From positions 4,700 to 53,854 of the forward strand of contig JBFMGS010000008.1 in the NCBI GenBank assembly GCA_040752635.1: a stretch of DNA of 49,155 bases, in the 5' to 3' direction. Every line of letters starts with the position of its first letter. Positions within the stretch are counted from its first letter, which is position 1. The notes under the pieces were generated by a model that ran no database searches, was not told the DNA's origin, and worked only from the letters and a program-made list of their open reading frames with translations. The DNA is from Bacillota bacterium (GTDB lineage: Bacteria > Bacillota > SHA-98 > UBA4971). Positions 1 through 49,155 of the stretch are shown piece by piece. A program made the translations under genes and the position numbers.

Positions 1-147
1 GGCGGCGTGGTCGGCGGGGTGCTCGCTTTGATCGAGATCCTTCTGGTGCTGGCTGACGCCAACGGAAGGAGACTCGGCGATAAGCTTGCAGACACTCAGG
101 TCATAGTGGTTGAAGAGCCCCAACCTTCGAGTAAGCAGCAGGGGTGA
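1..147 (+). CDS. 3' end of an RDD-family membrane protein (partial, runs off the left edge)
   Basis: Frame 1 translated by hand: GGVVGGVLALIEILLVLADANGRRLGDKLADTQVIVVEEPQPSSKQQG* (TGA 145-147). A hydrophobic stretch followed by GRRLGDKLADTQV is the typical RDD C-terminal motif. Confidence 0.7.
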   Translation, partial: GGVVGGVLALIEILLVLADANGRRLGDKLADTQVIVVEEPQPSSKQQG

Positions 148-197
148 TGGGCCGGGAGCCATGGCCCGGTCGCCGCGGGGTTGGTATACAAGGTTGT

Positions 198-241
198 AGG
201 GTTGCCGCCGTTTTCGGAACGGAAACGCAGGTGGCAACCCT
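198..241. terminator. Long stem-loop between convergent genes
   Basis: AGGGTTGCCGCC (198-209) pairs with GGTGGCAACCCT (230-241) with one G-U, and an inner GTTTTCG/CGGAAAC helix. There is no clear U-tract, so the function is inferred from position only. Confidence 0.4.
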
Positions 242-476
242 GGCCGCTTTAATCCCCGGGATTCTGGCTTAATACCCGCGGCTTGTTTACCTGATGCCCG
301 CAGGTTACCATGTCTCCAAGGCTCATGGCTCTCTGCGCTACCGACTATAGATAGCCAACCTCAAAGTTGAACGAGCATCATGCTGCCTTGCCGTGTGCTC
401 GCTGGCCGCGATTCCCTTTCTCATGCTTCGAGATTGGGTATCCGTAAGTGCGGAGGGAAGCCCTGGGTGTAGCATT

Positions 477-896
477 TTACTTCCTCCCCGCATTACGCTC
501 ACTCAGACTATCGAGCGTCTTTAGAAACTCCGGGCGGTTTGCAAGCGGATGAATGGAACGTAGCGACACCGTTTCTCCAAAGCGTGCCATGGCATCGCTG
601 GATCTGATAAGATCCTCCCGCGTTCCTCCCTGAGCGCTTTTTCTTTCTATAAGGGCCTTCTTCACCTCACCGATCCGCCGCCCCTCCGCCAACAGGCGCT
701 TGACCTCTTCTAGCGCGTCCACGTCGGCCTGCGAGTACAGGCGCTGGTTGCCCCGGGACCTCGCCGGTACGACGAGCCCCCTCTCGCCGTAATAGCGGAT
801 TTGCCTGTCGGTAAGCCCGGTGAGCTGTCGCACCGCGCCTACAGCGTAAAGAGGCGCGTCGCGCGGGACGTCCACTCTTGCCACCCCCAGCCCCAC
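477..896 (-). CDS. glnR: MerR-family nitrogen regulator, GlnR/TnrA-like
   Basis: PLYAVGAVRQLTGLTDRQIRYYGERGLVVPARSRGNQRLYS closely follows the Bacillus GlnR/TnrA HTH pattern, and a GlnR box lies just upstream. The true start may be the GTG at 875 or 884. Confidence 0.75.
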   Translation of the reverse strand: MGLGVARVDVPRDAPLYAVGAVRQLTGLTDRQIRYYGERGLVVPARSRGNQRLYSQADVDALEEVKRLLAEGRRIGEVKKALIERKSAQGGTREDLIRSSDAMARFGETVSLRSIHPLANRPEFLKTLDSLSERNAGRK

Positions 897-903
897 TGAT
901 CGA

Positions 904-920
904 CGTGAGGTTTCCTCACA
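904..920 (-). promoter_or_regulatory. GlnR/TnrA box
   Basis: Minus strand reads TGTGA-GGAAACC-TCACG, matching TGTNA-N7-TNACA with one mismatch. It lies between the promoter and the glnR-like start. Confidence 0.75.
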
Positions 921-938
921 TGACCGGAACTCAGGCCC

Positions 939-968
939 ATTCTATAGCCGCGCAGGACCGTCTGTCAA
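939..968 (-). promoter_or_regulatory. sigmaA promoter of the glnR-like gene
   Basis: Minus strand: TTGACA (968-963), 18-nt spacer, TAGAAT (944-939). Confidence 0.65.
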
Positions 969-1320
969 GCACCCCCTGCGCGTAGCACCTGCCTTACGGC
1001 ACCCAACGCACGGTTTTCCCTTTTTCACCCCAGCGGCAGCCGAGCCTGGTTCGTGCGAGCTAACCTGGGAGGCTGTAATGCCAGGACATGCCGTACGAAG
1101 GTACGCAGTACCAGATCGACCGCCCGGGCAAACCGAAACCTCTACGCTTTCTCTGCGCAACCGAAGGAAGACAGCTTTCGCTCATGACGGACCACGCCCC
1201 CAGCTAGCAACCAACCGCCCAGCTTCCAGGGCCGTTGCGGACTTGTGGAATGCTATGCATATATTGACAGATGCGTGACTATAATGGTATCAGAATCCAC
1301 ATGAGGGAGGAGACGGCATC

Positions 1321-1479
1321 GTGACTGCGATGCTGAAGCTTCGCGAAAAGGCGGGTATAAGTGCCAAGGAGCTTTCGCTGCGAACCGGAATTCCAGTTGA
1401 AGTCATCATCCGGGCGGAGCTCGGGCTCATCAAGCTCCGCCCGCAGCAGAGAAAGAGAATTGTGAGGGCTCTCCGTTAA
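1321..1479 (+). CDS. Small XRE/Cro-type HTH protein, 52 aa (absent from the ORF track)
   Basis: GAGGGAGG RBS at 1303-1310 and GTG at 1321. Translation MTAMLKLREKAGISAKELSLRTGIPVEVIIRAELGLIKLRPQQRKRIVRALR* fits the XRE pattern LR...GIS..ELA...GI......R.E.G. Confidence 0.75.
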   Translation: MTAMLKLREKAGISAKELSLRTGIPVEVIIRAELGLIKLRPQQRKRIVRALR

Positions 1480-1492
1480 GCGCGAGCCTGGC

Positions 1493-1930
1493 TCATGTCC
1501 CGGGACCCATACCCACGAGGAAGAGGCCGCACACGATGAACACGGCGCCGATTACTTGCGCCCACGTGGCGGTTTCCTGCAAGTACCCTACCGCTACCAG
1601 CAGCGTAAAGAGAGGGGCGGTGGACATCACCAGCGAGACCTGGGCCGCCCCTCCCCATTTCAGGGCAGCATAGTACGCGAGATCCCCGACAAGCGTCGCC
1701 AACACCGCCTCGACCCCTATGAACGCCCAGGCGCGCCCTGACACCGTTTCTATGGCCCGCAGACCCCCGCTTACTAGAAGCCAGCCGGTCACGATCCCGG
1801 ACGCGATCAGGGTTCGCAGGCATAACCCCGCTATAGGATCCACCTTCGCCAGGCCGATCTTACCGAAAACGGGGGCGATGCCCCAGCACAATGCTGCAAA
1901 CAATGACATCAGTAAAGTCCGCATGACCAT
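1493..1930 (-). CDS. EamA/DMT-superfamily transporter (single domain)
   Basis: About 5 hydrophobic helices, with WGIAPVFGKIGL and GDLAYYAALKWG...VSLVMSTAPLFTLL motifs. Confidence 0.85.
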   Translation of the reverse strand: MVMRTLLMSLFAALCWGIAPVFGKIGLAKVDPIAGLCLRTLIASGIVTGWLLVSGGLRAIETVSGRAWAFIGVEAVLATLVGDLAYYAALKWGGAAQVSLVMSTAPLFTLLVAVGYLQETATWAQVIGAVFIVCGLFLVGMGPGT

Positions 1931-2021
1931 CCGTCTCCCAAGGATCTCTTATTCGTGAAGGCCGGGGCATATACATCATACAGGCATAAATGGAGGATGG
2001 AGACCGGAGGAGTGGTGCACG

Positions 2022-3245
2022 ATGAGATTGTACGTCATGGGCCGTAGAAAGGCTGCACTGTTTCTCCTGGTAACCATGGCTCTCGCATCTGCTGCTGCTT
2101 CAATGCTGGTCAGAACCGTCGGAGGGCCTCCCGTAGCACTTGACAGGCTGCTCATAACGCGCCTCAACATGATCTTTTCCGACCGCGCACAGGCAGTCGT
2201 GCAAGGAAACCCCGAACCCCTGGTTTCCCACTATGACCTGGAGTCAACGTATGGTCGCTGGGCGCTAGACCGCGAAGAACGCCGGATCAGGTACGTCCAG
2301 GCGTGGAGCAAGGCGCGACGGGTGCGGTTTATCGACTCCGCGGTTGAGATCCGGGTAGATTCCGCGGAGCTGAAGGGTGACTTTGCACGGCTCAGGTTGA
2401 GGCAGAGCGCGGACTTCGCCTATTTGTACGACGCGGACCCTGCGGCTAGGCCGGACCACTTTGGTATCGGCACACGTCACTTAGTCGAGCTCGTCCGAAA
2501 GGGTGAGACCTGGGTGATAAGACGCGATTGGTACACTGACCCGCTCGACGAGGACTCGATTATCGCCGACGTGAGGCCTGCTTTGGTGCCTGAAGGGGCC
2601 TTTCCCACAATCATCGACCGGAAGTATCCCCAGGAAGACACCCGCCTCCCAACAGGTACAAAGGCGTCGCCAGGCATGCCGAGCAACCCTCTCCAAGCGT
2701 CGCGGTACGACCGGGGGAACGCCGTGGCATACGCCAACGAGTATTGCGGATTGGCCTGGGGCTGCGGCAACAATCGCGAGTATAACTCGAAGTACAAAGA
2801 CTTCACCGGGCTTGGAGGTGATTGCACCAACTTCGTATCCCAGGTGCTGGGGGACACGGCAGGCGGCGGCCTTCTGATGGACTGGACGTGGCGCTACACG
2901 TATAAGGGGATAGGCGCGGGAGCGAGCCGCGCCTGGGCGCAGGCAGGAGCCCTTGCCGGCTACCTCATAGCCAGCGGACGAGCCATAAGAATGGCCCGGG
3001 GCACCTATGCAGATGTTGTGACCCCTTCCGAGAGATATCCTCACGGGGCTATCGGCGCACTCGATTTGGGAGACCTCATAGCTTACGAGGAAAAGGGGCG
3101 CTTGGTACACTTTGCAGTGGTGACGGGCACCGACTCGCACGGGTACGTAGTGGTAAACTCGCATACTGCAGATCGTTACCACGTACCGTGGGACATCGGC
3201 TGGGACCGCACTACAGTGTTCTGGCTACTAAAGATCGTTTACTAG
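2022..3245 (+). CDS. Putative amidase domain (Amidase_6) protein with N-terminal membrane anchor
   Basis: YDRGNAVAYANEY...YNSKYKDF...GGDCTNFVSQVL, HFAVVTG and VNSHTADR motifs; GGAGGAG RBS; hydrophobic N-terminus. Confidence 0.8.
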   Translation: MRLYVMGRRKAALFLLVTMALASAAASMLVRTVGGPPVALDRLLITRLNMIFSDRAQAVVQGNPEPLVSHYDLESTYGRWALDREERRIRYVQAWSKARRVRFIDSAVEIRVDSAELKGDFARLRLRQSADFAYLYDADPAARPDHFGIGTRHLVELVRKGETWVIRRDWYTDPLDEDSIIADVRPALVPEGAFPTIIDRKYPQEDTRLPTGTKASPGMPSNPLQASRYDRGNAVAYANEYCGLAWGCGNNREYNSKYKDFTGLGGDCTNFVSQVLGDTAGGGLLMDWTWRYTYKGIGAGASRAWAQAGALAGYLIASGRAIRMARGTYADVVTPSERYPHGAIGALDLGDLIAYEEKGRLVHFAVVTGTDSHGYVVVNSHTADRYHVPWDIGWDRTTVFWLLKIVY

Positions 3246-4921
3246 GAAATTGAAGACTTGCCATGGAAGAGTTTCCATCCGTCGAACCCCCCGGCAAGGT
3301 GGACTACATCTTCGAATCCTCGCTGCTTCAGGATTTCATAGCCGAGATACGAGCGATATCCGATAGCACAGTAGACTACCGTTTTCTTATGTGGATCCAG
3401 CTCGTCCACGAAATCCCTCAACTGATCTATGGGTATCAACTTGGCTCCTGGGATCTCTCCCGCCTTGCGCTCCCCTGGTGTTCTCACGTCGATGAGTTGG
3501 ACGTCTTCGCGCTTCAGCAGCTCGTCGAGGTCTTCCGGTTCAATTGCGCCCACCTCGCCCCGGAAAACGTTCGCGGCCACAAACCCTGCGATGTTTACGG
3601 GGTCTTTAGCGGATGAGTAAGGCGGCGCGTATGCAAGGTCAAGGTCTTCGAGGTCTTCCACAGTCATCCGGGCGTGCATGGCGGTGGCGATTACGTCTAT
3701 CCTCTTATCAACCCCTGCACCTCCAACTATTTGTGCGCCGAGCACTCTGCCGGTGGACTTATCGACCACGAGTTTAACCGTCATCATGCGGGCACCCGGG
3801 TAATAACCCGCATGGTGCTGGGAATGAGTATATGAAACATAGTGGGGGATGCCTTCCGCGGCGGCCTCCTTTTCAGCAAGCCCGGTTTTTGCAATGGTTA
3901 GATCGCAAACTTTGACAATCATCGTGCCGAGCGACCCCAAGTAGCGCAGGTTGCCGCCCGCGGCATTCGCTCCGGCAACTCGCGCCTGTTTGTTGGCGGG
4001 GCCAGCAAGCGGGACTCGCACGGGCTTTCCGGTGACGATGTGCCTGACCTCGCAGATGTCTCCGGCCGCATATATGTTGGAATCGCTTGTCTGCATCCTT
4101 TCGTTTACGGCAAGCCCGCCCGATGGGCCAATAGAGAGTCCCGCCTGCCTGGCAAGGTCCAGCCTTGGGACCACACCCATGGCGGAGACTGCGAAGTCGC
4201 ATAGGATCGTTCTGCCGCCGGAAAGCCTCACACCGAGCTTGTCGCCGTTTTCTTCGACTTGCTCTACCCTTCGACCTAGCACTACCTCTGCACCCTTTTC
4301 ACGCAGGTGCAACACGAGGGGCTCGGCCATTTCCTTGTCAACCGGCGGAAGCAGGTGGTCCATCATTTCGATGACGCTTACCGATATGTTTCGTTCGAGC
4401 AGGGCTTCTGCGGTCTCGAGGCCGATGAACCCTCCGCCGATAACCGCCGCTGAACCCGGCTTGCGTTCGTCGATAAATTGATGCAGCCTGTCAGCGTCTT
4501 CTACTGAGACAAGAGTGAATACCTTATTGTTATCAATGCCTGGTATCGGGGGACGTGCAGGCTCGCTACCCGTGGCGAGAATAAGCGCATCGTAGCGTTC
4601 GTCCCGAACCTCCCCTGTTTCTAGATTGCGGACGGAGATAGTCTTGCGTGGCCTATTGATGGTAGTAACCTCGTGACGCGTCCGCACATCTATGTTGAAC
4701 CTGGACGCAAGCCGCCCAGGGCTCACGACAAAAAGCTCCTCGCGTCGTGGTATGACGCCGCCTATGTAGTAAGGTAAGCCGCAGTTAGCCCAGGAGACAT
4801 ACGGGGTGCGTTCGAAGATGACTATTTCCGCATCCTCGGACGTCCGGCGTGCTTTGACTGCGGCCCCTGCTCCACCGGCCACCCCTCCTACCACAACAAG
4901 GCGCTTCCCCAACGCTCTCAA
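3242..4921 (-). CDS. CoA-disulfide reductase / NADH oxidase with C-terminal rhodanese domain
   Basis: GGVAGG FAD motif, SWANCGLPYY redox Cys, GGGFIGLE NAD motif, LDLAYAPPY, and a rhodanese domain (IDVRT, VYCAIGYRS). Confidence 0.92.
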   Translation of the reverse strand: MRALGKRLVVVGGVAGGAGAAVKARRTSEDAEIVIFERTPYVSWANCGLPYYIGGVIPRREELFVVSPGRLASRFNIDVRTRHEVTTINRPRKTISVRNLETGEVRDERYDALILATGSEPARPPIPGIDNNKVFTLVSVEDADRLHQFIDERKPGSAAVIGGGFIGLETAEALLERNISVSVIEMMDHLLPPVDKEMAEPLVLHLREKGAEVVLGRRVEQVEENGDKLGVRLSGGRTILCDFAVSAMGVVPRLDLARQAGLSIGPSGGLAVNERMQTSDSNIYAAGDICEVRHIVTGKPVRVPLAGPANKQARVAGANAAGGNLRYLGSLGTMIVKVCDLTIAKTGLAEKEAAAEGIPHYVSYTHSQHHAGYYPGARMMTVKLVVDKSTGRVLGAQIVGGAGVDKRIDVIATAMHARMTVEDLEDLDLAYAPPYSSAKDPVNIAGFVAANVFRGEVGAIEPEDLDELLKREDVQLIDVRTPGERKAGEIPGAKLIPIDQLRDFVDELDPHKKTVVYCAIGYRSYLGYEILKQRGFEDVVHLAGGFDGWKLFHGKSSIS

Positions 4922-5053
4922 CCCCCGTAGACGTCTGCTTCCCTCGCAGGCTCGTTGAGATCACGGACGACGTTACAAGCCGACCTGTTTTCAGGATGTT
5001 TCTACCTTGTCTTAGCCGCAGAATGGAATGCGGCTGCACCCTTGTGGGCTCCA

Positions 5054-5248
5054 TTAGTAGCCCTCGTTAGAGGTACTCGTATCAAGCAGGTCCGCCGTGC
5101 TCACTGTCGCTCCACAAACGGGACATGACACTACTTCTTCCGTAGATGCACTACCAACAGTAACCATGTTTCCACACTGCTTGCATTTAACGCTTTCCTC
5201 TGCATTATCTGCAATTCTTGGGTATTCATCCATATTAGTGTTCTCCAT
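5054..5248 (-). CDS. Small zinc-ribbon protein
   Basis: CKQC and CPVC pairs in a 64-aa ORF; AAGGAG RBS upstream. Confidence 0.6.
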   Translation of the reverse strand: MENTNMDEYPRIADNAEESVKCKQCGNMVTVGSASTEEVVSCPVCGATVSTADLLDTSTSNEGY

Positions 5249-5350
5249 ATTCAGGCTCCTTCCTTCCCGTGTGTTGCCGCAAACGGGTTTGCGATACTTG
5301 TATTATTCCCCTCTGTCGCACGGCTTACAATGGCCTGGCAGCACAGGGTC

Positions 5351-5395
5351 AGAGACGCAGGCGCCTCTCCATGAAGGAGAGGCGCCTGCGTCTCT
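5351..5395. repeat. Perfect 20-bp inverted repeat (5-nt loop)
   Basis: AGAGACGCAGGCGCCTCTCC-atgaa-GGAGAGGCGCCTGCGTCTCT. Confidence 0.9.
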
Positions 5396-5474
5396 TGTCT
5401 TTATGGTTGTTAGGTCTTACCACTTACGGTAGTATGGGCCGGCAAACGCAGACTTTCCCTATCCTAGCAAGCTG

Positions 5475-5804
5475 CTAGCCAACGGGTTGATTGTAGCCCA
5501 CCTGCTCCTGCCCGGCGCCATAGTCGGGCTGAGCCTCCGGCCGGGTGAGGCCTGCCTGGAATCCGGTTTTCACGCCCGCCGCGGCACCCTCAATCAGCGA
5601 CCGCTCGGCCGCCTCGATCATCCTGCGCACCATGTGACCGCCAACTGCGCCGCATTGGGCTGAAGGTAGACTGCCCCAGTAACCTGAATCAATGATGTTG
5701 CTGGGCAGGTTGAGTTCGTTAGCTATCTCATACTTGAATCTATCTAGAGCAGTGAGGGCATTAGGGACAACCGGGCGGTTCCTCCGGCCAGCGCCACGTG
5801 CCAT
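5475..5804 (-). CDS. alpha/beta-type small acid-soluble spore protein, C-terminally extended (109 aa)
   Basis: ALDRFKYEIANEL (GPR-type EIANE site) and GAVGGHMVRRMIEAAE SASP motifs. Confidence 0.9.
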   Translation of the reverse strand: MARGAGRRNRPVVPNALTALDRFKYEIANELNLPSNIIDSGYWGSLPSAQCGAVGGHMVRRMIEAAERSLIEGAAAGVKTGFQAGLTRPEAQPDYGAGQEQVGYNQPVG

Positions 5805-5836
5805 TACTCTTCACCACCCCCCATGTTTTCTATCTA

Positions 5837-5865
5837 TAGTGTTACACCGCTGCTAGAACGTATGC
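5837..5865 (-). promoter_or_regulatory. Forespore (sigmaG/F-like) promoter of SASP-1
   Basis: Minus strand GCATA-N17-AACACTA; 20/29 identical to the element upstream of SASP-3. Confidence 0.6.
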
Positions 5866-5972
5866 TGGGAAATACATGAGAGTCGCCCATTTTGGTGATA
5901 ATAAGTTTTTTTGCTTCTGGACACTTACTGCGGGGAGTTCGTGCAACGTGGCTGCGCCATAAGAGCTCGTAA

Positions 5973-6007
5973 GCAAAAGCCGGGCGCAACGTATAAGCGC
6001 CCAGCTT
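5973..6007 (-). terminator. Intrinsic terminator after SASP-2
   Basis: Minus strand AAGCTGGGCGC-ttatacgtt-GCGCCCGGCTT followed by TTGCTT. Confidence 0.65.
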
Positions 6008-6103
6008 GTCTGGCGACCCACCGTTGTTTGCAGAGCTGAGCCCGGTGATCGCGACTACCTGCGAGCAGCGACGTAACCACGGTAACCGGGTTAACCGACG
6101 GCT

Positions 6104-6397
6104 CTACGGCTCGGGTGACGCCTGGACCTGCGTGCTCACAGGCAGCCCCAGGCCGGACCGGAATCCGGCCACTGCCTCGGCTGCAACCTGTTCGGCGATG
6201 GCTTTTTCGGCGGCTTCGATCATTTTCTTGACCATGCGTCCACCAACGGCACCGCATTCCCTGGACGAAAGATTGCCCCAGTAGCCATGCTGAAAGACCT
6301 CTGCCGGAAGGTTCATTTCTTTTGCAATTTCATATTTGAGGCGATCAAGCGCGCGACTCGCACCCTTCGCGGCAGGCCGATTCTTTTTGGCCGGCAC
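6104..6397 (-). CDS. alpha/beta-type SASP, extended (97 aa)
   Basis: ALDRLKYEIAKEM and CGAVGGRMVKKMIEAAE motifs; AAGGGGG RBS. Confidence 0.9.
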   Translation of the reverse strand: MPAKKNRPAAKGASRALDRLKYEIAKEMNLPAEVFQHGYWGNLSSRECGAVGGRMVKKMIEAAEKAIAEQVAAEAVAGFRSGLGLPVSTQVQASPEP

Positions 6398-6820
6398 TCT
6401 AAGTCCCCCCTTTTGACCTGGTACGTCTATGTTCCCCAGCTCGCCTGGCCGCTATGTAAGGGGCATGCTGGTCAGCATCCTGCAGACCCCCAGCTTGTTC
6501 AAGTCCACACCTAAGTTGGTCGTCATGAGACCGTTGACTTTCTCCAGCAACTAACCAAGACCTCCACAGAATAGTGTGTTTAGATGCCCTTGAACGCGTG
6601 AGGTTTCGTCGAGTCCAAAATACGTCATCCCAGTCGATGGTAAAAACCAGCAGTCTCCGTCACAGATTCGTGGAGCTTTTCACGGGCCTATTGATGGAGC
6701 TTTCTGTCAAACCTCCGATGTATACTTTGTATATGCAGTAAACCTAAGGCAGGCGTCTCATTCTCATACTCTCGGGTTTATATAGCACTTAATTGGATAT
6801 CTTTACATCATACACAGGTA

Positions 6821-7642
6821 TTACGCTATCGTTATGAATTCCGGCCGCCTGTTGCGGAAGACAGCAATGTACCGGAAGCCTACCGCCCTCATGAGGTCAA
6901 CTGCTTGGAGTATCCCGGACCCAAGATCCCTTACACGGTGGGCATCCGACCCCACTGTTATGAGTTCGCCGCCCAACTGGCGGTACAGCCTGAATGTCTC
7001 AAGACCGGGCAGGGTTTCGTGCACCGGGCGTCTGAGGCCGGAGGTGTTGATTTCAAGTGCAATGCCCTTGTCAATGATGACCTTGAGGATGGCCTCGATC
7101 TCGCTAGAGAAGGCCTTAAACGGAAATTGGCCGTGTTTTTCAAAGGCGTAGCGCTTTATAAAATCGAGATGCGCAAGCGCATCAAACAGCCCTGACCTGG
7201 CGGCGCCCAGTACGTTTTCCAGATACCGCCGATACGCCCCTTCCATCCCGTATCTGTCGAAAACCTCCTCGATCACGGACAGACTGTCCACCCAATGAAC
7301 GGAGCCGAGCACGAAATCGAAGTGGCGCCCTGCAAGAAACTCCTCAACCTGCCCCGTGTACCAGGTTTGGTAGTCTGCCTCCACTCCGATTCCAACCTGG
7401 AGGATTCCGTCCCATTTGTCTGCGGCCTGCTGGATCGCTTTCCGATATTCTTCGAACCTCAAGTACCCGAAGGCCTCGTCCCTTGGCTCGAAGTCGGCGT
7501 GGTCGGTAAAGCAGATCTCACTGAGCCCGGCTGCTACGGCAGCTTCACACATACTATCTATCGTGTCCTCAGCGTCAGGGGAAAAGGTCGAATGAATGTG
7601 GCAGTCTACAAGGGGGATGGCGTGGCTCAAACCTTTCTGCAT
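6821..7642 (-). CDS. PHP-family histidinol-phosphatase (HisJ-like)
   Basis: DCHIHS, FTDHAD, GSVH, AHLD, EINTSG and GSDAH metal-binding motifs. Confidence 0.88.
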   Translation of the reverse strand: MQKGLSHAIPLVDCHIHSTFSPDAEDTIDSMCEAAVAAGLSEICFTDHADFEPRDEAFGYLRFEEYRKAIQQAADKWDGILQVGIGVEADYQTWYTGQVEEFLAGRHFDFVLGSVHWVDSLSVIEEVFDRYGMEGAYRRYLENVLGAARSGLFDALAHLDFIKRYAFEKHGQFPFKAFSSEIEAILKVIIDKGIALEINTSGLRRPVHETLPGLETFRLYRQLGGELITVGSDAHRVRDLGSGILQAVDLMRAVGFRYIAVFRNRRPEFITIA

Positions 7643-7860
7643 AGTTGGTAATTGTCACCTCTTTGCCTCTAATAACAGATAACCTCGGTTGGTCCCTCGC
7701 GATCGTTGGCCGCTGGCACAAGTGGAGCGACGCCGGGGAGCCGCGAAGAACTGCTGACGATGACCTGGCTCCAAACCTGTCGTATTGTGAAGTATATATA
7801 CCCAGCTGCAAACGCCCGCTTATTGACCTCTGAAGATGGCATTGGTTTTTGGCTACCAAC

Positions 7861-8379
7861 TTAGTATAGTATCACTCCTAGTACGCCTGCAAGGAGGATG
7901 ATAAGAACAGGATGTATCTTAAGCCTAAACATCCCAAGAAGAACGAGAATTGCTATGATCAGCCCTACCAGGTCAACGAGGGCGGCCTTTGTTAGGGAAA
8001 TAGCCGCGGCAGCTACAAGCGCCGTAACCGCAGGCCGAAGGCCCATAGTGACCGCCTTGACTGCGGGCGCATCCTTGAACCTCAAGAAAAGCGTAGCGAT
8101 AGCAAGTATTACCACAAACGACGGGAATACAACTCCTATCGTGGCCGCCGCAGCGCCGCCTATTCCTGCTATTTTGTAGCCCACATATGTAGCGGAATTG
8201 ACGGCGACCGGGCCCGGGGTCATTTCAGCAATGGCGATTATGTCCACAAACTCCTTCATCGTAAGCCAGCCGTTGACGTTGATGATCTCTCTCTGCATGA
8301 GGGGTATCATCGCATAGCCGCCGCCAAACGTGAACAGGCCGATCTTGGCAAACGTGAAAAACAACGTCAGCACATTCAT
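7861..8379 (-). CDS. Short-chain chromate transporter (CHR) subunit
   Basis: FTFGGGYAMIPL and AEMTPGP motifs. Start placed at ATG 8379 (MNVL, AAGGTGG RBS), not the ORF-track 8496. Confidence 0.88.
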   Translation of the reverse strand: MNVLTLFFTFAKIGLFTFGGGYAMIPLMQREIINVNGWLTMKEFVDIIAIAEMTPGPVAVNSATYVGYKIAGIGGAAAATIGVVFPSFVVILAIATLFLRFKDAPAVKAVTMGLRPAVTALVAAAAISLTKAALVDLVGLIIAILVLLGMFRLKIHPVLIILLAGVLGVILY

Positions 8380-8443
8380 TCTAGGCTCGCCACCTTGTCC
8401 AATATAGACGCCCCGGCTTTGCCGTGGGGACGGAGGTGCAGAA

Positions 8444-9091
8444 TCAATAGTCGTGGCCCGGGGAGAACGTCGGGACCTGATCAGCGTCCTGCACATCGGA
8501 GGCGCGTTCCCCGAGGCCCGAAGGCTGGTCGCACGTGGCTGGTCCCTGCGGCCCTACGACATAGTCTCGCCGGAATAAGAAGTATCCCAGCACTCCGGAC
8601 GCTAAGATGACCGGTATGGGATGGACATCAAGGACAACGACAGCCAGGAACACCATGGCCCCGATAATAAGGCCGCGCAAGTCTATGATGGCAACCCTGC
8701 CGATCTTGTACGCTGCGCCGGCCACAAGGGCTACAACTGCGGGCCTTACCCCCGCGAACGCAGCTTCAGCGATATGGGACTTCCTGATCTGCGTAAAAAA
8801 GACGGCTATTGCAAGGATCACCAGGAAGGATGGCAACGTGGTTCCCACAACCGCCGCAACCGCACCAGGGAACCCGGCTTTTCTGTATCCCACGAATACC
8901 GAGGTGTTCACCGCGATCGGCCCGGGGGCTGTTTGAGCCAGACTAAGCATGTCTATGAACTCTTCACTCGTTGTCCATGCCCTAACATCTACTACTTCCC
9001 TTTGTATCAAAGGAACCATGGCGTAGCCCCCGCCAAATGTGAAAGCGCCAATCCTAAAAAAAACAAAAAACATTTGAAGAAGAAGCCGCAC
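8444..9091 (-). CDS. Short-chain chromate transporter (CHR) subunit
   Basis: FTFGGGYAMVPL and AQTAPGP motifs; tandem pair typical of heterodimeric SCHR. Confidence 0.88.
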   Translation of the reverse strand: MRLLLQMFFVFFRIGAFTFGGGYAMVPLIQREVVDVRAWTTSEEFIDMLSLAQTAPGPIAVNTSVFVGYRKAGFPGAVAAVVGTTLPSFLVILAIAVFFTQIRKSHIAEAAFAGVRPAVVALVAGAAYKIGRVAIIDLRGLIIGAMVFLAVVVLDVHPIPVILASGVLGYFLFRRDYVVGPQGPATCDQPSGLGERASDVQDADQVPTFSPGHDY

Positions 9092-9481
9092 CTTCCTTCA
9101 GTCTCCTCCCATTTCTCTTTTCCTCTCAGGTGCTTACCCGGCTACTCCCCTCTGATTCGCCATGCACGGTTTGCAGTCCTTCCTGTATGCGCGTGTTCCA
9201 GTTACCGGCCGACCGTAGCGTTGCCATGGTTTTCTCCGCTGGCTCGGTTTATCGATTTACCTGGCGCTTGTCTCCCCATGCCGGGTGTTTGCATACACTT
9301 CCATAAGCTTAACACACGACGATTGCCTGGTCACTCCGTTTCCTTCAGGTAGACACCAGCAGCTTAATTTGGTATTTATTAAATAATTTCTAAAATACTA
9401 TGCTATCTGTATAAAGTTATGAGCTATGCAGGTTTGCAAGCACAATGGAACCTCCTGTACAACCCTGCCACACATTCGCTA

Positions 9482-9510
9482 ACATACAGTCTAGCCTCAA
9501 GGTTACACTA
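9482..9510 (+). promoter_or_regulatory. Forespore (sigmaG/F-like) promoter of SASP-3
   Basis: ACATA-N17-TACACTA, matching the SASP-1 element. Confidence 0.6.
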
Positions 9511-9536
9511 GCAGCAGAAACGGAAAGTGAGGTGAA

Positions 9537-9911
9537 GTGAAGATGGCACGCGGACAAAAGAGGAACCGCGCTCTCGTGGTAGAAGCGGGCAATGCTCTTG
9601 ACCGCTGGAAGTATGAGATCGCTAACGAGATTAACTTCCCCACGAACATGATCGTGGGTGGTTACTGGGGCAACATCCCGTCCGCCCAGTGCGGCGCTGT
9701 TGGCGGTCACATGGTGAAGAGGATGATCGAGGCGGCTGAGAGATCGCTCGTCGAGCAGACCGCGGTCAACGTGAGAGCTGGCTTCAGGGCAGGGCTCGGC
9801 ACCAACCTAGGTGCTGGCGCCACTGGCGGCGCATACAACTTGCCCGGCACCCTTCCGGCTCAGAACGTAGGGCAGCAGGCATCCGGGTTTGCAGCCACTA
9901 ACCTTCAGTAG
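9537..9911 (+). CDS. alpha/beta-type SASP, extended (124 aa)
   Basis: ALDRWKYEIANEI and CGAVGGHMVKRMIEAAE motifs; GAGGTGA RBS. The start may be ATG 9543. Confidence 0.9.
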   Translation: MKMARGQKRNRALVVEAGNALDRWKYEIANEINFPTNMIVGGYWGNIPSAQCGAVGGHMVKRMIEAAERSLVEQTAVNVRAGFRAGLGTNLGAGATGGAYNLPGTLPAQNVGQQASGFAATNLQ

Positions 9912-9969
9912 CGACATCCAGCAATAGCTGCCCATGTTCCTGGACAAGGTTCATGGCCGCTTACAACAA

Positions 9970-10012
9970 AGAAGCAGGGAGGAGCGCCTTCGACCCTGCT
10001 TCTAATGTTTTT
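9970..10012. terminator. Probable bidirectional terminator between SASP-3 and the BMC operon
   Basis: AGAAGCAGGG (9970-9979) / CCCTGCTTCT (9994-10003) stem, with AATGTTTTT after and an A-run before. Confidence 0.65.
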
Positions 10013-10288
10013 AAAAGGCTCTGAGTCGGTCGTTAGAAGTCGTAAAGATTAGCGCCGTTCTTTAGAAGTTCGCGGGAAGTCGGCGCCGTTCTTCGCCACA
10101 TGGATCTGTCGGGCGTTGCCGGCACTGCATTTGAAATACGGCACACTTCCAGGACGCGCCGCCCTTGCGGACGGGACACACCACCTTTGCGGGGTGATCC
10201 GTCAGAACCGTGCAAGCCCCGGTATCGTCTCCCGGAGTGGCACCGTCTGCCAGAGCAGCGAACGTTTCTTACATCAACCAAGCACGCC

Positions 10289-11980
10289 CTACTGCCCTTT
10301 AACTATCGCCACGCTGGCGCTGGCGCCGATCCTGGAGGCCCCCGCCTCGATCATTTTGCGGGCGGATTCCAGGTCTCTGATACCTCCGGAGGCCTTCACA
10401 CCCATGTCGGCGCCGACTACTTTTCGCATTAACCTCACATCGTCAACAGTAGCCCCGCCCGGGCCGAAGCCTGTCGAGGTCTTAACGAAGTCAGCACCGG
10501 CAATTTTTGCCAGCAAACATGCCTTCACTTTTTCCTCATCTGTCAAAAGTGCAGTCTCGAGAATTACCTTTACAAGAGCCCTGCCGCGCGCCGCTTCCAC
10601 TACAGCTTCGATGTCCCGCTTAACAAGGTCGTAGTCGCCCGACTTGAGCGCACCGACGTTGATAACCATGTCTACTTCATCAGCCCCGTTGGCTATGGCG
10701 TCCCGGGTTTCTATGGCCTTGGCGGTTGGCGTCGTGGCTCCCAGCGGGAAACCTATCACCGTGCAGACCTTGACCGGCGTGCCTTTGAGAAGGCTGGAAG
10801 CCAGACTCACATGCGTGGGGTTAACACACACTGACGCGAAGCCGTATTGTTTTGCCTCCTCACACAGCTTAACGACTTGGTCCTTCGTAGCATCTGGCTT
10901 GAGAAGCGTGTGATCTATCATGGCCCCCACGTCGCGAGCGACAGCGCCCACGCCGGGCGCAGCGCCGATCCTGGAAGCGCCCGCCTCGACTATCTTGCTT
11001 GTCCCAACGGGGTTCTCCTGGATACACTTTCCGCACCCGGAACACTCACCGAACAATCTCGAACACGCGGAATCGACAGCGTCGGCTCCAGTCCCAGCCG
11101 CGCCGGGACCAAGGGCATCTTGGCCGGCTCTTGCGTTCGTAGCAGGGCTCTGTACCTCGGCCGGTCTCTCCGACACGCCTCTCGGCGCGAACCCCATCAC
11201 GCGGAGGCCACGCTCGATCTCGTGCGCGAGGCTCTCTGCCTCAACCAGGATTATGCCGTATTCACGTAGTTTCTTGAGGTATTCGTCCGCCTGCCTGCGC
11301 AACGAGAAGGCGTGACGCCGTTGCTGGGTCGGTCCCCCGGTAGCTGGAGCGTGTTGCGGGCCGGAAGCCCCAACGAGGCCGGTAGAGTCCGGCAGCACGA
11401 AGTCGGTGGCGGCATACACTCTCTTCCCCTCCAGGACCGCCCCTAAGATCGCCTTCGTAACCGCGTCGTCCCCGGTGAGCAACGCAACTCTGGCCGCGAC
11501 GTGCAAGGGGAGCACCGGGACCACCACTATGTCAGCACATGAAACTGCAATGGCGGCATCGTCATCGCCCAAGAGCGAAACCTGGCCCAGTGCCTCAGTG
11601 ACGGCATTCTCGCCGCCTGTAGCCCTCGCTTCCTTCGAGAGCAGGCACGCAACGGACACGCCCGGACTGCGGAGTTCGCTCGCCTGTCCCAGCGCACTCA
11701 GAAGCGCTGCTCCCCCTTCTGCCACTACCACCAGCACGCGCCCCGCGCACGTTGAGGCAGGCGCCGCGGAAGCAAGCGACACGGAGGCAGACGACACTCT
11801 TGCAACCTTCTCGTCCATCTTGCCTGCGGGTTTGCTCGAAGGCGTGTCTCCAGGGCCGGCGACCCCGAGTCGAGGCGCCGTTTGACCCCCAGGTATTGCG
11901 CCGCGACTCTTCATGTCGGCTATGACTCCGTCGGTGATTCTCTCTATCAATTCGTCAATGTTCATAGGACGCCGCCGCAT
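10289..11980 (-). CDS. deoC: Fusion: encapsulation peptide + flavoprotein-like domain + Cys4 module + deoxyribose-phosphate aldolase
   Basis: The C-terminal ~220 aa are DeoC ([38 protein letters not shown]). The middle resembles BMC-associated flavoproteins (ADIVVVPVL...[12 protein letters not shown]...[10 protein letters not shown]). Start at ATG 11980 or 11965 (AGGTGG RBS) rather than 12085. Confidence 0.85.
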
Positions 11981-12020
11981 CCCGTCCCGTCCACCTGACT
12001 CGAGAACGAGGAGATGAGGC

Positions 12021-12308
12021 CTACCTCCTTTCACCTTGCCGGCTTGCGTGGATGGCATCGACGACCCCGACGATGGCGGAATCAACAGGCGCCTCGTTGT
12101 TGCCCATGGCCTGCCTTGCAGAGTTGCCCTCGCTCACTACGAGGACGATATCCCCCGGGCCGGCATCCTGAGAGTCGATTGCCAGGATCTCCTGGCCGTA
12201 ATCATTACCGTCGAGGTCCAAAGGCTGGACCAGCAGCATCTTGGACCCGACAAAACTCTTATTCTTCTGGGTCGCGACGACCGACCCAACCACCCTGCCG
12301 ATTACCAC
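12021..12308 (-). CDS. BMC-P shell vertex protein (EutN/CcmL) #1
   Basis: [13 protein letters not shown]...[15 protein letters not shown]...GNSAR...[11 protein letters not shown]. Start GTG 12308 (ORF track over-extends to 12419). Confidence 0.92.
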
Positions 12309-12363
12309 AGCCCCACCCCGATCACAAAGCGCATAAGGCGACAGTCTGTTTCCCGTGCATAGT

Positions 12364-12678
12364 CTATTTCCCGTGCACCGCAGCAGGACCCGCCCTATCG
12401 GATGGCTCCACGTGCACATGGTCCACTATTCCAACAATGGCTACATCGACGGGGGCCCCTGCCCTCGGGAGAGGAAAGGATGCTTCCCGGCCTTTCACAG
12501 CGTGTACAATCTCCCCCGCCCCCGCCCCGACGGTGTCAACCGCGATGAGCGGCTTGCCGCAAGGGGTGCCGTCGCGCTTCAGCGGCTCAACCACAAGTAG
12601 CTTCACGCCTTCGAGTTTTTCGTCTTTTCGCGTAGCGACTATTTTGCCCACTACCCTCGCGATAAACAGGGCGCTCAC
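12364..12678 (-). CDS. BMC-P (EutN/CcmL) #2
   Basis: FIARVVGKIVATRKDEKLEG...AVDTVGAGAGE...PVDVAIVGIVD. Confidence 0.92.
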   Translation of the reverse strand: MSALFIARVVGKIVATRKDEKLEGVKLLVVEPLKRDGTPCGKPLIAVDTVGAGAGEIVHAVKGREASFPLPRAGAPVDVAIVGIVDHVHVEPSDRAGPAAVHGK

Positions 12679-12724
12679 CCTCCGATGTCAAGCAAAAGCT
12701 CGCTCGCCACAGTCAAGGAGACGC

Positions 12725-13183
12725 TCACTCGCCTCTTGAGAGGAACCTTCTCTCGATCTCCATTATCTTGTTCACGCGGCGCAGGTGCCTTCCCCCGGCG
12801 AATTCCGTGGCAAGCCACACCTTCACGATCTCCCTGGCCACACCCTTGCCTACCACCCTGTCGCCCAGCGCCAGGACGTTTGCGTCGTTGTGCTCGCGGC
12901 TGTTCCTGGCCGTATATATGTCCTGGCAGGCGGCGCATCTCACCCCGGGCACCTTGTTTGCTGCCATAGCCGACCCGACCCCCGCGCCGTCCACAATGAT
13001 GCCGCGGTCGAAAAGGCCCCTCGCGACAGCTTCGGCCACAAGAAAGGCAAAGTCAGGATAGTCCACCGGGTCCCTGCTGTGCGTGCCGTAATCCACGCAC
13101 TCATAGCCGAGCTCTCCGAGGTAAGCCTTGATATCTTCCTTCAGTTCAAACCCACCATGGTCGCTGCCGATCACTACTTTCAT
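12725..13183 (-). CDS. rpiB: Ribose-5-phosphate isomerase B family protein
   Basis: GSDHGG, DYPD, AANKVPGVR, SREHNDANVLALG and GGRHLRRV motifs. Confidence 0.92.
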   Translation of the reverse strand: MKVVIGSDHGGFELKEDIKAYLGELGYECVDYGTHSRDPVDYPDFAFLVAEAVARGLFDRGIIVDGAGVGSAMAANKVPGVRCAACQDIYTARNSREHNDANVLALGDRVVGKGVAREIVKVWLATEFAGGRHLRRVNKIMEIERRFLSRGE

Positions 13184-14559
13184 CGTCTGCCCCTCCCGGC
13201 AACGATCGTGATTGCCTCACCAACCTGGGAAACGACACCGGAAATACTCGCATGAACCCTCGCCCCGATTCTACCTTCCGGGATGTCGGCAACAAGGTCG
13301 CCCTCCATCACCTCGTCACCCGGGCGAACGCACGGCACGGCCGGGGCGCCAACGTGCTGGAGCAGCGGGATGTCCACTCTATCAGGGATGAAGAGTTCTA
13401 TTCCAGGAGCATGATGCCCTACGTAGGGAGCAATTCCTGCGCGCATTGTCAGCCTCGATGAAGGTACACGCCTTGACCCCCTCATGGGGTGCGCCAGAAT
13501 ATCGCTGTTATGGTAGGGGTTCTTGACATCTTTTCCCGCCATCGACTGCTTGAGAGCCTGGTTCACTCGAACTGGTGCGAGTCCTGCAGGACAGCCGACG
13601 ATTGCACAAACGCCGCACTCTGAGCAAAGCCAGGCGCTGGTGATTACTTCGGGCGGGGCTCCCGGGCCCATGCTCATTGCACGCATGATGAGATGCGGAG
13701 ATATTCTATGGCCCAAGAGGTGCCGGGGGCATGTTTCGGTGCAGCTCATGCACTGGCAACACGCGGCTCTCGCCCGCTTCAAGATGACTTTGACTTCATC
13801 CTCGCGCATCCTGACGAGCAGGTGGTCGGCAGGCAGCACGATGATCCCGGCGGTGAGCTTCGTTATGACGCCTGATGCGTTCGGCGCCAGCTTGCCCATG
13901 GCCGGCCCGCCCATGATGATTCTGTATCGTTCCACCACAGGCCCGCCTGCAATCTCGATGGCAGCCGCAACCGAAGTGCCTATCGGAAACCGCGCGGTCA
14001 GAGGCCTTGCCACTGCCCCGGCCACTGTGACCAATCGAGAGGTCACCGGGCGCCCTTCCACGGCATTTGCGACGTTTGCCAGGGTGGCCACGTTGCTGAC
14101 GACCACTCCTGCTTCTAGCGGCAAACCCCCTTCAGGTACGTACCTCCCGGTCACCTCGTGCACAAGTACGTGCTCATCCCCTATAGGATAAACGTCATCA
14201 AGCTCGAAGACATCGATGCCGTTCTCGCGCGAGACCGTTTCCCTTATGGCCTGTAGCACCTTGTCGTGCTTTCTTTTGATGGCAACGAAGCCGTGCCGCG
14301 CCCCTGTGGCTTTCATGGCGGCTCGGAGGCCTGCAACGACTTTTGCAGGCTCGAGAAGCATTACTGCCTGGTCGGCGGTTAGCAGGGGTTCGCACTCGGC
14401 GCCGTTTGCGATAACAGTATCCACAGCCGTCGAGAGTTTGACATGCGTCGGAAACCCCGCCCCGCCAGAACCCACGACGCCCGCGTTTCGGATGGCCGCA
14501 ATTATGTCCGCTGGTGCCATCGCCGGCATCTTTACACCACCCAGGAAGCTCGCGCTCAA
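13180..14559 (-). CDS. PduS-like (RnfC/NuoF-related) flavin/Fe-S oxidoreductase
   Basis: GAGFPTHVKL, NGAECEPLL, an SLBB region, and two ferredoxin motifs (CCQCMSCTETCP, CSECGVCAIVGCP). Confidence 0.88.
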   Translation of the reverse strand: MSASFLGGVKMPAMAPADIIAAIRNAGVVGSGGAGFPTHVKLSTAVDTVIANGAECEPLLTADQAVMLLEPAKVVAGLRAAMKATGARHGFVAIKRKHDKVLQAIRETVSRENGIDVFELDDVYPIGDEHVLVHEVTGRYVPEGGLPLEAGVVVSNVATLANVANAVEGRPVTSRLVTVAGAVARPLTARFPIGTSVAAAIEIAGGPVVERYRIIMGGPAMGKLAPNASGVITKLTAGIIVLPADHLLVRMREDEVKVILKRARAACCQCMSCTETCPRHLLGHRISPHLIMRAMSMGPGAPPEVITSAWLCSECGVCAIVGCPAGLAPVRVNQALKQSMAGKDVKNPYHNSDILAHPMRGSRRVPSSRLTMRAGIAPYVGHHAPGIELFIPDRVDIPLLQHVGAPAVPCVRPGDEVMEGDLVADIPEGRIGARVHASISGVVSQVGEAITIVAGRGRR

Positions 14560-14563
14560 TGCC

Positions 14564-14857
14564 TCAACCTTTCCGGTAGACTACTCTGCCTTCCATCTCG
14601 ATGGAGTCCACGATCCCCATAATGACCGCATCTACAGGCGTGTTTTGCGTCTTGGACGTCTGGCGCGCGGAGCTTCCGCTCACCACGAGCACTATCTCCC
14701 CTTCGCCCGCGCCCACTGTATCGATGGCTACGAGGGGCTTCCCATCGGGGGACTGGTCCACTAGAGAGATCGGCTGCACGACCTGGAGCTTTGAGCCCAC
14801 CAGCTTGTCATCCTTTCTGGTGCATACCACCGTGCCCACGACCTTGCAGGCAATCAA
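14564..14857 (-). CDS. BMC-P (EutN/CcmL) #3
   Basis: IACKVVGTVVCTRKD...AIDTVGAGEGE...GSSAR...PVDAVIMGIVD; TTG start with GGAGG RBS. Confidence 0.92.
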   Translation of the reverse strand: MIACKVVGTVVCTRKDDKLVGSKLQVVQPISLVDQSPDGKPLVAIDTVGAGEGEIVLVVSGSSARQTSKTQNTPVDAVIMGIVDSIEMEGRVVYRKG

Positions 14858-15182
14858 TGGGATCCCCCTCCTCCCTGAACGATACTGACCGGTAACGCCC
14901 TCCCCTCCCTGAGGTGAGCGGCATCATCACTTGCAACGATAATCTGTTCCTAAAGGTTGAACCGGTTCTTCAGGACACGAACCCTGACACCTTTACGCAT
15001 CGACACAGGATCCTCCCCGAAGCGCGGCAGCGGCACGGCTGGAGCCATGAGTTCCGCGGCCGCGCCGACCTTTCGTCGCCGACTTCTCGCCGGCGCCCTG
15101 GCACCAGGAGCGTCAGCTTTTTCCAACACTTAGCACCCTGCTCTTTCCGAGAAGACATTCGGGGAGGTCGCCCCTCGCGGTA

Positions 15183-15485
15183 TTACCCTTTCTCCTTCTT
15201 CATTTCTGGCAGGGTGATAGGCAGCTTGCCCTCGAGGTCGAAATGCGGCCTCGGGATCACATGCACCGATACGACTTCGCCGATCTTCGCGGCCGCCGCG
15301 GCCCCGGCGTCGCACGCAGACTTGCACGCCGCCACCTCGCCTCTCACCAGGACGGTGACGTAGCCGCCGCCGATCTTCTCCCAGCCCACGAGCCTCACGT
15401 TTGCTGCCTTGACCATAGCGTCCGCAGCCTCTATCATCGCAACGAGTCCCTTGGTCTCAATCATTCCCAGCGCTTCCATGGCCAT
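15183..15485 (-). CDS. BMC-H shell hexamer (PduA/EutM-like)
   Basis: [26 protein letters not shown]...RGEVAACK...HVIPRPH. Confidence 0.95.
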
Positions 15486-15910
15486 TTGGGTTCACCCCCT
15501 TTCGCTACCGCAACTGCGTAACCTAAACGGACTAATACCGTGGCTATCACACTAACCAGGACGTCGCGGTCCGGGTCCGGCCCGAGCCTTGCGACGGCGG
15601 CGCGCGCTATTCTCGCCATAAGCTCATCCAGCGGAATCCCCGTCTGAAGGCGCTCTCGGCAGGGCAAAGCGCCCTCCGTGCGAACTCCGGAATGCACAGT
15701 GGCCCGGCCCGGTGCCGCGGTCGCCGCGCCGTGGGTCGCCACGACCGACCCGGCGTTGTCCCGACCCTGCTTGTTTATCTCCACGAGGTCTATCCCGTGT
15801 TCCGCAGCGTAATCTCTGGCAGCGGGCGTCACGATCGCACCGCGCGGCACCACAATCTCACACCCTGCCGGAAAGTTCCTCAGTTCCGCCTCGGTGATAA
15901 CCGCTCGCAC
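15461..15910 (-). CDS. BMC-associated hypothetical protein with C-terminal encapsulation-like helices
   Basis: N-terminal VITEAELR...[24 protein letters not shown], a low-complexity linker, then [16 protein letters not shown] and [15 protein letters not shown]. Start GTG 15910 with GGAGGT RBS. Confidence 0.7.
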
Positions 15911-15982
15911 CGGAATACCTCCCGCCTCCTGCATGGCAAACCGTGGAGGATCGCCTTCACCGCCGCACCCGCATGACGGTGC

Positions 15983-16531
15983 TCACAGTAACATCCCAAC
16001 AAGCTCCTTTGCGGGCGAAGGAATCACCACGCGCCCGACGAGCAGGCCTTTCGCACCGGCGTCAGCGCTTCCCGCAGCGATGGCCGCCTGCACCGCACCC
16101 ACCTCTCCGGTGAGAGTCACAAAGCACTTGCCGCCCAGCCCGATGGCAAGGCGCAGTTCGATGGCGTCAACCGCCGCAGCCTTCAGGGCGGCGTCCGCGG
16201 CCACGATCGCTGACGCTACCGTGAAGGTCTCGATGACGCCAAGCGCCTTGACCTCTTTTACGTCGGACGTAGCTGTTATCGCCGGAAACACCCCCGGGTG
16301 CACGTTGGGTAGGATAAACTCGTCCACGACAGCGTCCGCCGCTACCGCCAGGCCTGCAGCAACCGAACTCTTCACGGCGCCTACATCCCCTGATACCAGG
16401 GTCGTATACTTCCCGGGGCAGGTGGGGCGCGCAAGAAGAAGCTCAACGTCAGCAGCCTTGACCATGGCGTCGGTTGCTTCTATTCCCCTCGTTATATTAG
16501 CGAACTCCACGAGACCTATCGCTATACCCAC
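15983..16531 (-). CDS. BMC-T single-layer trimer, PduT-like
   Basis: Two BMC domains; RPTCPGKY carries the pore Cys that binds an Fe-S cluster in PduT. Confidence 0.9.
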   Translation of the reverse strand: MGIAIGLVEFANITRGIEATDAMVKAADVELLLARPTCPGKYTTLVSGDVGAVKSSVAAGLAVAADAVVDEFILPNVHPGVFPAITATSDVKEVKALGVIETFTVASAIVAADAALKAAAVDAIELRLAIGLGGKCFVTLTGEVGAVQAAIAAGSADAGAKGLLVGRVVIPSPAKELVGMLL

Positions 16532-16753
16532 GAGGACTGTCCCCCTCGCACCAGTCTAGAACCGCAAGTCCCGAACTCGTATCTGGTCTCAGAGCCGGGC
16601 ACCGTCGTCCTGGCCGTTGAACACGAGGATGATTGCCCCTTGCGCCATTTCTTACCCGCCGCACCCGGAAAGCACACCGCCAGGCCCGGCCTGCATGTAC
16701 GCAGGCTTCAAAACCCACCGTGCCCCGTGCCGCTAGCTGCTACGAGCAGTCGC

Positions 16754-17560
16754 TCATCTACGGGTCCCGGTGCTCCCGACGACCTCCACCAGATCGCCGT
16801 TTCTCAGGAGCGCCGCGTTGGCTTCATCCGTATCCACGTGCATCTCAAGACGAAAGCTCTTGTCCACCCTCACAAGGACTCGCCCGAACACGAGTCCCCG
16901 ATCCCCCGGGACCTCCACCTCGACGCGGTCCTTATCCCGCAGCCCCCATCGGCTGGCTTCCTCAGGCGTCATGTGGATGTGGCGGACCGCAATGATCGCA
17001 CCCTCTTTCAGGCTGACCAGCCCGCGGGGCCCCACGATTGCTATGGGCGCGGACCCGTCGAGGTCCCCGGAATCCCGTACAGGGGGCGAAATGCCGAGCG
17101 TGTACGCATCGGTCCGGCTCACTTCGACCTGCGTCCGGGCGCGTAGGGGCCCGAGCACCCTCACCGAGGGTATGCTCCCCTTGGGGCCTACAAGGGACAC
17201 GACCTCGTTTGCCACAAACTGCCCGGGTTGTGACAGATCGCGCAGCCTGGACAGGCCCATGCGTGCGGCCTCCGCCCCGAACAGCGCGGCGAAATCCTTC
17301 TCGCAGAGGTGCACGTGGCGATTAGAGACCCCGACAGGTATCACGAGCCTCCCCGCCTGGTCCTTGCTGGCGCCTCGTCCGTCGCCCGCGCCTCGCCCAT
17401 CTCGCCCAGCAGCCGCGCTTCCATCAGGCGACAGCGCCGCCGGGCCGGGCGGATCAGGGATCATGACGCCATGTGGATCAGGAACCACGAGGCCGTTTGC
17501 TTCCAGGTCCCTTATGCATCTAGCAATTAGCTCATCGAGCGATCCAGTGCCCATACTCAC
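16754..17560 (-). CDS. pduL: PduL-type phosphotransacylase with N-terminal encapsulation peptide
   Basis: VGVSNRHVHL, VRVLGP...QVEVSRTD, RHIHM and EMHVDTDEANAA motifs; N-terminal SLDELIARCIRDLEA. Confidence 0.93.
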   Translation of the reverse strand: MSMGTGSLDELIARCIRDLEANGLVVPDPHGVMIPDPPGPAALSPDGSAAAGRDGRGAGDGRGASKDQAGRLVIPVGVSNRHVHLCEKDFAALFGAEAARMGLSRLRDLSQPGQFVANEVVSLVGPKGSIPSVRVLGPLRARTQVEVSRTDAYTLGISPPVRDSGDLDGSAPIAIVGPRGLVSLKEGAIIAVRHIHMTPEEASRWGLRDKDRVEVEVPGDRGLVFGRVLVRVDKSFRLEMHVDTDEANAALLRNGDLVEVVGSTGTRR

Positions 17561-17563
17561 CTG

Positions 17564-17842
17564 CTACGGCTTCGGCAGAATTCTGTCAACGTCCGTATGT
17601 GGCCTGGGGATCACATGCACGCTTACAAGCTCGCCAACTCTCGCAGCAGCAGCGGCGCCTGCATCAGTCGCGGCTTTCACCGCTCCGACATCGCCTCGGA
17701 CCATGACGGTCACATAACCGCCACCTATGTACTCCTTACCGATGAGCACCACGTTCGCTGCCTTGACCATCGCATCTGCGGCCTCGATAGCTCCCACAAG
17801 GCCTTTCGTCTCGACCATTCCCAGTGCGTCCTGAACCATCAA
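17564..17842 (-). CDS. BMC-H shell hexamer (EutM/PduA-like)
   Basis: [26 protein letters not shown]...[14 protein letters not shown]...HVIPRPH. Likely start is ATG 17839. Confidence 0.95.
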
Positions 17843-17960
17843 CCCCGCCCCCTAACGTTATCATCAACACCGTCATTCCCGACTGGTCGTGTCACTGCTG
17901 CCGGACTATACCCGCGCTGCCGGAGTATACCTGCTATGCTGCGCTTTATTGAGTTCTGCG

Positions 17961-19700
17961 CTACTTCGTGTCGTCGCCCCGGCTCAGCTCCGAAAGGAAC
18001 CTGTCCACAACAGCCCGTATCTCTTCGTCTGAAACGATCCTCGTTTGACTGCCTCGCAAGCCCGCGCTGCGGTGCTGAGCGGTCCCCGAGCCGCCTCTGC
18101 CGTCCCTCACCGTGGGTTGACCGGACACAAGCTCAGCGTGCTCCTGGGACTGCACAACGCCTTGCCTGCTCTTGGCTCCGGCTGCAGGCGGTATCGTGAC
18201 GGGCCGGTCAACGGCCGCCGCCGGGCCGACGATGGACGGCACAGGCCTGGGCCCGGAAGGTTGAATCGAGGATTGACTCGCCCTCCAGCTTGCTCCGACT
18301 CGGCGACCTTCGATCCCTTCTTCGTATAGCCCGCGGACATCCTCTGACGTCAGGTCATACGCTACACGCTTCACGTTCACAAGGTGCATCGGCCCCACGT
18401 TATCGGCGGTGATGCTGCCGCCCCAGGTGCCGCACCCGAGGGTCAGAGCGGGCTCGAGTCCCGTAGTCGCACCGATAGCGCCCTGGGAAGACGGGGTGTT
18501 GACGAGGATCCGGAACACGGGCTTCTTCAAGGCAAACTCCCTGATAACAGCCTCATTCCGCGAGTGGATGACAAGGCTGTGGCCGATGCCTCCGAATTTC
18601 AGGATCTCGATGCAGCGCTCGCAGGCTGCCTGCCAGTCAGGCTCGACGTAGAATGCCAGGATTGGGCTGAGCTTCTCCTTTGAAAGCGGGTACTGCGGTC
18701 CAACCCCGGCAAGACGCGCGATGAGGACCCGCGTGCCTTCCGGCACCGTGATTCCAGCCAGCCTGGCAATGGTCGCGGCGCTTCTGCCCACTATGGACGG
18801 GTTGATGTTCCCGGCAGGCTGCACCACGACCCTGGCGAGCGCGGCCGCCTCTGCATCGGTCAGGAAATACCCTCCTTGCGCTCTGACTTCTTCGACAACC
18901 TGGTTCTCAATGACTGACTCAGTCACTATCGCCTGTTCTGACGCACAGATCGTGCCGTTGTCAAAAGTTTTGCTTGCGAAGATGTCCGACACAGCCTTCT
19001 TTATGTCAGCCGTACGCTCTATGAACGCCGGGACGTTCCCCGGTCCGACCCCATAAGCAGGCTTGCCTGCGCTGTAGGCCGCCTTCACCATGGCCGACCC
19101 GCCCGTCGCCAAAATGAGCGCGGTCTCAGGATGGTGCATGAGCTCGTCGGTGGCCTGCTTTGTGGGGTGAATAATGCACTGGATAGCTCCCTTCGGAGCC
19201 CCCGCGGCGCACGCAGCGTCGGCCATGACCTGCGCGGCCTGGCAACTGCACTTGCACGCAGCCGGGTGAGGGCTAAATACAATTGGGTTGCGGGCCTTCA
19301 TGCTGATGAGGCTCTTGTATATCACCGTCGATGTCGGATTCGTAGACGGCACGAGCGCAATGATAACCCCCATCGGCTCTGCTATCTCTGCAATCCTGCG
19401 GGACGGGTCGCGCCGTATGATGCCCACGGTCTTGAGGTCGCGGATGGCTTCGTACACCCGCTCCGAGGCGAAGAGGTTCTTCGTGATCTTGTCCTCGTAT
19501 ACGCCAAAGCCGGTTTCGTCGGCGGCCATCTTTGCCAGCGCACGGGCGTTTGCCCGCCCGGCTTCGGCCATGCTCTTCACAATGCGGTCCACCTGCTCTT
19601 GCGTGAGCGAGGCCAGCTTCGCGCGAGAATCCGCAGCGCGCCTCATTGCTTCCCGAGCTTCTTGAATCGACATCAAGTCCGCATCAACAGCCATCCGCAT
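17961..19700 (-). CDS. CoA-acylating aldehyde dehydrogenase with C-terminal encapsulation peptide
   Basis: [39 protein letters not shown] and TLGCG motifs; a long linker, then [16 protein letters not shown]. Confidence 0.93.
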
Positions 19701-19734
19701 TTCCCCTCCCCCAGCGCAACCGGCTCAGGGCAAG

Positions 19735-20703
19735 CTACCCCAGGCCCTGCACACCCAGAAGCTCTTTAGCCGTCGCCTCGTCGGTAACGAGCACGTTCAT
19801 GAACCGTCCCCGAAGCGCCCCTCGTATCCCGGCGACCTTGTGTGAGCCGCCCGCCACCGCGACGGAGAAATCTTTGCGTGCAAACTCCTGAAGGTCAAGC
19901 CCGATCGTCCTTTGATTCAGGGCCTCATCGCAAATGGATCCGTCCTCCGTGAAGAACCGCGAGCACAGGTCTCCAACCGCACCTCTCGTAACCAGCGCCT
20001 CCATCCCGTCGGGCGAGAAGTAACCGGCCTGGACCAGGATAGACGACTTGTCCGGGTGACCGATCGTGAACACCGCAACGTTCGCACTCTCGCCCATCTC
20101 GAGCACCCTGGATAAATTGCGGTCCTTCACGAGAGCTTCTTTGATTTGCCGGCGCTCGACAATGGCCGGCACGGAAAGGAAGTACGGCGTCGCTCCAAAC
20201 GCCTTTGCAAATAGGAGAGCTATTTCGTTTCCGTGGATTAACGCCTCGCCTTTTCCAGACAGCGTTCCTTCAAGCTGGACTACGCTCACGCCAGCCCGCC
20301 TCATCGGGCGTAGCGCCCGCGCGACCTGGAGCATCGTCGTGCCCCCGGTTACCCCGATCGTGTCGTTATCGCGCACGATCTCCCTGAGCAGCCTCGCAGC
20401 CGCCTGCCCCAGGTGCCATGCCAGAGGCCTGCGGCTTGATCGCGGCACCGGGCAAACCACCGCCCGCTTCAGTCCGAATCTCACCTGAAGCTCCCGCGCG
20501 AGCTCTGACTCTTCCCTAAATGGGTCCGACACGGTTACCTGTACGATACCAATCTCCCTTGCTCTCGTCAGCATCCTTGAAATGCGACTGCGCGACAGCC
20601 CGACTCTCTCCGCAATCTCCTGCTGGCCGAGGCCGTACTCGTAGTACATACGAGCAATTTCGACGAGAACCTCTGCATCTTTGTGTGCCATCTCTGTATC
20701 CAT
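19735..20703 (-). CDS. SorC/DeoR(Bacillus)-family sugar-phosphate-sensing regulator #1
   Basis: HTH ARMYYEYGLGQQEIAERVGLSRSRISRML plus sugar-binding domain (GGTTM, AVGDLCSRFF, RTIG, VAGG). Start ATG 20703 or 20691. Confidence 0.9.
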   Translation of the reverse strand: MDTEMAHKDAEVLVEIARMYYEYGLGQQEIAERVGLSRSRISRMLTRAREIGIVQVTVSDPFREESELARELQVRFGLKRAVVCPVPRSSRRPLAWHLGQAAARLLREIVRDNDTIGVTGGTTMLQVARALRPMRRAGVSVVQLEGTLSGKGEALIHGNEIALLFAKAFGATPYFLSVPAIVERRQIKEALVKDRNLSRVLEMGESANVAVFTIGHPDKSSILVQAGYFSPDGMEALVTRGAVGDLCSRFFTEDGSICDEALNQRTIGLDLQEFARKDFSVAVAGGSHKVAGIRGALRGRFMNVLVTDEATAKELLGVQGLG

Positions 20704-20845
20704 GCCCACTCTCCGACCTCGTGCTCGAGGGACTGCAGCGTACCCCCAGGAACTCGACGCCCTGCTATCCTCCGGGGGAACGCGCTCGCTATTGCATGCC
20801 GCTACGGTCAACTTGGGATCCCCAAGTTACCGGGGCCCGGGCTTT

Positions 20846-20995
20846 CCGCTTCAGTCCGAATCTCACCTGAATCTCCCCCGTGAGCTCTGACTCTTCCCTA
20901 AATGGGTCCGACACGGTTACCTGTACGATACCGGTCTCCCTTGCTCTCGTCAGCAACCTCGAAACGCGACTGCGCGACAGCCCGACTCTCTCCGC
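20846..20995 (-). pseudogene. 150-bp duplicate of the HTH region of regulator #1
   Basis: Aligned by hand to 20464-20613: 142/150 identical, no indels; lacks the gene's start and C-terminal domain. Confidence 0.85.
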
Positions 20996-21030
20996 CACTG
21001 GCTTTTCCAACAGTTTTGAGTGGTTCGGTG

Positions 21031-21064
21031 AGCACGTTTGTGCCTGCATAGGCACAAACGTGCT
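21031..21064. promoter_or_regulatory. Tandem palindromic operator (GCAC-N4-GTGC x2) upstream of the BMC operon
   Basis: GCACGTTTGTGC (21032-21043) and GCACAAACGTGC (21052-21063); together they form a perfect 15-bp inverted repeat. Confidence 0.6.
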
Positions 21065-21285
21065 TCCAACAAGTTATTCGCTGCCGGCACAAGAATTCCT
21101 GCAACTCCGGTAAAGACTTCTAGGATTTTCTCTTGCCAAACTCTGGACGTGTTACAAATAGTGGCCTTTTGCGGGCATTGCTCCACACGGCACCGCCAGG
21201 ACACTCAGGATATGTCCCAACACGGCCGTGCAAGAGTTGCAAGGCTTATCAGGAGATCAGGCGTGAATACCGTCCTACTTCGGTC

Positions 21286-22233
21286 TCATGTTAGACGCAT
21301 CATCTCAAGGGCTGCAAGTTCGTCTATGATGAGCGTATTCACATAACCTCCTCTCGCCGCGCCGACTATACCCCTCGCTTTGTGTGCTCCGGCAGCCACG
21401 CCGACAGTATGTTCCTTGTTGCGTAGATCCTCAAGACCGATGCCGATAGTCCGCGCGTCGAGTTCAGGGTCAACGATGTTCCCGTTAATGTCAAAGTACC
21501 TCGAACATATGTCTCCGACTGCCCCACGGGTGACGAGGCTCGCAACCTCCTGTGCCGTGACGTAGCCTGCCTCCACCAGGATAGAACGGGCATCAGGAAA
21601 ACCAACGCTAAAGACAGCTACGTCCGCCCGCTTAGCCAGGTCAATAGTAGACCGTATCCCGGGATCTGCAAGGAACTGCGCGCACAGATCTCTGCTGCGG
21701 GTGACCGCTGGAGCCGGGAGTGAGTACGACTCCGCGTTGTATGCCTGTGCAAACTTCATCAATATGGTGGCAGCGTTCTCGTGGGTGCGGCTCGACCTGG
21801 CATTCCCATTCAACTGCACTACTCTCACCCCGGACAGCCCATTGGGAATCAATCTTCCGGCCACTTCATACATAGTCGTCCCCCAGGAAACAGCTATCAC
21901 GGCCCTGTCGCGGATAATACCGTGAAGATACGAGGCTGCAACCTCGCTGACAGCCCGTTTTGCCTCCTGGTCGTCGTCCTTTGAGTTTGGGACGATTATG
22001 ACTTCCTTGAGTCCGAATATCTGCTTAAGGACCTCAGCCCTCTCTTTACAAGCTTCTTCAGGATCGAACACCTCTATCTTGACAAGGCCTTTTACCCGGG
22101 CTTGCGAGAGGCATCTCGAGACCACCGGCCTTGATACCCCCACCATCCGCGCGATTTCAGCCTGAGTAAGTCCATCTTCGTAATAGAGCCTGGCCACCCT
22201 CGAACAGAGTTCGTCACTGTCCACAATGCTCAT
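21286..22233 (-). CDS. SorC/DeoR(Bacillus)-family regulator #2
   Basis: VARLYYEDGLTQAEIARMVGVSRPVVSR, SWGTTM and AVGDICSRYF motifs. Confidence 0.92.
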   Translation of the reverse strand: MSIVDSDELCSRVARLYYEDGLTQAEIARMVGVSRPVVSRCLSQARVKGLVKIEVFDPEEACKERAEVLKQIFGLKEVIIVPNSKDDDQEAKRAVSEVAASYLHGIIRDRAVIAVSWGTTMYEVAGRLIPNGLSGVRVVQLNGNARSSRTHENAATILMKFAQAYNAESYSLPAPAVTRSRDLCAQFLADPGIRSTIDLAKRADVAVFSVGFPDARSILVEAGYVTAQEVASLVTRGAVGDICSRYFDINGNIVDPELDARTIGIGLEDLRNKEHTVGVAAGAHKARGIVGAARGGYVNTLIIDELAALEMMRLT

Positions 22234-23264
22234 AGCAGGGCCACACCACCCAGCGGCGTCTCAGAATCGGTCCTCGCGTTAACCCGAACCTGGTTCACAC
22301 TGGGCGCCTGGTGTCTTGCCAAATTCATCACGTCTCGGGCGGTGGTCTCGTCCGTTATCAGGACGTCAACATACCCGGCACGAATAGCGCCCAGTATACC
22401 GGCCACTTTCTGTCCACCGCCTGCAACCGTTATTTTGAGGGGAATCGTCGCAAGGTTCGAAAGGGATAGGCCAAGAGTGCGCTTATCAAGGGTAGGGTCG
22501 CAGATCCGCCCGAGGCTGTCAAAGAAACGAGAGCAGATGTCCCCCACCGCACCCCTGATCTGCAGATTCTTCATGTCCTCTGGTGTTAGATAGCCTGCCC
22601 CAACAAGAACGCATGCGGGGTCCACTACACCTACGGTAAAAACAGCAACGTCGGATCCTCTTGCGATCTCCAGGGCCTCTGCAATAGACGGATCCTTGCT
22701 GAACGCCTCGCTGAGAGCCGGGTCTTGAACAATAGCCGGGGCGGGAAACGAAAGCGCCTTAGCTCCCAGCTTGGTGGCAATCATCTGAAGCACCTGCGCC
22801 CCCAGGTACGAGGCTCCTCCTTGGCCAACGCAGCCATTTAGCTGCACCACGCAGACTCCTGGTATTCTAGCAGGTCGGAGCCTTAGGGCTACTTCGAATA
22901 GAGTGGTCCCCCAGGATATGCCTACCTTATGCCCCGGCCGAATCACTTCTGAGAGGTATGACGCGGCCGCTGCACCCAACCGCTCTTTGAGTCTGGCATC
23001 CCCACCACCGTCAATGGCAGGGACGAGGACCAGGTCTTTAAGGCCGAACGCCCGCTGCAGCTCGCTGCCTGCGCCGGAGCCCGCGGTGTTCCCGCTGGCA
23101 AATGATATCTTTACGATACCTCTGCGTTTTGCCTCCGCCAGCATTCGAGACACGGTCGATCTTGATGTCCCTAAAGATACAGCGATTTCCCGTTCAGACA
23201 GATTCTCCTCATAGTACAATCTTGCAGCGCGGACGAGGTCGCGAAGCCGCCCGAGGTCACTCAA
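22230..23264 (-). CDS. SorC/DeoR(Bacillus)-family regulator #3
   Basis: AARLYYEENLSEREIAVSLGTSRSTVSRML, SWGTTL and AVGDICSRFF motifs; stop overlaps the start of #2. Confidence 0.92.
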   Translation of the reverse strand: MSDLGRLRDLVRAARLYYEENLSEREIAVSLGTSRSTVSRMLAEAKRRGIVKISFASGNTAGSGAGSELQRAFGLKDLVLVPAIDGGGDARLKERLGAAAASYLSEVIRPGHKVGISWGTTLFEVALRLRPARIPGVCVVQLNGCVGQGGASYLGAQVLQMIATKLGAKALSFPAPAIVQDPALSEAFSKDPSIAEALEIARGSDVAVFTVGVVDPACVLVGAGYLTPEDMKNLQIRGAVGDICSRFFDSLGRICDPTLDKRTLGLSLSNLATIPLKITVAGGGQKVAGILGAIRAGYVDVLITDETTARDVMNLARHQAPSVNQVRVNARTDSETPLGGVALL

Positions 23265-23321
23265 CGTGCATACACCGCCAACCCTGGAAGTTTACACCTC
23301 ACAGAGCTCCGCCCCAATTGG

Positions 23322-24389
23322 TTAGCTCCGTGATGCAAGCCAGCGCTGTAAGAATACGCCGCCCAGGATGATTATTCCTTTCACGATTCGCTGCGGGAAA
23401 GGATGAACACCGACGAGATTGAGCACATTCGTAATGAGGGTGAGTATTAACACCCCGACTGCCGTGCCCGTCACGCCCCCGCGGCCCCCCGACAGGCTGG
23501 TGCCGCCGATGACTACCGCGGCAATTGCGTCCAATTCGAAGAGCTCCCCTTGCCTGGGTTCACCCTGGTCAATACGGCACGCCATGAGTATCCCCGCAAG
23601 CGCGGCAAACGCGCCGGCGATCACGTACACAAGGATCTTGTGACGGTCGCAGTTGATGCCCGATAACCTCGCAGAGTCTTCGTCCCCTCCCACCGCGTAG
23701 ACCCACCGTCCGAAAACGGTCCTCTTCAGAACAAACGCTGATACAAGAAGGCAGGCGATCCAGATAGCGACAGGGACCGGCAGACGGCCCAAGTTTCCAA
23801 ACCCAAACACCGAAAGGGACTCGCCCAGGCCGAATATGGTCCTCCCTCCGGCCAACATGTAGGCCACGCCTCTGATAGACACCATTGTTGCAAGGGTGGC
23901 AACGAATGCAGGGATCTGAGCCTTTGCGATCAAGAACCCGTTTACCAGGCCGACCACAGCGCCGGACGCAAGTGCCGTTATGACAATAAGCGGATCGGGC
24001 ATCGCCGGCGAAAGAGTGACGACGTAGCCTTTGTAACCACCCCAGTGGAACAGGTAGGCCAGCAAGACCCCGGATACCGCGACAGTAGCACCTACTGAAA
24101 GATCGATGCCTCCGGACAGGATCACGAAAGTCATACCGGTGGCCACAAGCCCGATGTAGCTTGCCTGCCGCAAAAGGTTCGCTATGTTAGTCCACGTCAG
24201 AAACGCCGGTGAGACCTGTGCGCTGACAATAACAAGGAGCAGGAATATCATGTACACACTGTTTCTGCCTAGCGCATCCCGCCAGGCGCCAACCCGTCTC
24301 ACCTTACGCTCAAGATGAAGCCTAGTGGCGACAGGTTGTCCATTTGCTCCCGTCACGCCCATCACGCGACCCTCACCCCCATCGCGCAA
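23322..24389 (-). CDS. Ribose-type (CUT2) ABC permease
   Basis: GGIDLSVG, IPAFVATL, AVGGDEDSARLSGI and ELDAIAAVVIGGTSLSGG motifs. The start is probably near 24363-24366. Confidence 0.92.
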   Translation of the reverse strand: MRDGGEGRVMGVTGANGQPVATRLHLERKVRRVGAWRDALGRNSVYMIFLLLVIVSAQVSPAFLTWTNIANLLRQASYIGLVATGMTFVILSGGIDLSVGATVAVSGVLLAYLFHWGGYKGYVVTLSPAMPDPLIVITALASGAVVGLVNGFLIAKAQIPAFVATLATMVSIRGVAYMLAGGRTIFGLGESLSVFGFGNLGRLPVPVAIWIACLLVSAFVLKRTVFGRWVYAVGGDEDSARLSGINCDRHKILVYVIAGAFAALAGILMACRIDQGEPRQGELFELDAIAAVVIGGTSLSGGRGGVTGTAVGVLILTLITNVLNLVGVHPFPQRIVKGIIILGGVFLQRWLASRS

Positions 24390-25876
24390 GCAAGAACATC
24401 CTCTTGTGTGGTTTCTTTCGGCACGAACTCTCCAGCAATGCTGCCCTTTCGCATAACGATGAGCCTGTCGCTTATCGCCATTATCTCGGAAAGCTCCGAC
24501 GATATCACAAGCAACGCCTTGCCCTGACCTGCTATGGCTCTGATGAGCGCGTGGATCTCCGTTTTAGCACCTACGTCCACGCCGCGCGTCGGCTCATCCA
24601 GGATCAGTACCCTGCACGCCGTTGCAAGCCATTTAGCTAACACTACTTTCTGCTGGTTCCCGCCGCTCAGGTTTTCTACGAGCGTCGAGAGAGAAGCCAC
24701 CTTGATCCTCAATTCATCCACGGACTTCTTTGCTGTCGCGTGGAGAGACCGTGCGTTTACCACTCCGAACTTCGAAAGTTGCTCCCAAATCGTCAGCGTC
24801 GAGTTGTCGGCGACGCTCATGCCAAGCACCAGGCCATGCCTCTTTCTATCTTCGGGAACCAGCCCGATTCCAAGTCTCATTGCATGTCGCGGCGAGGAAG
24901 GTTTCACTTCCTTCCCGTCCAGGATGATTGTCCCCGAATCCGACCTATCCGCTCCGACCAGTGCGTGCGCCAGCTCCGTTCTGCCGGCCCCGACAAGTCC
25001 GAACACGCCTACGATCTCACCTGCTAGTATGTGGAGGCTCACATCAGTCAGGACTCCCCGGCGGGAAAGGTTTCTGACCTCCAGAACAGGTGCCCCGGCG
25101 CTGTGCTCTACTCTACCGTTAGATTCCACCACCTCTCTCCCGGTCATCATGCGGACCAAGTCCGATTGCGTAACATCCGAAACCCTGAACGTTCCGACCA
25201 CCTCCCCGTCTCTAAGGACGGTGACGCGGTCGCCTATCTCGAAGATTTCCTCAAGACGGTGAGAAATGTATATAATTGCCACGCCGTCCCGCTGAAGTCC
25301 TTTCATTATATTGAACAGCTTACCCAGCTCTTCCACTGTCAACACGGCTGACGGCTCATCCAGCACTATCACCTTCGCCCTGAAGGACAGGGCTTTGGCG
25401 ATTGCAATGATCTGTTGCTGCGCAACAGTGAGTTGCTCCACAGGCACAGCCACGTCAACCTCGACACCGAAAGGCTCTATCAGCCTTTCGGCTTCCTGGT
25501 GTTGCCGGCGGGCATTCACGGTTCCAAGAGGAGTCCGGATCTCCCGGCCGAGGAATATGTTCTCCGTGGCTGAAAGGCAGGGATTCAACGCCAGTTCCTG
25601 GTACAGTACTGATATGCCCGCCTTCAGCGCCGCATGGGGATTCGGAAAGATCATCTTTTCCCCATCCAGCAAGATATCGCCTCCGTCCATCCTGTAAGCC
25701 CCGCCGAGGATCTTCATGAGAGTTGACTTGCCTGCGCCGTTCTGTCCCACCAGGCAATGAATCTCGCCCCGTCGCACAGAGAGGGAGACGTCGTGTAGAG
25801 CCCTCACGCCGGGAAACGATTTCGAGACGTGCTCCATGCGCAGTACAAACTCATCTGCCACTATAACCACCACCAC
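24362..25876 (-). CDS. CUT2 ABC ATPase (RbsA/MglA-like, two domains)
   Basis: GQNGAGKST, DEPSA, YISHRLEEI, LSGGNQQK and DEPTRGVDVGAK motifs. Confidence 0.95.
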   Translation of the reverse strand: MVVVIVADEFVLRMEHVSKSFPGVRALHDVSLSVRRGEIHCLVGQNGAGKSTLMKILGGAYRMDGGDILLDGEKMIFPNPHAALKAGISVLYQELALNPCLSATENIFLGREIRTPLGTVNARRQHQEAERLIEPFGVEVDVAVPVEQLTVAQQQIIAIAKALSFRAKVIVLDEPSAVLTVEELGKLFNIMKGLQRDGVAIIYISHRLEEIFEIGDRVTVLRDGEVVGTFRVSDVTQSDLVRMMTGREVVESNGRVEHSAGAPVLEVRNLSRRGVLTDVSLHILAGEIVGVFGLVGAGRTELAHALVGADRSDSGTIILDGKEVKPSSPRHAMRLGIGLVPEDRKRHGLVLGMSVADNSTLTIWEQLSKFGVVNARSLHATAKKSVDELRIKVASLSTLVENLSGGNQQKVVLAKWLATACRVLILDEPTRGVDVGAKTEIHALIRAIAGQGKALLVISSELSEIMAISDRLIVMRKGSIAGEFVPKETTQEDVLACAMGVRVA

Positions 25877-25888
25877 ATAGCGCCATGC

Positions 25889-26938
25889 TTACCGCCTTCG
25901 CGTGGCCCCTTGCATGAGCACCGCCGCGATAATGATCAGGCCTTTGGCAACTTGCTGTGGGTATGGCGGTACTTCCATGAGGTTGAGGATGTTCGAGATA
26001 AGCCCAAGCACCAGCGCGCCTATGACCGTCCCCGCAATGCTGCCCCGCCCGCCGCTCAAAGAGGTACCACCGATGATCGCTGCTGCAATGGCGTCAGCTT
26101 CCATACCGGCACCCTCGCGCGGCTCGGCCGCGCCCATCCGACCGAGCATTAGCACACCCGCAAGAGTTGCCAGCACCCCGCTTATCGTGTATACGATGAT
26201 TCTGACCCGGTCGCTATCTATCCCAGAAAGCCACGAGGCGCGTTCATTGCCTCCAACAGCATATACTTTCTTCCCGAACACGGAGCTCCTCAATACAAAC
26301 ATGCACGCAACTGATACCAGCGCCCAAATCATAACGGGTACCGGCAACACGCCAACCCGACCGGCACCCAACCATTCGACTTCGTGAGTAATACCCGGAA
26401 TCGGAAACCCTGCGGTATAGGTAAAGGCGAGACCTCGAATCGCGACCATTGCGCCAAGCGTGACGACGAACGGAGGCATGCCGGCTTTGGTGACCAGGAC
26501 CCCATTTATAAACCCGAGCAGTGCCCCGACTCCGAGTGTGAGAAGCAGGGTGGGGAGGAAAGGCATGATAGGTGCGAGTTCTCTAGATTGCTCAAAACCG
26601 GCTGTCAACTCAGGCATGAACCTGAAAAAGAAACCATGCTGGAAGGTGGCAAGCAGAACTCCTGCGAAGGCGAAAGTTGCACCGACTGACAGGTCGATCC
26701 CTCCGGTGAGGATCACAAAAGTCATCCCCAGGCTCACAAGGCCCACAAAGCTCGACCTGAGCAGCAGATTCATGATGTTCTCCACGGTGAAGAACCGGGG
26801 CGATATGAGCCCGGAAATGACAACGAGCGCCCCGAATACGATATAAAGCTTGTATGCGGTCCAAAACGCGGCGAGCCGCCCGCCTCGCCAGCCTTTGTAT
26901 TCCAAACCGGAACTCCCGGACACTTCCCTAGACAACAT
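25889..26938 (-). CDS. CUT2 ABC permease
   Basis: GGIDLSVG, MPPFVVTLG, AVGGNERASWLSGI and DAIAAAIIGGTSLSGG motifs. Confidence 0.92.
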   Translation of the reverse strand: MLSREVSGSSGLEYKGWRGGRLAAFWTAYKLYIVFGALVVISGLISPRFFTVENIMNLLLRSSFVGLVSLGMTFVILTGGIDLSVGATFAFAGVLLATFQHGFFFRFMPELTAGFEQSRELAPIMPFLPTLLLTLGVGALLGFINGVLVTKAGMPPFVVTLGAMVAIRGLAFTYTAGFPIPGITHEVEWLGAGRVGVLPVPVMIWALVSVACMFVLRSSVFGKKVYAVGGNERASWLSGIDSDRVRIIVYTISGVLATLAGVLMLGRMGAAEPREGAGMEADAIAAAIIGGTSLSGGRGSIAGTVIGALVLGLISNILNLMEVPPYPQQVAKGLIIIAAVLMQGATRRR

Positions 26939-27009
26939 GATTCCAGCCCCGTTTCCTTAACTGCCGCCTTCTAAGAACAGCCGTCCTCTAAGGTTCGCAC
27001 GCCCCGCCA

Positions 27010-27053
27010 CCCGGGTCCGGGCTCTCTCGTCACCGAGCTCGCCCGGACCCGGG
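27010..27053. promoter_or_regulatory. GC-rich stem-loop just 3' of the solute-binding gene
   Basis: Perfect 13-bp stem CCCGGGTCCGGGC/GCCCGGACCCGGG with no U-tract; position typical of an mRNA-stabilising or partial-termination element in ABC operons. Confidence 0.55.
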
Positions 27054-27114
27054 AATGCAGGCACCGTCTTACCTGTCCCTGCACGGCGGGGTCACGCAAC
27101 TCCCCTGGGCTTTC

Positions 27115-28074
27115 CTAGAAGATACTGTCAGGGTTGTAGTACTTCTCAACATTCTCCTTGGTCACCAGGATGGTACCGGTGATCACCCGCTCCGGGTGGG
27201 CCTTGCCATCGAGGTGATCAACCATCATTTCTACCGCCTTAGTAGCTATCTCATAAGAGTTGTTGATTACCGTTCCGATGAACTGGCCGCCTTTCATTAT
27301 CTCTTCGTATGCCTGCCGCTGGCCGTCAATGCCCACCACGAAGACGTCCTTTCTCCCTGCAGCGCGGAGAGTCTTGAGCGCCCCAAGGCCCATGGCGTCA
27401 TTGTGCGTGTAGACGAGCTTCACGTCCGGGTGGGCGGCGAGGGCTTCCTCCATCCTTGCCATGCCCTCAGCGGTGTTGTAATGTGCAATGTACGGTCCTA
27501 CGATCTTGATACCGGGGTATTTCTTTGAAAGCACGGCGTGCATCCCGCCGCCCCGGCCTTTGCCCGCGGAATCGCCGGGATCTCCCGCGATCTCAACCAC
27601 TTTGCCTTTGCCGTTCAATGTCTTGCCGATGAGTTCGCCGGCGAGCTCCCCGGCTTTCCACTGATCGATTCCCACATATCCCACGTGACCCTCTGCCAAT
27701 TCTCTGTCTGCGCAGATAATGGGAATCTTAGCCGCCAGCGCCTTTTTTACAGCAGAGTCGAGCGCGGTCGGAGTCACAGGGTTCACAATTATCCCATCGA
27801 CTTTCTTTGTGATGAGGTCCTCCATGTCAGCGATCTGTCGCGCTACGATGTTGTCTGCGTTCAACCATATGAGCTTGACGCCAAGACGTTCGGCGGTGTC
27901 AACTGCCCCTTGATAAAGCGCCAGGTAGTAGGGGCAGTTCATTACAACCTGTGAAAACCCGATCGTATATCGATACTGTTTCTGCGCGCCAACTCCCACG
28001 CTGAGCGACACGAGCACGAGCATTACCATAATCCCAGCGAGCACGTGCTTTCCAAAGGACAATCTCCTCAGCAT
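27115..28074 (-). CDS. RbsB-like sugar/polyol-binding protein
   Basis: Signal peptide without lipobox; GIIVNP, IPIICADR, RGGG, HNDAMGLGA and VGIDG motifs. Confidence 0.92.
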   Translation of the reverse strand: MLRRLSFGKHVLAGIMVMLVLVSLSVGVGAQKQYRYTIGFSQVVMNCPYYLALYQGAVDTAERLGVKLIWLNADNIVARQIADMEDLITKKVDGIIVNPVTPTALDSAVKKALAAKIPIICADRELAEGHVGYVGIDQWKAGELAGELIGKTLNGKGKVVEIAGDPGDSAGKGRGGGMHAVLSKKYPGIKIVGPYIAHYNTAEGMARMEEALAAHPDVKLVYTHNDAMGLGALKTLRAAGRKDVFVVGIDGQRQAYEEIMKGGQFIGTVINNSYEIATKAVEMMVDHLDGKAHPERVITGTILVTKENVEKYYNPDSIF

Positions 28075-28250
28075 CTTTGATAACCCCCCCTAAAGAAGAT
28101 CTCTGAAATAGATAGTTGTGCTACAACTGACGCCAGTTCCATCCGCTTGAGTTTCACCGCCATGCGTCATCTGTCCTCCGTCGTCATTTCACCTCCTCGA
28201 GAATGGGACCACCTTGCCCTGGACGCCATGCGAGAAGGCCTCCGTGAGCG

Positions 28251-29813
28251 TCATGCGTCTCGCTCGCCCAGGACCCTGGCGGTCATGGAGTGGAGTATGC
28301 CGCGATTTGCCTCGTAGGTGCGGAGGTACTTTTCGTAGTAGAAGTCATACGTATCCGACGCATCAGGGTTTGGCTCGATCACGTCCTCTACTTCGACCAT
28401 CGAAGATGCCGCCAGGTCAAGTGAGCTATATCTACCCGCGCCGAAAGCTCCGACAATAGCAGAACCGAGCACGGAGGCCTCCCTCACTTTGGTAAGCACG
28501 ATGGGCACTTTGCACACATCTGCATAGATTTGCAGCCACAATTTGCTCTTGGTTGCCCCGCCGCACGCCCTCATCTCTTCAACGGTCACGCCCGCCTGGC
28601 GAAAGGTATCTAAAATCTGTCTGGTCCCAAAAGCACACGCCTCAAAGATCGCGCGGATCAGGTGCCCGCGTCCGTGTTTGAGAGAAAGCCCGGCGACAAC
28701 GCCGCGGGATAGCGGGTCTCTGAGGGGCGTCCTGTTCCCCTGCCAGTGATCGAGGACAACCAGCCCTTCACAGCCAGGCGGCACTTCTGCAGCCTCGCGG
28801 TTCATGATTTCGTACAGATCCCCCGTTGATGCCGTTGGTGCCTGCGAACCTGCTGTACCCAACATGAAGGTGTCACGAAACCAACGCACTATGGAACCGG
28901 AGGAGATCTGTCCGCCCTCAATGAGCCAGAGTTCTTCGAGCATCGCACTCGGGTACGGGCCCCATATCCCGGGATGGTATACCGCCTCCTGTGAATTGGT
29001 CAGATGGACGTTGGACGTTCCGAGGATGACCGAAAGCCTTCCCGGTCGCAAGCCGTCCAGCCCGATCATGCCTATGTGTGCATCTATTCCGCCTTCCGCA
29101 ACGGGAATACCGGACTTGAGACCTAACTCTCCGGCGGCACGCGAAGTCAATTCGCCCGCAAGAGCACCGATAGGGAGGACACTCTTCGGCCACCTGTCGC
29201 GTAGTTCCAGCAGCCCGGCCGCTCCGAGGAACGTTTCGTCAAAGCCGCCGTCAGGCAGGGAGTAATGCCACTTGCAGGTGGCGTTGCACCGCGAGGCAGT
29301 GTACTCCCCTGTAAGCATGAAAATCAGCCAGTCGGTCTGCTCCATCACACGGGCCGCGCTGTCCCATATCCTCGGCTCGTTTTCTTTGACCCACAGCGCC
29401 TTGGCCATCATCCATTCGGGTGACTCCTGTCCGCCCACGTATTTGAGTCGAGGGTGCCTGGTGGCTGTGATCGCCGCGGCCTGACCCGGGTTACGGGAGT
29501 CCATCCACAGGATTGCGCGGCGAAGGGGTCTTCCGTCTTCGTCGGTGAATACAACTGTAGAGGAGGTGCCATCTACCGAGATCCCGGCGATCTGTGCAGG
29601 TTTCACGCCGGAGACCTGCAGGCAGCGTCTCACGGCCGCTAACGCCGCCCTCCACCAATCGTCCGCATCCTGTTCGGCCCACCCGGGCCTATCCTGATAT
29701 ACGGGGTACTCCTCGCTAACGAGAGCTGCAGGGTTACCCTTGTCGTCGAAAAGCCCCGCCCTCAAGCTTTGGGTGCCCGCGTCTATCCCCAGGTAGTAGT
29801 GCTTTCGAGCCAT
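28251..29813 (-). CDS. FGGY-family carbohydrate kinase, ribulokinase-like
   Basis: LGIDAGTQSLR, AILWMDSR, SPEW, TCKWHY, DHWQGNRTP and GGATKS motifs. Confidence 0.9.
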   Translation of the reverse strand: MARKHYYLGIDAGTQSLRAGLFDDKGNPAALVSEEYPVYQDRPGWAEQDADDWWRAALAAVRRCLQVSGVKPAQIAGISVDGTSSTVVFTDEDGRPLRRAILWMDSRNPGQAAAITATRHPRLKYVGGQESPEWMMAKALWVKENEPRIWDSAARVMEQTDWLIFMLTGEYTASRCNATCKWHYSLPDGGFDETFLGAAGLLELRDRWPKSVLPIGALAGELTSRAAGELGLKSGIPVAEGGIDAHIGMIGLDGLRPGRLSVILGTSNVHLTNSQEAVYHPGIWGPYPSAMLEELWLIEGGQISSGSIVRWFRDTFMLGTAGSQAPTASTGDLYEIMNREAAEVPPGCEGLVVLDHWQGNRTPLRDPLSRGVVAGLSLKHGRGHLIRAIFEACAFGTRQILDTFRQAGVTVEEMRACGGATKSKLWLQIYADVCKVPIVLTKVREASVLGSAIVGAFGAGRYSSLDLAASSMVEVEDVIEPNPDASDTYDFYYEKYLRTYEANRGILHSMTARVLGERDA

Positions 29814-30012
29814 AAACGTCCAGCGGCCTCCATAACGACTATCAACGACTTGTTCTCGTCCGGTCCGTCAACGACTGTTCTCATCCAGTCCTAAAGACCT
29901 AGACGACCCGCCTCTACCTGATGTTCCAAAGCGCAGGAGTGCAGGCCCTTGACCCCGGGGCTCAGGAAGCCCGGCGCAAGACAAGCCCTGGCCCCGCTCT
30001 CCTCTCGCAGTG

Positions 30013-31080
30013 CTACGGCTGTTGTGGCAGGAACAACACCTTCCCATGCACCATGTGCCGGTTCCATATCTCGTCAAACGCCTGCGGGACTTGTGAAATA
30101 GGTAATCGATGGGTTATGAACGGTTCAGCCACCAGTTTACCCTGGCCCATGAAGTGGAGGGTCGTCCTCCAATCGTCCTGGTGCGGCACCGTCACATCGC
30201 CGGAGTTCCACGAACCTATCACAGAAATCTCGCGCCGCATCACCCTGTCCACAGCAACCTCTGAAAGATCAAGACCCGCATGGGATATACCGCAGAAGAC
30301 CACCGACCCCAGTTTCGAAGCAATAAGGCAGCCCTGGCGTTGGGTCTGTGGAACTCCCGCGGTTTCGATCACGCGGTTGATCCCCACGCCGCCGGTCATC
30401 TCATCGACAACTTCGATGGGATCCGCTACCCGGGCATTGATACATGCATCGGCTCCCAGACGTCGCGCGATCTCTAGCTTCTCGTCGTAGATGTCTACTG
30501 CCACTACCATGACGGCGCCAGCAATTCTTGCCCACTGAACAGTGAAAAGCCCAATCGGACCCGTTCCTAAAACCGCGACAGTATCCCCAACGGTGACCCC
30601 CGCCTTCCTGATAGAATGAAGGGCGACAGCGGCAGGGTCAGTCGTAGCAGCAGTCTCAAAATCGAGACCCTCGGGAAGCCCGAGAACATTCTCAGCTCGG
30701 GTCTTGACATATTCCGCAAATGCCCCGTCCGTCCTGGAGCCGATATAGTCGTAGTGATCGCAAAGGTTATACTGTCCGCTCTTACAATAAACGCATGAGC
30801 CACATGGGATCAGCGGAATGGCGGTGACGCGCTCCCCGGGTCTTACAGTTTTGACGTCGGGACCTATATCTACAACCTCTCCCGCAAACTCGTGCCCGAT
30901 AGTGATAGGGTACGAATAGGCTCCGGTAGCCATAGCCCGGGACGGATCTGAACCGCATATCCCTGCCGCCGCTACCTTAATGAGCACTTCGTTCTCCCCG
31001 ACTTCCGGGACCGGGACGCGTTCGATACGAATATCACCAGGAGCATACAACCGCGCTGCCAGCATGGTCTTTGGGATCAA
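30013..31080 (-). CDS. Zn-dependent polyol(-phosphate) dehydrogenase (GatD/sorbitol DH-like)
   Basis: GICGSD, GHEFAG, structural-Zn CGSCVYC...C and GTGPIG motifs. Start TTG 31080 with AAGGAGG RBS (ORF track over-extends to 31392). Confidence 0.9.
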   Translation of the reverse strand: MIPKTMLAARLYAPGDIRIERVPVPEVGENEVLIKVAAAGICGSDPSRAMATGAYSYPITIGHEFAGEVVDIGPDVKTVRPGERVTAIPLIPCGSCVYCKSGQYNLCDHYDYIGSRTDGAFAEYVKTRAENVLGLPEGLDFETAATTDPAAVALHSIRKAGVTVGDTVAVLGTGPIGLFTVQWARIAGAVMVVAVDIYDEKLEIARRLGADACINARVADPIEVVDEMTGGVGINRVIETAGVPQTQRQGCLIASKLGSVVFCGISHAGLDLSEVAVDRVMRREISVIGSWNSGDVTVPHQDDWRTTLHFMGQGKLVAEPFITHRLPISQVPQAFDEIWNRHMVHGKVLFLPQQP

Positions 31081-31193
31081 CGTTTCGCCCTCCTTGCTCG
31101 CACGGCGTCTACACGGATGTTCATCACAGGGGCGGCGCACGAGCAATTCGCGGTCACTGTCGGGCCGCGACCAAAAGCCATCCCTTGCGTGTA

Positions 31194-31226
31194 GAACAAA
31201 TGTGCAATACCTATGGACATATGTGC
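31194..31226. promoter_or_regulatory. Tandem palindromic operator next to a TATACT -10
   Basis: GAACAAATGTGC (31194-31205) and GGACATATGTGC (31215-31226), immediately downstream on the minus strand of a TATACT hexamer. Confidence 0.6.
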
Positions 31227-31525
31227 TGAGTATACTATTCTCTGCCGTAGGGGAAAATCCTTCTTCAGTGTCACAAGAATTCTCATGGTAGATCTTGGTG
31301 GCGGACCTACCGATTCTGGGCAGATTGACAGGCGTACTGACGCGGGCCTGGTAGCAGTGGGGTCCTATCTGCGGCTGTCTTGTTCGCTGCACGGCAGCCC
31401 CTGGAAGCCTGACAGGCCAAGGTCGTTGCGGCTTCGCAGTTGCGCGGGTTTCTCATAAGTCTCTTCCGTCCCATCCAGGGCTGTGGAGGTAAGGGTCGGT
31501 GAATCCCGGGGAGAAACAAGAATCC

Positions 31526-32575
31526 TCACATACTGACGATGACTTTCATCCCCCTTCTCTCTGCCACTACGAGAAGGCCCTCCTCAAGCCTATCCAGCGG
31601 CAACACGTGGCTTATGAGGCTTCTGACGTTGATCTGGCCCCTTTCGAGAAGCCTCATCGCAAGGTTGAAATGCCCGTGGTTGAAATCATGGCTGCCCGTG
31701 AGCTCAATCTGCTTGTAGTGAATGACGTTGAGATCCACGTCAAGGCGACCCTCGGGATAAAGACCGGCGAAGATGTTTACGGTCCCACACGGGGCGACGA
31801 CGCCTAGGGCCCAGGCAACCGCTCCGGTTGAACTCGCCGCAACTATAACTTTGTCGGGGCCATTACCTCCTGTCATTTCCCGGACCCGTCTCACCGCTGT
31901 TTCATAGCCTGGGGACTCGCCGGGCTCCAGACAAACTATCCTTTCGATACCGAGTGCACGCGCAACCTCCAGCCTTCCAGCGCTGAGGTCACAGATGGCC
32001 ACCCTCGCACCTCTAACGCGAGCAAGCTGAGCGTGTAGCAGGCCGATGGGGCCTGCGCCAACTACGAGGACATCGTCCCCGACCGAAATCCCGCTTCTCT
32101 CCTGCCCATTTATGCAACACGCAAGCGGCTCTGCAAAGACGGCTTCCTCATACGACATAGAGGGCGGAATAACCCAGAGACTCGTTAGAGGCGCCTTACC
32201 ATATTCCGCGAACCCGCCGACGACGCGCGCACGGTTGTCTCTTACACAGTAATTCGGCAGCCCTCGACGGCAGAATTCGCACTGGTTGCACGAAGCCAGC
32301 CAACATGCTGCCACCCGGGTTCCCGGGCGAATTTGCGACGGCGCCGTTCCTACAACTTCCACTACCTCGCCGACCCACTCATGTCCGGGGAGAAACGGCA
32401 ACTTGGCTTCAGGTATGCGTGCTTGCCCGGTGTATAGCCGAACGTCGCTTGGACAGATCCCGCACGCAGCAACTCGTATGAGAGCCTCCCCGGGGCCCGG
32501 TTTTGGCAACGGCACGCGCTCAACGCGCAACTGGCGCGGACCGTGCAACATTGCAGCCCGCATGTGATCCTTCAT
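31526..32575 (-). CDS. Zn-dependent polyol dehydrogenase (MDR family)
   Basis: CGICPSD, GHEWVG, CNQCEFC...C and GAGPIG motifs. Confidence 0.9.
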   Translation of the reverse strand: MKDHMRAAMLHGPRQLRVERVPLPKPGPGEALIRVAACGICPSDVRLYTGQARIPEAKLPFLPGHEWVGEVVEVVGTAPSQIRPGTRVAACWLASCNQCEFCRRGLPNYCVRDNRARVVGGFAEYGKAPLTSLWVIPPSMSYEEAVFAEPLACCINGQERSGISVGDDVLVVGAGPIGLLHAQLARVRGARVAICDLSAGRLEVARALGIERIVCLEPGESPGYETAVRRVREMTGGNGPDKVIVAASSTGAVAWALGVVAPCGTVNIFAGLYPEGRLDVDLNVIHYKQIELTGSHDFNHGHFNLAMRLLERGQINVRSLISHVLPLDRLEEGLLVVAERRGMKVIVSM

Positions 32576-32865
32576 CTTGCTGTGTCCTCCTTGCCCCCGG
32601 GCCCAGTCAAAGCAGCTTGACCGCGCTACGTATGAAGGGCCTAATATCGTTTGAGGCGACCCCGAACAAGCTCAGGAGCCTCCCAACCGTATATACTATC
32701 ATATAAACGCAGGCCCTAGCTTCTAAGTCGCATGCAAGAACTTGAGGAGCGCTGTACTATTTCGCGAGACGAACAAGTCAACAGGCGGGGTAAGCACCGT
32801 TTTCGTCTATGACCTCAAGCTCCCTATCCAGTCTCGCTTCCATCCACTTTTAACCTATAAGGGAG

Positions 32866-33126
32866 TTGGCGCCCGGTTACCAGGTGGTCAGGGAGATCAT
32901 CAAACAGCGCAAGAGGCTCGGCATGACCCAAGAGGAACTGGCAAGGCGCATGGGGACTAAACAGTCAGTTGTATCTTGCCTGGAATCAGGAAAGTATACC
33001 AGTATTACATTACAGACTCTGGAGCGGATGGCAAAGGTCCTGGGTTGTGCGTTGAAGGTAAACTTGGTGCCGCTGAAAAAAGAGGGCAAAGCCAAGCAAC
33101 ACGGGGACCTTTTGGTTCCTGTATAA
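32866..33126 (+). pseudogene. 5'-truncated XRE (HigA-like antitoxin) relic
   Basis: IIKQRKRLGMTQEELARRMGTKQSVVSCLESG...TLQTLERMAKVLG. The would-be RBS abuts the TTG, and upstream TATAAGGGAGTTG reads YKEL in frame if one G is removed. Confidence 0.6.
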
Positions 33127-33196
33127 GCACAACCGGACACAGCTATCGGAGGTAGATCGTATGTTGCCGTGACGTTCTGCCCGGCGACCCTTGGCG

Positions 33197-33243
33197 ACCC
33201 CTGTTGACTGGCACACCGCGTGCTCCAACAGGGGTTTTTCTTT
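33197..33243 (+). terminator. Intrinsic terminator
   Basis: ACCCCTGTTG/CAACAGGGGT stem with an inner GCAC/GTGC helix, followed by TTTTCTTT. Confidence 0.7.
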
Positions 33244-33297
33244 ACCCTCGCACCGTCATGGAAAACATCAATGTTCTCCCCAGCCAGCTCCGCTAAG

Positions 33298-34239
33298 TTA
33301 CTCGCGCCGTCGCCCGGCCAGAAACTCCTCGACTTCAGGTCGCCTGGGCATGGCCGGTGCTGTACCCACTCTCGTCACAGAAATGGCACCGGCTGCATTG
33401 GCAAACTCAACGGCGTCAAGCAAAGGCCGCCCTTCCGCAAGAGCAACGACCAGTGCGCCGTTAAATGCATCGCCGGCGCCCGTAGTATCCACAGCCTTCA
33501 CCTCGAAGGCAGGTGCGTGATATACGCCGGTGTGGCTTACTACGAGGGCCCCGGTGGCCCCGAGAGTGATCACAACATTGCGGCATCCCCGCGCCAGCAA
33601 ATCTCTAGCCGCCTTTTCGGCGGTTCTGTCATCCACCACAGCCTGGCCGGTGATTGCAGACGCCTCTGTCTCGTTGGGAGTCAGTACGTCGACTTTGGAT
33701 AGTAAATCGTCAGGGACCGGCCTCCCGGGCGCCGGATTCAACACAATGCCCACGTTGTTTGCATGCGCGAATTTGATGGCGTACTCCACAGTATGCATCG
33801 GGATCTCCAGTTGCAGCAACACGTAGTCCGAACCCAGGATCCGATCCCTGGCCTTCTCAACATCGCTCGGCTCGAGCTCGTTGTTGGACCCGGGCGCCAC
33901 CACTATCATGTTTTCGCCCTTCTCCTCGTCAACCATTATCAAGGCGGCGCCGGTACAGACGTTGTCAACTCGCTTGACGAAGTCCACCTGTATACCCTCT
34001 TTAACCAGGTTCTCGTACGCCACATCGCCGAAGTAGTCCCTTCCCAGGGAGACTACCATGCACACTTTGGCGCCCAGCCTTGCGGCAGCGACGGCTTGGT
34101 TGGAGCCCTTCCCGCCGGGGCCCATCCGAAAAGGGCCTCCCATAACAGTCTCTCCTGCTACCGGGAGCCTCGGTGTTCTTGACATGAGGTCCATCATAAA
34201 ACTACCTACAACGGTGATCCTGGGTTCTCTATTCGCCAT
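33298..34239 (-). CDS. rbsK: Ribokinase (PfkB family)
   Basis: VVGSFMMDL, GGKGSNQAVAAARLG, LLQLEIP, NPAP, PNETE and DTTGAGDAF motifs. Start ATG 34239 with GGAGG RBS. Confidence 0.9.
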   Translation of the reverse strand: MANREPRITVVGSFMMDLMSRTPRLPVAGETVMGGPFRMGPGGKGSNQAVAAARLGAKVCMVVSLGRDYFGDVAYENLVKEGIQVDFVKRVDNVCTGAALIMVDEEKGENMIVVAPGSNNELEPSDVEKARDRILGSDYVLLQLEIPMHTVEYAIKFAHANNVGIVLNPAPGRPVPDDLLSKVDVLTPNETEASAITGQAVVDDRTAEKAARDLLARGCRNVVITLGATGALVVSHTGVYHAPAFEVKAVDTTGAGDAFNGALVVALAEGRPLLDAVEFANAAGAISVTRVGTAPAMPRRPEVEEFLAGRRRE

Positions 34240-34318
34240 GGTCCTCCCCCTGCCTCGCCAAAATCGCGTTGCCAGATGTTCCAACGTTGCCGGTGCATCG
34301 TGCACGCCTATCTCCTCA

Positions 34319-35158
34319 TCAGCCCCTCATAGCTCCAAGCGTCAGCCCTCTCACGAGATACCTCTGCAGCAACAAAGCAAGGATTACTACGGGAAGCGAC
34401 GTTAGTACAGATAGAGCGGATATCTCACCCCACATGATCTCGTGTCCACCGACCATACCTGATATGATCACGGGGAGCGTGGTCACTCTCGATCTCGTCA
34501 AGACTAGGGCGAAGAGAAACTCGTTCCAGGAGAATATGAAGCAGAAGAGGCCGGTCACGATGAGAGCGGGTACCGCAAGCGGCAGCGCGATTCTCCAGAA
34601 CACCTGCAGGCGGTTGAAACCATCAACCAGCGCCGCTCCCTCTATGTCGGCAGGAATGTCCTCAAAAAACCCCTTGATGAGCCAGACCGCAAATGGCAGG
34701 TTAAACAGGCAATAGGCAAGCACTAACGCAGGATAGGTGTCGAGCAACCCTGCATACCGCATCAGTATGAATATGGGGATTATGCCGGCTATCGGCGGCG
34801 CCATCCGAATCGAGAGGATCCAGAAGGACAGGTTGTCGCCACCGGTCCTGTACCTGGCGATGCTGTAAGCTGCCAGAGAGCCCAGGACGATCGCCAGCGC
34901 CGCGCTGGATCCCGCCACGACGAGGCTGTCCTTGATACCCTTCGCCCCGCCACGCTCAAGAGCCCTGCTGAAATTATGCCACTCTAGCTGCTTGGGTACA
35001 AACACCGGTGGCGACGTGTAGAACTCCCCGCGCTGCTTAACCGACCCCACGAACATCCAGTACACGGGGAAAAGGTTGAATAAGAGCAGAACTCCTATTG
35101 TGAAGTAAACTAACGCGGCCTGCCACGACTTGCTCGACCGGATCTCCCGCTCTTTCAT
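34319..35158 (-). CDS. CUT1 ABC permease (MalG-like)
   Basis: EAA loop EDIPADIEGAALVDG; FIFSWNEFLFA. Confidence 0.93.
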   Translation of the reverse strand: MKEREIRSSKSWQAALVYFTIGVLLLFNLFPVYWMFVGSVKQRGEFYTSPPVFVPKQLEWHNFSRALERGGAKGIKDSLVVAGSSAALAIVLGSLAAYSIARYRTGGDNLSFWILSIRMAPPIAGIIPIFILMRYAGLLDTYPALVLAYCLFNLPFAVWLIKGFFEDIPADIEGAALVDGFNRLQVFWRIALPLAVPALIVTGLFCFIFSWNEFLFALVLTRSRVTTLPVIISGMVGGHEIMWGEISALSVLTSLPVVILALLLQRYLVRGLTLGAMRG

Positions 35159-35162
35159 AGTC

Positions 35163-36077
35163 TCACGCCCTCCCCACTCTCATCATTTTAACCAGGCGCA
35201 TGCAGATCACGGTCACGATCACGAGCTGAATCACCGCCAGTGCTGTCGCGTACCCCATGCTGAAGTACCTGAAGCCGTTGATATACGTGTAAAGGCTCAC
35301 ACTTTCCGACGCCGATCCAGGGCCTCCTCCCGTGAGCAGGAAGACCAGGTCAAAGATCTTGAAGACGTCCATGACCCGGAACAGCGCCACTATGATTACG
35401 GTAGGTTTCAGGAGGGGAAGCGTCACACGCCGGAACACCTGCCAGGGGGTAGCGCCGTCAACGTTAGCTGCTTCGTAGACACGAGGGGATATCGATTGAA
35501 GCCCTGCGAGCAACACGACGGTAACAAAGGGGGTCCACTGCCACACCTCGGCGGCCAGGATCGAGAAGAGAGCCGTTCGGGTATCCGCAAGCCAGGCAAA
35601 CCCGTTGCCAAGATGAAGAGCACGAATGATGTAGTTCAGCGGGCCGAAGGATTCATGGTATATGACCCGCCACTGAAAGCCGACAACAACCGGAGCAATC
35701 GTGATCGGAATAAGAAACAGCGATGTAACGAGCTTTTTCAGCCTAAATTCTCGGTTCAGCAGAAGCGCCGTCGCAAGACCGAGAACTAGCTGCAGCCCCA
35801 CTCCTCCCACCAGAAGGATAAGAGTGTTCTTCATTGCGTTCCAGAACCGGCCGTCCGCTAAGATATTAGCGTAGTTACCGAACCAAGCGAATTGCGGCGG
35901 CGCCATGGAAACGAGTTCCCACGACGTGAAGCTGGTGATGAAGATGAATAGTAGCGGTCCGATGGCGAGAGCGAGCAGGATACCTACTACAGGTGCAATA
36001 AACAACACGGGTAGCTTCTTGTCGGTCCACAGGCTGAGATCTCGGGCCCTGGCAGGCGCGATACCTCCGGGGTTCAT
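35163..36077 (-). CDS. CUT1 ABC permease (MalF-like)
   Basis: WQWTPF...LAGLQSI...YEAANVDGA motif. Confidence 0.93.
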   Translation of the reverse strand: MNPGGIAPARARDLSLWTDKKLPVLFIAPVVGILLALAIGPLLFIFITSFTSWELVSMAPPQFAWFGNYANILADGRFWNAMKNTLILLVGGVGLQLVLGLATALLLNREFRLKKLVTSLFLIPITIAPVVVGFQWRVIYHESFGPLNYIIRALHLGNGFAWLADTRTALFSILAAEVWQWTPFVTVVLLAGLQSISPRVYEAANVDGATPWQVFRRVTLPLLKPTVIIVALFRVMDVFKIFDLVFLLTGGGPGSASESVSLYTYINGFRYFSMGYATALAVIQLVIVTVICMRLVKMMRVGRA

Positions 36078-36168
36078 TGCTCGGCATCTCCTTTCTGCCG
36101 GTCACTCTGGTGCACTTCGAAGCCATGGGTGGGGCCACCCGGGGACGAGCGGCCCCACCGCTTTGTCG

Positions 36169-37635
36169 TTACTTCCATATGCCCAGTGACTTCCACGTCT
36201 CGACAGCCTTCAAGTATATCTCCTTCTGCTTAGCCGCCCCGAGCTTCTTGGTGATCTGCTCCCATTCCTTCGCTGCAGCATCCAGTGCCGCCTTGGGTGT
36301 CATTTCACCGCTCAGGGCCCGGTTGATATAGAGGTCCAGAACGTCCTGATAGTTTCCCGCCCCGGGGATGTTGATCTCGGGATACGCATTCTCCAGGTTG
36401 ACACCAACAGTCTCCAGGTATTCCTTAGCAGCTTCTTCGCTGCCGAGAAGGCCTGCGAAGGCTTTCGGGCTGGTGAAGTGAGACTTGCGGTATGGGTCAA
36501 GGCCGGTCTCTGACGAGGAGACGTCATGAAGGCTGGTCTCGACGGAAAGGTACCTGGCTACCCAGTAGGCCGCCTCAGGATGCTTCGCTGTCTTCGGCAC
36601 CGCGAGAACCCGCCCTACCGGCATCGGCGCAGACCGGACAATCTTGTCTCCTGCTTTCGTGCCCGGAATCGCGGCAATGCCCGATCGGTTGACGATCTTC
36701 GAAATCCTGGGATCTTGGGCTTTCTTCTGGATATCGGACCACTGGACGACCATCGCTACCTTGCCTTCGAGGTAGGCGTTTTTCAACTCCTCATAGCCAT
36801 ACGCCATCACGTCGGGGGGAGAATACTTCAGGCTCGCCTTAAACAGCTCGAGAGCCTTTACTCCCTTATCAGAATTTATGAGCGGTTTCATGTCCTCATC
36901 AAAGTACACGCCGCCCAGGCTTCCGAACCTGGCAAGCCACCAAGCATATGAAAAGCCACGCGCCGCCAACTCAGCCGAGCCGTAGAAATCCTCCTTCAGC
37001 GTCTCGCCCGCGAGTTTCTCACCCTTCTTGCGGGTAAAGAACTTGGCTATATCCAGAAACTCGTCCCAGGTGTCCGGCGCTTTCAACTCGCGTCCGAACT
37101 GCTTCTTAAAGTTCGCCTTTTCGACCTCATTGCTGAACAAGTCTTTGCGATAATACAGGTTCAAGACGTCCCCGTCATATGGGAGTGCGTATAGTTTACC
37201 GCCATACCTAATGTTCAGCTCGCGTACGCCGGTTGACACGTCGTCAAGCTTAGGATCGTATTTCTTTGCGTAGTCGTCGAGGGGCATGAGGTAACCGAGC
37301 CCAGCAAACTCCCCGAGATATGCCGGGTAGAAAATCACCAAATCGTAGGCTCCGGTCTGAGCCACGAATTCCGTCTTCAGCTTCTCGTAGACGCTGGTGA
37401 AGGGTACGCCTACAACCTGATCAATAATGATCCCGGACTCCTCTTTTATCTTGTCTTTGTACCACTCAAACGGCTTGAGGTTATGGCCTGCATCGCCGAA
37501 GGCCACGATCTTGACTCCCTCAAAGGGTTTGCGGGACTGACCTGTGACAATTCCGCCACCAATCACAAGTGAAATAGCAAGCATCATCGCGGTAACAAGC
37601 ACAAGCCTGCGGGACATCTTCACCACTGTACTCAC
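36169..37635 (-). CDS. CUT1 ABC solute-binding protein
   Basis: Signal peptide without lipobox; LYALPYDGD...YYRKDLF...APDTWDE motif; AGGAGG RBS. A 9-bp stem-loop follows at 36128-36159. Confidence 0.92.
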   Translation of the reverse strand: MSTVVKMSRRLVLVTAMMLAISLVIGGGIVTGQSRKPFEGVKIVAFGDAGHNLKPFEWYKDKIKEESGIIIDQVVGVPFTSVYEKLKTEFVAQTGAYDLVIFYPAYLGEFAGLGYLMPLDDYAKKYDPKLDDVSTGVRELNIRYGGKLYALPYDGDVLNLYYRKDLFSNEVEKANFKKQFGRELKAPDTWDEFLDIAKFFTRKKGEKLAGETLKEDFYGSAELAARGFSYAWWLARFGSLGGVYFDEDMKPLINSDKGVKALELFKASLKYSPPDVMAYGYEELKNAYLEGKVAMVVQWSDIQKKAQDPRISKIVNRSGIAAIPGTKAGDKIVRSAPMPVGRVLAVPKTAKHPEAAYWVARYLSVETSLHDVSSSETGLDPYRKSHFTSPKAFAGLLGSEEAAKEYLETVGVNLENAYPEINIPGAGNYQDVLDLYINRALSGEMTPKAALDAAAKEWEQITKKLGAAKQKEIYLKAVETWKSLGIWK

Positions 37636-37813
37636 CCTCCTAAATGAGAATTTGGATCAGCCGTTCCCATTTGAAACAGACACCTGGTACTCGTACCTTC
37701 GTGCTTGCGTCTATTCCTCCCACCTCCTTATCTGGACCGCCTTGCAGTAGAGATCCACTCCACAGGACAGTACTACGGACAATGGCCACTCACATCACCA
37801 CAGGTACCCCTGC

Positions 37814-38917
37814 CTAATGGAATAGATTGACACCAGTATCCTTATGAAAGAGGTGCACGTGTCGCGGGTTGAACTGGAGGAACACGTTACCCCTGGCTCT
37901 AACATGCGTATCTGGCGATGTTTCAACCCGGATGATACTCTGGCCGACCCGAACCGTAACTACAGCAGTATCGCCCAGACTTTCGAAAAGCATCACCTCG
38001 CCCGGGATTGAATTAGCAGACATCTTTTCCGTTTGGAGGTCGATATACATCGGCCGTATCCCCAGGATCCCCTTTGATCCCGCCAGGTTCGATACCGCCA
38101 CACTAAAAGTCTTGTCCTGCAGTCTCAATGTGAAGCCGTCTCCGATGAGCAAAACGTGCTCCCCTTCGACTTGGACCGCCACGTCCAGAAAGTTCATCGG
38201 CGGCTCACCCACGAAATCTGCTACAAACAAGTTTCTCGGGCGGTTGAACACTTCCATCGGGGTTCCAAGTTGCTGCAACACGCCCAGGTTCATCACAGCT
38301 ATCCTGTCAGCCATGGCCATGGCTTCAATTTGGTCGTGCGTGACGAATATTATCGTGAGGCCCTTCAGGCGATGAAGGCGCTTCAGTTCGCTCCTCAACT
38401 GGCTTCGCTGTTTGGCGTCCAGGTGTGACAGGGGTTCATCCATCAGGTACACGCGGGCAGGCCGCACCATAGCGCGAGCAAAGGATATCCGCTGCTGTTG
38501 GCCTCCGCTCAGGTTCCTGGGAAGGCGGTCCAGGATGCCACCTATATCCAGCATCTCAGCGATTTCTTTGACTTGCCTGTCTACCTCTTGCTGCCTCACC
38601 CCTCTCACCCGCAAGGGGAAAGCGATGTTCTCATAAGCTGTCAGATGCGGGTACAAGGCATAAGCTTCGAACGCCATGGCGATATCTCTCTGTCGCGGCT
38701 CCAGAGCGTTGACCCGACGCCCGTCGATCAAGATGGACCCGAGAGTTATCTTTTCAAGTCCTGCTATCATTCTTAGAGTGGAACTTTTCCCGCATCCTGA
38801 CGGGCCGAGGAGCGCCAGGAATTCGCCTTCCTTGCACTCGAGATTCAGGTCCTTTACTGCTTCGACCTCGCCGTATTTCTTCCAGACGTTCTGCAAGACG
38901 ACAGTTCCCATTAGCAC
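37814..38917 (-). CDS. CUT1 ABC ATPase (MalK/MsmX-like)
   Basis: GPSGCGKSS, LSGGQQQR, DEPLSHLD and VTHDQ motifs; C-terminal OB/TOBE domain. Confidence 0.95.
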   Translation of the reverse strand: MLMGTVVLQNVWKKYGEVEAVKDLNLECKEGEFLALLGPSGCGKSSTLRMIAGLEKITLGSILIDGRRVNALEPRQRDIAMAFEAYALYPHLTAYENIAFPLRVRGVRQQEVDRQVKEIAEMLDIGGILDRLPRNLSGGQQQRISFARAMVRPARVYLMDEPLSHLDAKQRSQLRSELKRLHRLKGLTIIFVTHDQIEAMAMADRIAVMNLGVLQQLGTPMEVFNRPRNLFVADFVGEPPMNFLDVAVQVEGEHVLLIGDGFTLRLQDKTFSVAVSNLAGSKGILGIRPMYIDLQTEKMSANSIPGEVMLFESLGDTAVVTVRVGQSIIRVETSPDTHVRARGNVFLQFNPRHVHLFHKDTGVNLFH

Positions 38918-38983
38918 CTCTCCCTTGTGGCAACCGCTCCAGTTGTACTTGCGTTAAAGCCGAGACCTCGTCACAACCGAAAC

Positions 38984-40078
38984 CTATACGATCCGCTTGC
39001 CGGATGCGGCGTCGAAGATGCGGATCTTGTCCTGGGCAAGCCGGAGCCACACTTCGTCCCCGATCTCTGCACGGAAGTCCTCGCTTACCCTGATTCTCAC
39101 CAGGCTGGCCCCCAATCTTACAGTGAGCACGCTAACTGCGCCCAGTGGCTCGAGAACATAGACCTCTGCCTTCAATGAGTCCGGTGCAGTCGGGCGGAAA
39201 TCCACCGCGATCTGTGTAGGTCGAATCCCAATTCGAACGTCTCTCGGGGTGGCCAGGTTCTGTAAGAGCGGGACAGCATGAGGTGGTACTCGGAGAGAAA
39301 AGGTCTCTGATTCGAAAGAAAGGGAACCGTCAAGCTGTGTAACTCGGCAACTGATCAAATTCATAGGCGGCTCGCCTATGAGGTCCGCAACGAAGTCATT
39401 AGCAGGCTGGTCGTAAATCTCGGCCGGGCTTCCCACCTGTTGGATCGAACCTTTGTCGAGCACAATCACCCGGTCCGCCAGAGCCAGCGCTTCCCTGAAG
39501 TCGTGAGTGACGTAGATCATGGACTTCCCGAGTTCGCCGTGAAGCCTTTTCAGCTCCCCTCTCATCTCGTGTCGCAGCTTTGCGTCCAGGTGAGACAACG
39601 GTTCGTCCATGAGGTATACGTCTGCTTCTTTAGCGAGCGCTCTACCAAAAGATACCCTCTGCTGTTGCCCGCCGCTCAAATGAGCAGGCTTTCGGTCCAA
39701 CAACTGCTCTATCTGCAGTAACTTTGCCACATCTCGCACGCGCGTCTCCACGTCTTCAGAAGGCATACCTACAGCCCTTAGCGGCGAAGCGATGTTCTCA
39801 AAGGCGGATAAGTGTGGGTAAAGCGCGTAATTCTCGAATACCATAGCAACGCGTCTTTGTCGGGGTTCCAGGCCATTAACCTCTCGGCCGTCTATGAGGA
39901 TATGGCCGGATGTGACTCTCTCGAGACCTGCGATCATCTTTAAGGTAGAGGTCTTACCTGCACCAGACGGGCCGAGCAACACCAGGAGCTCCCCGTCTCT
40001 ACATTCGAATGAGACGTCTTTGACCGCCTCAAGCTCCCCGTATTTCTTGCAAACGTTCTGGAGAACGACCTCAGCCAT
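38984..40078 (-). CDS. CUT1 ABC ATPase (second paralog)
   Basis: GPSGAGKTS, LSGGQQQR, DEPLSHLD and VTHD motifs. Start ATG 40078 (MAEVVLQNV). Confidence 0.95.
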   Translation of the reverse strand: MAEVVLQNVCKKYGELEAVKDVSFECRDGELLVLLGPSGAGKTSTLKMIAGLERVTSGHILIDGREVNGLEPRQRRVAMVFENYALYPHLSAFENIASPLRAVGMPSEDVETRVRDVAKLLQIEQLLDRKPAHLSGGQQQRVSFGRALAKEADVYLMDEPLSHLDAKLRHEMRGELKRLHGELGKSMIYVTHDFREALALADRVIVLDKGSIQQVGSPAEIYDQPANDFVADLIGEPPMNLISCRVTQLDGSLSFESETFSLRVPPHAVPLLQNLATPRDVRIGIRPTQIAVDFRPTAPDSLKAEVYVLEPLGAVSVLTVRLGASLVRIRVSEDFRAEIGDEVWLRLAQDKIRIFDAASGKRIV

Positions 40079-40122
40079 CGTCCCAACTCCTATCCAGGCT
40101 GGTTTTCGCGCTACGACCCTTA

Positions 40123-40647
40123 TCACAATGAGATTTTGAATTTGACACCCAACTCTTTCGTAAAGTCATGGAGGTCTATGTCCTCTTCGACAGTCCCTTT
40201 ACGTAGGACAAGAACGAAGTTCATGCTCTCTGCCAGCGGAAACGGAGCCCAGTGCCACACGCCGGCGTCCAGGTTCACCGCAACCGAGCCGTCTAGAATG
40301 AACGCAGCAATCTGCGAAGGATCCGGTAGTTGATCGGGGTTCGCTGGGTCAGATGCAGGAGCGAGAGCGAAGATACAGGCCTTGCCCTCTAAGGGAATGA
40401 AAGTTTCGTCGCTTTTCGAGTGTCTTTCCATGGTGTTGAATTCGAAGGGCCGAAATCTGGTTGCGAGAAAGCCAAGCTCCGCATGTCCGTTGCTGACGTT
40501 GAGGTTTACAACCTGGTCCCAATAATCCAGTACTCCACTGACCGATACCGATGGTTTGGTATTTGGCAGCTCAATGAGCGTGCCAAACGGTTTGAAGTTG
40601 TCCCGGGTGGGACGGAGAACCCTCACGCTAACTTCTCTTACAGTCAC
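40123..40647 (-). CDS. Ureidoglycolate lyase (AllA)-like cupin
   Basis: FKPFG, MERH..SDETFIPL, AF...G..AVNL..GVWH motifs. Confidence 0.75.
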   Translation of the reverse strand: MTVREVSVRVLRPTRDNFKPFGTLIELPNTKPSVSVSGVLDYWDQVVNLNVSNGHAELGFLATRFRPFEFNTMERHSKSDETFIPLEGKACIFALAPASDPANPDQLPDPSQIAAFILDGSVAVNLDAGVWHWAPFPLAESMNFVLVLRKGTVEEDIDLHDFTKELGVKFKISL

Positions 40648-40830
40648 GTTCGCGCGCCTCCAATCTTATGCTTGATTTATCGACCCTTTCTCAGCGCTTG
40701 AGCACTGAAACGGGTGACGCCTTCAGGCAGAGAAGAATGCGTGGCGAACTCACATACTCTGGAGCTGGCTATGATATTTCGCTACACTACGACCTGGTCT
40801 GGATGAACATCCACTCTCCTATGTCAGCAT

Positions 40831-40844
40831 TGCAAACGTGAGCA
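40831..40844. promoter_or_regulatory. Possible LacI-family operator before the cupin/ABC genes
   Basis: TGCAAACGTGAGCA, an imperfect palindrome with central CG, immediately 3' of the lacI-like stop. Confidence 0.4.
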
Positions 40845-41855
40845 TTAGCGTAATTCTCTACATGACTGCCTCACTCTTAACTTCGTTGGTAAAACAACCT
40901 TACGGACTGCCGTCTGATCGCGGTTCTCTATGCGCGAAATCAATAGTTCGGTTGCTATTCGCCCCATGTCCGACATCGGGCGGTCTACCACTGTCAGCGG
41001 CGGAGTAAGGTAAGCTGCCAGCAAGAAATCATCAAACCCAACGAGAGACACCTGGTCTGGAATTCGAACCCCCATGTCACGAAGAGCTTCAAAGATACCC
41101 ATTGTCATCAGGTTGTTGCCGCCGAAGATGGCTGTCGGCGGGGTGGGCAGCGACATCAGGTGCCTCGCCAGTTCATAACCGGATCTCGTTCGGAAGTCGC
41201 CTTCCTTCACGTAATCCGATACCACCTCCACCCCTCTTGCGCGCATGGCTTGCAGATACCCTCTCAAGCGGCCACCACCGGGCGTCATGTTCTCAGGTCC
41301 GTGAATGATCGCTATTCTCGTGTGGCCTAGTTGCAGTAGATAATCAGTGGCCTGAAACGCCCCTCCCTCGTTGTCGATTATCACCGAGTCATACTGGAAC
41401 CCCTCGATGTGGCGGTCTATGAACACGATCGGAAGCCGACTCTCTGATCCTTTCAAGCCCCAGCGTAGCGTTGCCCCGGACTCATCGACTAGAATCATCA
41501 ATAAGCCGTCAACCCTCTGTTGTCGAAGATTCCGGACAACCGCCTTCTCTGTCCTGACATCTTCGTTGGTGTTCCCGAGAATTATGTTGTAACCATACTC
41601 AACACACACCGATTCAACTCCCTTTAACACCTCAGGGAAGAACGGGTTACCGATGTCCGGGATAACAAAGCCTATCGTTTTCGTCTGGCGCATCCTCAGA
41701 CTTTTGGCTATTGTGTCGGGTACATATCCCTGATCCTCAATGACTCGCAGTACCTTCTTGTAGGTCTCCTGCGCCACATTGCCGGTCTTGTTGATCACCC
41801 TGGACACGGTCGCTGTGGAAACTCCTGCAATTCGCGCAATGTCCCGCTGGTTCAA
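40845..41855 (-). CDS. LacI-family transcriptional regulator
   Basis: DIARIAGVSTATVSRVIN, IGFVIPDIGNPFF and SLVGFDD motifs. Start TTG 41855 with GGAGG RBS. Confidence 0.95.
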   Translation of the reverse strand: MNQRDIARIAGVSTATVSRVINKTGNVAQETYKKVLRVIEDQGYVPDTIAKSLRMRQTKTIGFVIPDIGNPFFPEVLKGVESVCVEYGYNIILGNTNEDVRTEKAVVRNLRQQRVDGLLMILVDESGATLRWGLKGSESRLPIVFIDRHIEGFQYDSVIIDNEGGAFQATDYLLQLGHTRIAIIHGPENMTPGGGRLRGYLQAMRARGVEVVSDYVKEGDFRTRSGYELARHLMSLPTPPTAIFGGNNLMTMGIFEALRDMGVRIPDQVSLVGFDDFLLAAYLTPPLTVVDRPMSDMGRIATELLISRIENRDQTAVRKVVLPTKLRVRQSCRELR

Positions 41856-41875
41856 AGGTTGTTTCCTCCATTGCC

Positions 41876-41889
41876 TGTATACGCATACA
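41876..41889. promoter_or_regulatory. LacI/cre-type operator O2
   Basis: TGTATACGCATACA; its reverse complement is 13/14 identical to O1. Confidence 0.65.
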
Positions 41890-42130
41890 ATGTTTTCAGG
41901 TTGAGACACCATCACCCCGGCTACGCGTCTAAGTAGCCAAGCGCCGCTGCACGCACGCCGCATAAGCAAGAGGACGGGAAAGAGAGTCGTGTTTCCTCGC
42001 TGCTAGAGACGGCTATGCCTGCTAAACGTGCCGGTTCGTCGCTAGCCGCATGTCGTAATCATACGGCCCGACGTCATCGTTACTATTTGCAACCACCCAC
42101 GTCTCCCGGATCTGCACCACTCGAAATTCG

Positions 42131-42172
42131 TGTATGCGTTTACATTATAAACCCAGGTTTTCGCACCGTCAA
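42131..42172 (-). promoter_or_regulatory. Strong sigmaA promoter overlapped by LacI/cre-type operator O1
   Basis: Minus strand TTGACG (42172-42167), 17-nt spacer, TATAAT (42149-42144), directly followed by TGTAAACGCATACA (42144-42131). Confidence 0.8.
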
Positions 42173-42873
42173 GTACTAAGTGGTAACCATTCCAGCAAAT
42201 ATATCGTAGACCTGATAACGGTAGCCGGGTGGAGCAGCGGCCGCCATAGCAGAACGTATGTGACTTCGCAAGGGTCCCGCGCTACTCATAGAGTAGCGAG
42301 GTCGAACGCGGTAGTGAACCCAATGCTCGCTAGTTGCGAGTGTAATCGTATGCATTCTGGCCTGGAGATCCGTTTGGAGGCCTGTTGTTGCTCCTGCTGG
42401 GCCGTCTTCAATGATTAGAGCCGGGTCCAGGATATGGAGCTATCGGCAGCAATAGTAGAAGTGCCATCTGTAGGCCCAAGTCCTCTATGGAATTTGGGTG
42501 CGGGTCGTTGCCGGTATCTTATCTAAGAAAAGAATTGTGGAAAAGAAGGAAAACGCAACTGGACGCAGAATAACGCATGTGAACGATAATAAATGATCAC
42601 TCAGCGTGGACTCCATACACGGAGGCAGTTCTATTCGGTTGAGAGATATCCGGGAAGCAAGCGCCAATACATGAAGCGGGGACCGGTTCGCCTTTAGATA
42701 CTCGTCTTTGTGGAGGGGAGGTGATGGCCCGCGGAGATGTGCGCCCTGCTCGGGCAAGGGAACTCTCATGGCAGAGTTGCCCCAGGGTAAGCAGTAGGGA
42801 TGGTTCCGGAGTTCTGGAGAGTGGTGTTTCCGGTACGGGTAGACCTTAAGAAAAAGAAAGAGGAGGGCTCAAG

Positions 42874-44253
42874 ATGAGACGGCGCTGGTATGTTTCTGCT
42901 GGTATGATAGTCCTCGTTGCGGTGCTAGTTGCCCTTTCCCTAAATGGGGCGGCCTTCGCCAGGAGGCAGATCACCATCGCCCATTACATGCTGGACGTCT
43001 ACAACAAACAGCTAGATACGGTTATAGCTCGTTATCAGAAGGCTCACCCTGATGTGGACGTCAAGTACATAACCATTCCCAGCACGGAGTATCACACCTG
43101 GCACTTGACCCAGCTTGCAGGCGGCGATCCGCCTGACATCATGCAGAACAACTGGGGCTCCGAGGACTTTCGCAAGGGTCTTATAGTGTCCCTGGACGAG
43201 TTCATTAACAAAACCAACCCATACACGGGCAAGACATGGAAAGACATGTTTGAGCCGGGTTCGCTGGATGGCTTTGTGAGCACTGACCCCATCACAAGGA
43301 AACTCATCGGCATCCCCGTGAACTGGTCATCCTTTGCGTTCTTCTACAACAAGGACGTGTTCAAGAAGCTGGGCCTTGAGCCGCCGAAGACCTGGGTACA
43401 GTGGTTCGAGATGGCCGAGAAGCTGAAAAGCGCGGGCTATGTTCCGCAAGCCGCCACGTTCACGGGCGGGCCGGAGGTCTGGAGCGTCGGATACATAGAG
43501 GGCACAATGTGGCAGAGCTGGGTGCCGAAGCTCGACGTGCTGCAGCCCAACGGACAGGTTGACTTGAACGAGCTTGTGAGGGCGATCCAGCTTGATCTGA
43601 TCAAGGCTGATGATCCGCAGTTCCAGGCGCCGTATGAGTTCTTGAAGAAATGGTCTCAGTACTGGCAGGCGGGCGCAGTGGGCGCGGCGGATCACGGTCG
43701 TCTCTGGACGACGGGAAAAGCAGCTTTGTTTATGGCCGGTAGCTGGATGCTCCAGTCAATCGAGGAGAACAAGGAGCGCGGCTTCGATTACGGGATCTTC
43801 GTGTTCCCCGATATTACGCGGGAGACCTCGCCGTATGCAACAGGCTCGACCTGCAGGCCGGGGGAGGCGGGCATAACCTGGACCATCCCGACAGCCACTG
43901 TGAAGAGGGGCAATTTAGACCTGGCTATTGACTTCCTTCAGTTCATGACAGCGCCGGAGAACGCCACCGTCCTGGAGAAGGCGTACAATATGCCCCCGAT
44001 CATCAAGGGTGTTGAACCGGCCAACCCAAAGGTCAAGGCGTTCGTAGCGCCCGAAGCCAACCCGAAGATCCAGCTTTCGCTCACGGGTCCGTTCGGCGAC
44101 ATGAAGTTCAAGAACCTGCAGCTTCTTCTCTCGGGCGGTCTCACCATGGATAAGTTCGTGCAGACTTTGGGGCGCGAGATGAAGAGAGCGGCGGAGCAGC
44201 TCGCCCGCGAGAACAACTGGACGTCTCAGAATAACTGGGGTGGGGGTAAGTAA
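42874..44253 (+). CDS. CUT1 ABC solute-binding protein
   Basis: Signal peptide ending AFA with no Cys; GIPVNWSSFAFFYNKDVFKKLGLEPPKTW motif; GAGGAGG RBS. Confidence 0.92.
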   Translation: MRRRWYVSAGMIVLVAVLVALSLNGAAFARRQITIAHYMLDVYNKQLDTVIARYQKAHPDVDVKYITIPSTEYHTWHLTQLAGGDPPDIMQNNWGSEDFRKGLIVSLDEFINKTNPYTGKTWKDMFEPGSLDGFVSTDPITRKLIGIPVNWSSFAFFYNKDVFKKLGLEPPKTWVQWFEMAEKLKSAGYVPQAATFTGGPEVWSVGYIEGTMWQSWVPKLDVLQPNGQVDLNELVRAIQLDLIKADDPQFQAPYEFLKKWSQYWQAGAVGAADHGRLWTTGKAALFMAGSWMLQSIEENKERGFDYGIFVFPDITRETSPYATGSTCRPGEAGITWTIPTATVKRGNLDLAIDFLQFMTAPENATVLEKAYNMPPIIKGVEPANPKVKAFVAPEANPKIQLSLTGPFGDMKFKNLQLLLSGGLTMDKFVQTLGREMKRAAEQLARENNWTSQNNWGGGK

Positions 44254-44545
44254 CTTCTAGCCAACTTCCAGCCAGATGATGTATTAGGGCGCCTTCTAAG
44301 TCAGGGCTGGAAGCGCTTGGCACCTTGGAGTTGCCGGTGATTGCGCTAGGGGCGTTCCGAATCTGGATAGTACCGAGTGCAACACCGGCAACCCCAGCAG
44401 AGTCATATCCCGAAAGTGGCGTGGATTTCTGACTGCCTAGTTAGCGCTGGGCAATGCGGTTGGTCGTACCCTTGGGTGCTGCGGGCCAGCCTGGCAAGGT
44501 GGGAACAGGGTACAGCGGGAGTAACTGTAAGCGGGGGGAGCGGCG

Positions 44546-45460
44546 GTGAAGCGCAGGACAGTTTGGCAGGAAATCGGGCGAAAGAAGTTTGTCTATTTCT
44601 TTCTTGCACCCACTTTCGTGCTGCTGCTGTTGTTTGAATACTATCCTGCCTTCTCCGCCGTTTACCACTCCTTTTTCGACTGGGACGGGTTTTACGTAAA
44701 CCGCTTCGTAGGACTTGCAAACTACAAGGAGATTCTCTTCGACGATTGGGTGCTTCGCATCTCCGTTGTCAACATGCTAAAGTTGATGACCTTCGGGATG
44801 GGCGTGGGGCTGGTCATGCCGATCCTCGTCGCCGAGGTCCTCTTTAGCCTGAGGAGTCTGCGGTGGAAATACATATACAGGGTTCTATTGGTGCTCCCTG
44901 CCCTGATCCCCGGCATCGTGGGAATGCTCTTGTGGGGGTATATCTACGAGCCGACATATGGGCTGGCAAATCAGCTTCTCCGAGCGGTAGGCCTCGGGCG
45001 CCTAGCCAGGGAGTGGCTGGGAGACCCCAGGGTCGCCCTCTACGCCCTGATGTTTATGGGGTTCCCGTGGGTAGGCGGTATAGGCGTGTTGATTTACCTG
45101 GCCGGGCTGCAGAATATCCCGCAAGAGGTTTTTGACTGCTGTAGGCTGGACGGAGCACAGGGACTCGCCCGTTTCTTTAAGGTCGACCTTCCCCTCATCA
45201 TGGGCCAGGTGAAGCTCAACGTGATAATGGGGTTCATCGGCGGGATTCAAGGCTTTGGAGTGCAGTTGATCCTGACGAAAGGCGGCCCGGGGTTTGCTAC
45301 GACGGTTCCGGGGCTTGTTCTGTACGACAATGCTTTCAAATACGGGAGGATGGGCTACGCTTCGGCCATTGGGGTCTGCATGTTTGTGATCATAATGGGG
45401 CTGACGTATGCCAACATGAAGTACTTGAAGTCGGGCATAGAGTATCAAGCTAGAAGTTGA
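44546..45460 (+). CDS. CUT1 ABC permease (MalF-like)
   Basis: YLAGLQNIPQEVFDCCRLDGA EAA loop; GRMGYASAIG. Confidence 0.93.
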   Translation: MKRRTVWQEIGRKKFVYFFLAPTFVLLLLFEYYPAFSAVYHSFFDWDGFYVNRFVGLANYKEILFDDWVLRISVVNMLKLMTFGMGVGLVMPILVAEVLFSLRSLRWKYIYRVLLVLPALIPGIVGMLLWGYIYEPTYGLANQLLRAVGLGRLAREWLGDPRVALYALMFMGFPWVGGIGVLIYLAGLQNIPQEVFDCCRLDGAQGLARFFKVDLPLIMGQVKLNVIMGFIGGIQGFGVQLILTKGGPGFATTVPGLVLYDNAFKYGRMGYASAIGVCMFVIIMGLTYANMKYLKSGIEYQARS

Positions 45461-45600
45461 TCTTTATTCCCCTATTCCCTGACTTTGAGAAGGGGTTGCC
45501 AGTGATTGCGCGGCGCGTTTGAAATTTGGATAGTAAAGTGGTACGGATTTGCGGCCACCAGCTTGGGTCCTGCAACTACGCTTTTGTGGGGTGGGCAATA

Positions 45601-46434
45601 GTGAGTGCCAACCGGGGAAACTCCTGGGTAGAACTATCCAAGCACCTTTTGCTGTGGATCATCGTAGTTCTTACGTTTTACCCGTTCGCCTTCATGTTCA
45701 TCACTTCTCTCAAGACACAAAGCCAGTTTGAGGTGTACTTCTGGCAGGTGGTGCGCCCGTTTCATTGGGAGAACTACGCCTTCGCATGGGCCAAGGTTGC
45801 GCCCTACATCGCGAATAGCATTATCATATGCGTTGCGGCTACGACCCTGATTCTCGTGGTCTCGTCTATGTCCGCATACGTCTTCGCACGGTTCGCGTTT
45901 CCTTTCAAGGAGGCTCTCTTTTACGCGATCTTGGGGATCGTGATGATTCCGGGCACTCTCACGCTGATCACCCGGTTCGTTTTGGTGAAACGCCTGGGCC
46001 TGCTCGATACCAGATGGGTGCTGATCCTGCCGTACGTAGCCGGAGGCCAGGTCTTCTCCATACTCTTTTTGCGCACTTTCTTCGCGTCGATCCCGGAGGA
46101 GCTCTTCGAGGCCGCCAGGCTTGACGGTGCGTCGGAGCTTGCGAGCTGCCTCAGGATCGCCATCCCTCTTTCCATGCCCATCCTAAGTACTGTGGCGATT
46201 CTGAATATCCTGGCACAATGGAATGACCTGATCTGGCCTCTGATAACCATCACCAGCGAACACTTGAAGACCATTCCGGTGGGCATTGCGTATTTTCGTA
46301 CGAGCATCTGGCGGCCGGAAACCGGACAGGTGATGGCCGCTTATATGATTACCTCGCTTCCCCTGGTAGTGCTCTTTTTCGCCAGCATGCGGACGTTTAT
46401 CGAGGGGCTTACGAGCGGGGCGATCAAAGCATAG
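45601..46434 (+). CDS. CUT1 ABC permease (MalG-like)
   Basis: FFASIPEELFEAARLDGA and WNDLIWPL motifs. Start more likely GTG 45601 than TTG 45526. Confidence 0.92.
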   Translation: MSANRGNSWVELSKHLLLWIIVVLTFYPFAFMFITSLKTQSQFEVYFWQVVRPFHWENYAFAWAKVAPYIANSIIICVAATTLILVVSSMSAYVFARFAFPFKEALFYAILGIVMIPGTLTLITRFVLVKRLGLLDTRWVLILPYVAGGQVFSILFLRTFFASIPEELFEAARLDGASELASCLRIAIPLSMPILSTVAILNILAQWNDLIWPLITITSEHLKTIPVGIAYFRTSIWRPETGQVMAAYMITSLPLVVLFFASMRTFIEGLTSGAIKA

Positions 46435-46679
46435 CAGAGGAGTGCGTACGTTTGAGGCCGTGGTCTGTCTTCGGCGGCCCTGCGGCGTAATGACGCGATG
46501 AGGCGTGAAGGGCGCAAAAGGCGTCGGAAAGGCTTAAGGTTCCGCGGCGCGTCAAGCTGGATCACGTAGACATGAGGCGGAATTGTACATGCAAATCTGT
46601 AGGTGCGAAGCAGCGCCAACTCCTTGAGGTTCGAGCCTGGTCATGCGTAGAAGTGCGTGCTGAACAGGAGGTTTTGCAA

Positions 46680-48710
46680 ATGAGGATTGCCAAGGCCCCC
46701 AGGATCTTCAGACTAACACCTCGCATGGCGCTGGGTGTCTTACTGACCACGCTTCTCTTATGGCCTCCAGCCTCGACAGTTGCCCAGGAGGCGCAACCCG
46801 AGAAGGTGGTCTTTTCGGATGACTTCGAATCAGGTGATACCTGGGATTGGTGGACAAACGGCAAGAACGGGAACAAGTCCATTACCACCGCCAACGTCCA
46901 CAGCGGGAAACAGGCGCTCTTGGGGCGCGCCTCGGCTAATCCCAGTCAGCCAGAGGTAGGGCTCGCGTTCATCAAGAACTTCCATTTTACTGAGCAGGAG
47001 TCAGCGCTCGACTTCTGGTTTTATGCAGGCGGGACGGCGAAATACAAGGCAGTAGTCGTGGAAGCTTTCTCAAAGGAGCACAGTGGCTTTCTCTGGGGCC
47101 CTGTTCCCATGGAGGAGGTCCCGATGGGAAAGTGGACGCACGTCTCCATCCTGTTTTCCGAGATATCGCGACAGCTCAAGGGAGACGAGATTTACCGGTT
47201 CGTGATAAAACCGACGATCGTGCCTGATAGCGGCGACGCCGAATTCATAATAGACGATGTCAAGGTGGTGAGCGGGGTGAAGAAGCCGTTGCACGTGGAA
47301 TGGGTGGAGCCGGGCGATCTCGCGGTCGATGTGTCTACGCGCCCGGTGTTGCAGGTTTTCGTGAACAAACCTCTTGATGCATCCGCCGTCAACTCGACCA
47401 CTGTACGCGTGCAAGACTCTACAGGCCGTGATGTGCCTGTGCTGCTGTACTACTCCCTGGGACAACAGGCGGTTCTGATCTCGCCTCATCATGAGCTGGC
47501 GGCACGTTCGAAGTACACGGTGGTGGTCAAGGGCGGGCCGGAGGGGATCATAGATGAAAACGGCACCAGGCTGCCGGCCGACTATACCTGGTCGTTTATC
47601 ACCGGGGAACGCAAGACGGCGCCGAGGCGACCTGTAGCGACGGCAGGAGCGGCAGGAGCCACGGGAGAGGCTGGGGTACCCGGCAAGGGAGCCGAATCGC
47701 TTGATACCAGGGTGCTGGAGGATATAACGTGGATGGCCCGGCATATCATGGGGTTCCAGAACCCGGATGGCGCCATAGTTCTCGGTGGCGGAGGAAACAG
47801 AGGACGAATCATCCCGTACTTTTCCAACCTCGCCGTGCTGGGACTGTTACGCGCCTATGAGCTGACGCATACCCCGGATTTCCTCACGGCGGCTCGATGC
47901 TGGCTTGAGTGGTATGTAAGGCACATGAACGCGGACGGCACCGTATTCGACTACACCGGCCTCTACCCGGACTACAAGCCCACGGGGGACTACGACTCAA
48001 CAGATTCATATGCGGCGACTTTCGTCCTCGCGGCGTGGAGGTACTACCGGGTAACCGGGAACCGCGATTTTCTCATCCAAATGTATCCCTATGTTGTCAA
48101 GGCGTTTGAGGCCATAGACCTGACATATGGGCGGGATGGACTCACCTTTGCGAAGCCTGGATGGCCTGTGAAATACCTGATGGACAACGCCGAAGTCTGG
48201 CTCGGGCTTGCTGCAGCCTGGAGTATCTCTGCGACGTTGGGAGATATCGCCTACGAGAATCTCTTTGCGTTTCTCGCCGATAAGACCATGGACGGCCTGC
48301 GCAACCAGTTCTGGCTGACCGACGAAGGCTATTATGCGATGTCGATCAGCGCTGACGGGACGAGATACACCAAGATGGACACGTGGTACCCCGATGCGCT
48401 TTCCAACATCCTCTTCCTGGCTGTAGCCGGAAGCAGGGACAACTCCCTGGACCGCGATATCTTTGACATGCTTTATGACCGGTTTTATGTGAAGCAGCGC
48501 AAGCCGATGCCATCTGGAATCGTCGATAACCCCCAGTATCTTTGGTGGGCTATGGCCGCCTACCAGGTAGGCAGGGACCAGGCTGCCACACGCCTCATCG
48601 AGGAATTCGCAAAGCGCGAGGGGATGCGCAATAAGGAGACGCTCCCTGTGAGCGCGGGCCATCTCATCCGGGTGCTTGCCTTCCCGCTCGACCGGTCGCT
48701 GTGGTTTTGA
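46680..48710 (+). CDS. Secreted multidomain protein: carbohydrate-binding-like domain + Ig-like domain + (alpha/alpha)6 glycosidase-like domain
   Basis: AGGAGG RBS before ATG 46680; signal peptide to ..STVA; DDFESG...IDDVKV jelly-roll pattern; Big_5-like (ISPHHEL...YTVVV...DYTWSFITG); helical C-terminal domain with DSTDSYAATF and YLMDNAEV. No family assignment is possible by eye. Confidence 0.65.
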   Translation: MRIAKAPRIFRLTPRMALGVLLTTLLLWPPASTVAQEAQPEKVVFSDDFESGDTWDWWTNGKNGNKSITTANVHSGKQALLGRASANPSQPEVGLAFIKNFHFTEQESALDFWFYAGGTAKYKAVVVEAFSKEHSGFLWGPVPMEEVPMGKWTHVSILFSEISRQLKGDEIYRFVIKPTIVPDSGDAEFIIDDVKVVSGVKKPLHVEWVEPGDLAVDVSTRPVLQVFVNKPLDASAVNSTTVRVQDSTGRDVPVLLYYSLGQQAVLISPHHELAARSKYTVVVKGGPEGIIDENGTRLPADYTWSFITGERKTAPRRPVATAGAAGATGEAGVPGKGAESLDTRVLEDITWMARHIMGFQNPDGAIVLGGGGNRGRIIPYFSNLAVLGLLRAYELTHTPDFLTAARCWLEWYVRHMNADGTVFDYTGLYPDYKPTGDYDSTDSYAATFVLAAWRYYRVTGNRDFLIQMYPYVVKAFEAIDLTYGRDGLTFAKPGWPVKYLMDNAEVWLGLAAAWSISATLGDIAYENLFAFLADKTMDGLRNQFWLTDEGYYAMSISADGTRYTKMDTWYPDALSNILFLAVAGSRDNSLDRDIFDMLYDRFYVKQRKPMPSGIVDNPQYLWWAMAAYQVGRDQAATRLIEEFAKREGMRNKETLPVSAGHLIRVLAFPLDRSLWF

Positions 48711-48813
48711 CGACCGAGCATTGCCGCCGGCCGGGAGGCAAGGCTTTGCACCCCGGAGCGGGGACACCCCTTTTCGAGATGGGCGAGATCGGCAGCACCT
48801 GCCTCCTGCAGCT

Positions 48814-48862
48814 CGTAACCTGTGGCCCGCAGACCGTAGCCTGTGGTCTGTAGCCTGTGGGC
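48814..48862. repeat. Degenerate heptamer tandem repeat (7 x YGTRGCC)
   Basis: CGTAACC TGTGGCC CGCAGAC CGTAGCC TGTGGTC TGTAGCC TGTGGGC. Confidence 0.7.
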
Positions 48863-49024
48863 ACGGGGAGGCATGTCCGAGGGCAGGCCTTGTAGCGGAA
48901 CCGGAGAAGAGCATTTCGCCTGCGGGGGAACCCCGAGCGCGAGCACCGACGACCCTGTCCGGAGGTCGCACAGTGAAGAACTGCATGGATTTACGCTTAT
49001 CAACTTAGGAGGAAAAAGAGGCCG

Positions 49025-49155
49025 ATGCTACCGGAACAGAGACGCCGCGACATTCTAGCTCTCGTAAAGCAGCATGGAGCAATCACCGTACTTGAACTGA
49101 AAGAACAACTGAACGTTACCGCAGCTACCATCCGTAAGGATCTGGCGGATCTGGA
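49025..49155 (+). CDS. 5' end of a DeoR/GlpR-family regulator (partial)
   Basis: TTAGGAGG RBS; MLPEQRRRDILALVKQHGAITVLELKEQLNVTAATIRKDLADL, the classic DeoR HTH. Confidence 0.9.
   Translation, partial: MLPEQRRRDILALVKQHGAITVLELKEQLNVTAATIRKDLADL

Follow-up and report, generated by a model that had tools for sequence, protein, structure and literature searches.

A cassette of eight minus-strand genes, conserved in order in other assemblies, encodes a LacI-family regulator, an AllA-fold cupin, an ABC importer of the CUT1 type and a ribokinase-family kinase. It lies in the window, by which we mean the whole 49,155-nt stretch of contig JBFMGS010000008.1 (Bacillota bacterium) that was analysed. 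We tentatively read the cassette as a LacI-controlled system that imports a free pentose (most likely 2-deoxy-D-ribose, possibly D-ribose too), phosphorylates it at position 5 and feeds a DERA-containing microcompartment; we hold this, our leading account, with a little less than even confidence. The importer, with a heterodimeric MalK-like ATPase, would take up the sugar. Pentoses in solution are mostly pyranose, and the cytoplasmic cupin, a putative metal protein, would convert the delivered ring form or anomer to the furanose used by the kinase, as RbsD does for rbsDACBKR and DeoM for deoQKPX. The RbsK-family kinase, in which Met replaces the ribose-binding Asn14, would then make deoxyribose 5-phosphate, and DERA of the adjacent SPU microcompartment would split this into acetaldehyde and glyceraldehyde 3-phosphate.

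Gene content, predicted control and conservation of the cassette

An earlier sequence-only reading listed a LacI regulator, a cupin, two ATPases, a solute-binding protein, two permeases and a kinase. The analysis confirms all eight genes, each on the minus strand, and nucleoside hydrolase, nucleoside phosphorylase and allantoin-pathway genes are absent from the cassette, as that reading had also said. The features are as follows.

10289-19700, minus: SPU-type microcompartment operon (AldDH, PduL, shell proteins, PduS-like, RpiB, DERA fusion)
32866-33126, plus: small XRE-type HTH gene, on the opposite strand, marking the 3' boundary of the cassette
33298-34239, minus: ribokinase-family (PfkB) kinase, predicted (deoxy)ribokinase (TIGR02152, 365 bits)
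34319-35158, minus: ABC permease 2, MalG/UgpE/GlcU-like (BPD_transp_1)
35163-36077, minus: ABC permease 1, MalF/UgpA/GlcT-like (BPD_transp_1)
36169-37635, minus: CUT1 solute-binding protein (SBP_bac_1; 488 aa)
37814-38917, minus: ABC ATPase 2, MalK/UgpC-like (ABC_tran + OB_MalK/TOBE)
38984-40078, minus: ABC ATPase 1, MalK/UgpC-like (ABC_tran + OB_MalK/TOBE)
40123-40647, minus: AllA-fold cupin (PF04115; 174 aa; GTG start after GGAGG)
40845-41858, minus: LacI-family repressor (LacI HTH + Peripla_BP domains)
41876-41889: second putative operator O2, TGTATGCGTATACA on the minus strand, just 5' of the lacI ribosome-binding site
42131-42144: putative LacI-type palindromic operator O1, TGTAAACGCATACA on the minus strand, abutting the -10 hexamer
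42144-42172, minus: sigma-70-type promoter TTGACG-17-TATAAT upstream of lacI (consensus match)

Three open reading frames extend upstream of the starts that we assign. That of the kinase reaches 34305, with Met23 the probable start, and that of ATPase 1 runs to 40126, with a probable ATG start at residue 17. The lacI frame extends to 41969; a TTG start at ~41858, after GGAGG, gives a protein of 337 aa, and LacI orthologues (65-85% identical) are 335-338 aa long.

The promoter upstream of lacI has 11 of 12 consensus matches and is the sole near-consensus minus-strand promoter predicted from the consensus within 32400-42400. The operator pattern TGTAWRCGYWTACA occurs twice in the whole 2.58-Mb assembly, both times upstream of this lacI, and sites like O1 and O2 also lie upstream of lacI in loci L001, L003 and L018. 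Among NCBIfam models the regulator matches RbsR best, but its 274 bits fall short of the cut-off of 531. LacI probably autoregulates the whole cassette, and we infer that it does so by repression.

An identical order of all eight genes is seen in at least five other assemblies (L001/L002, L003, L017+L018, L038 and L040, the last as fragments), with cupins 60-75% identical to that of the window. The arrangement is thus a conserved operon and not a product of chance. It was found in 4 of 401 sampled genomes of the phylum, this one included, and the majority of genomes with an SPU microcompartment are without it; being rare and absent from most of these genomes, the cassette is not that organelle's general feeder.

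The kinase and its DERA neighbours

The kinase scores 365 bits against the TIGR02152 ribokinase model (cut-off 299.65) and is the only RbsK-grade kinase in the assembly. Its Met37 aligns with Asn14 of E. coli RbsK. All cassette kinases carry GSFMMD or GSYMTD, with Met at the Asn14 equivalent in each. At this position the clade that holds them (23 tips, support 0.905) shows Met in 19 members, Val in 3 and Asn in none; among the 120 nearest kinase homologues, 91 have Asn. This column is one of only two in the whole protein that separate the clade from ordinary ribokinases. Met10 of DeoK, the counterpart of RbsK Asn14, was reportedly identified by Tourneux et al. in 2000 as the determinant for deoxyribose. 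In human ribokinase, too, this residue is Met, and Met at this position is no proof of a preference for deoxyribose. In a selection on 2-deoxyribose that began from E. coli with RbsK N20Y plus an rbsR insertion, 15 of 16 colonies had N14D or N14S as well (PMC6452873); RbsK and DeoK each take both ribose and deoxyribose (PMC13432705). The residue pattern makes a deoxyribokinase plausible, as the sequence-only reading had suggested.

The DERA domain in the window matches TIGR00126 at 302 bits (cut-off 117) and is the sole DeoC in the assembly. Cassettes lie beside DERA in four of the five long contexts, in three arrangements. In the window, the microcompartment operon is co-directional with the cassette; the kinase gene lies ~14 kb from the nearest gene of that operon and ~21 kb from its DERA gene. 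In L038, 87 bp separate the kinase gene from a same-strand downstream run of EutN-RpiB-EutN-EutN-DeoC-AldDH-BMC-PduL-PduS-BMC, and in L003 the cassette begins ~1.2 kb 3' of the microcompartment DeoC. In L001, a stand-alone DERA (TIGR00126, 295 bits) is convergent with the kinase gene at a distance of 1.1 kb. A Bathyarchaeial module of cupin, binding protein and permease likewise abuts DERA, together with pentose-phosphate genes (transketolase, transaldolase, Rpe, PRPP synthase). These neighbourhoods bear out the link between kinase and microcompartment that had been drawn from the window alone. Three congeners (G056, G098 and G207) have the microcompartment and no cassette within 15-20 kb downstream of its DeoC, which argues that the cassette is a mobile add-on that has repeatedly landed beside DERA.

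We propose that the SPU microcompartment consumes the kinase product. Neither phosphopentomutase DeoB nor nucleoside hydrolase (IU_nuc_hydro) was found in the source assembly (2.58 Mb, 87% complete), nor was RbsD. Given this, and with one DERA and one RbsK-grade kinase, no source of deoxyribose 5-phosphate other than this kinase is visible.

The cupin, the importer and alternative readings

The cupin matches PF04115 at 72.4 bits (E 4e-20) and is the single PF04115 gene in the assembly. Against the AllA equivalog models it scores 35-65 bits, below every cut-off (160-315), so that the earlier suspicion that it is no ordinary AllA holds. It is ~20% identical to solved AllA proteins. AllA is nevertheless the best structural match of its model (pLDDT 92), with a TM of 0.80 to 2BDR. 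Residues E74, R75, H76 and H132 are invariant in the cupin clade, and E81 is present in 15 of 16 members. Compared with AllA/DAL3 (S)-ureidoglycolate urea-lyase (EC 4.3.2.3, PF04115; PDB 1xsq, 1xsr, 1yqc, 2bdr), the cupin shares the fold (TM 0.72-0.80) and a common core of E-R-H, W-H, R149 and D156. It differs in that the Gln of AllA at position 81 is Glu in the cupin clade, that other residues stand in place of the R, Y and H that E. coli AllA has at clade positions 42-44 and of the Y-H-R-N that precedes its W-H motif, and that the cupin has no allantoin-pathway context and always sits inside a sugar importer operon.

Genes for cupin relatives (30-46% identity) directly adjoin sugar importers of the CUT1 or CUT2 type, and LacI-cupin-importer is a frequent gene order. 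Downstream of them are kinases (FGGY included), dehydrogenases, FucI-like isomerases or aldehyde oxidoreductases, and in these neighbourhoods we found no C-N-cleaving partner and no gene that would handle a released nitrogen compound. Distant relatives have no kinase nearby; Zn-ADH genes stand beside their modules and also downstream of the window cassette. The cupin is thus an unstudied AllA-fold protein, other than AllA, that travels with sugar importers. By analogy with RbsD and DeoM, we propose that it may be a cytoplasmic converter of sugar ring forms or anomers; deoM, a deoxyribose mutarotase gene, is annotated adjoining deoK in known loci (PMC3899980). RbsD/FucU homologues are present elsewhere in the genome that carries L003, so the cupin is no simple replacement for RbsD.

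A partial precedent is DUF4867 (PF16161; SftX/SqvB, PDB 9gyy and 9gyz), a sister cupin family with His and Glu metal ligands. Its members have a 2His-2Glu metal site, are widespread in sugar catabolic clusters and have been suggested to be mutarotases or ring isomerases; in the one direct test of a mutarotase role, which was limited to non-paramagnetic metals, SftX did not speed up the reaction of sulfoquinovose or sulfofructose (PMC11968277). Like our cupin, they cluster with FucI-like isomerases and sugar kinases, in a pathway with no missing step. The match of the cupin to this family is, however, below the Pfam threshold (21 versus 28.7 bits; TM 0.59), its partners are an ABC importer, an RbsK-like kinase and DERA, and the role of DUF4867 is itself only proposed.

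Both ATPases have canonical Walker A, signature, Walker B and H-loop motifs and are 50% identical to each other. ATPase 1 has its orthologue in the first ATPase of each other cassette (59-79% identity, versus 48-52% to the second), and both paralogues persist in all cassettes and also in archaeal locus L015, a pattern suggestive of a heterodimeric ATPase. The binding protein has an N-terminal anchor or signal and lacks a lipobox Cys. Its orthologues (42-53% identity) travel with the cupin in Bathyarchaeia and Aerophobetes. Solved relatives are distant only (5iai at 2e-21, 1eu8, 3k01, 4rya); the closest bind maltose, trehalose or sorbitol, and the distance is too great to inform on the ligand. 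The structure of 5iai was reportedly solved with ribitol.

The cassette could instead be the organism's rbs system, with the CUT1 importer standing in for RbsABC, the cupin for RbsD, and equivalents of RbsK and RbsR. Ribose 5-phosphate would then pass to the pentose-phosphate pathway or to the microcompartment RpiB, and the DERA link would reflect general pentose/nucleoside metabolism only. This reading, which we judge rather unlikely, accommodates the score of the kinase above the ribokinase cut-off and its being the sole such kinase, the RbsR match of the regulator, the failure to find RbsD in the assembly, the pentose-phosphate neighbours of the Bathyarchaeial relative and the presence of RpiB in every SPU locus. 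However, a dedicated ribokinase would hardly be expected to have lost the ribose-binding Asn14 throughout its clade, and in L001 a DERA is the sole neighbour, no RpiB being seen. Ribose 5-phosphate does not give rise to an aldehyde, so a supply of it would not account for repeated fusion to an organelle that processes aldehydes. Another pentose, a pentulose or a polyol might also be the substrate, with the cupin an aldose-ketose isomerase or epimerase, akin to cupin-fold D-lyxose and L-ribose isomerases or RmlC-type epimerases, that gives D-ribose for the kinase. Cupin-fold sugar epimerases and ketoisomerases (RmlC, QdtA) do appear among the weaker structural matches, at a TM of only 0.36-0.47; the sorbitol binder 4rya and 5iai are among the nearest solved binding proteins, and the Zn-ADH genes mentioned above would fit. 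Yet the cassettes in L001, L003, L017 and L038 have no dehydrogenase of their own, an opposite-strand gene separates the window cassette from the ADH genes, and neither the DERA linkage nor the Asn14 replacement is explained, making this reading improbable.

The sequence-only reading had a different substrate in mind: an N-linked (deoxy)ribosyl compound such as a ring-opened nucleoside, cut by the cupin at the C-N bond, with the kinase phosphorylating the freed sugar. A damaged nucleoside or a ribosyl-ureide, cut at C1', would serve this model as well. CUT1 importers with a binding protein of ~490 aa commonly carry disaccharides, polyols and other compounds of ~250-350 Da, less often a free pentose, which counts against our leading account, and a nucleoside-sized compound would suit such a protein. 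Nucleoside hydrolase is absent from the cassette and was not found in the assembly, and AllA, the nearest characterised relative of the cupin, releases urea as a Ni-dependent C-N lyase (PMC3793230). Against this, no C-N bond is at issue where cupin relatives sit, beside two families of sugar ABC importers and with FGGY kinases, FucI-like isomerases and dehydrogenases, and no gene nearby would use a released nitrogen compound. On chemical grounds, the carbon that bears N in an N-glycoside has a ring ether and no free hydroxyl, so AllA-type elimination is not directly transferable, and the AllA residues listed above are replaced. What remains of that interpretation is an AllA-fold protein out of the ordinary, a plausible deoxyribokinase and a microcompartment link; nothing points to the N-linked or ring-opened substrate, C-N cleavage is unsupported, and we think this account quite improbable. 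That the cupin is an ordinary ureidoglycolate lyase, incidentally located in a sugar operon, is exceedingly improbable. It would agree with the Pfam match and the best structural match, but not with the low equivalog scores, the low identity to solved AllA or the position within the sugar cassette, strictly conserved across phyla. Moreover, ureidoglycine aminohydrolase was not found in the assembly (87% complete); an allantoicase search of it, also matchless, was uninformative, as its control matched 0 of 14 control genomes. Fewer assumptions are needed if the imported compound is a free pentose and the cupin helps with its ring form or anomer than if an N-linked substrate is cut by a C-N lyase.

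Comparison with known systems

The importer resembles other CUT1 systems (MalEFGK2, UgpBAEC, archaeal GlcSTUV) in its SBP_bac_1 protein, two MalF/G-type permeases and MalK-type ATPase with a TOBE/OB regulatory domain. Unlike the MalK homodimer, it has two diverged ATPase paralogues, paired across Bacteria and an archaeal locus. The microcompartment shares DERA, RpiB, AldDH, PduL, PduS-like and three BMC-P shell proteins with described SPU loci (PMC4207490, PMC8217296, PMC11585597), which the cassette adjoins or fuses with. In a term search, these three papers yielded nothing on ribokinase, on a feeder made of kinase and importer, or on this cupin. Supply via DeoB has been proposed for such loci (PMC11585597), whereas DeoB was not found in the source assembly.

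The cassette is best read as a (deoxy)ribose operon analogous to deoQKPX or rbsDACBKR and made, it would seem, of non-homologous parts. As in E. coli rbsDACBKR, a helper gene comes first, then an ABC importer, a kinase and a LacI-family repressor, and the kinase (RbsK model, 365 bits) and repressor (RbsR model, 274 bits) are homologous. Here, however, the importer is CUT1 and not CUT2, two ATPase genes replace the fused RbsA, RbsD is lacking, Asn14 is replaced, and the regulator is encoded first and scores under the RbsR cut-off of 531 bits. With deoQ-deoK-deoP-deoX(deoM) plus deoC of Salmonella and pathogenic E. coli, the cassette has in common a repressor, a transporter, a sugar-form helper, DERA as the consumer and a ribokinase-family kinase, in deoK a deoxyribokinase, with a residue other than Asn at the RbsK Asn14 position. 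Homology between the two is limited to the kinase, at family level: an MFS permease, a DeoR-type regulator and an aldose-1-epimerase-family mutarotase in deoQ-deoK-deoP-deoX contrast with a CUT1 ABC importer with two ATPases, a LacI-type regulator and an AllA-fold cupin in the cassette, whose linked DERA lies inside a microcompartment in several cases.

Gene content of the cassette and its surroundings

An ORF listing combined with profile searches placed eight co-directional minus-strand genes between 33298 and ~41858. All eight had been named in the sequence-only reading. These genes and their nearest neighbours are as follows.

Minus strand, first gene of the cassette: LacI-family regulator
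Minus strand: cupin of 174 aa (PF04115, 72.4 bits against a cut-off of 23)
Minus strand: two MalK/UgpC-type ATPases with OB/TOBE domains, catalytic motifs intact in both
Minus strand: binding protein of 488 aa (SBP_bac_1)
Minus strand: two permeases, MalF/G-type (BPD_transp_1)
Minus strand: PfkB kinase (TIGR02152, 365.2 bits against the ribokinase equivalog cut-off of 299.65)
32866-33126, plus strand: XRE-type HTH gene, 86 aa, alone between the kinase gene and Zn-ADH genes
42874-46434, plus strand: binding protein and two permeases of a second CUT1 importer, upstream and divergent, without an ATPase gene
Region 42874-48710, plus strand: secreted 712-aa protein after the second importer, Big_5 its sole assigned domain

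The SBP_bac_1 protein, the two BPD_transp_1 permeases and the MalK-type ATPases with OB/TOBE domains together identify a CUT1 ABC importer, whose two ATPases are 50% identical. Judging by orthologue lengths and ribosome-binding sites, translation of LacI, ATPase 1 and the kinase probably begins inside the longest ORF of each. The cassette contains no nucleoside hydrolase, nucleoside phosphorylase or allantoin gene by ORF and profile searches, as had also been claimed. Downstream of the cassette, beyond the XRE gene, come two Zn-ADH genes and then an FGGY pentulokinase-like gene, a CUT2 importer, three SorC-type regulators and the operon of a sugar-phosphate-utilising (SPU)-type microcompartment, all on the minus strand. 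This operon is complete, with AldDH, PduL, shell proteins, a PduS-like protein, RpiB and a fusion protein of deoxyribose-phosphate aldolase (DERA, DeoC), the DERA domain of which scores 302 bits on TIGR00126.

Elsewhere in the source assembly, contig C51 carries at 1768-5935 (loci L009, L036 and L037) another PfkB kinase, which reaches 160 bits with the ribokinase model, under the cut-off, and sits beside PNP_UDP_1 genes of the nucleoside phosphorylase family, five of which occur in the assembly. These C51 genes may form a nucleoside salvage cluster.

Conservation of the cassette and its linkage to DERA

Close relatives of the cupin are few (~16 among 5.8 billion proteins), and the cupin falls in a single 50%-identity cluster of the 911 that make up its family. 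Relatives of 60-75% identity were found in the same eight-gene cassette wherever enough DNA was available:

L001/L002, JGI 850-kb contig: eight-gene cassette
L003, Bacillota MAG: eight-gene cassette
L017+L018: eight-gene cassette
L038, Clostridia MAG: eight-gene cassette
L040 (= G165:C201), 811-5606: cassette in fragments

At L040, the gene calls split the ATPases, the binding protein and the permeases into several short pieces, which points to either assembly frameshifts or a decaying operon. A scan of the genome collection with the alignment of the cupin clade returned only nine loci. With the source genome counted in, the clade is present in 4 of 401 sampled genomes of the phylum and in one of nine sampled same-family relatives; the 401-genome sample held no cassette beyond those already found. 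A feature atlas offered nothing more specific than generic 'ureidoglycolate lyase family' clusters.

Each of the two ATPases has its own orthologues at the other loci, identity being 59-79% within the ATPase 1 or ATPase 2 set and 48-52% between the sets, and the archaeal locus L015, where the cupin is 46% identical, has two ATPase genes as well. Given these two observations, the pair appears to be an old, kept feature, most simply explained by a heterodimeric ATPase. Among CUT1 importers, it is uncommon to find two MalK-type ATPases conserved as a pair. We considered whether one member serves the ATPase-less importer at 42874-46434 and rejected this as the main reason, since the pair is kept where there is no such neighbour.

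The cassette lies near DERA genes in several distinct arrangements. At L038, a whole SPU operon starts 87 bp after the kinase gene on the same strand, and at L003 the cassette begins ~1.2 kb past the microcompartment DERA. At L001, a stand-alone DERA (295 bits) is convergent with the kinase gene and 1.1 kb from it. In the window, the organelle operon is co-directional with the kinase gene; its nearest gene lies ~14 kb away and its DERA gene ~21 kb away. Adjacency to an SPU locus (DERA, RpiB and shell genes) was thus seen in the window, L003 and L038, and is not universal. Three congeners of the L003 genome (G056, G098 and G207) have the microcompartment and no cassette within 15-20 kb downstream of DeoC. 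The varied DERA arrangements and these cassette-less congeners indicate that the cassette was gained or moved several times, each time ending beside DERA. Because these organisms have only one or two DERA copies per genome, the adjacency is far from what chance would give, although the loci are related to each other.

In family f1, DERA is present in 18 of 18 genomes and shell genes in 9 of 18. The DERA open frame spans 224-303 aa in shell-less genomes and mostly 537-614 aa in shell-bearing ones (G406, with 287 aa, is the exception), consistent with an N-terminal fusion of DERA tied to encapsulation.

A term search of the SPU literature (PMC4207490, PMC8217296, PMC11585597) returned no mention of ribokinase, of a kinase-importer feeder or of this cupin. 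Supply of the SPU microcompartment via DeoB has been suggested (PMC11585597); DeoB was not found in the source assembly (87% complete), which has one DERA and one RbsK-grade kinase. An importer-kinase cassette fused to SPU operons, with phosphopentomutase not found, points to a testable substrate, free deoxyribose. In our reading, this is an operon for deoxyribose/ribose utilisation that has been put together from non-homologous parts, is joined to an SPU microcompartment and includes an uncharacterised cupin clade. This reading would hand SPU microcompartments a testable natural substrate.

Kinase sugar site and control of the operon

In an alignment with E. coli RbsK (1GQT), the window kinase keeps its sugar-binding and catalytic residues (equivalents of D16, G41-G42-K43, N46, E143 and D255) apart from one, retaining GGKGSNQ, the Glu of LQLE, and GAGDAF with the anion-hole/catalytic Asp. 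The ribose-contacting Asn14 of RbsK is replaced, by Met37 in the window kinase and by Met in every cassette kinase; Asn occupies this position in 91 of the 120 nearest kinase homologues. All cassette kinases fall inside a 23-tip clade (support 0.905) with 19 Met, 3 Val and no Asn. Two columns in the whole protein separate this clade from its Asn-type neighbours, namely the Asn14 position and position 55 (Leu to Met). One Val-type member, P0189, is encoded at L039 (9184-15336) in a context unlike the cassette, near a CUT2 importer, M20 peptidases, GATase1-like and xylose-isomerase-like proteins, an FGGY kinase, a second PfkB kinase and an SIS protein.

In Salmonella DeoK, the counterpart of Asn14 is Met10, which Tourneux et al. 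in 2000 reportedly found to discriminate deoxyribose from ribose. In a laboratory evolution study, E. coli that carried RbsK N20Y together with an rbsR insertion was put under selection on 2-deoxyribose, and 15 of 16 colonies had N14D or N14S as well (PMC6452873). The cassette kinase combines two marks of a deoxyribokinase, a non-Asn residue (Met) at the Asn14 position and genomic linkage to deoC. Because RbsK and DeoK can each use ribose as well as deoxyribose (PMC13432705), we predict that its specificity is shifted toward deoxyribose rather than exclusive. Conserved synteny and the altered sugar site back the flow proposed from the sequence alone, in which the kinase supplies (d)R5P to the microcompartment.

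The sole near-consensus minus-strand promoter within 32400-42400 is TTGACG-17-TATAAT at 42172-42144, with 11/12 matches. A 14-bp LacI-type palindrome abuts this promoter, and a second copy lies directly before the lacI ribosome-binding site; the candidate operator sequence is TGTATGCGTTTACA. The pattern TGTAWRCGYWTACA gave two sites, both upstream of lacI, and no further exact site in the 2.58-Mb assembly. One-mismatch versions are found upstream of lacI in L001, L003 and L018, and at two sites elsewhere in the source genome, on other contigs. Given the promoter and the two genome-unique operator copies upstream of lacI, the cassette looks like a single autoregulated operon beginning with lacI. 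Some 270 nt separate the promoter and O1 from the lacI start, with the second operator at the far end (window 41890-42130); the operators are ~255 bp apart, centre to centre, and may support looping. A genome-wide pattern search allowing one mismatch placed no operator near the microcompartment genes, and hence gave no evidence for LacI control of the organelle genes. No Rfam element was detected in 32500-42900 at E <= 0.1.

The cupin and its possible role

The AlphaFold2 model of the cupin (pLDDT 92) has AllA structures as its best structural matches, with TM scores of 0.72-0.80 (0.80 to 2BDR). The next match is SqvB, a DUF4867 protein (9gyy, TM 0.59); on the DUF4867 profile (PF16161), the cupin scores 21.2 bits, under the Pfam gathering score of 28.7. 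Identity to solved AllA proteins is ~20%, and the best scores on the NCBIfam AllA equivalog/subfamily models are 65.3-65.4 bits, short of cut-offs of 160-315. The clade retains E74-R75-H76, E81, W131-H132, R149 and D156. Seven of these residues (E74, R75, H76, W131, H132, R149 and D156) are common to E. coli AllA, whereas position 81 is Gln in E. coli AllA and Glu in the clade, and the clade has other residues in place of AllA's R, Y and H (clade positions 42-44) and of the Y-H-R-N stretch that precedes the W-H motif. The 87%-complete assembly gave no match to ureidoglycine aminohydrolase (TIGR03214), and there is no ureidoglycolate-producing context within the window. A search for allantoicase matched nothing in the assembly, and as its control matched nowhere, it is uninformative. 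With the PF04115 fold present, the equivalog cut-offs missed and the aminohydrolase not found, the cupin is, as judged from sequence, AllA-like and not a plain AllA, as had been supposed. AllA is Ni-dependent (PMC3793230) and the metal site of SqvB is 2His-2Glu (PMC11968277); by analogy, we infer a His/Glu metal site in the cupin.

No fused forms of the cupin were detected among longer proteins at E <= 1e-8. One relative of 484 aa, P0027, has 318 N-terminal residues without a Pfam domain.

In Bathyarchaeia, Aerophobetes and another archaeon, cupins of 43-46% identity are accompanied by orthologues of the binding protein (42-53%) and of the permeases. The Bathyarchaeial locus continues with genes for DERA, transketolase, transaldolase, Rpe and PRPP synthase. 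At L026 and L027, where the cupin is 30-33% identical, the order is LacI, cupin, CUT2 binding protein, permease and ATPase, with a FucI-like isomerase, an FGGY kinase and a xylose-isomerase-fold protein nearby. Since the downstream enzymes vary between loci and the importer stays, the constant partner of the cupin is a sugar importer and not one particular downstream enzyme. The PF04115 family as a whole is functionally diverse.

At L015, L020 (continued in L068) and L021, which come from two archaeal MAGs and one Aerophobetes MAG, the module has an aldehyde:ferredoxin oxidoreductase as a neighbour, together with a Zn-ADH in L020 and L021 and an SDR-type dehydrogenase in L015. No kinase was seen at L015, L020/L068 or L021 within the sequence available. 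These modules may process the same sugar by a ferredoxin-linked, non-phosphorylative route, or dispose of acetaldehyde after DERA.

EutQ, an acetate kinase of microcompartments, has a cupin fold. We rejected an EutQ-like role here, as the cupin accompanies importers in loci without microcompartments.

The sequence-only reading had proposed import of an N-linked (deoxy)ribosyl compound such as a ring-opened nucleoside, with the cupin cutting the C-N bond. In the boldest version of this idea, the import substrate would be a ureide or amide carrying N-linked (deoxy)ribose, for instance a nucleoside of decaying DNA that has been oxidised or ring-opened. The cupin would then be a metal-dependent lyase of a new kind, releasing deoxyribose for use by the kinase and the microcompartment, and the first enzyme of the AllA fold known to act on a conjugated pentose. 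Such a substrate would suit the large CUT1 binding protein; its AlphaFold2 model (8-sequence alignment, mean pLDDT 56) is unfit for fold or pocket inference. For an N-linked substrate and C-N cleavage by the cupin, we found nothing beyond family resemblance, the wider cupin contexts fit this idea less well, and a gene handling the released nitrogen compound was never seen in the contexts of cupin relatives. We consider this idea improbable. The contexts show instead the pattern expected, by analogy, for a helper that readies the imported sugar. Opening of a hemiacetal ring would formally be AllA's elimination with an alkoxide replacing urea as the leaving group, and the same reasoning has been applied to DUF4867 (PMC11968277). 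Because a direct test of such a role on SftX was negative (PMC11968277), the helper role is one that we infer. It seems to us quite possible, if short of probable, that the cupin is a pentose pyranase or mutarotase, which would be the first one demonstrated with a cupin fold; if so, it would give a function to the wider PF04115/DUF4867 proteins of sugar clusters.

In either case, a conserved setting is now defined for an unstudied 'ureidoglycolate lyase' branch that databases mislabel, and it offers a place to find the reaction of this branch. The cassette also ties the branch to the question of whether DUF4867 proteins are sugar ring or anomer isomerases. A simple replacement of RbsD by the cupin was not upheld, with two RbsD/FucU homologues in the L003 genome and one in the Bathyarchaeial genome. 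The likeness we draw is to known sugar-preparing helpers within their own operons, RbsD in rbsDACBKR and DeoM, annotated as a deoxyribose mutarotase (PMC3899980), beside deoK.
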